A stretch of DNA of 32,518 nucleotides from an uncultured Dehalococcoidaceae bacterium (GCA_964439675.1 CAYTRA010000001.1:1-32518); one strand, 5' to 3'. Numbered from the stretch's first letter, positions 1 through 32,518 are shown. Translations and numbers: made by a program. Notes: a model not told the origin generated them from the letters alone.

Positions 1-1033
1 GGTCCTGCGCCTCATCCATCACGTGGCGGATCGCCGCTTCCGCGGCCGCGACGCGGCCCTGCGCCAGCCAGAGGAGGGGGAGCCCCGGCTCGGGTGGCCG
101 TCCCCAGCGGCTCGCCTCGCGGTAGCGTTCCTCCGCGAGCGCGAACTCGCCCCGCAGTCGGTGCGCCTCCGCCAGTTGGTACACGGCCGGGCCGAGGGCC
201 GGGTGCGGGGGTGGGCGCGACAGGATCTCGTAGGCGCGACGGCCCTCCTCCAGCGCGTCCGGCCATGCGCCCTGGACCCGCATGACCTCCGACCGATAGG
301 CGAGGCACTGGCCCCGGTACGGCACCATGTCCGGTTGGTCCTCGCACCACCGGGTCAGCGCCGCGGTCCACTCGCGCGCGCGGCGCACCTCGAAGCCGTC
401 GAGGCAGGCCTCCAGGGCGCTGCAGTAGACGATCCCGATCACGATCGGTGAGAGTTCGCGCGCCGTGAGGTCCACCATCACGTCGTCCAGCAGCGCGAGG
501 CCGTCCGCCGGATGGTCCGACTGCAACAGCGCGCGGCCCGCGCCGTGGCGCGCGAGGGTCTCGAGGTCGGCGTCGTGGTGTTGCACGCCGGCGGCTACGC
601 CGCGCTCGAAGTGGTCGCGGGCGGCGGCCCAGTCGCCCGCGCCGACCGCCTGCAGGGCAGTGAGGACCGCGACGTAGCCCTGCTCGACGCAGTCGTCGGG
701 GCAGTCCTCGATCAGGCGGTGTGCCCGCGCAGCCCAGCCGCCGGCGCGCTCCGGTTCGCCCCGTTGCATCACGATCGAGACGAGCCAGAACGCCGCTCGC
801 AGGGCCGCCCTGGGATCGCCGGCGGCCAGCGCCTCGTGGTGCCGCCGCTCGAGCAGCGCGATGGAGTCCTCCTCGCGGCCGAGGAGGTGCGCGGCAATGC
901 TCATCCGCTCGAGGTCCTCGCCGCCGAGCGGCCTCGCGGCATCGGCCTCAGCGAGGAGTGCGTACGCGTCCGGCCATTGCCGCCGGTCGTAGGCAGCGCG
1001 TCCGCGTTCGAGGGGATTGCGATGCGCCGTCAC
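1..1033 (-). CDS. LuxR-family-type transcriptional regulator, N-terminal helical-repeat (TPR-like) part; the 3-prime end and expected HTH lie outside the window
   Basis: Absent from the ORF track because it runs off the window edge. I reverse-complemented 1-1033 and confirmed that no TTA/CTA/TCA falls in this frame. GTG at 1033-1031 is the first start codon after an in-frame TGA (1069-1067). The translation is VTAHRNPLERGRAAYDRRQWPDAYALLAEADAARPLGGEDLERMSIAAHLLGREEDSIALLERRHHEAL...RRAREWTAALTRWCEDQPDMVPYRGQCLAYRSEVMRVQGAWPDALEE...YQLAEAHRLRGEFALAEERYREA. From memory this matches the N-terminal sensor region of a widespread LuxR-family regulator class. Third-position GC is high. Track ORFs 12-371, 23-451, 512-1189 and 721-1221 are other frames of this gene. 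Confidence 0.6.
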   Translation of the reverse strand, partial: MTAHRNPLERGRAAYDRRQWPDAYALLAEADAARPLGGEDLERMSIAAHLLGREEDSIALLERRHHEALAAGDPRAALRAAFWLVSIVMQRGEPERAGGWAARAHRLIEDCPDDCVEQGYVAVLTALQAVGAGDWAAARDHFERGVAAGVQHHDADLETLARHGAGRALLQSDHPADGLALLDDVMVDLTARELSPIVIGIVYCSALEACLDGFEVRRAREWTAALTRWCEDQPDMVPYRGQCLAYRSEVMRVQGAWPDALEEGRRAYEILSRPPPHPALGPAVYQLAEAHRLRGEFALAEERYREASRWGRPPEPGLPLLWLAQGRVAAAEAAIRHVMDEAQD

Positions 1034-1386
1034 ACGGCACCGCTCCCATCCGGCCGGAGGGCCGACTCAATGGCATCGTACGAGAAGCACGCATGGCATG
1101 TCCTCGCAATCGCCGGTGGAGGCTCGCGTTCGCGAGGGACTCGATGCTGCGTACCGGATGCAGCCGCGGCGGGGCGATTAGATGCGTGATGCCGACGCTT
1201 ACGAGTGGTAATCCGACATAAGGCTCGCTTTACTGATCCTTGACTGATCAGCACTGACTGACGCCTATCTTCAGGAAGTCATAAGCGTCCAGTATTTGCC
1301 ATAGCGATTTCATCGCAGATAGTGCGGGCGCTCGTGCTCCCCGCTCCCTGTGTGGCTCGCACAGGTCCTTCTCTTGCAGATCGCGC

Positions 1387-1400
1387 GGAACAAGTGTTCC
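1387..1400. promoter_or_regulatory. Perfect 14-bp palindrome GGAACAAGTGTTCC (GAAC-N4-GTTC, Cheo/LexA-box-like) in the leader of the giant surface-protein gene
   Basis: Read directly from the sequence. It sits 52 nt upstream of the ATG at 1452 and has the same core as the box in front of imuB at 15228-15241. Function is not demonstrated. Confidence 0.35.
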
Positions 1401-1451
1401 CGCATATCGCTGCGGTTCCTCGACCGTGGTGACTCTGGACGGGTGGTCCCG

Positions 1452-4400
1452 ATGCTGGCTCGGACGGCAGGCCGAACTCGACACTCTGGCGGCCTGATTG
1501 CCGTCATGGCCGTTGCGGCCCTCGCGCTGCTACTGCTGCTGAACGGGCGGGGCGGTGCCTATGCGGATCCGCTCCCGTTCGTGACGATCGAGGCGCCGGA
1601 AGAGCCGTTCTACAACGAGGCGTTCGACTTCACGTTGCTCTTCGACAACACGGACGCGGACGAGCCCGGCTACGGCCCCTTCATCGACCTGGAACTGCCG
1701 CCCACGCTCGCGTACAACGGCGCGAACTACCTGTCAGTCGCGCTGGACGATGACACGTTCGTGTGCGCCGTGGAGGGTGAATACACCCACCCCCTCACGA
1801 GTGAGACCCGCACCTGTACCCCCGGCAACACCGTCGCCGTCATCGTGCTCCCGTTCGGGAGTTTTGTGCCGCCGCAGCCGGCGGCTCCGGTCACGATCTC
1901 GTCGTTCGTGAACAGCGGCACGCCTGGCATCGTCGGCGTGGCGCAGGAGATCCGCGCAACGGGCGGCTTCCGCTTCGGTTCGCTCCCCACGGGCTCGACG
2001 CCCCTCTGGCAGGGCGGCGCGAGCATCGAGAACGTCACGCCCTCGATCATTCGCCTGCGCAAGGAGTACGTCGGCCCGGAGAGCGAGACGGCGACCGGCC
2101 CCAACTTCCCGCGGCAGTACCGCATCATCGCGGACGTCGCCGACGGCCAGACGCTGAACGACTTCGACCTGGTCGACTCCCTCCCCAACGATCTCGCGTT
2201 CCTGTCCGCGGCCGCGGTGACCGCGGACGGCGCCGTGGAGGCCGCGCCCCCGGTCGGGGTGCCCTCGAACGCGCCGGCCAACGAGGTGCGCGTCGGTTGG
2301 GCGGCCATCACTGGCGGCCTGGGCGACAACGACGCGCAGATGACGGTGGACTTCTTCGCCCCGCTGGACGACGCGAACGCCGCCCCCCTGCTGGATGCCG
2401 CCACGGGCGCGCCCGTCCCCACCGTGAACGATGCGCTGGCCCGCGGCACCTGGACCGCCACGGGCGCCCTCGTGACCAGCAACGCCACCGCCAACGACCA
2501 CACCCTCACCCTGAGGTCGCTGGCGATCCAGAAGTCCGTGACCAACCTGACCCACCCGGACCCCGCGGCTACGCGGCCCGGGGACGTGCTGCAGTGGACG
2601 CTGAACATCCAGGTCTCGGACTTCTTCGCCTTCCAGAACCTGAACATCCTGGACGAGTTCACTGACGGCCAGGACTTCAACGCCGGGTTCATCCCCACGC
2701 TTGCCTGGCAGGACTCCGGAGGACGCGCCAGCGCCGCTGCTCCCTTCAACGCGGCGAACTACACGGTCGTCGAGGGGGCCGGCGGCCCGCCCGACGGCTC
2801 CGGCCAGCCGGTGCGCGGGCGGATCACGTTCGACATCTCCGCCGAGAAGATCACGCGCGCCTCGGATGCCCGCCTCGTCGGCGGCTGCGTGCCCATCGAT
2901 GGCGTGCCCGAGCCGGGCGAGGGCGAGCCGTGGGTGCCGGACTGCGCCGTGTACAACGACGGCCAGACCACGGCGACCATCGTCTTCCAGACGGTGGTGC
3001 GCGACGAGTACGACTACTTCCACACCCTCGGCTCCGGCTTCTCGCCCATCGTGCAGGGTGACAGCGTGAGCAACAGCGTGCAGATCTGGGGCGACGTGCT
3101 CTCCATCCAGGACGCCGCGACGCCCACCGGCTCGACCGTTACGGACACCAGCAGCGCACACGTCGAGATCCCCGTCGGCCAGGTGCAGAAGTCGATCGTC
3201 GCGGTCAACGGCGGCGCCCCCTCCGGGTGGCTCGAGCCCGGCGACGAGGTGACCTACCGGATCCGGTACGACCTTCCCATCACCCGCTTCGAGAACTTCG
3301 CCTTCACGGACTTCCTCCCGCTCCCGGTCTTCGACTCCACCGAGGGCGGGGCCGCATGGACGCAGGGCGCGGATGGCGTGGCGCCGCCCGCCGGGCAGTG
3401 GGCCCTCGGTCCCGCGAACACGTTCACGGGCGCCGTGCCCACCGTCACGTCCGCCGTGGCGCCGGCCAACACCATCACGTTCGACTACGGCGACTACGAC
3501 GACGACCTCAGCCCCGCGACCGTCGTGGAGGTCCTCTTCACCGTGACCGTGAAGGATGACCCCTTCGCGGACGGCCTCTTCCTCACGAACCAGGTGAGGG
3601 CCACCGAGTCCTCCACGGAGTCGGAGGTGTCTGACGCCGACGCGATCGTCCAGATCCGCCTCGGCCAGCCGGACGTCCAGATCCGGAAGGGCGTCATCGA
3701 CGCCCCGGCCCACGCCACCCTGGGTGCCGGCTGCGTCCTCCCCGACCCGGTGACGACCTACCTCGAGGCCGGCGTCGACTGCGACGTCAGCGGCGTGGAC
3801 GCGGGCGACGAGGTGACCTTCGTCGTGGTGCTCGACAACATCGGGCACGCGAGCGCGTATGACCTGACCGTGACGGACACGCTGCCGGCGGGGCTCACGA
3901 ACGCCGCGCTGGTGGACGTCCGCGACGGGACCGGCACCGTCCTCACGGACGGCGTGGACTACAACGGCGACCTCTTTGGCGCCGGCATTGCCTTCCTCAC
4001 CCCCGTCGCGGGCCTCGATGAGGGCGTCCCCTCGGACGGCACGAACGTCCGTGTCCTCACGTTCACGGCGGACGTGGCGGCGACGGTGGTCCCCGGCGTC
4101 ACGCTGACGAACACGGCGACCATCACCAACTACGCGGGACAGCCCGCCGCCCAGAACCACGTCCCCGCCGGCCGTTCCGACAACGCGACGGCAACGGTGA
4201 CCTCCGCGCAGATCGCGAAGACCATCGACGCCACGTCTGAGGCCCACACCACCGGAACCACCGTCACCATCGGCGAGGTCGTGGCCTACGAGGTGGTCGC
4301 GACCTTCCCAGAGGGGACGGCGGCGGACGCCCGCATCACGGACTCGCTGCCAACCGGCACGCGGTTCCTCCAGTGCGCCGCGGTCGACTCGTACGTGGCA

Positions 4401-7400
4401 TCCGGACACCTGACGGTGGAGGACGCCACCTGCGCCAACTCCGGCACCAGCACGAACCTGGTGTTTGACTTCGGCGACGTGGTGAACCCGGCCGCGGCGG
4501 ACTCCACGCCGGGCACCATCACCATCCGGTACGACGTGCTCGTCGAGAACGTGGCCGCGAACGTCCGAGGCATGACGCGCGTGAACTCCGCGTCGCTTGC
4601 CTTCACCGGCGGCGGCGCCGGACCGGCCACGACCACCATGACGATCGCGGAGCCGACGCTCTCGATCACCAAGGCGTTCGAGGATGACATCGCCGACGCC
4701 CTGGACCAGACCTCGATCACGCTGACCATCGAGCACACCGGTCCCAGCAACGAGACCGCGTACGACGTCGCGCTGTCCGACGTGCTGAGCGAGCACCTGG
4801 AGTACGTGCCCGCCTCGATCACCTGCACCGGTGACGTCGCGGCCGCCACCTGCGAGGTGGACGGCGACACCGTCGAGGCCTCGTGGACGGCGATCGATCC
4901 CGGTGAGACGGTCACGGTCGTCCTCGGCGTGGAGGTGCTCACCTCCGTGGGCACGGGCGGGTCGATCTCGAACACGGCGAACATCACCTGGACCGGTCTG
5001 CCCGGCGCCAACGGTGCGGCCGCGCCAGGTGGCGCCGGTAGCAGCACGGGTGAGCGCACCGGAGCCGGTGGCGTGAACTCCTACAACGCCACGGCGACGG
5101 ACACCCTCAACATCTTCGGGTTCAGCCCCGGCAAGTCGCTGCGCGCCACCTCCGAGGCCCACACCACCGAGGTGAGCGGCGTGGAGCGCGTCGCGGTCGG
5201 CGAGGTGGTGACGTACCGCCTCGTCGTGCGGGTGGCTGAAGGCGCGACCACGAACGTGAGCGTGCTGGACCGGCTGCCCCCGGGCTACCAGTACCTCGGC
5301 AACCCGCGCCTGGCGCTGGTCTCCACCACCGGCACGAACCTCACCTCCAGCAGCGGCACCATCGATGGCGGCGCCTGTGGCGTCGCGGGCATCGAGGCGC
5401 CCGCGGACCTGGATGACGGTTGCGCGCTGAACGCCGCGAACGTCACCACGGGCGGCGGCCCCGGCGACGACGTGACCTTCACCCTGGGCACCCTCACCAA
5501 CGCCGACGACGACGCGGACGAGGAGTTCGCCGTCATCGAATACGACGCCCTGGTGCTGAACGTCGTGGGCAACCAGTCCAACACCAGCCTGGCCAACGAC
5601 TTCGTCGTCCGCGTGGACGGCGCCCCGCAGGCCACGTCCAACTCGGTCACGGTCCGGGTGGCCGAGCCGGCCATCAGCATCGTGAAGGCTGTGACCACGC
5701 CGGCGACCGAGGCCGGTGACGCGGTGGAGTACACCCTCACCGTCAGCAACACCGCCAGCGGCGCGAACGCGGCCGCCGGCTTCGACCTGGTGGTGACGGA
5801 CTCGTTCCCCGGATCGCTCACCAACGTGGCCATCGACGACGTGCAGTACGACGCCGCCTCGTGCGGCGCCGTGGTGATGAGCCACACGGAGGACGTGACC
5901 GGCAACGACGTCACCGTCACGGTTACCTGTCTCAACCCCGGTGAGGACGTCGTCATCACTGTCACGGCAGATGTCGGTGACAGCGCCGACGCCGGCCTGC
6001 TCGTGGAGAACGAGGCGACGGTCACCTACTCGAGCCTCCCGGGCGACCAGGGTGCCGGCGCCCCCGGCGACTCCGGCGACTCCGACGGCGAGCGAAACGG
6101 CGCCGGTGGGGTGAACGACTACACGAACTCCTCGGAGGCGGCGTTCTCGCTGACCGTTCCGACCATCGACAAGCGCAACCCGAGCCCAGCCGCCGCCACC
6201 ATCGGTGAGACCGTGACGTGGGACATCCTGCTGTGGATCCCGGACGGCGTAACGCAGGACCTGGTCGTGACGGACCACCTGCCGGCGGGGCTCACGCTCC
6301 AGGGTGTGACGCTCCACACCGCGGCGGCCGACGCACCGGGGCTGATCACGGACGACTTCAACGGCACCGTGGTCCTCGGCGCGGTGGACGGCACGACCGG
6401 TGACATCGAGGTCACCCTCGGTTCGCCGGCGGCCACGGCGGACGGTGACGGCGACAACAACCGCTTTGTCCTGCGCGTCACCGCGCACGTGGACAACGTG
6501 ATCGGCAACCAGCGCACGGATACGCGCTCCAACACCGCTTCGGCCACCTTCACCGACCCCGAGTCGGGCGAGACGGCGATGACGGACGCCACCCCGCCGA
6601 GCGCGTTCACGATCCTGGAGCCTGAACTCGCGGTCACGAAGAGCCTGGCCACGCCCGAGGGCCGCGAGGCCGGTGACCGCGTGACCTACACCCTGGTCGT
6701 CGACCACATCGATGCCAGCAGCGACTCCACCGCGTACGACGTGACGATCAGCGACACGCTGCCGGCCCTTCTCACGCTCGACGCCACCTCGGTGGAGGTC
6801 TCGTCGGACGGCGCGTGCACCGGCGTGAGCGGAGCGACCGTCGCCGCGAACGGCTTCTCCCTGACCGTGGACTCGATGGCCCTCGACTGTGCTGTCACCA
6901 TCGAGTACGAGGCCGTCATCCACGTGGACGTGAACCCCGGGCAGGCGTTGGACAACGACGCCTTCGCGACGTGGGCGTCCATCGATGGCGCGACCGGCGC
7001 CGAGGCCTCGGGCCGCACGGGCGCCGACGGGCTGCCGGGCGGGGGCGTGCTGAATGATTACCGCGCCGAGGACACGGTCCAGCTGCTGATCGATGGTGAC
7101 TTCGCCATCAGCAAGCAGCGCGTGGCGTCCGACAACGCGGACACGCTCAACGGCAACCTCGCGATTGGCGAGACGGTCACGTTCGAACTCACCGGCCAGG
7201 TGCTCAGCGGCACCATCGAGGACGTGAGCGTCCGCGACAACATCCCCCCGGGCATGCGCTTCATCGAGGACTCCGAGGAGTTCGAGGCGGATGACTTCGG
7301 CGGCACCATCGCGGAACCCACGGTGACCTGCGCCGGTACCTGTGAGGCCGGCGATGACGTGACCTTCACGTTCGGCCAGGTGGTGAACACGCCGGGCGTG

Positions 7401-10061
7401 GGCACGGGCACCTTCACGATCCGCTTCGACGCGGTGATCGTGGACATCGCAGCCAACGAAGGTGGGGACACCCTCACGAACACCGCCACCCTGTTCTACG
7501 ACGACGCCCTGGGCAATCCTCAGAGCGTCTCGTCGGGGGACGTCGATGTGACGCTGGTGGAGCCGGTGCTCGTCGTCACCAAGACGTTCGACCGCGCGGT
7601 GGCGGCGGCCAACGAGACGGTGGAGGTGACCGTCACGGTTGAGAACACCGGCGACGCGCCGGCGTACAACGTCACCCTGTCGGACGTCCTGGCGGCAGCG
7701 CCGAACGCGCTGATCAACCCGGTGGCGGTCTCCGCGACCCACGGCCTGACCTGGGCGACGGTGGGGACCACGGTGTCCTACACCGGCGGCACGATCCCCG
7801 CGGGCGCCACGGCGACCGTGGTCTTCGAGGTCGACCTGGCGAGCACCGTGGTGGCGGACGCGGTGATCAACAACACCGCCGAGGCCGCAGGCACGACCAT
7901 GCCGGGCGACGACACGGCGTACCCGGAGCAGCGCACCACGCCGACCGTGGACGACGACGCCTCGATCGAGGTGGGCGCGCCAGACCTGGTGATCACGAAG
8001 GATGACGGCGTCGCGCAGACGGCGCCCGGAGCGGTCATCGCCTACACCCTCACGTACGAGAACGTGGGCGACGCCGACGCCACGGGCGTGGTGATCAGCG
8101 AGACCGTCCCGGCCAACACAACCTTCAACGCCGGAGCGAGCCACGCCGACTGGTCCTGCGTCGGCAGCGCGTGCACCCTCGAGGTCGCGGGCACGGTGGG
8201 GGCTGGTGCGCCGCCGGCGTCGGTGACGTTCGCGGTCACGGTCGCGAACCCGATCGCCGCGGGCGTGGAGACTATCAGTAACACCGCGACCATCACGGAC
8301 GACGGTGACCACGGCCCGGACCGGGACACGGACGACAACTCCGCGACCGATACCACGCCGCTGGACGCCGTGCCGAACCTGCGCATCCAGAAGAGTGACG
8401 GCGGGGTGACCGCGTACCCCGGTGGCCCCATCGCCTACACGCTGACCTACAGCAACATCGGCGCGCAGGGCGCCACGGGCGTCGCGATCATCGAGACGGT
8501 GCCGGCGGGGGTCACGTTCGACGCCGCCGCGAGTGCGGCCGGGTGGGCGTGCATCCCGAACGGCGCTCCAGGCGCCACCTGCACGTACGCCGTGGGTGCG
8601 CTGGCGCCCGCGGCTACGGGTGATGTGACCTTCGCGGTCCGCGTGGACGACCCGAGCGCAATGGCGCCCGTCGATAACACTGCGGCGATCACCGACGACG
8701 GCACGAACGGAGCCGACAGCGACCCGACGGACAACTCCGCCGACGAGTCGACGCCCGTCGTTGATGTCGTCGACCTCGCCGTGACCAAGACGGTGAGTGG
8801 TGTCGGCGCCATCTTCCTCGGCAGCCAGGCGACATTCACGGTCTCCGTGGAGAACCTGGGGCCCGGTGACGCCAGCGACGTGGTGATCGCGGACGCGTTG
8901 CCCGCGGGCCTCTTGTACGTCTCCCAGGTGGGCGATGGGGTCTACGACTCGGTGGCCGGGACGTGGGATGCCGGCGACCTGGCCCCGGGTGAGAGCGCGG
9001 CTGTGTCCATTACGGTCGAAGCGGGGGCTCCGGGCACCCACCTCAACACCGCGACGCTCGCCAGCCTCAACGAGGTCGACACCAACCCGGCGAACGACAC
9101 GGACGCCGCGAACCTGACCGTCTTCACCCCCGTGGTGCCGCCGGCCGCCACTCCGACGGCGACCGCTACCCCGACGGCAACCGCCACTCCGACGTCGAGC
9201 CCGTCGCCGACGCCGACCGGAGCGCCGCCTCCGGGTCCGGAGACTCCCACGGTGACCGTGGGCGATGGCCCGGAGAAGCCGCTGGAGGATGGGTTCACCA
9301 GCACCGTGAAGGACACGGGTGGTGAGGTCCCGATCACGGTGAACGGCCTCACCGTGGCCGCCGGCTGCGAGGCGTCACTGCGCATCGTCGACTTCGATGA
9401 CACGACCTACACGGTCGCCCTCGAAGAGGGGCCGGACGGCGAACTCGGCGTCAACTGGGTCGTGCCGCCGGGCCCGGCCCGCACGACGCGGGAGGTCCAC
9501 CAGGTGGTGGGCGGCACGTGCGACGAGCCCCTGGACGCGGTCCTGGGCACGATCAGCCGCTACGACCCGTCCGGCATCATCGTGGACATCCGCTCGTCCT
9601 GCCCGATCTCCGGCGTGGAGGTCATCCTCCAACGCCTGGTGGACGGCGAGTGGATCGTCGCGGACCCGGCCGGCATCGAGGGCGGGACGGAGATCATGGA
9701 CCCGCAGATCAACCCGCAGTACACGCTGGCTGACGGGTCCTACGGCTGGGACGTGATCCCGGGTGAGTGGCGCATCTCCGTCTCGCACCCGGACTACCAC
9801 CCGCAGATCAGCCGCTCGGTGACCATCCCGCCGCCGGTGTTCGATCTGCACATGTTCCTGGAGCCGATCGGCGAGCCGCTCGACTGCTCCGTCCCGACGC
9901 CGGCAGACACCGGTCACGGGCCGGGCCTGGTTGCGGCGGACACCTCGGACGCCGGGACGTGGGCGGTGCTGCTCGGCCTGCTCGCCGGGACCGCCGTCGC
10001 GGTAGCCCTCGCCGGCCGTCGGTTGGCCCTCGCGGTGACGGAGGGGATCACCCGCCGCTAG
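1452..10061 (+). CDS. Giant (2869 aa) secreted cell-surface repeat protein: DUF11 (conserved repeat domain) and isopeptide-adhesin-like modules, Pro/Thr linker, CarboxypepD_reg/Cna-B-like domain, C-terminal TM anchor
   Basis: Track ORF 1350-10061. I prefer the ATG at 1452 (GGGTGG 5 nt upstream) because it gives a classical signal peptide, MLARTAGRTRHSGGLIAVMAVAALALLLLLNGRGGAYA/DP. Repeated DUF11-type signatures are present (IAYTLTYENVGDADATGVVISETVP, IAYTLTYSNIGAQGATGVAIIETVP, ATFTVSVENLGPGDASDVVIADALP). There are also adhesin-like modules (K...IGEVVAYEVV...DSLPTG), a PT linker (TPTATATPTATATPTSSPSPTP), a YDPSGIIVD...ISGVEVILQ domain, and a terminal hydrophobic helix plus RR. Confidence 0.9.
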   Translation: MLARTAGRTRHSGGLIAVMAVAALALLLLLNGRGGAYADPLPFVTIEAPEEPFYNEAFDFTLLFDNTDADEPGYGPFIDLELPPTLAYNGANYLSVALDDDTFVCAVEGEYTHPLTSETRTCTPGNTVAVIVLPFGSFVPPQPAAPVTISSFVNSGTPGIVGVAQEIRATGGFRFGSLPTGSTPLWQGGASIENVTPSIIRLRKEYVGPESETATGPNFPRQYRIIADVADGQTLNDFDLVDSLPNDLAFLSAAAVTADGAVEAAPPVGVPSNAPANEVRVGWAAITGGLGDNDAQMTVDFFAPLDDANAAPLLDAATGAPVPTVNDALARGTWTATGALVTSNATANDHTLTLRSLAIQKSVTNLTHPDPAATRPGDVLQWTLNIQVSDFFAFQNLNILDEFTDGQDFNAGFIPTLAWQDSGGRASAAAPFNAANYTVVEGAGGPPDGSGQPVRGRITFDISAEKITRASDARLVGGCVPIDGVPEPGEGEPWVPDCAVYNDGQTTATIVFQTVVRDEYDYFHTLGSGFSPIVQGDSVSNSVQIWGDVLSIQDAATPTGSTVTDTSSAHVEIPVGQVQKSIVAVNGGAPSGWLEPGDEVTYRIRYDLPITRFENFAFTDFLPLPVFDSTEGGAAWTQGADGVAPPAGQWALGPANTFTGAVPTVTSAVAPANTITFDYGDYDDDLSPATVVEVLFTVTVKDDPFADGLFLTNQVRATESSTESEVSDADAIVQIRLGQPDVQIRKGVIDAPAHATLGAGCVLPDPVTTYLEAGVDCDVSGVDAGDEVTFVVVLDNIGHASAYDLTVTDTLPAGLTNAALVDVRDGTGTVLTDGVDYNGDLFGAGIAFLTPVAGLDEGVPSDGTNVRVLTFTADVAATVVPGVTLTNTATITNYAGQPAAQNHVPAGRSDNATATVTSAQIAKTIDATSEAHTTGTTVTIGEVVAYEVVATFPEGTAADARITDSLPTGTRFLQCAAVDSYVASGHLTVEDATCANSGTSTNLVFDFGDVVNPAAADSTPGTITIRYDVLVENVAANVRGMTRVNSASLAFTGGGAGPATTTMTIAEPTLSITKAFEDDIADALDQTSITLTIEHTGPSNETAYDVALSDVLSEHLEYVPASITCTGDVAAATCEVDGDTVEASWTAIDPGETVTVVLGVEVLTSVGTGGSISNTANITWTGLPGANGAAAPGGAGSSTGERTGAGGVNSYNATATDTLNIFGFSPGKSLRATSEAHTTEVSGVERVAVGEVVTYRLVVRVAEGATTNVSVLDRLPPGYQYLGNPRLALVSTTGTNLTSSSGTIDGGACGVAGIEAPADLDDGCALNAANVTTGGGPGDDVTFTLGTLTNADDDADEEFAVIEYDALVLNVVGNQSNTSLANDFVVRVDGAPQATSNSVTVRVAEPAISIVKAVTTPATEAGDAVEYTLTVSNTASGANAAAGFDLVVTDSFPGSLTNVAIDDVQYDAASCGAVVMSHTEDVTGNDVTVTVTCLNPGEDVVITVTADVGDSADAGLLVENEATVTYSSLPGDQGAGAPGDSGDSDGERNGAGGVNDYTNSSEAAFSLTVPTIDKRNPSPAAATIGETVTWDILLWIPDGVTQDLVVTDHLPAGLTLQGVTLHTAAADAPGLITDDFNGTVVLGAVDGTTGDIEVTLGSPAATADGDGDNNRFVLRVTAHVDNVIGNQRTDTRSNTASATFTDPESGETAMTDATPPSAFTILEPELAVTKSLATPEGREAGDRVTYTLVVDHIDASSDSTAYDVTISDTLPALLTLDATSVEVSSDGACTGVSGATVAANGFSLTVDSMALDCAVTIEYEAVIHVDVNPGQALDNDAFATWASIDGATGAEASGRTGADGLPGGGVLNDYRAEDTVQLLIDGDFAISKQRVASDNADTLNGNLAIGETVTFELTGQVLSGTIEDVSVRDNIPPGMRFIEDSEEFEADDFGGTIAEPTVTCAGTCEAGDDVTFTFGQVVNTPGVGTGTFTIRFDAVIVDIAANEGGDTLTNTATLFYDDALGNPQSVSSGDVDVTLVEPVLVVTKTFDRAVAAANETVEVTVTVENTGDAPAYNVTLSDVLAAAPNALINPVAVSATHGLTWATVGTTVSYTGGTIPAGATATVVFEVDLASTVVADAVINNTAEAAGTTMPGDDTAYPEQRTTPTVDDDASIEVGAPDLVITKDDGVAQTAPGAVIAYTLTYENVGDADATGVVISETVPANTTFNAGASHADWSCVGSACTLEVAGTVGAGAPPASVTFAVTVANPIAAGVETISNTATITDDGDHGPDRDTDDNSATDTTPLDAVPNLRIQKSDGGVTAYPGGPIAYTLTYSNIGAQGATGVAIIETVPAGVTFDAAASAAGWACIPNGAPGATCTYAVGALAPAATGDVTFAVRVDDPSAMAPVDNTAAITDDGTNGADSDPTDNSADESTPVVDVVDLAVTKTVSGVGAIFLGSQATFTVSVENLGPGDASDVVIADALPAGLLYVSQVGDGVYDSVAGTWDAGDLAPGESAAVSITVEAGAPGTHLNTATLASLNEVDTNPANDTDAANLTVFTPVVPPAATPTATATPTATATPTSSPSPTPTGAPPPGPETPTVTVGDGPEKPLEDGFTSTVKDTGGEVPITVNGLTVAAGCEASLRIVDFDDTTYTVALEEGPDGELGVNWVVPPGPARTTREVHQVVGGTCDEPLDAVLGTISRYDPSGIIVDIRSSCPISGVEVILQRLVDGEWIVADPAGIEGGTEIMDPQINPQYTLADGSYGWDVIPGEWRISVSHPDYHPQISRSVTIPPPVFDLHMFLEPIGEPLDCSVPTPADTGHGPGLVAADTSDAGTWAVLLGLLAGTAVAVALAGRRLALAVTEGITRR
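4215..7997 (+). repeat. Four tandem protein-level super-repeats of about 295-346 aa inside the giant gene (4215-5132, 5133-6170, 6171-7112, 7113-7997)
   Basis: Each unit starts at a Lys: AKTIDATSEAHTTGTTVTIGEVVAYEVV, KSLRATSEAHTTEVSGVERVAVGEVVTYRLVV, KRNPSPAAATIGETVTWDILLW and KQRVASDNADTLNGNLAIGETVTFELT. Each then contains a D-x-[LI]-P-x-G segment followed by a DUF11-like half. Units 1-3 close with a conserved G-E/G-R-x-G-A-G/D-G...N-x-Y junction (nt 5049-5084, 6087-6122, 7011-7062). Confidence 0.75.
7998..9126 (+). repeat. Three consecutive DUF11-type repeat domains (starting at 7998, 8391 and 8787)
   Basis: KDDGVAQTAPGAVIAYTLTYENVG..., KSDGGVTAYPGGPIAYTLTYSNIG... and KTVSGVGAIFLGSQATFTVSVENLG.... 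The first two end in ITDDG-x-x-G-x-D-x-D-x-x-DNSA. Confidence 0.8.
9147..9200 (+). repeat. Imperfect 18-nt tandem repeat x3 encoding (ATPTAT)(ATPTAT)(ATPTSS) within the Pro/Thr linker
   Basis: The three units are gccactccgacggcgacc, gctaccccgacggcaacc and gccactccgacgtcgagc, read directly from the sequence. Confidence 0.8.
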
Positions 10062-10085
10062 GGCAACGTGGACGAGGTAGCGCCG

Positions 10086-10111
10086 GGGGGCGGGGATCAT
10101 CCCCGCCCCTC
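10086..10111. terminator. GC-rich hairpin between the convergent giant gene (stop 10061) and dnaE2 (stop 10149); likely a bidirectional intrinsic terminator
   Basis: The sequence ggggggcgggga-tca-tccccgcccc forms a stem of about 10 bp with a 3-nt loop, followed by tcggtcgttc. There is no long U-tract, which is common in high-GC genomes. Confidence 0.65.
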
Positions 10112-10148
10112 GGTCGTTCGAGGGCCATCGCAAGACGCGAGGAGCGGG

Positions 10149-13100
10149 TTAGCCCCAGCTCTTGCCCGCCGGCATCGCCAGCGCCTCCACCGGTAGGAAC
10201 TGCTGCACGGACTCCGCGATCAGGGTGCGCTGTTCACCGGCGCGCTGCTCCAGGCGGCCGGTGACCCGCACGAACGACGCCGTGCGGACGGTGTCTCGGT
10301 GGGTCTCGACGAGCTCGCGGCTGACGAGGACGTTGACCAGGCCGTACTCGTCCTCCAGCAGCAGGAAGATGATGCCCTTCGCGGTGAGGGGCTGCTGGCG
10401 ACAGACCACGAGCCCTGCCAGGTCGACTCTCCTGCCGGCCGGCATCGAACGCAGGTGGTGACTGGAGACCACGCCTTCGCCGAGCGATGGGCGCAGGAAC
10501 TGCATCGGGTGGCTGTTCGGCGAGAGGCGGAGCACGTCGTAGTCGATCGCCATGCGCTGGTAGTCGTTGAAGTCGGCCAGGCGCACCGCGTCCTGTTCAA
10601 CCGGCAGGTCCAGGCGGAGTTGCCGGTCGCGAGGGCGGCGCAGGTTCGCTTGCTCGAAGCCGCCCACGAACAGCCCGAGTTGCCAGATGAGTTCACGCCT
10701 GTTCATGCCCAGGCTGTCGAACGCGCCGGCGCGGATCAGGTTCGTGGTCGCCTCGTTGGAGAGGCCGGTGCGCTGCACGAAGTCGAAGAGGGAGCGGTAC
10801 GGCCCGGCGCGGCGCCGTTCCTCCTGCACGCGCATCGAGGCGGCCTCGCCGACGTTTTTCACGTAGCCCAAGCCCACGCGGACCGCGCCCCGCAGGTCCG
10901 CGCCCGTGTCCTCCGGCAGGATCTCGTCCACGGTGCACTTCGCGTCGCTCAGGTTCACGTCCGGGCGATGGATGGCGACGCCATGACGCTGGGCATCCTT
11001 GGTCAGGACGTGCGGGGGGTAGAAGCCCATGGGCTGCTCGTTGAGCAGCGCGCACAGGTACTCCGGCGGGTAGTAGTGCCGGAGCCAGGTGGAGTGGTAG
11101 GCCAGCAGGCCAAAGGCGGCGCCGTGTGATCGAGGAAAGCCGAACTCGGCGAAGCCCAGCAGGTTCTCGAACATGCGGGCGGCGTCGGCCTCGGTCACGT
11201 CGTCGTGTTGCATGGCGCCGGCCATGAACTTCTGGCGATAGCCCTCCATGATCGACTTTGACCGCTTGCGGCTCATGGCGCGGCGGAAGGTCTCCGCCTC
11301 GCCGGCCGTGAACCCGCCCATCTGCTTCGCCACCTCGATGACCTGCTCCTGGAAGAGCACGACGCCGAGGGTGTCCTCCAGCGCGTCTCGCACGCACGCC
11401 GGCATCGGGATGGGGTAGTTCGGATCCTTGCGGCGCGCCTCGCGGCGGCGGACATACGGGTTCACCGCCCCGCCCACGATCGGCCCCGGCCGCACGATCG
11501 AGACCTGCACCGTGAGGTCGTCCAGGTTCTCCGGGCGTGTGCGAGGCAGCATGGCGACCTGCGCGCGCGACTCGATCTGGAACACCCCCACCGTGTCGCC
11601 GTTGCGGATCTCCTCGAAGACCGCTTCGTCCTTCATGTTGATGCGCGAGAGGTCCACGATCTCGTCGCGTTCGCGCTCGATCAGGTCGAGGCACTCCTCC
11701 ACCACCGAGAGCATCCCGAGGCCGAGGAAGTCGATCTTCACCATCCGCGCGTCGTCGATGCTGTCCTTGTCCCAGTGGGCGATGTACCGGTTCGGCCAGC
11801 GGGCCGGCTGACAGGGGACGCAGTCGATGAGCGGGTCCGAGGAGATCACCATCCCGCCCACGTGCTGCGAGAGGTGGCGCGGGAAGCCGGCCAGTTGCTG
11901 CGCCATCTCCGAGAGGTGCCGCCACGCGCGGTCCTCCGCGCTCTCGAAGGCCAGCGGCGTTTCGGCCACGCCTCGCTGGCGGCGGACCTCCTCCGCCATC
12001 TCCGTCGCGCGGTCGTACGGCTTGGCGCGCTTCGACAGGCGGTCGACCTCCGTCTCCGGCAAGCCGAACACGCGGCCCAGGTCACGCACCGCGCTGCGGA
12101 TGCGGTAGGAGGGGAAGATGGCGACCAGCGCCGCGTGGTCCCTCCCCCACTTCTCGTACACACGCTCGATCAGCACCTCGCGGATGTCGCGCGGGAAGTC
12201 CAGGTCGATGTCCGGCAGTGACAGCAGCGAGTCGTTGAGAAAGCGGTCCACCGAGAGCCGGTTCCGGATCGGGTCGATGTGCGAGAGCCCGATCAGGTAA
12301 CAGACCAGCGAGGACACCGACGAGCCGCGCCCGCGGCCCGGGGGCAGGTTGGTCACGCTGCGGGCGCGGCTGGGCCCGCGCACCTCCGCCGCCACCTCCA
12401 CCGCGAGTTTCATGACCTCGTGGTAGACAAGGAAGAATCCGGCCAGGCCGTTGGCCTCGATCATCTTGAGCTCGTGATCGAGCCGGTCCAGGGCGGGCTG
12501 GCGTTCGTGCAGCACGTACTTCTGGCGGAGCCGCTCCGTGCAGATGCGGCGCAACTCCTCGATTGGTGGCTGGCCGCTCTCGTTCTGTGGCTCAGGGAGG
12601 CGGTACCCCAGGTCCTGGGTGAGGTCGAACGTGCAACGGCGGGCGATGCGGACAGAGTTCGCGGCCGCCTCCGGGTGATACGAGGCGAACCGCCGCGCCT
12701 GCTCCAGAGGCGAACGGAGGTAGAACTCCCCGTTCGGCCGCCGCTCACGGTGGGACTCGTCCAGGGTCTTGCGGTGCTTGATGGAGACCAGCACGTCCTG
12801 CAGCCGCGCGCGGTCCGGCTCGTGGTAGTGGACGTCACCCGTCCCCACCACCGGAAGGCCCATGCGTTCGGCCAGCGCGACCAGCGCGCGGTTCCGGGGC
12901 CGGTCCCCGAAGACGAGGTTGTCGACCAGTTCCACGTACACGTCCTCGCGGCCAAACCAGGCCACCCAGCGTGCGAGCGCCGCCTCCGCCTCCGCCGTAC
13001 GTCCCTCGTGGACGAGGCGCGTCACCAGGCCGTCCCGGCAGCCCGTGAGCAGGATCAGCCCGTCCGTGTGACCTTCGAGGAACCCCACCCGCACGACCGG

Positions 13101-13634
13101 ATCGAGGCGGCGCGCCTCGCGGCCGTCCTGTGAGTCCTCGTGCAGGCCGAACGCTTCGCTGGAGAGCCGGCACAGGTTCGCGTAGCCCTCGCGGCGTTCG
13201 GCGAGCAGCGTGACGTGGTGCCGGGCGCCGTCCTCCTCCATGACCGTCAGTTCAAGGCCGGTGATCGGACGGAAGCGGACCTCCACCTCCTCGCCGTCTC
13301 GGCTGATGGTCACGCCCTCCTTCGCGGAGCGCGCGAACTCCATGGCCCCGTACATGCCCTCGTGGTCGGTCAGGGCCAGGGCGCGGTGCCCCTGCTGTGC
13401 GGCCGCCACCAGCAGGTCATCGATCGAGGATGCCCCCTCCAACAACGAGTAGTTGGAGTGCATGTGCAGTTCCACGTACGGCACGTCGTCCAGGACGGAC
13501 GCCGGCACGGGCGCCGCCGGGCCGCGAGGCGCCATCGAACGCGGGGTGTCCGCCTCCACCTGCCGGTCGACCGCTCGGCGACGAGCCTCGAACGCCTCCC
13601 ATGAGTAGTCATACGAATGCCTGGCCGGACTCAT
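10149..13634 (-). CDS. dnaE2: Error-prone DNA polymerase III alpha-subunit paralog DnaE2 (ImuC), 1161 aa
   Basis: Track ORF 10149-14066. The real start is most likely the ATG at 13634, which overlaps the stop of the upstream ORF (ATGA). The PHP-domain signature VPYVELHMHSNYSLLEGAS is followed by the full Pol III alpha core. Its position downstream of imuB and behind an SOS box identifies it as DnaE2 rather than the replicative DnaE1. Confidence 0.92.
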   Translation of the reverse strand: MSPARHSYDYSWEAFEARRRAVDRQVEADTPRSMAPRGPAAPVPASVLDDVPYVELHMHSNYSLLEGASSIDDLLVAAAQQGHRALALTDHEGMYGAMEFARSAKEGVTISRDGEEVEVRFRPITGLELTVMEEDGARHHVTLLAERREGYANLCRLSSEAFGLHEDSQDGREARRLDPVVRVGFLEGHTDGLILLTGCRDGLVTRLVHEGRTAEAEAALARWVAWFGREDVYVELVDNLVFGDRPRNRALVALAERMGLPVVGTGDVHYHEPDRARLQDVLVSIKHRKTLDESHRERRPNGEFYLRSPLEQARRFASYHPEAAANSVRIARRCTFDLTQDLGYRLPEPQNESGQPPIEELRRICTERLRQKYVLHERQPALDRLDHELKMIEANGLAGFFLVYHEVMKLAVEVAAEVRGPSRARSVTNLPPGRGRGSSVSSLVCYLIGLSHIDPIRNRLSVDRFLNDSLLSLPDIDLDFPRDIREVLIERVYEKWGRDHAALVAIFPSYRIRSAVRDLGRVFGLPETEVDRLSKRAKPYDRATEMAEEVRRQRGVAETPLAFESAEDRAWRHLSEMAQQLAGFPRHLSQHVGGMVISSDPLIDCVPCQPARWPNRYIAHWDKDSIDDARMVKIDFLGLGMLSVVEECLDLIERERDEIVDLSRINMKDEAVFEEIRNGDTVGVFQIESRAQVAMLPRTRPENLDDLTVQVSIVRPGPIVGGAVNPYVRRREARRKDPNYPIPMPACVRDALEDTLGVVLFQEQVIEVAKQMGGFTAGEAETFRRAMSRKRSKSIMEGYRQKFMAGAMQHDDVTEADAARMFENLLGFAEFGFPRSHGAAFGLLAYHSTWLRHYYPPEYLCALLNEQPMGFYPPHVLTKDAQRHGVAIHRPDVNLSDAKCTVDEILPEDTGADLRGAVRVGLGYVKNVGEAASMRVQEERRRAGPYRSLFDFVQRTGLSNEATTNLIRAGAFDSLGMNRRELIWQLGLFVGGFEQANLRRPRDRQLRLDLPVEQDAVRLADFNDYQRMAIDYDVLRLSPNSHPMQFLRPSLGEGVVSSHHLRSMPAGRRVDLAGLVVCRQQPLTAKGIIFLLLEDEYGLVNVLVSRELVETHRDTVRTASFVRVTGRLEQRAGEQRTLIAESVQQFLPVEALAMPAGKSWG

Positions 13635-13981
13635 CGAGGTGACCTGCCATCTCTCCGACCATCGGGCGCCTGCTGCGCCTCGGTGTACGGCTGCTCGAAC
13701 CAGGCCCCGGTCACGTCGTCGTGGTAGAGCGTGAGCGGGCGGCCGCCCTCCAGCACCACGCGGTAGTACGTGCGGCGCTGCGGCGTCTCCCGCCACCACG
13801 CCTCCGCCAACCGCCACTGCTCCTCGATGCTCTCGATGCGGGACTCCACCCCTCGACGTCCGCGCGTGTCCGTGCGGGCCACCGCCAGCGGCGTCCCGTA
13901 CTCGTCCTCGCGCACGGCCAGCGTCCGCGCCAGCCCGATCGGCCGCAGCGAGGTGGAGGCCGACCGGCGGGCGGGCCTCAC
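13631..13981 (-). CDS. 116-aa protein resembling the C-terminal domain of full-length ImuB (possibly the DUF6504 family; recollection only)
   Basis: Its GTG start overlaps the imuB stop (GTGA, 13978-13981) and its stop overlaps the dnaE2 start (ATGA, 13631-13634). The motif IESIEEQWRLAEAWWRETPQRRTYYRVVLEGGRPLTLYHDDVTGAWFEQ matches, from memory, the W-rich...RxY...G.WF pattern at ImuB C-termini. Confidence 0.7.
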   Translation of the reverse strand: MRPARRSASTSLRPIGLARTLAVREDEYGTPLAVARTDTRGRRGVESRIESIEEQWRLAEAWWRETPQRRTYYRVVLEGGRPLTLYHDDVTGAWFEQPYTEAQQAPDGRRDGRSPR

Positions 13982-15192
13982 GGGTCGTACTCCAGCAGTG
14001 CGTGACGGTGTTCCGGCAGGCGGTGCCAGGGCTCCACGTCCACCACCCGCGCCACCGGCGACTCACCGAACCGCACCTTCAGGTGCCGCACCATCTCGTC
14101 CAGTTGCTCGCGCCGCCGCATCTGCTCGGTGAACAGACTCTGCTGCCGCCCGCTCTCCTCCGTCAGTCCACCCAGTTCGAGTGTGAGCAGGGAGAGCGGC
14201 CCCGGCAGGTCGGAGTACTCGATGGCCGTGCGCAACACCGTCCACAGCCGGGCGCGGTCACCCAGCGGCTCGCGCAGCACCTGCTCGTGCTCCCAGAGTG
14301 CGCCGCGTTCCGTCTCTCCTCGCAGGGAGACGGTGCGGACGAAGCGGTTGCGAGCCCTGGGGTGCCGGAGTGTCCGGCCCAGCATCTGCTCCACCCCGTG
14401 CAGGATCGCCTCGCGGCTCACGAGCGGCGGCTCTGCCTGCACGTGCTCCACCACGCGCTCGCGCTCCCACTGCCGAGGCCGCACCGGCCGAGGGTCCTCA
14501 CCCCGCGCCGCCAGCCATGCGACGCCGCCAGCAGACCCGAACTGCGCCTCCACCGCTGTCCGGGGCAGTGCCGCCAGTTGGCCGCAGGTGTCGATACCCA
14601 GCAGGTGTAGCCGCTCCACGTCCTCTGCCGGCAGCGGGAGATGGCGCACTAGCTCATCTGCCATGAACGCTGCGGCTTCGTCCTGGGGCACCTGCTTCGC
14701 CGCCCACGGCTCGACGCGGAGGGCCGCGAGGTACGCCGTCAGGCGGTGGCCGGCCACTCCCAGTTGCGGCCGCAGCCGTCCAGACACGCCTGAGAACACC
14801 GCGCGTCGCAGGTCCTCGAGACGCGGGTAGAGCGCCTCTGTCCCGCGCAGGTCGGCGAACACGATCCCCTGCTCCGCCTCCTCCACCAGGGGGCTCACCC
14901 CTGCCATCGCCTCCACCAGGCTCTCCGCGTACCGCGTCACCAACGCCGGCCGAGGCTCAAGGATCGTGAGCATGGGGCTCAACGCCACCGCGTCCCGGAG
15001 CGTCATCCCCACCCGCACTCCGTGCAGCCGCGCCTCTTGCGTCACCTCGACCACGCGCACCCGCCCCACGTCGCTCAGTGCGACGGGCGTGCCCACCAAC
15101 CCCGGTCGCTCCACCAGCTCGCACTGGAACGCAAGCGACGGGATCGCGAGGCAGGCCACGGCACGGTCAGGGTCAGACAGCGATGTGGACAT
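13978..15192 (-). CDS. imuB: ImuB, a catalytically inactive Y-family DNA polymerase-like mutasome subunit (404 aa, lacking the usual C-terminal module)
   Basis: The layout is Y-family-like, but the N-terminal metal-binding motif reads CLAIPSLAF (no DxD) and the second acidic motif reads GIVFADLRG (no DE). A QQSLF beta-clamp-type motif is encoded at 14131-14145. A strong SD (GGGGGGAGAG) lies just upstream of the ATG at 15192. It is the first gene behind the SOS box. Confidence 0.88.
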   Translation of the reverse strand: MSTSLSDPDRAVACLAIPSLAFQCELVERPGLVGTPVALSDVGRVRVVEVTQEARLHGVRVGMTLRDAVALSPMLTILEPRPALVTRYAESLVEAMAGVSPLVEEAEQGIVFADLRGTEALYPRLEDLRRAVFSGVSGRLRPQLGVAGHRLTAYLAALRVEPWAAKQVPQDEAAAFMADELVRHLPLPAEDVERLHLLGIDTCGQLAALPRTAVEAQFGSAGGVAWLAARGEDPRPVRPRQWERERVVEHVQAEPPLVSREAILHGVEQMLGRTLRHPRARNRFVRTVSLRGETERGALWEHEQVLREPLGDRARLWTVLRTAIEYSDLPGPLSLLTLELGGLTEESGRQQSLFTEQMRRREQLDEMVRHLKVRFGESPVARVVDVEPWHRLPEHRHALLEYDP

Positions 15193-15227
15193 CTCTCCCC
15201 CCTGGAAAAGTGGGGAGGGATGGTATC

Positions 15228-15241
15228 AGAACGAATGTTCT
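15228..15241. promoter_or_regulatory. LexA (SOS/Cheo-type) operator AGAACGAATGTTCT upstream of imuB
   Basis: A perfect 5+5 inverted repeat with a 4-nt spacer lies 36 nt upstream of the imuB ATG. GAAC-N4-GTTC is the established LexA core motif in Gram-positive-type bacteria, and imuB-dnaE2 cassettes are classically LexA regulated. Confidence 0.75.
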
Positions 15242-15631
15242 CCTGGCTGGCTCTCACGCAAGGGGAGCATGGATTTGAGGAGGATCGACGCCCTTGAGTC
15301 CGTGGCAGGGCGTCCAGCCACGGGCCATTCGGTAAGGCGATCGTCAATGCGAAGTCGCGCTAGATGTTTCTGCTGACGGTTCTGCAAATATGACAATTCG
15401 TCATCACTCAAACACGTCACGGAACAGCCACGCAGCATTACAGGTGAAATCACTGACTTCGCTTGTCAGGATTGTCCTTCCATCGAGCATCGCTGACTGC
15501 TCAAAAACTAATGCAGCGGTTTACGTATCGCGCAGTTATAGTTTGTCGCGGCGTCGGACAGCCTCTGTGTCGATTTCCCCGGGCACAACAACCCTCGCGC
15601 GTTTCGTGCGACAGGCCTCGCCGACCGACTG

Positions 15632-18600
15632 ATGTGGTTGGGGGTGCAGCGCGCCCTCTGGTGGAAGGGCGTCTGCGTGATCGCTGCACTTCTTGGTGCC
15701 TGGCCTCTGCATACTCTTCGAGTCCTGCCGGTCGTCCTAGTCGCGCTCACGGCGGCCTCGCTGCTGGCTCCGCATGACGTGGCCCATGCGGACCACTCGC
15801 CTGTCTACGTGTCGCCCACCGGCGACGATGAGGCAGCGGGCACTTCCGAGGCGCCGTTCGCGACCCTCCAGGCAGCCATCGACCACCTCGGTGCCGGCGG
15901 CGGCGTGATCAACCTCGCGGCCGGGACGTACTCGGGGACGTCCGCGACGATCGGCGCGGGCGCGACGTTCAGCATCGTCGGCGCATGTACCGCCGGTACG
16001 CCCACGACCACCCTCCAGGGCAACGGGGCGGCCACCGTGCTCGCGGTGATTGCCGGCGACGTGGCGTTGGAGTGCCTCGAAGTCACGGGCGGCGGCGGCG
16101 AGACGGATGGCGCAGGACTGAGCGTCGGCGCCGGCGCCAAGGTCCACGGCCGCTCGCTCAGCATCAGCGGCAACGCCGCCACCGGCTTCGGCTTCGGAGG
16201 CGCGGTGGCGAACAATGGTTCGCTCACCCTCGAGGACAGCGCGATCACCGGCAACAGCGCCGCGTTCGGCGGCGCCGTCTACAACGTTGGCACCCTGCGG
16301 ATCCGGAACTCCACCATCGGGAATAACGATGCGCTGGGCATGGCTGACTTCGGTCTGCCCGGGATGGGGGCCGGCCTCTATCTGCAGGATGCCGCAGTCA
16401 CCGAAGAGGTGATCCTGGACGAGGTCACCTTCACCGGCAACGACGCTGGAGACGGCGGCGCGATCTATGTTGCCGGCGGCTACCTAGCCATGTTCGGCGG
16501 CACGGTCACGAGCAACACCGCCGCCATCGGTGCGGGCATCTCCACGGCGGGCGGCGCCTCCACCTTCCGAGGCGTCTCGTTCCACGCGAACAACGGCACG
16601 CCGGCGCACGTCAGCGTCACGGGCGGCACGGTCGACCTGGAGTGGAACTACTGGAACAACGGCGCGGGCCTTGCTCCGGGCGAGGTCACCGAGGCGAGCG
16701 TCCCCACGAACACCTGCCCCACCGCGGCCTGCGAGGCCGCGCTCACCCTGGCCTTCGACGAGGCATCGGACGCGGGGACGGTCTCGTTGTCGCTGGCGGC
16801 CACGGAGACCGTCTTCGCGGCGTACAACGCCATGCGGACGGCGCTGGATCCGGGGTTCAGCCTGTTCACCCCCAGCGCCTCCTGCGCAAGCGCGGAAGCG
16901 CCGTGCGTGCGCACGCTGCCTCTGGGCATGTCCGTCAACCTGAACGGTCCCGGAGGCGCGGTCAGCACGTCCTGGGCCGGGTGCGCGGACACGGTGACGA
17001 TCGCCACCGCCGTGACGTGCACGGCCACCCTGTCTGAGCAGATCCTGATGCGCCTGCTCTCCACCGGCGACGACTACCCCACGCTGGCGGACGCCCTGGC
17101 CGCGGCCGCCCCCGGCGACACGATCCAACTCCCTGCCGCGGAGTACGCGAGCACGAGTGTCACCATCACCCAGGACGTGACCATCGCCGGCACGTGTGAC
17201 GCAGAGGGCGCACCGCAGAGCGTGCTTCGCCCCTCCGGCGCCAACCGCATCATGACGGTGCAGTCGGACGTCACGGTCTCGGTGGACTGCGTCCAGTTCA
17301 CGGGCGCCACCGCGAACGTCGGCGGCGGCGCCATCCTCAACATGGGCGACCTGACGCTGGACCGGGTGGAAGTCACCGGCAACACCAGCACGCACTCCGA
17401 CGGTGGTGGCGGCATCCGTAACCAGGGCGCGGCCACCCTGCACATCACCAACTCCAAGATCACCAACAACCAGGCAACCACCGGACGCGGAGGCGGCATC
17501 TACGTCTTTGCCTCGGCAGGGGAGGACGGCGTGGTCAGCGTCAAGGACTCCGTGATCTCCGGGAACACCTCGGACTTCGGCGGCGGCATCAGCATCTACG
17601 GCATGCTGGTCGGTGGGGGCGTGCCCCATGGCCCGCTGGTCGTCCTGGACAACACCACCGTCGAGTCCAACACGGCGGTCGGCGACCTCGCGAGCACCGG
17701 TGGCGGCGCCATCTTCAACCAGTGGGCGCGCGTCTTCGCCTCCCACTCGGCGATCCGAGACAACGACGGGTACAGCGGCGGGGCCATCTGGAACGATGGC
17801 GTCGCGTGGCTGCTGGACACGGACGTCACCACCAACGACGCCACCGGCGACGGTGGCGGCATCCTGAACCACCGCTACCTGGTCATGCTTGGCGGCTCCG
17901 TGACGGACAACCAGGCGGACGGTGACGGTGGCGGTGTGGCCATGAACGGGAACACCCAGGCGCTCCGAGGCGTGACGCTGGACGGCAACGCCGCCGGCGG
18001 GGCCGGCGAGGACGTCTTCGGTCTCCTGGACGGTTTCCCGTACTGGGCCAACTTCGCGCTCGAATGGAACTACTGGCCAGACCTCCAGGCGGGCGACATC
18101 GACTGGGGCGACGTGACCTCGCCCCCGGGCGGGAAGATCTGCGCGGACGCTGACTGCCGGGTGAACCTGGACCTTGAGCCCGGCGCGGGCGGCACGCTCA
18201 CGCTGCGGCCCTACACCGCGGAAGCGGTCGAGACCGGCGGTGCGATCCAGTTCCTGCACCAGTTGCACGCGGCTTCGCTTACCTACGCTGTGGGCAGCGA
18301 CGCCGCGCAGCCGCGCATCGGCCCGCTGGTGCGGACGTTCCCGGCCGACCTCGGCCTGCCGGCCCTGGCTGGAGTCGGCGACGGGACGTGCTCCAGCGCC
18401 GAGGGCTGCGCGCTGCCGCTTCCGCTCGGCACGACGTACATCGTGGGCGCGAGCGCCCTCGAGAACTACGAGTTCGACTCGTGGACGGGGCCGAACTGCG
18501 CGGCGAGCGACGACAGCCCGTCGACCACGGACCGCGTCGACGTCGCGAGCGCCATCGAGTGTGGAGCGCAGTTCAACGCGCTCGGCCACACGCTGGACGT

Positions 18601-21600
18601 GACCCGGGCGGGTAGCGGCAGCGGCTCCGTGGAAAGTGCCCCCGCGGGCATCGAATGCGGCGACGACTGCTCCGAGCTCTACCCCCTCGACACGGAAGTC
18701 ACGCTGACCGCCACGGCGGCCGTCGGCTCCACCTTCGCCGGCTGGAGCGGCGATGCAGACTGCACGGACGGCGCCGTGACCATGTCCGCCGACGCGGACT
18801 GCACGGCCACGTTCAACCTGATCCCGTACGACCTCACAGTCACGCTCGCCGGTGATGGGGCCGGGACGGTAACCAGCGCGCCGGCCGGCCTCAACTGCGG
18901 CGAGACGTGCGAGGCGACCTTCGACTACGGCTCGACCGTCACGTTGACGGCGACCCCGGCTGACGGGTCGGTCTTCCTCGGCTGGACGGGTGACGCCGAC
19001 TGCTCGGACGGCGCCCTGGCCATCTCCTCGGACGCCAGTTGCACGGCGACCTTCGTCCTGCCGGCCACCTCGATCACGCTGACCACCGCCGGCGGTGAGA
19101 CGGAGGCGACCATCGAGGCCGGCGGCACGGTGGACCTCGTCGTCACCATGCGCAACGCCGAGGGCGACGCGACGCCGCACCTCGATGGTGCGCAGAGCGT
19201 CGTCTTTGCCGGCCTGTCCTCGTCGCCGGCGGGCGACGACCCGGTAATGGCGGACGCGACCTGGGGGGCGGGCACGCTGACGGTGGACCTCGCGTTCACG
19301 GACGGCGTGGCTAGCGCGGCGCTGCAGGTGTTCGACGCCGGCGTCGCCAACCTGATCGCGACATCCGAGGGCTTCGATTCGGCTGCGTTCGACCTCACCG
19401 TCACGCACGCGGCGGGTGAGCGCCTCAGCATCGCGCAGCAGCCGTCCGCCACGGCGGCGGCAGGCGTCGCCTTCGCGACGCAGCCCGTCGTCCAGGTGCT
19501 GGACGCGTACGGCAACCTCGTCACCACTGGCGCGGACGCGACCGTCGAGGTGACCGCCGGCCTCGAGGACGGCACGCTCGCCGGCGATGCGACCGTGGCC
19601 GCCGCGGGTGGTGTGGCGTCGTTCGGTGACCTGGCGGTCCAGACGGTCGGCGCGGGCCAGGCACTGGAGTTCTCGGCCACGCTGGCCGCCGGTCAGCGCA
19701 GCGCGACCTCCGAAGCGTTCACGATCACCGCCGGCCTGCCGGCGCAGATCGTCGTTGTCACCCAGCCCTCGGGGACTGGCGTGGGCGACCTCGTCCAGCA
19801 GCCGGTGGTCGAGGTGCGTGACGCGTTCGGCAACGTCGTCACGACGGACCCGGACGGTGACGCCACCGAGATCGTCGAGGTGACCCTGGAGTCCGGGTCG
19901 GCCGGCGCCGTGCTTGGCGGCACAAAGCAGGTTGCCGTGACGTGGGCGACGGGGCGTGCGACGTTCGCCGGCCTCGATGTCGACCGGCCCGGCGACTACA
20001 CGCTCGCGTTCCAGCCCACCGCCGCCTGGGGTGACGCCGCGGAGGCGCTGGGCGCGGTGAACAGCGAGGAGTTCACGGTTCCAGCGGCGACGCTGGTGGA
20101 CCTCTCGATCGCGCCGTACCTCGCGTATGCCGGCAACACGGCGGGGATGATGTTCTCGTTCGAGACCGTGACCCCGATCCCCGCGATGGGTTGGTTCACG
20201 GTCACGCTCCCCGCGGGCTACACGCTGACGGAGCACGACACGTACAACGTCCAGGTCGGTGACGGCTTTGTCGCCATCGACTCCGTGAGCATCGTCGGGC
20301 AAACGGCGACGTTCGTCTTCGTCAACCCGGTCGCGGCCGGCAGCACGGTGAGCATGGGCCCGATGGCCGGTGTCACCAACCCGACCACGCTCGGCCTCAC
20401 GGGCACGTACTTGGTGGAGACCCGCACGGCGGAGGGCGTCCTGCTGGACTCCGCGTCTGCCCCGGGGACGGTCATCGGCGCGGGTGACATCGCCCGCTTC
20501 GAGATCACAGTGAACGACGGCAACCCGGTCACCGCCGGCGTGGAGTTCGGCATTGCCGTGCGCGCGTACGACGCGTGGGACAACCTCATTGACCGCGGGA
20601 CCGAGGTGACCCTGTCGTTCAGCACGGATGCAGGCGAGGCGCCCATCGACGGGTGGGAGCCCCAGGTCGCTGATGAGCGTGGCTACGACTTCGGCGGCGG
20701 GGTGCTCGAAGTCGAGGACTTCACGTTCTACGACGCGAGCGAGACGCCCCGCATCACTGTGACCCGGGTGGGCGGCGCCAGCAGCCAGAGTGCACCCATC
20801 GAGGTGCTCTCTGGCACGGTCGCGCCGGCGGCCGCCATCATCACTTCGAGCGAGGCTATCGGGACGACCGCGCAGACGGCGACGATCACCGTGCGTCTGT
20901 TCGACGTGCTGGGCAACGCCATGGAGACAGGAGGCGAGACGGTTGTGCTCACCTCCACCCACGGCACCCTGAGCCCGGTCAGGGACGTGGGGGACGGCAC
21001 CTACCGTGCGACGCTCAGCGCCTCGGCGGTCGGTGACGCCGTGGTCAGCGCCACGGTGAACGGCGTTCCGGTCACCACCGGCGACGCGACCGTCGAGTTC
21101 ACCGAGCCGCCCGTCGAGCCGGAGCCCGACCCGCCCGCCGATGACGGGGACGTCATCGAGGAGACGGGCGAGGTCATGGTGCCGGTGACGGGCCGCCAGA
21201 CGACCGACCTGCCCGCGAACGAGACCGCCGTCGTCGAGACGGGGGGCCCGGACGGCTCCACGGTCAAGGTGACCGTGCCTCCGGCTGCCCTCGGCGAGGA
21301 CCGCCCGGAGGGCCTCCGCGTGGAGGTCGCGGTCGCGGAGGACAAGGAGCGGGTGGCCGAGCAGGCCCCGCCGCCCCCCAACGCGGATGTGGTCACACAG
21401 TTCGTCGTGCGGCTCGTGGACTCGCAGGGCAACGCGCAGCCGGCCAACTTCACGGAGCCTGTCTCCATCGAGTTCACGGTGCCGGCGGACGAGGTGCCGC
21501 AGGACGCGGACCTGGCCGCGCTGGTGCTGGTCTTCTGGAACGGTGAGGCGTGGGTAGAGGTCGAGGCCGTCGCGACATCGAACGAGGACGGCTCCGTGAC

Positions 21601-21889
21601 CCTGGTCTCGCAGGTGATGCACTTCAGCCTGTACGGCGTCCTGTGGGCGCCGCCGGAGTGGGGCTCCTTCGAACCGGTCCCGGCCGCCGGCCTCACGCTC
21701 ACGCGCTGGCACGGCGGGGGCTGGACTCGCCTCGAGGCCGCCCTCGGCACCGGCGGTAGCGTCTGGCGCTTCATCGACGGGGAGGCCGTCGGCTACATCG
21801 CCGGCGCCCCGGCCTGGGTGAACCGCGCGTTCATCGAGGCGTACCCCGACGGCTTGCCGGCCGGGTCACCCACGGTGGTGAGGCGCTAG
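15632..21889 (+). CDS. Giant (2085 aa) secreted mosaic protein: two right-handed beta-helix modules with GG[AG]I (polymorphic-membrane-protein-like) repeats, InlB-B-repeat-like domains, multiple Ig-like (Big) domains, acidic Pro linker, uncharacterised C-terminal domain
   Basis: Track ORF. The N-terminus is hydrophobic and ends in AHA/DH, which is signal-peptide-like. The exact start is uncertain: no clear SD precedes 15632, and there are alternative GTGs at 15644 and 15677. By eye there are about eleven GGAV/GGAI/GGGI turns. The sequences SGSGSVESAPAGIECGDDCSELY...FAGWSGDADC and GAGTVTSAPAGLNCGETCEATF...FLGWTGDADC are B-repeat-like. The repeat QPVVQVLDAYGNLV / QPVVEVRDAFGNVV is Ig-like. Confidence 0.9.
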   Translation: MWLGVQRALWWKGVCVIAALLGAWPLHTLRVLPVVLVALTAASLLAPHDVAHADHSPVYVSPTGDDEAAGTSEAPFATLQAAIDHLGAGGGVINLAAGTYSGTSATIGAGATFSIVGACTAGTPTTTLQGNGAATVLAVIAGDVALECLEVTGGGGETDGAGLSVGAGAKVHGRSLSISGNAATGFGFGGAVANNGSLTLEDSAITGNSAAFGGAVYNVGTLRIRNSTIGNNDALGMADFGLPGMGAGLYLQDAAVTEEVILDEVTFTGNDAGDGGAIYVAGGYLAMFGGTVTSNTAAIGAGISTAGGASTFRGVSFHANNGTPAHVSVTGGTVDLEWNYWNNGAGLAPGEVTEASVPTNTCPTAACEAALTLAFDEASDAGTVSLSLAATETVFAAYNAMRTALDPGFSLFTPSASCASAEAPCVRTLPLGMSVNLNGPGGAVSTSWAGCADTVTIATAVTCTATLSEQILMRLLSTGDDYPTLADALAAAAPGDTIQLPAAEYASTSVTITQDVTIAGTCDAEGAPQSVLRPSGANRIMTVQSDVTVSVDCVQFTGATANVGGGAILNMGDLTLDRVEVTGNTSTHSDGGGGIRNQGAATLHITNSKITNNQATTGRGGGIYVFASAGEDGVVSVKDSVISGNTSDFGGGISIYGMLVGGGVPHGPLVVLDNTTVESNTAVGDLASTGGGAIFNQWARVFASHSAIRDNDGYSGGAIWNDGVAWLLDTDVTTNDATGDGGGILNHRYLVMLGGSVTDNQADGDGGGVAMNGNTQALRGVTLDGNAAGGAGEDVFGLLDGFPYWANFALEWNYWPDLQAGDIDWGDVTSPPGGKICADADCRVNLDLEPGAGGTLTLRPYTAEAVETGGAIQFLHQLHAASLTYAVGSDAAQPRIGPLVRTFPADLGLPALAGVGDGTCSSAEGCALPLPLGTTYIVGASALENYEFDSWTGPNCAASDDSPSTTDRVDVASAIECGAQFNALGHTLDVTRAGSGSGSVESAPAGIECGDDCSELYPLDTEVTLTATAAVGSTFAGWSGDADCTDGAVTMSADADCTATFNLIPYDLTVTLAGDGAGTVTSAPAGLNCGETCEATFDYGSTVTLTATPADGSVFLGWTGDADCSDGALAISSDASCTATFVLPATSITLTTAGGETEATIEAGGTVDLVVTMRNAEGDATPHLDGAQSVVFAGLSSSPAGDDPVMADATWGAGTLTVDLAFTDGVASAALQVFDAGVANLIATSEGFDSAAFDLTVTHAAGERLSIAQQPSATAAAGVAFATQPVVQVLDAYGNLVTTGADATVEVTAGLEDGTLAGDATVAAAGGVASFGDLAVQTVGAGQALEFSATLAAGQRSATSEAFTITAGLPAQIVVVTQPSGTGVGDLVQQPVVEVRDAFGNVVTTDPDGDATEIVEVTLESGSAGAVLGGTKQVAVTWATGRATFAGLDVDRPGDYTLAFQPTAAWGDAAEALGAVNSEEFTVPAATLVDLSIAPYLAYAGNTAGMMFSFETVTPIPAMGWFTVTLPAGYTLTEHDTYNVQVGDGFVAIDSVSIVGQTATFVFVNPVAAGSTVSMGPMAGVTNPTTLGLTGTYLVETRTAEGVLLDSASAPGTVIGAGDIARFEITVNDGNPVTAGVEFGIAVRAYDAWDNLIDRGTEVTLSFSTDAGEAPIDGWEPQVADERGYDFGGGVLEVEDFTFYDASETPRITVTRVGGASSQSAPIEVLSGTVAPAAAIITSSEAIGTTAQTATITVRLFDVLGNAMETGGETVVLTSTHGTLSPVRDVGDGTYRATLSASAVGDAVVSATVNGVPVTTGDATVEFTEPPVEPEPDPPADDGDVIEETGEVMVPVTGRQTTDLPANETAVVETGGPDGSTVKVTVPPAALGEDRPEGLRVEVAVAEDKERVAEQAPPPPNADVVTQFVVRLVDSQGNAQPANFTEPVSIEFTVPADEVPQDADLAALVLVFWNGEAWVEVEAVATSNEDGSVTLVSQVMHFSLYGVLWAPPEWGSFEPVPAAGLTLTRWHGGGWTRLEAALGTGGSVWRFIDGEAVGYIAGAPAWVNRAFIEAYPDGLPAGSPTVVRR
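15791..18090 (+). repeat. Duplicated beta-helix module (about 15791-16670 and 17066-18090), each ending in the motif LEWNYW
   Basis: Module heads: AAGTYSGTSATIGAGATFSIVGACTAGTPTTTLQGNG...LECLEVTGGGG versus PAAEYASTSVTITQDVTIAGTCDAEGAPQSVLRPSG...VDCVQFTGATA. Module ends: VDLEWNYWNNGAG versus FALEWNYWPDLQAG. Confidence 0.7.
18586..19057 (+). repeat. Two full tandem InlB-B-repeat-like domains of about 78 aa each, preceded by a degenerate copy at about 18460-18585
   Basis: HTLDVTRAGSGSGSVESAPAGIECGDDCSELYPLDTEVTLTATAAVGSTFAGWSGDADCTDGAVTMSADADCTATFN versus YDLTVTLAGDGAGTVTSAPAGLNCGETCEATFDYGSTVTLTATPADGSVFLGWTGDADCSDGALAISSDASCTATFV. Confidence 0.75.
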
Positions 21890-21914
21890 GCAGGGCGTCG
21901 ATTGCAGCAAGCAG

Positions 21915-21940
21915 AAGGGGCCGCCGAGAGGCGGCCCCTT
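21915..21940. terminator. Perfect 11-bp stem hairpin (aaggggccgcc-gaga-ggcggcccctt) between convergent genes; bidirectional intrinsic terminator
   Basis: It lies 26 nt after the giant-gene stop (21889) and 22 nt after the minus-strand cytochrome c stop (21962). The flanks are short T/A-containing stretches on both strands. Confidence 0.78.
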
Positions 21941-21961
21941 TCGTGTCCCTGGGGGACAGCC

Positions 21962-22342
21962 CTAGTTCAGAGTGGCCAGGTACGCCGCGATGTCCGCGGC
22001 CTCCTCCTCCGACACACCGAGGATCGGCATGATGGTGCCGGGCTCGATGGAGTCGGGCGCCATGATCCACTGGACCAGGTTCTCGAAGTTGTTGGGCACC
22101 GCGCCGGCGATGTAGTAGCGCGCCCCGAAGTCGTCGAGCGGCGGGCCGACCCGGCCGTTCGCGCCGCTCACGCCGGGGATCGAGTGGCACGAGCCGCAAC
22201 CGTACGCCCGGATCGCCGCCTTACCTCGGTCCGCGTCGGCGGACGGCGGTACGTCCAGGATGCCCTCCGCGTCCGCGGGCGCGCAGGCGACGAACAGCAG
22301 CGCGAGGGCCAGCACCGCGATGCCGGCACGTCGAGGCGTCAT
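21962..22342 (-). CDS. Monohaem class-I cytochrome c, lipoprotein-type signal (126 aa)
   Basis: It has a CGSCH haem-binding motif, a downstream Met (GTIMPIL), and a signal peptide with the lipobox-like LLFVAC. Its ATG overlaps the ctaG stop (ATGA at 22339-22342). Confidence 0.85.
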   Translation of the reverse strand: MTPRRAGIAVLALALLFVACAPADAEGILDVPPSADADRGKAAIRAYGCGSCHSIPGVSGANGRVGPPLDDFGARYYIAGAVPNNFENLVQWIMAPDSIEPGTIMPILGVSEEEAADIAAYLATLN

Positions 22343-23199
22343 GCGTCACCCCCTGACGGTGCACGCTGCTCCGCGACCGGTCCACCGATGAGGCGCAGCC
22401 CGATCACGACCATGGCCCCCACGTAGACCAGCCCGCCCAGCATCAGCATCAGCAGCCCGCCGAGTTGCTGGTCGCTCATTGCGGCCTCACCGGCCGTCTC
22501 CGCGGCCAGGTGGTAGAGCGGCGCAGAGGCGAACGTGAGGAAGGCGCCAAGCGCCAGCCCGGACAGCATGACCGCGAACAGCATCCCGGCGGCCTGGGTC
22601 TGGCGGTGTGGTGCGCCTCGCGCCAGGGTGACGACGCGCTGCCAGAGCAGGAACGCCGCCGCGCCCCTCGTGAGGTGCTCGAGCCCGTGCACCACGCCGT
22701 TGCGCTCGGCGGCGTCGTAGAGCGTCGGGAGGTGCCACGCCCACAGCACCGCGACGTGCAGCGCCACCAGCGCCGGCGCCGAGGCCAGCGGCCGGAGCAC
22801 CCTTCGCGCGGCGCGCCAGCCTCGCACCGCGTGCCCTCGAGGTGTAAGCGCGGCCCAGGCGAACGCGGTGGCTGGCGCTCCCAGCGCCGCGAGGGGCGCC
22901 GCCACGTCCACGACCAGCAGGTGCTGCGCCATGTGCCCGGGGAAGCGTTCCGTCAGCCCGAGGAGCGGCATCGCCAGCAGCGCCAGCCCCAGCACCGCGA
23001 GCCCGCCGATGTAGACGCGTGCCTGCACCCGCGAGATGCCCGCGCCGACGCCCGCTCGCGCCCACAGTCGCCTCACGCCGCGCTGGTAGAGCGCGAACGC
23101 GCCCAGGACAAACCCGGCCCCGGCGAGCACCTCGAAGGTGGCGGCGTTGCTCGCGCCGGTGGCGGCGTGGGCGATGAGGTGTGGCGCGAGCGGCGTCAC
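22339..23199 (-). CDS. ctaG: Cytochrome c oxidase assembly factor CtaG (Bacillus/caa3 type, polytopic membrane protein, about 286 aa)
   Basis: Track ORF 22339-23490, but its first 97 codons are Arg-rich and overlap the upstream gene. The GTG at 23199 gives a GTGA overlap with the upstream stop (GTG 23208 is an alternative). The motif FPGHMAQHLLVVDVAAPLAALGAP and multiple TM helices are typical of Caa3_CtaG. Confidence 0.8.
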   Translation of the reverse strand: MTPLAPHLIAHAATGASNAATFEVLAGAGFVLGAFALYQRGVRRLWARAGVGAGISRVQARVYIGGLAVLGLALLAMPLLGLTERFPGHMAQHLLVVDVAAPLAALGAPATAFAWAALTPRGHAVRGWRAARRVLRPLASAPALVALHVAVLWAWHLPTLYDAAERNGVVHGLEHLTRGAAAFLLWQRVVTLARGAPHRQTQAAGMLFAVMLSGLALGAFLTFASAPLYHLAAETAGEAAMSDQQLGGLLMLMLGGLVYVGAMVVIGLRLIGGPVAEQRAPSGGDA

Positions 23200-23585
23200 G
23201 GCACGCACCCCGTCCCCACTGTCCCCACGATGCCGAGCGCCATCGCCATCAGCGCGAGCCCGCCGAGCACGATGCCCCCGGAGGCCAGGAAGTGGTCCCG
23301 CTCCGGTGCGGGCGCGAAGCCTCGCTCCGGGTCGCGTGGCGGCCGTCGGAGGATGCGGATCGAGAGGATGGTGGACGCGGCCGCGACCAGCATCGTCAGC
23401 GCAGTGAGTCCGAAGATGAACGGCACGACGAACGCGTCCCCGCAGAAGTAGTTGGCCACGGCATACGAGCCGATCAGGTGCACCGTCCACGCGGACGTGC
23501 CGCCGAAGAGGGCGAACCCGAGCAACAGCGGGTGCGACCCGCGCGGCTGAGGAGCGCGCTCGCCTCGTTCAGCGCTCATAGCCAT
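23196..23585 (-). CDS. Small 3-TM membrane protein (about 127-129 aa), possible oxidase accessory or subunit-IV-like protein
   Basis: This is the last part of track ORF 23196-24221. Only the portion downstream of the subunit I/III stop is plausible. Start options are the ATG at 23585 or the ATG at 23579 (ATGA overlap with stop 23576-23578). Three clear hydrophobic helices are present (LLLGFALFGGTSAWTVHLIGSYAV, FVVPFIFGLTALTMLVAAASTILSI, FLASGGIVLGGLALMAMALGIVG). Third-position GC is high. Confidence 0.65.
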   Translation of the reverse strand: MAMSAERGERAPQPRGSHPLLLGFALFGGTSAWTVHLIGSYAVANYFCGDAFVVPFIFGLTALTMLVAAASTILSIRILRRPPRDPERGFAPAPERDHFLASGGIVLGGLALMAMALGIVGTVGTGCVP

Positions 23586-26092
23586 CTCACCCCCACGTAC
23601 AGCACCGCGAAGACGGCCAGCCAGATCAGCGTGAGGAAGTGCCAGAACCACGCGATGTTCGGCATGTCCGAGCGTCGCCGTGGTTCGTGCGAGACGAACC
23701 ACGTCCGCACCAGCACCCAGCCCAGGATCAGTACGCCCACCGCCACGTGCGCCCAGTGCGCGCCGGTGATCGTGAAGAACAGCGAGGCGTACGCGTTGTC
23801 CGTCGGCCCGTATCCGACATCGCGGAACTCCAGGCCCTGCAGCACCAGGAACGCCACGCCGAGGGCCATCGTGACCAGGAGGCCGAGGCGCAGCGCGACC
23901 GGACGCTCGCGGTCGGCCTCGGTCTGGGCGCGCGACCACTGGATGCTCGCGCTGCACGCCACCAGCAGGACGGTGAGCACGGCCGGGAGCAGCAGGTCCG
24001 GCGGCTCGATGCCGCCCTGCGGCCATTCGTCCGAATTGCCGCGCACGAGGAAGTACGAGGACAGTGAGCTCCCGAACAGCACCCCCTCCGTCACCAGGAA
24101 CAGCGACATCCCCCAGCGCCCCAGCGCGTGCGGCCCGGCGAGGATGACGAACGGGAGGTGAGAGCGCTCCCGGATCACCTCGATGCGCTCGGGGGCGTCC
24201 TCGGGCGAACGCCAGAGCCACGCTGCGACGACCAGCCCGACCGCTGCCAGGAACACCGCCCCCACGAAGTAAGCCTCCAGCAGTGTCGCCGTGACGGAGC
24301 CGGTGAGGGCCAGGGCGGCGAGCAGGGGCAGGTAGGTCGGCCCGGGCATCCGCAGGATGGCGTCCGGAGCGCCGTCCAGGATCGACGTGGTCACCACCTC
24401 GCGGCCCTGGTCCAGTGGCTCCTCGATGCGATCGAGGTCGCCGCCGCGTTCAGGGGTGCGGTCTTCCCACATGGGCGAGCGCCCGTGCACGATCGGCAGC
24501 CGCTCGAAGTTGTAGGGCGGCGGTGGGGAGGACGTGGCCCACTCCAGCGAGTCCGCGCGCCACGGATCGTCGCCCGCGGGGACGCCTCGACGTGGCGTGG
24601 TGAGGAGGTCCCACACGAGCACGATGACCCCGAGGGCGAGCACGACGTAGCCGCTGCTGGAGATGAGGTTGTGGATCTCCCAGCCCAGCCCCTCCGCGTA
24701 GGTGTAGACGCGTCGAGGCATGCCGAGCATCCCCACGATGTGCTGCGGGAAGAACGTGATGTTGAACCCGGCGAGGACCAGCCAGAACGAGGTGTGGCCC
24801 AGTACCGGGCTGGGCATGAAGCCCGTGATCTTGGGCCACCAGTGGTACAGCGCACCAAAGATGGGGAAGACCACGCCGCCCACCAACACGTAGTGGAAGT
24901 GCGCCACCACGAAGAAGGAGTCGTGCACCTGCCAGTCGAAGGGGACCATGGCCACCATCACCCCCGTGATCCCGCCGATCACGAAGGTCACGATGAACCC
25001 GAGCGCGTACATCATCGGCACCGTGAAGGAGACGCGTCCCCCGAGGATCGTCGCCAGCCACGCGAAGATCGAGATGCCGCTGGGGATGGCGATGGTGAAG
25101 GACGCCGCCGCGAAGAACGTGATCGGCAGCAGGTCCAGCCCCGTGGAGAACATGTGGTGCACCCACAGCCCGAACGCCAGGATGCCTATCGCGATGCTGG
25201 CCACCGCCACGATGGAGAAGAGGATGATCGGCCGGCGGGCGTGCACCGCGACCACCGTGGAGATGATGCCCAGAGCCGGCAGCAGCAGGATGTAGACCTC
25301 CGGGTGTCCCCAGATCCAGAACAGGTGCTGCCAGAGAAGCGGACTTCCTCCCCCATCCGGGTCGAAGAACTGCGTCCCCACGTGCCGGTCCAGCGCCAGC
25401 AGCGCGGTCGCGAGGGTGAGCGAGGGCAGGGCGATGAGGATCGTGAACGCCATGTCCACGTAGCCCCACAGCAGGAGCGGCATCCGCTGCACACCCATGC
25501 CCGGCGCGCGCATCCGCAGGATGGTGACCACGAAGGTGATCGCGGCGGCCGTGGTGGACGTGCCCAGGAACAGGATCCCCAGCGTCCAGAAGTCCATCCC
25601 CAGGCCCGGCGAGAAGTCCGCGTCCGTGAGGGGCACATACGCGAACCAGCCGCCGTCCGGCACCTCCTCCACCAGGAAGCTCGTGTACATGAAGATTCCG
25701 GAGGCCAGGAACACCCAGTACCCAAAGGCGTTGAGGCGGGGGAACGCCAGGTCGCGGGACCCGATCATCAGCGGGATGACGTACGTCCCGAGCCCAATGA
25801 GCATCGGCGTCGCGAAGTAGAAGATCATCGTGGTGCCGTGCATCGTGAAGATCTGGTTGTAGGTGTCCGGCCCCAGGAACTCGTTGTCCGCCACGGCCAG
25901 TTGAGTGCGCATGAGGCCGGCCTCGATGCCTCCGACCAGGAAGAAGACGAACGCCGTCACGATGTAGCGGAGGCCCACGCGCTTGTGGTCCACCGTGGCG
26001 AGCGTCTGCGCCAGGATGTGTGGGCGCGCCCACACGCCTCGAAGCGTCTCGATCTCCCGCGCGTCGCCGCGGACAGTCTCCGCAGCCGTCAC
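23576..26092 (-). CDS. ctaD: Cytochrome c oxidase subunit I fused to subunit III (838 aa)
   Basis: Haem-copper oxidase signatures are present: TVDHKRVGLRY, WGHPEVYILLLP, HHMFSTG and VVAHFHYVLVGG. The C-terminal part of about 280 aa is subunit-III-like (FFTITGAHWAHVAVGVLILG, NIAWFWHFLTLIWLAVF). The start codon is GTG. Confidence 0.95.
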   Translation of the reverse strand: MTAAETVRGDAREIETLRGVWARPHILAQTLATVDHKRVGLRYIVTAFVFFLVGGIEAGLMRTQLAVADNEFLGPDTYNQIFTMHGTTMIFYFATPMLIGLGTYVIPLMIGSRDLAFPRLNAFGYWVFLASGIFMYTSFLVEEVPDGGWFAYVPLTDADFSPGLGMDFWTLGILFLGTSTTAAAITFVVTILRMRAPGMGVQRMPLLLWGYVDMAFTILIALPSLTLATALLALDRHVGTQFFDPDGGGSPLLWQHLFWIWGHPEVYILLLPALGIISTVVAVHARRPIILFSIVAVASIAIGILAFGLWVHHMFSTGLDLLPITFFAAASFTIAIPSGISIFAWLATILGGRVSFTVPMMYALGFIVTFVIGGITGVMVAMVPFDWQVHDSFFVVAHFHYVLVGGVVFPIFGALYHWWPKITGFMPSPVLGHTSFWLVLAGFNITFFPQHIVGMLGMPRRVYTYAEGLGWEIHNLISSSGYVVLALGVIVLVWDLLTTPRRGVPAGDDPWRADSLEWATSSPPPPYNFERLPIVHGRSPMWEDRTPERGGDLDRIEEPLDQGREVVTTSILDGAPDAILRMPGPTYLPLLAALALTGSVTATLLEAYFVGAVFLAAVGLVVAAWLWRSPEDAPERIEVIRERSHLPFVILAGPHALGRWGMSLFLVTEGVLFGSSLSSYFLVRGNSDEWPQGGIEPPDLLLPAVLTVLLVACSASIQWSRAQTEADRERPVALRLGLLVTMALGVAFLVLQGLEFRDVGYGPTDNAYASLFFTITGAHWAHVAVGVLILGWVLVRTWFVSHEPRRRSDMPNIAWFWHFLTLIWLAVFAVLYVGVRWL

Positions 26093-26123
26093 GCCAGCAC
26101 CGCCGTCCGAGGGGCGCCGGGCA

Positions 26124-27188
26124 TCAGTCGAGCGCCTGCAGGTAGCCGAGGATGGCGTCCAGTTCCTCGGCGCTCAGTTGGGTCGGGGGCATCTGCGTGC
26201 CGGGCTTCACCGCCTGCGGGTCCAGGATCCATCCCGCGAGGTAGCCCCGTGTGTTGGGGATGACCCCGGACGCCAGCGTCTCCCGGCTGGCGATGTGCGT
26301 GAGGTCCGGGCCGACGGTCCCGGAGGCGTTGGTGCCGCGGATGGTGTGGCAGTAGACGCACGCCGAATTGAGGAACGCCTGCTGCCCCGCGAGCAACGCC
26401 TCGTCCTCTGGGCCGACGGGATCGGCCGGCTCCGCCTGTGCCGCGAGCCACTCGTCGAAGTCCTCGCGAGGTTCGGCGTAGACGCGGAAGCGCATGCCGG
26501 CGTGCTGAAGGCCGCAGAACTCGGCGCACTGGCCGCGGAACATGCCGGGCTCGGAGGCCTCCAGGATCACGCTGTTGGTCTGCCCGGGCACCAGGTCGAT
26601 CTTCCCCGCGAGTTCGGGCACCCAGAACGAGTGGATGACGTCCTCTGACTTCAGCAGCACCTCCACCGCCTCCCCAGCGGGGACGTGCAGTTCGTTGGCC
26701 GTGACCACGTCCGCGTCCGGGTAGCGGATCTCCCACCACCACTGGTGGCCGATGACCTCGACGCGCACGTTGTCCTCCGGCGCGGCTTCCGTGACGGCGC
26801 GGCCGGTCCACACGGTGAGGACCATGAGCACCACGCCCACCAGCACCGGGAGGCCGATGCCCCCGCCGAAGACGAGCCAGCGGTCGCGTGTCAGCGTGTC
26901 AACGTACTCCGGCGCGTCCGGCCGCCGAGCGCGCACGAGGGCGACGAACAACACCGCCAGCACCAGCACCATGACGGCCACGGAGGTCCACAGCATCACC
27001 CACCACATCGTGGCGACACGCGCAGCCCTCGGCCCCTGCGGGTCCAGCATCCCCCCGCACCCGCTGGCCACGACCGCCACGAGGGCGACCAGCCCTACGA
27101 GCGCGAGCGACGGTAGCCGGCCCGCGCGACGCACACCTCGTGCGTCCGGCACGCCTCGATGCTCACGCGAGCGTGCGTGGTGCCGCAT
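26124..27188 (-). CDS. ctaC: Cytochrome c oxidase subunit II with a C-terminal cytochrome c domain (caa3-type IIc)
   Basis: The CuA site reads HSFWVPELAGK...CAEFCGLQHAGM. The C-terminal CVYCH haem c motif has a downstream Met (GTQMPP). There is a lipoprotein-like signal, VVASGC. The start is uncertain: ATG 27188 overlaps the upstream gene by 26 nt, and GTG 27134 is an alternative. Confidence 0.92.
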   Translation of the reverse strand: MRHHARSREHRGVPDARGVRRAGRLPSLALVGLVALVAVVASGCGGMLDPQGPRAARVATMWWVMLWTSVAVMVLVLAVLFVALVRARRPDAPEYVDTLTRDRWLVFGGGIGLPVLVGVVLMVLTVWTGRAVTEAAPEDNVRVEVIGHQWWWEIRYPDADVVTANELHVPAGEAVEVLLKSEDVIHSFWVPELAGKIDLVPGQTNSVILEASEPGMFRGQCAEFCGLQHAGMRFRVYAEPREDFDEWLAAQAEPADPVGPEDEALLAGQQAFLNSACVYCHTIRGTNASGTVGPDLTHIASRETLASGVIPNTRGYLAGWILDPQAVKPGTQMPPTQLSAEELDAILGYLQALD

Positions 27189-28902
27189 CGAAGTAGTGCT
27201 CGCGGATGACGTCGCCCTGCATGTAGGCCAGGGCGGCCACGGTGGCCGTGGGGTTGGCGCCGGCGTTCTGTGGGAACAGCGCTGCGCCCGTCACGAAGAC
27301 GTTGGGCGTGTCCCAGACCTGCCCGTACTTGTTGGTCACCGAGTCACCGGGGTCGAACCCCATGATCGCGCCGCCCGTGGGGTGCGTGCTCTGGTAGTCC
27401 GCGATGTTGTAGGGATCGAGTTCCTCGGGCGCCTCGATCACGGCCGGGCCCATGGCCTCCAGGATCTCGCGCGCTCGCGCGGCCATGAAGGCCCACATCT
27501 TGTAGTCGTTGTCGTGCCAGTCGAAGGTGAGCCGGAGCAGCGGCTGACCGTCCGCGCCCTTGTAGATCGGGTCCAGGTCCAGGAACTGGTCCGGATAGGG
27601 GAAGGAGTCGCCCTCGAAGATCAGGTCGGCTGTGGCGTCCCACTGGTCGCGGAGCGCGTCCTTCCACTCCTGTCCCCACTTCTTGCCGGTGCCCTCCACG
27701 GGGAAGCCGGTGACCGTGGTCTCCGGGTTGCGTTCGCCGGAGGTGGACCAGAACTGCCCGCCGCCCACGAAGTCCAGATCGGAGTGGTCCAGCACGGCTC
27801 CGTGGAAGTCGTGCATGGCCATCATGGTGGTGCCATTGCCCATGTAGGTGTTGAAGTGCCGACCGGGGAAGTAGCCCCGCCACGGGCTGACGAAGTGCTG
27901 GTAGGTGTAGTTCTGCCCCACCTTCCCCCGGTCGTTGCCGATGCCCTGGGGGTGCCGCTCGCCCTGGGAGAGCAGCAGCATGCGGACGTTGGTGAGCGTG
28001 AAGCCCGCCAGGATCACCACGTCCGCCGGCTGCTCGTGCTCCTGCCCGTCCTTGTCCACGTACATGACGCCGGTGGCCAGCCCGTCAGCGTTGAGGTTCA
28101 CGCGCGTCACGGTGGCCTGCGTGCGCACGCGGTAGTGCCCCGTGTTCAGCGCGGCCGGAAGGTGCGTGGTCAGCGCACTGGACTTCGCATCCACCTCGCA
28201 GCCAAAGCGGGTACAGAAGCCGCAGTAGAGGCAGCCGCTGCGCACATTGCCGAAGGGGTCCGTGTAGGCCTGCGAGAGGATGCCGGAGGAGAACGGGAAG
28301 GCGTGGTACCCCAGTCCCTCGCACGCCTCCGCGAACATGTCGCCGGGGATGCTGTGCGCCAGCGGAGGGTTGGGGTACGGCCTCGACCGAGGTGGCCCGA
28401 AGGGGTTGGCGTCGCCATCTCCAGACGCGCCGATGTCCCACTCGAAGGCGGTGTAGTACGGCTCCAGTTCGTCGTACGTGACGGGCCAGTCCTGGATCTG
28501 GCTGCCCTCCGGCAGCCGGTCCTCGCCGTAGGCCTCGACGATGTGGGAGCGCACCCGCAGGTCGTTCGGGTAGAAGCGCCAGAGTTGCGCCGTCCAGTGC
28601 ACCCCCGCCCCGCCCAGGCCCTGCCCGGGGTTGAACGTCCCGTACTGCCGCATGGGCAGCGAGGGCGAGTCCGGGTTGGGCCGCCAGGTCCACGTCTCCT
28701 TGCGGAGGTTCACCATCATCGCGTGGCGCTCGTGGAAGCGGAGGGCGTCATGGTTGTGCTGGAAGCCGGGATTCGCCCAGCGGCCCGGCCCCTGTTCCAG
28801 GGAGACGACGTCGATACCGGCCTCGCCCAGCTTCCACCCGAGTATCGAGGCGACCCAGCCGCCGCCCACCGTCACCACGTCGACCTTCTTCTGTCGCGCC
28901 AC
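27163..28902 (-). CDS. GMC-family FAD-dependent oxidoreductase, large (flavoprotein) subunit of a gluconate-2-dehydrogenase-type enzyme (579 aa)
   Basis: This is the C-terminal 579 aa of track ORF 27163-29931. The GTG at 28902 is preceded by GAGGAGG 7 nt upstream. The N-terminal Rossmann motif is KKVDVVTVGGGWVASILG and the C-terminal motif is STHPTGGAIMG...NVFVTGAALFPQNAGANPT, which is typical of the GMC family. Confidence 0.9.
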   Translation of the reverse strand: MARQKKVDVVTVGGGWVASILGWKLGEAGIDVVSLEQGPGRWANPGFQHNHDALRFHERHAMMVNLRKETWTWRPNPDSPSLPMRQYGTFNPGQGLGGAGVHWTAQLWRFYPNDLRVRSHIVEAYGEDRLPEGSQIQDWPVTYDELEPYYTAFEWDIGASGDGDANPFGPPRSRPYPNPPLAHSIPGDMFAEACEGLGYHAFPFSSGILSQAYTDPFGNVRSGCLYCGFCTRFGCEVDAKSSALTTHLPAALNTGHYRVRTQATVTRVNLNADGLATGVMYVDKDGQEHEQPADVVILAGFTLTNVRMLLLSQGERHPQGIGNDRGKVGQNYTYQHFVSPWRGYFPGRHFNTYMGNGTTMMAMHDFHGAVLDHSDLDFVGGGQFWSTSGERNPETTVTGFPVEGTGKKWGQEWKDALRDQWDATADLIFEGDSFPYPDQFLDLDPIYKGADGQPLLRLTFDWHDNDYKMWAFMAARAREILEAMGPAVIEAPEELDPYNIADYQSTHPTGGAIMGFDPGDSVTNKYGQVWDTPNVFVTGAALFPQNAGANPTATVAALAYMQGDVIREHYFDAAPRTLA

Positions 28903-29906
28903 TACCGGTCCTCCTCGCCGCCTCGTCCGTCCGGGCCGTGGCGGTGCTCGCCGTGGCCGCCCTCCCGGACGCGCTGGTTCTGAGGGTCGTCGTCGCTCAC
29001 GGGGAGGATGACGCCCTCGTTCGGCGCGGTCCCCGCGTTGAAGGCGTGCAGCATCGCCATGCTCTGCGGCGGTCGAGGCTCGGCCTCCGTCCGCATGTCC
29101 GTGGGCGTGTAGGCGCGTTGCGCGCCGGGGTAGCCGATCAGCCGCCAGCCCACCATGTCCCGGTTCCCCCCGTACGAGGGGTCCGCGAACATCCCGTGCG
29201 CCGTGTCGCGCCGGAGCGTCTCGAAGAACAACTCCGCGCTCGGTTCGTCGAACGTGGGCGCCTCGTCGTCCGCCAGCGCGGTCACGATCTCGTCCTGCTG
29301 GTCCTCGTCCAGGTCGACGAACCGCGCGCCGAGGCGTTCCTGGCTCAGGGCGTCCAGCGACTCGAGGCCGCGTCGATAGATCTCGCGCGGGGTGAGTTGG
29401 GACTGGAACCCATACCGGTCGATCTCGTCCTCGGAGACATAAATGACGTCCGAGCCTGACTCGCCAGGCGGCGTGTCGCCTGAGTAGGTCTCCGCGAATG
29501 GCGGTTCGATGTATGTCGGCCGCCAGAAGCCCTCGACGGTGGCGAGCATAACGTCCATATACGTGAGGACGCCCGCCTCGCGTGCACCGGGGTCTTCCGG
29601 TGTTCCAGGGATGAGGCGCGCCGTGAACGCCTCGATGGTCGTGGCCTCGTGCTCCGTGAAGAAGCCGAGGCGTTCGCGGTCGATCTCCTCGGGCGGGGGC
29701 GGGACGTTGTCGGCGTATGCGGCCATGTTGCTGGGGATGCGGACCTCGATGTCGGTCTCGTCGTCCACCTCGCACCCGACGAGGTAGCCGCCAACCGCGA
29801 GGAGCGTCAGCACCTGTGCGGAGCCGCGCAGGAACTGCCTTCGTGAGGCTGTCCGTGAGACCACCGGTAGGTCGATGGGGGAGCGGTCGGTTGCGGAACC
29901 GGGCAT
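28902..29906 (-). CDS. Gluconate 2-dehydrogenase subunit 3 family protein (small subunit) with a twin-arginine signal (334 aa)
   Basis: The Tat motif SRRQFLRGSAQVLTLLAVGG is followed by LVGC. Family-like motifs are FFTEHEATTIEAFTARLIPG...PGAREAGVLTYMD and FADPSYGGNRDMVGWRLIGYPG. Its stop shares one nucleotide with the GMC start (TAGTG at 28900-28904). Confidence 0.8.
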   Translation of the reverse strand: MPGSATDRSPIDLPVVSRTASRRQFLRGSAQVLTLLAVGGYLVGCEVDDETDIEVRIPSNMAAYADNVPPPPEEIDRERLGFFTEHEATTIEAFTARLIPGTPEDPGAREAGVLTYMDVMLATVEGFWRPTYIEPPFAETYSGDTPPGESGSDVIYVSEDEIDRYGFQSQLTPREIYRRGLESLDALSQERLGARFVDLDEDQQDEIVTALADDEAPTFDEPSAELFFETLRRDTAHGMFADPSYGGNRDMVGWRLIGYPGAQRAYTPTDMRTEAEPRPPQSMAMLHAFNAGTAPNEGVILPVSDDDPQNQRVREGGHGEHRHGPDGRGGEEDR

Positions 29907-30092
29907 GACTCGACGCTACAGGCGGGTTCAACCACCTTTGACCAACTTTGATCGGCTCCGAAACGCCGTTGCCATGCGCACCCCGGAAACCGCCAGCCCT
30001 GTGTCATCACGACCGAGATGCGGAAACGAGGCGCGGAAGGCACGACAGGACCGGGGGCCGCCTGATCCCCACAGTTGGCCCGAACGATCCTT

Positions 30093-30130
30093 CCGCCTCC
30101 CGTAGTCGCGGTGCTTTCCTCGGGAGGCGG
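30093..30130 (+). promoter_or_regulatory. Perfect 10-bp stem hairpin (ccgcctcccg - 18 nt - cgggaggcgg) in the leader of the 30155 gene
   Basis: Read directly from the sequence. The right arm contains GGGAGG, and a second GGGAGG lies at 30135-30140, 14 nt before the ATG at 30155. Confidence 0.4.
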
Positions 30131-30154
30131 AGACGGGAGGCCTGCGGGCGTTGC

Positions 30155-31810
30155 ATGGCTGATCGAGTGCGCCAGGAGTCGGGCGACGCGGGCGCGCGTC
30201 GCAAAGCGGAGCAGGTGGTACGGGTAGAGCACCCGCACACCGCGGCTCCCGCGAGCCTCCGAGGCCCCCACCTGCCTATCAGTCACATCGCATCACGCGC
30301 CGGCAACGCCGCTGCCCGCCGCGCCCTCCGGGGCGCCTCGAAGCCCTCGCCTGCCGCGCCAGCCCTCGGCGCACCGATCCGCCGCGAGGACGACCCGCAG
30401 GCGGCCGCGCCGGCCGCCGAGGCGCAGCAAGGCCCGGAGGCCGCGGAGCAGGCAGCCGCGGATCCGGCCGCCGCCGCCCAGGCGGCCACCCAGGACGCTA
30501 TGACCGACCTCGCGAGCGCGCAGGCCGAAGGGGCCGCGGCCTTCGACCGCTACTTCACGCTCCAGGACCGGCTGGTCCAGGCAGCCACGCCGCCGATGAT
30601 CCCGGATGTCCCTGCGAAGATGCAGGCCCAGTACCAGCAGGCGCACGCGTCATACGCCGCATTCGCCGCCAATGCGATCGTGGGCAAGGACCAGTTGGGA
30701 GCGAAGGTCGCGGCCCTCAAGGCCGAGTACGACCAGGCCGCTGCCAGTCGCGCAGCCGTGGCAACGACTGAGCAGGCCGATGCCTGGATCGCGCACGCCG
30801 CAGGAGTGCAGCAGGAGTACGCCGAAGGCGTCGATGCGCTGTCGGACCTGTACCGCGAGATCACGAAGGCGGCGCTGGAGTTCGCCGCCGTCGGCCGCAC
30901 GATCGACAGCCCCGAACTGATCCAGGCGCTGCTGCCCATCGCCGACGAGGCTGCGGTAGCCGCCTCGCAGCCCGGCGTGGCCCCCATGAACGTCGCCGCC
31001 GTGGTGACCCGGGCGCAGAAGCGCGACCAGGCCGCCAAGGGATTCACCGTGGGGGACGCGGTCATCGGCGTCGCCGGGATCATCGCGGAGTCCGTCGGCA
31101 TTGGCGTGGCTACCACCGCTGCGGTTGTGGCCGGGACGGTGTTCGGCAGCATCGGCGTGGCGGTGGGGGTCATTGGCGCGGCCTTCGCCATCCGGGCGGC
31201 CATGCGCTCCGCGGACGCGGAGCGCAGCCTGGAGGGCGCGGAGCAGTACCTCACTGGCGTGACCGCCAAGGAAGTCGCGAAGTTCGGCCGCAACCAGAAG
31301 ATGAAGAAGAAGCACCGCCAGATCGGGGTTGCTGTCCTCGGCACCGTCGCCGCTGCGGTCGGCCTCGCCGGGGTGCTCAGCGGCGGGCTGGGCCTCGCCA
31401 TCGCCGGCATCGTCATCGGGGTGGCCAGCCTGGGGCTGATCATCGCCAAGCACCTCGCGGCCCGGCAAGTGAAGGCCGCGGACGACTCCGCCGCCTCCGA
31501 GCTGGCCGCCGCCTACGTCGCCGCCGCCGCTCGAGGCGAACCGGAAGCGACGAAGATCGTGCACCAGGACCACCAGGGCGATCCGGACAAGCTCAAGGCA
31601 TGGGCCGCCTCCATCATCGAGACGCGGCGGCGCAGCAGCGCGGAGCAGGTGGTGGCCATGGCCAGCAGCGACAAGCCGTCCGACCGCTTCAACGGCGAGA
31701 CGCTGCTCCAGGCCCTGCACGTCAAGATGGACGACTTCCAGGCGGCCCTGGATGCCGGCGATCAGAACGCCGCGGTCGCCCTCGTGGAGCGCAAACTGCA
31801 GTCCTGGTAG
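30155..31810 (+). CDS. Hypothetical Ala-rich protein with two glycine-zipper-like TM hairpins (551 aa from ATG 30155)
   Basis: Track ORF 29948-31810, but the upstream part overlaps the divergent promoter region and is Arg-rich. Start candidates are ATG 30155 or GTG 30215 (GGAG 4 nt upstream). Third-position GC is high throughout. Hydrophobic hairpins lie at about 31043-31193 (GDAVIGVAGIIAESVGIGVATTAAVVAGTVFGSIGVAVGVIGAAFAI) and about 31322-31447 (IGVAVLGTVAAAVGLAGVLSGGLGLAIAGIVIGVASLGLIIA). Confidence 0.75.
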   Translation: MADRVRQESGDAGARRKAEQVVRVEHPHTAAPASLRGPHLPISHIASRAGNAAARRALRGASKPSPAAPALGAPIRREDDPQAAAPAAEAQQGPEAAEQAAADPAAAAQAATQDAMTDLASAQAEGAAAFDRYFTLQDRLVQAATPPMIPDVPAKMQAQYQQAHASYAAFAANAIVGKDQLGAKVAALKAEYDQAAASRAAVATTEQADAWIAHAAGVQQEYAEGVDALSDLYREITKAALEFAAVGRTIDSPELIQALLPIADEAAVAASQPGVAPMNVAAVVTRAQKRDQAAKGFTVGDAVIGVAGIIAESVGIGVATTAAVVAGTVFGSIGVAVGVIGAAFAIRAAMRSADAERSLEGAEQYLTGVTAKEVAKFGRNQKMKKKHRQIGVAVLGTVAAAVGLAGVLSGGLGLAIAGIVIGVASLGLIIAKHLAARQVKAADDSAASELAAAYVAAAARGEPEATKIVHQDHQGDPDKLKAWAASIIETRRRSSAEQVVAMASSDKPSDRFNGETLLQALHVKMDDFQAALDAGDQNAAVALVERKLQSW

Positions 31811-32010
31811 CCCACCTCCGAGGGCGCCTCCACGCGGGTCTGCCACCCCGGTCCGCCCTCGCGGCGACTTTTGTCGCTGATCACACCGGCGCCTCGGTGA
31901 ATGTTGATGCGGGAGGCGAAGCCCCCGAAAGGCCCCTACCGCCGGCCTGCCGTTGCGTTGCCGCACTCATCCAGGAGCGCGCGTCGCCTCGGCGCTTGTT
32001 CGCATCGCGG

Positions 32011-32518
32011 ATGAGGAGGCGGCGCGTGGCACAACTGACGCGGGTAGCGGTCCCTGAGTCGATGTCCGGGCTGTGGTCGTGGATGACGACGGTCGACCAC
32101 AAGCGCATCGGCCTCATGTACGGAGTGACCGCGCTGACGTTCTTCCTCCTCGGCGGCGTAGAAGCCCTCCTGGTCCGGACGCAACTGGCGGTGCCGAACG
32201 GCTCGGTGCTGGACGCGGACCTCTACAACCAGCTGTTCACCACGCACGCGCTGACCATGATCTTCCTGGCGATCATGCCGCTCACCGTCGCGCTCATGAA
32301 CTACCTGATCCCGCTGCACATCGGCGCGCGCGACGTGGCGTTCCCCCGGCTGAACGCCCTCTCCTACTGGATCTACCTGTCCGGTGGCGTGCTGATGACG
32401 GCCTCGTTCTTCCTCGATGGCGCGCCGGACGGTGGGTGGTTCAACTACGCGCCGCTGAGCGTCCCGGAGTATTCGCCCACCTCGCGCATCGACTACTACG
32501 TGATCGCCCTGCTGATCC
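32011..32518 (+). CDS. ctaD: Second cytochrome c oxidase subunit I paralog, 5-prime part (runs off the window)
   Basis: Absent from the ORF track because it is open-ended. The translation is MRRRRVAQLTRVAVPESMSGLWSWMTTVDHKRIGLMYGVTALTFFLLGGVEALLVRTQLAVPNG...FPRLNALSYWIYL...GGWFNYAPLS, which carries typical subunit I N-terminal signatures. The start could be ATG 32011 or the in-frame ATG 32062. Confidence 0.88.
   Translation, partial: MRRRRVAQLTRVAVPESMSGLWSWMTTVDHKRIGLMYGVTALTFFLLGGVEALLVRTQLAVPNGSVLDADLYNQLFTTHALTMIFLAIMPLTVALMNYLIPLHIGARDVAFPRLNALSYWIYLSGGVLMTASFFLDGAPDGGWFNYAPLSVPEYSPTSRIDYYVIALLI

Follow-up and report, generated by a model that had tools for sequence, protein, structure and literature searches.

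The seven genes described here, located in a 32,518-nucleotide stretch of DNA (the window) from the metagenome-assembled genome (MAG) of an uncultured Dehalococcoidaceae bacterium, would form one operon for a short aerobic respiratory chain on the outer side of the cytoplasmic membrane, a reading to which a probability of about 0.6 is assigned. They join a two-subunit GMC-family dehydrogenase to a caa3-type oxidase, and because genomes from several bacterial phyla share this set of genes, the module is probably an undescribed short chain skipping the quinone pool; no publication on it was found in the literature. The arrangement noticed in the initial annotation is confirmed, and its interpretation as a self-contained route from substrate to O2 is supported, as neither a signal separating the two parts, nor a trihaem cytochrome homologue in this MAG (77.6% complete) or in four genomes of the genus, nor a lack of conserved adjacency was encountered.

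Gene content and junctions of the predicted operon

Seven intact ORFs, all on the minus strand, were read from the sequence between positions 21962 and 29906, and their families were assigned by Pfam and NCBIfam profile searches:

28902-29906, minus strand: Tat-signal small subunit, 334 aa (Gluconate_2-dh3, Pfam PF13618, 3.3e-33)
27163-28902, minus strand: GMC-family FAD dehydrogenase catalytic subunit, 579 aa (Pfam GMC_oxred_N, 6.3e-10; GMC_oxred_C, 1.6e-22)
26124-27188 (likely start GTG 27134 or 27152), minus strand: CoxII with C-terminal fused cytochrome c (Pfam COX2 and Cytochrom_C)
23576-26092, minus strand: fused CoxI and CoxIII, 838 aa (Pfam COX1, 5.9e-146; COX3, 1.3e-20, residues 659-833)
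23196-23579, minus strand: small membrane protein, 127 aa (2-3 hydrophobic segments by hydropathy)
22339-23199, minus strand: CtaG, caa3-type oxidase assembly factor, 286 aa, about 6 transmembrane segments by hydropathy (Pfam PF09678, Caa3_CtaG, 1.1e-33)
21962-22342, minus strand: monohaem class-I cytochrome c, 126 aa (Pfam Cytochrom_C, 3.2e-08)
21915-21940, no strand assigned: G+C-rich hairpin with an 11-bp stem, where the operon and a 2085-aa surface-protein gene converge

Adjacent genes overlap by 1-4 nt or lie no more than 31 nt apart, the largest distance being that between coxII and coxI/III, and the tight spacing claimed earlier is thus borne out. The overlaps ATGA (23576-23579), GTGA (23196-23199) and ATGA (22339-22342) are all present as described. 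At TAGTG (28900-28904) the reported overlap is real, TAG and GTG sharing base 28902, but the GMC gene starts at this base and not at 28904. A 26-nt overlap of the GMC gene and coxII (27163-27188) is possible with the alternative start ATG 27188; a GTG start at 27152 or 27134, which would place the genes 10 or 28 nt apart, is however likelier, since 27134 gives a lipoprotein signal of normal length ending in VVASGC.

A consensus terminator scan of the operon returned one weak 5-bp site, within coxI, and the promoter scan matched no sigma-70-like site in the operon; neither signal was found between the GMC gene and coxII, where it would have parted the dehydrogenase from the oxidase genes. The strong hairpin reported after the last gene is evident from its stem and from folding of the surrounding 71-nt region (−35.2 kcal/mol, z = −2.87). 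It is a probable bidirectional terminator, and its absence from the consensus scan is explained by its poor U tract and its position between convergent genes. The seven genes are predicted to be co-transcribed as one operon.

The oxidase is of the caa3 type, as evident from CuA ligands and a fused cytochrome c domain (CxxCH) in subunit II, a subunit I equivalog, a fused subunit III and a caa3-type CtaG. CoxII scores 190 bits against the NCBIfam CoxB equivalog (cut-off 147.7) and carries the CuA ligands (H...CAEFCGLQHAGM), the haem motif CVYCH and the lipoprotein-type signal, while CoxI/III scores 689.8 bits against the CtaD equivalog (cut-off 670.75). The PDB relatives of CoxI/III include subunit I+III of the Thermus thermophilus caa3 oxidase (2yev), in which both the subunit II-cytochrome c and the I-III fusions are likewise found. 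The Thermus enzyme is A2-type, without the helix-VI Glu, whereas GHPEVY in helix VI identifies the present oxidase as an A1-type haem-copper oxidase.

The 127-aa ORF gave no Pfam match above cut-off and no NCBIfam match. Its orthologues (33-49% identity) occupy the same position in three genomes of the genus (G009, G006 and G005), unnamed ORFs of similar size stand there in other loci, and the protein is a candidate for subunit IV. The monohaem cytochrome c has a signal peptide, a lipobox-like LFVAC and the haem motif CGSCH, and its orthologues (43-61% identity) are anchored through a lipobox Cys or an N-terminal transmembrane helix. The gene is present also in operons of the same oxidase clade that lack the GMC pair; the separate cytochrome c noted earlier as a lipoprotein does exist, but it belongs to the oxidase operon type and is not an addition to it.

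The dehydrogenase and its known relatives

The GMC protein shows the fold of its family, with the FAD-binding GxGxxG at residues 13-18 (VDVVTVGGGW) and the C-terminal catalytic-His motif STHPTGGAIMG. It has no signal peptide and begins straight at the Rossmann motif, and the small subunit opens with the Tat signal SRRQFLRG followed by the lipobox LVGC. Such a pairing of a Tat-signal Gluconate_2-dh3 subunit with a signal-less catalytic subunit is that of GMC hitch-hiker complexes, and the small subunit is predicted to be a Tat-exported lipoprotein taking the flavoprotein across the membrane. The Tat motif and lipobox Cys occur together in 22 of 28 cox-linked small-subunit orthologues as compared to none of the 6 in the sister clade, and a C-terminal extension, LHxFxPG...LPVS (here PQSMAMLHAF...LPVS), is specific to the clade.

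[quoted passage not shown] These complexes (gamma-alpha-beta in B. cepacia; 6a2u, 8hdd) share with the present pair the Tat-signal Gluconate_2-dh3 subunit, the signal-less GMC subunit and a Cys-rich Fe-S site at the same position, and they face the periplasm, as is proposed here. The four-Cys motif of the GMC protein (C-L-Y-C-G-F-C-T-R-F-G-C) aligns with the cysteines of the 3Fe-4S cluster in 6a2u; its spacing, CxxCxxCx4C, differs from the CCx4Cx3C of the 3Fe-4S type in both enzymes. No terminal oxidase is encoded alongside them, in contrast to the present pair, and their trihaem cytochrome c passes electrons to ubiquinone.

The trihaem subunit is absent from the operon, which sets the pair apart from the heterotrimeric type. 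A tblastn search with the corresponding ORF of an Acidisoma operon (L065) gave no match in the MAG (77.6% complete), nor in four genomes of the same genus that carry the module (G005, G006, G007 and G009; one of them 92% complete). The claimed absence of such a cytochrome subunit from the operon thus holds, and no homologue of it came to light in the MAG or its four congeners. Only one ORF of the MAG has at least two CxxCH motifs; this dihaem cytochrome c gene lies beside a Rieske protein gene, and this pair makes it probable that the oxidase can also be reached by a bc-type route.

The premise that such dehydrogenases are normally heterotrimers is outdated, since GmcAB, the acetol dehydrogenase (AceDH) of Methylacidiphilum fumariolicum SolV, is a two-subunit alpha-beta enzyme reducing a c-type cytochrome, c_GJ (bioRxiv 10.64898/2026.06.11.731722). 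Its [Cu-4Fe-4S] cluster, with a Met from the short beta subunit, has a potential of +275 mV and lies 10.9 Å from FAD (bioRxiv 10.64898/2026.06.11.731722). Like AceDH, the present pair has a small subunit with a Tat signal, lacks a cytochrome subunit and carries the motif CxxCGFCxxx(x)C published for AceDH (same preprint). The four-Cys motif reads CDQCGFCFQGC in AceDH and CLYCGFCTRFGC here, a comparison made through the published motif and not full sequences; the Cys spacing is that of the AceDH 4Fe-4S type, the cofactors being predicted from the protein sequence. AceDH is however encoded in a 13-gene C3-catabolic cluster (same preprint) and not in an oxidase operon, and the 334-aa lipoprotein found here is twice as long as its beta subunit.

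Conservation of the dehydrogenase-oxidase linkage

The cox-linked GMC proteins form a single clade (SH-aLRT 99), throughout which the motif CxYCGFCxRxGC is invariant. All 37 evaluable members adjoin coxII-coxI/III-ctaG-cytochrome c genes of the same oxidase clade, which is far beyond chance, whereas none of the 7 members of the sister GMC clade is linked to cox genes. The hosts belong to Chloroflexota, Thermomicrobiota, Deinococcota and Actinomycetota, with one Acidobacteriota MAG. The survey of such pairs beside cox operons, which the initial annotation had proposed, therefore reveals an adjacency conserved across phyla and through three arrangements (dehydrogenase first, dehydrogenase last and divergent). 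The linked CoxI proteins also fall within one clade (SH-aLRT 100), and the housekeeping CoxI of those genomes lie apart from it. Distances of GMC and CoxI are correlated (Mantel r 0.56, with none of 2000 permutations as high), a correlation in which common species descent may play a part. Of the 12 species in the genus, 5 encode the dehydrogenase together with this oxidase; in the remaining 7, searches revealed neither.

The module tree is discordant with taxonomy, G007 grouping with Egibacteraceae and the Acidobacteriota locus with Ardenticatenaceae, which suggests horizontal transfer. That the adjacency is a mobile-island accident or an assembly artefact, as this discordance and the predominance of MAGs among the loci might imply, is scarcely credible: the synteny lies on single contigs, making binning errors irrelevant, the gene order is the same in three other genomes of the genus, and the two parts stay linked at protein identities of 54-78% and where the genes have been rearranged, by which this reading is effectively refuted.

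Members of the oxidase clade, still accompanied by the same cytochrome c and CtaG, are also common without a GMC pair, as in a soil subclade of 44 entries (13 with long flanks) and in locus L091. By its nature, the oxidase is therefore not reserved for the dehydrogenase, and other donors must supply it with electrons. Dihaem and monohaem cytochromes connect a second, distant GMC lineage (L130) to this oxidase clade as well.

Proposed electron path and alternative explanations

In the chain proposed here, the small subunit would be Tat-exported and lipid-anchored, carrying the flavoprotein along as in FAD-glucose dehydrogenase; since most cox-linked small subunits combine Tat signal and lipobox and the cytochrome c is membrane-anchored, all parts would lie at the same membrane face. 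The flavoprotein may oxidise a hydroxylated substrate, possibly a sugar, polyol or hydroxy-ketone. Electrons would pass singly from FAD to the four-Cys iron-sulfur cluster near the protein surface, on to the anchored monohaem cytochrome c, to the cytochrome c domain of CoxII, or to both, and then by way of CuA, haem a and haem a3-CuB to O2. Neither the menaquinone pool nor the bc-type complex would take part, and the A1-type oxidase, a proton pump, would be the sole site of energy conservation.

The rus operon of Acidithiobacillus ferrooxidans (cyc2-cyc1-orf-coxBACD-rus) follows the same logic, in that the protein oxidising the substrate, its c-type and copper carriers and an aa3-type oxidase of their own are encoded together, for a quinone-independent downhill path to O2. 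Its parts are unrelated, as an outer-membrane cytochrome oxidises Fe(II), rusticyanin is employed, and the substrate is inorganic and the host an acidophilic proteobacterium. In Bacteroidota, operons of Alternative Complex III with caa3 oxidase encode an electron-donating complex that is assembled with the oxidase; Alternative Complex III oxidises quinol, whereas the donor here would be a substrate dehydrogenase.

It is rather unlikely, yet deserving of weight, that the two parts are only co-regulated as aerobic functions, the dehydrogenase donating to a cupredoxin, another cytochrome, or quinones through a partner like the 127-aa protein. The wide occurrence of the oxidase operon type without the dehydrogenase and the lack of a family assignment for this membrane protein agree with such a role. 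So do generic cupredoxin homologues elsewhere in the MAG and a cupredoxin-like lipoprotein gene following the GMC gene in about half of the linked loci (~18). This gene is not in the window, so the carrier may differ among lineages. Against mere co-regulation, many copies of the cupredoxin-like gene have lost the Cu-ligand Cys, a quinone-reducing subunit is absent, and the 37/37 linkage, the three rearrangements and the gain or loss as a unit in one genus exceed what co-regulation usually maintains.

An accessory or protective service of the GMC pair to the oxidase, in which a small molecule is removed or made at the membrane, or maturation is aided, with no electron input, appears improbable. 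No catabolic or transport genes are conserved beside the module, and the assembly factor CtaG is encoded in the same cluster, which is in keeping with such a role; but the enzyme retains the FAD motif and catalytic His, together with the Fe-S motif through which electrons leave respiratory FAD dehydrogenases, and oxidases of the same clade work without the pair. To our knowledge, a GMC pair serving an oxidase has no precedent.

Beyond the short chain preferred here, it may tentatively be suggested that the module is a horizontally mobile, self-sufficient cassette, with a lipid-anchored FAD/4Fe-4S dehydrogenase hard-wired to a membrane-bound cytochrome c and a proton-pumping caa3 oxidase of its own, possibly as a physical supercomplex. 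Its putative high-potential cluster could not reduce menaquinone, which would explain the hard-wiring in menaquinone-using phyla (Chloroflexota, Deinococcota and Actinomycetota). If this is true, the cassette would be a substrate:O2 oxidoreductase chain of a new class, serving an organic substrate.

Architecture of the module and of its subunits

The MAG has a size of 2.9 Mb in 512 contigs, a completeness of 77.6% and a G+C content of ∼70%; the window is one entire contig of 32.5 kb. Seven ORFs, all intact, follow one another in the same orientation on the minus strand at 21962-29906. The initial annotation had described them as a two-subunit GMC dehydrogenase joined to a complete caa3-type oxidase, CtaG and a cytochrome c, and these gene assignments were borne out by Pfam and NCBIfam.

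Features of the module and of its flanks
1350-10061, plus strand: giant secreted protein, 2903 aa, with eight DUF11 repeats
10149-15192, minus strand: DnaE2-like DNA polymerase III alpha, 1305 aa (PHP, DNA_pol3_alpha, finger, HHH, OB), and ImuB-like Y-family polymerase, 404 aa (IMS domain)
15632-21889, plus strand: giant secreted protein, 2085 aa, with right-handed beta-helix, InlB B-repeats and invasin-D3-like Ig domain
21962-22342, minus strand: monohaem cytochrome c, 126 aa (Pfam/NCBIfam)
22339-23199, minus strand: CtaG, caa3-type (Pfam/NCBIfam)
23196-23579, minus strand: hydrophobic 127-aa protein, candidate subunit IV; no family, no Pfam match above cut-off and no NCBIfam hit
23576-26092, minus strand: COX1 and COX3 in a single 838-aa protein (CtaD equivalog, score over cut-off)
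26124-27188, minus strand: CoxII with fused cytochrome c (CoxB equivalog, score over cut-off)
27163-28902, minus strand: GMC flavoprotein (Pfam/NCBIfam)
28902-29906, minus strand: Gluconate_2-dh3 small subunit (Pfam/NCBIfam)
29948-31810, plus strand, divergent from the module: Ala-rich ORF, 620 aa, with hydrophobic stretches and no Pfam hit

The tight junctions described earlier also stand overall, with small details of the GMC and CoxII starts corrected by reading the sequence. Base 28902 is common to the TAG of the small subunit and the GTG of GMC, and CoxII could start at ATG 27188 or at GTG 27134, the latter giving a normal lipoprotein signal ending in VVASGC and a 28-nt gap. A gap of 31 nt precedes coxI/III, and the final three junctions are overlaps (ATGA, GTGA and ATGA). 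A consensus scan revealed no promoter-like site, a result that says nothing in a Chloroflexota genome of 70% G+C, and its sole terminator-like site is a weak one of 5 bp within coxI. Convergent genes flank a G+C stem of 11 bp on the 3' side of the last gene (71-nt region, −35.2 kcal mol−1, z = −2.87). The flanks encode DnaE2/ImuB and the two giant proteins, which are probably located at the cell surface; the DnaE2-like gene overlaps the end of the ImuB-like gene, and the pair looks like an error-prone repair cassette.

With its Tat motif SRRQFLRG and a lipobox, LVGC, after it, the small subunit is a predicted lipoprotein exported by Tat. The GMC subunit has no signal and its Rossmann motif is directly at the start, an arrangement that fits hitch-hiker export with the Tat small subunit. 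Its four-Cys motif, CLYCGFCTRFGC, aligns with the Fe-S cysteines of B. cepacia FAD-GDH (6a2u), which together with fructose dehydrogenase (7w2j) is its best PDB relative (E about 1e-36).

The module oxidase is of A1-type (GHPEVY) with complete CuA ligands, and the nearest solved structures are actinobacterial aa3, B. subtilis aa3-600 and the fused I+III subunit of T. thermophilus caa3. Elsewhere the MAG holds a second caa3 operon (contigs C110/C311), and ctaB on contig C279. A further coxI, the third of the MAG and ∼48% identical to the module CoxI, runs off the contig end at 32056-32517 (plus strand), with no coxII directly upstream. The module oxidase is therefore an additional one.

Linkage of the dehydrogenase pair with the oxidase operon

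A GMC orthologue of 55-78% identity is present in four of the 11 other species of the genus; cox genes adjoin it in all four, in the window's order in three and with the cox genes first in one (G007). Species-representative genomes were scanned and 64 loci obtained; in 38 of them the contig also carries oxidase genes. The most frequent order among linked loci is coxII-coxI/III-x-ctaG-cytc-small-GMC; the dehydrogenase-first order was seen in the window's group and one Egibacteraceae MAG, and divergent halves in two Actinomycetota MAGs. In a quick IQ-TREE phylogeny of GMC (LG+G4), a single clade (SH-aLRT 99) unites the cox-linked sequences, whose hosts belong to several Chloroflexota classes, Thermomicrobiota, Deinococcota, Actinomycetota and one Acidobacteriota MAG. 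The GMC/cox adjacency noticed initially in the window is thus conserved over several phyla, in 37/37 evaluable clade members. In several long-read soil MAGs (L033, L068, L072, L076), the module cox and GMC genes are split into many short tblastn pieces, which look like assembly frameshifts, not decay.

Homologous and related loci outside the window
L040, L045, L049, L050, L055, L071, L078: sister GMC clade, mostly Thermomicrobiales, 55-58% identical; Tat small subunits without lipobox
L062, L064, L069, L077 (about 11500-12150), Burkholderiales (Massilia, Duganella, Burkholderiaceae MAG): 120-213-aa single-CxxCH ORF downstream of GMC, replacing the trihaem subunit
L130:5174-13761, metagenome: small-GMC, dihaem cytochrome c (322-aa ORF, 2 CxxCH), monohaem cytochrome c, coxII, coxI/III, ctaG
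L039:11830-12237 (plus strand), L022:11771-12223 (plus strand) and about 16 further linked loci: 135-155-aa lipoprotein of the plastocyanin/azurin family (PF00127), directly 3' of GMC
L202:139-1772, contig C215 of the MAG (G000): Rieske gene, then dihaem cytochrome c gene

Cox genes within 10 kb were found in none of the seven evaluable loci of the sister clade, nor was a CxxCH ORF found nearby; in L050 an ORF resembling cupredoxins, with a Cys-His-Met motif, lies just upstream. The CxYCGFCxRxGC motif is invariant in the linked clade. Tat signal and lipobox Cys occur in 22 of its 28 readable small subunits as compared to 0/6 in the sister clade, which is also missing an extra, conserved C-terminal segment (LHxFxPG...LPVS) of the linked small subunits. 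Either a lipobox Cys or an N-terminal helix serves as the anchor in the cytochrome c orthologues of the module. Lipobox, C-terminal segment, cytochrome anchors and four-Cys motif would all fit a coupling at the membrane.

More distant proteobacterial homologues (∼40% identity) have GMC followed by a cytochrome c gene of either trihaem or monohaem type, the trihaem gene being kept in Acidisoma (L065) and L066. The GMC of the metagenomic locus L130 belongs to a distant lineage (44% identity), and this locus is a second, independent union of a GMC dehydrogenase with the same oxidase clade.

When the linkage was followed from the oxidase, a fused CoxI/III orthologue was found among 40 relatives only in the four species with the GMC gene; the seven remaining species of the genus yielded neither gene. 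For five genomes from other classes and phyla, the CoxI adjoining GMC is in every case the best match to the window CoxI. All 33 linked sequences of the CoxI tree fall in one clade (SH-aLRT 100), and the housekeeping CoxI of these genomes lies outside it. A CoxI-first metagenome scan recovered the same clade (99 rows, SH-aLRT 100), including a 44-row soil subclade and others without the GMC pair. These GMC-less operons have the order coxII-coxI-coxIII-x-ctaG-cytc; in the 13 rows of the soil subclade with long downstream flanks the genes there are unrelated, and locus L091 has no GMC within about 8 kb. The many GMC-less operons and L091 rule out an oxidase exclusive to the dehydrogenase. Cytochrome c and CtaG are therefore general to operons of this oxidase type. 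The dehydrogenase pair is the add-on and depends on the oxidase, not the reverse. The cytochrome c, described initially as an extra component, does co-occur with the module, but its extra status is lost on this comparison.

Distances of GMC and CoxI in 31 linked loci are correlated (Mantel r 0.56, 0/2000 permutations as high), in keeping with joint inheritance, though shared species phylogeny could contribute. Tree positions of the module conflict with taxonomy: at L018 (G007:C7), GMC and CoxI both cluster with an Egibacteraceae (Actinomycetota) locus and not with the window's group, and the gene order is unlike the window's. Such conflict points to the cassette having moved horizontally in its entirety, and the different subclades of the G007 and window modules within one genus suggest two separate acquisitions.

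Proposed route of electrons and its alternatives

The search for a cytochrome subunit was carried out by tblastn with the canonical trihaem cytochrome c gene downstream of the homologous GMC gene of Acidisoma silvae (L065). No match was obtained in the MAG (77.6% complete) or in the four same-genus module carriers, one of them 92% complete, in agreement with the cognate subunit having been reported absent; a Truepera genome gave weak single-haem-domain matches only. The one MAG ORF with at least two CxxCH motifs is a dihaem cytochrome c adjoining a Rieske gene (contig C215), which probably belongs to a bc-type complex. No cytochrome b gene was found beside this pair, and the sole Cytochrome_B match, at one end of contig C369, is weak; either the assembly is incomplete here or the complex is unusual.

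Acetol dehydrogenase GmcAB (AceDH) of Methylacidiphilum fumariolicum is an alpha-beta enzyme of GMC and Tat-signal small subunit without a cytochrome subunit, whose motif CDQCGFCFQGC holds a [4Fe-4S]-based cluster (with Cu) of +275 mV, 10.9 Å from FAD (10.64898/2026.06.11.731722). It reduces cytochrome c_GJ (10.64898/2026.06.11.731722), and two-subunit enzymes of such type can therefore donate to c-type cytochromes. The module enzyme resembles AceDH in its two subunits and four-Cys motif, a likeness taken from the preprint description. If its cluster is of similarly high potential, menaquinone would not be a possible acceptor.

The likeliest mechanism, with a probability of about 0.6, is that electrons pass from substrate to O2 through the module's own cytochrome c and oxidase. 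The dehydrogenase would be exported by Tat and anchored by lipid; electrons would move from substrate to FAD and the Fe-S cluster, then to the anchored monohaem cytochrome c and/or the CoxII c-domain, and on to CuA, haem a, a3/CuB and O2, with energy conserved by the oxidase alone.

Alternatively, the genes may only be co-regulated, the dehydrogenase using another acceptor. The cupredoxin-like lipoprotein gene after GMC in about 18 linked loci would offer such an acceptor; the window is without it, and this explanation is rather unlikely. The type-1 Cu ligands Cys/His/Met are kept in some of the cupredoxin-like proteins (L024, L037-L039, L043), and Ser takes the place of the ligand Cys in those of L022, L028, L035, L042 and L056. 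An accessory role of the GMC pair for the oxidase is improbable for a pair that keeps the Fe-S motif of respiratory FAD dehydrogenases. That the adjacency is meaningless is hardly credible, given its recurrence across phyla.

Hints to the substrate were sought by all-against-all clustering of ORFs from 40 loci, with Pfam on recurrent families. In 5-6 loci the neighbours include a dCache histidine kinase with a NarL-type response regulator, and in 3 loci CtaB; the other recurrent families are an ABC ATPase and a Na/H exchanger. No conserved catabolic enzyme or specific transporter was found near the module across the 40 loci.

Implications for aerobic respiration

Respiratory FAD dehydrogenases of the GMC family are textbook quinone reducers and underlie direct-electron-transfer biosensors, and the phyla carrying the module use low-potential menaquinone. 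The parts, and the principle of a periplasmic dehydrogenase feeding an oxidase via cytochrome c, are already known. Full-text searching, with most subscription journals beyond its reach, turned up no account of a caa3 operon linked to a GMC dehydrogenase, and a conserved cassette across several phyla around a dedicated GMC subfamily appears to be undescribed.

A whole GMC subfamily is genetically tied to cytochrome c and a terminal oxidase in menaquinone-using phyla. If the proposed path through the module's own oxidase is true, it would be a new branch of aerobic respiration, from organic substrate to O2 without quinone or bc complex, an independence that the initial annotation had thought possible. 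It may then also explain the in vivo wiring of two-subunit GMC/Fe-S enzymes, a question unanswered by the AceDH work. Bioelectrochemistry would gain natural pairs of dehydrogenase and monohaem cytochrome, and genes annotated only as 'GMC oxidoreductase' or 'gluconate 2-dehydrogenase subunit 3' would gain an assayable function.
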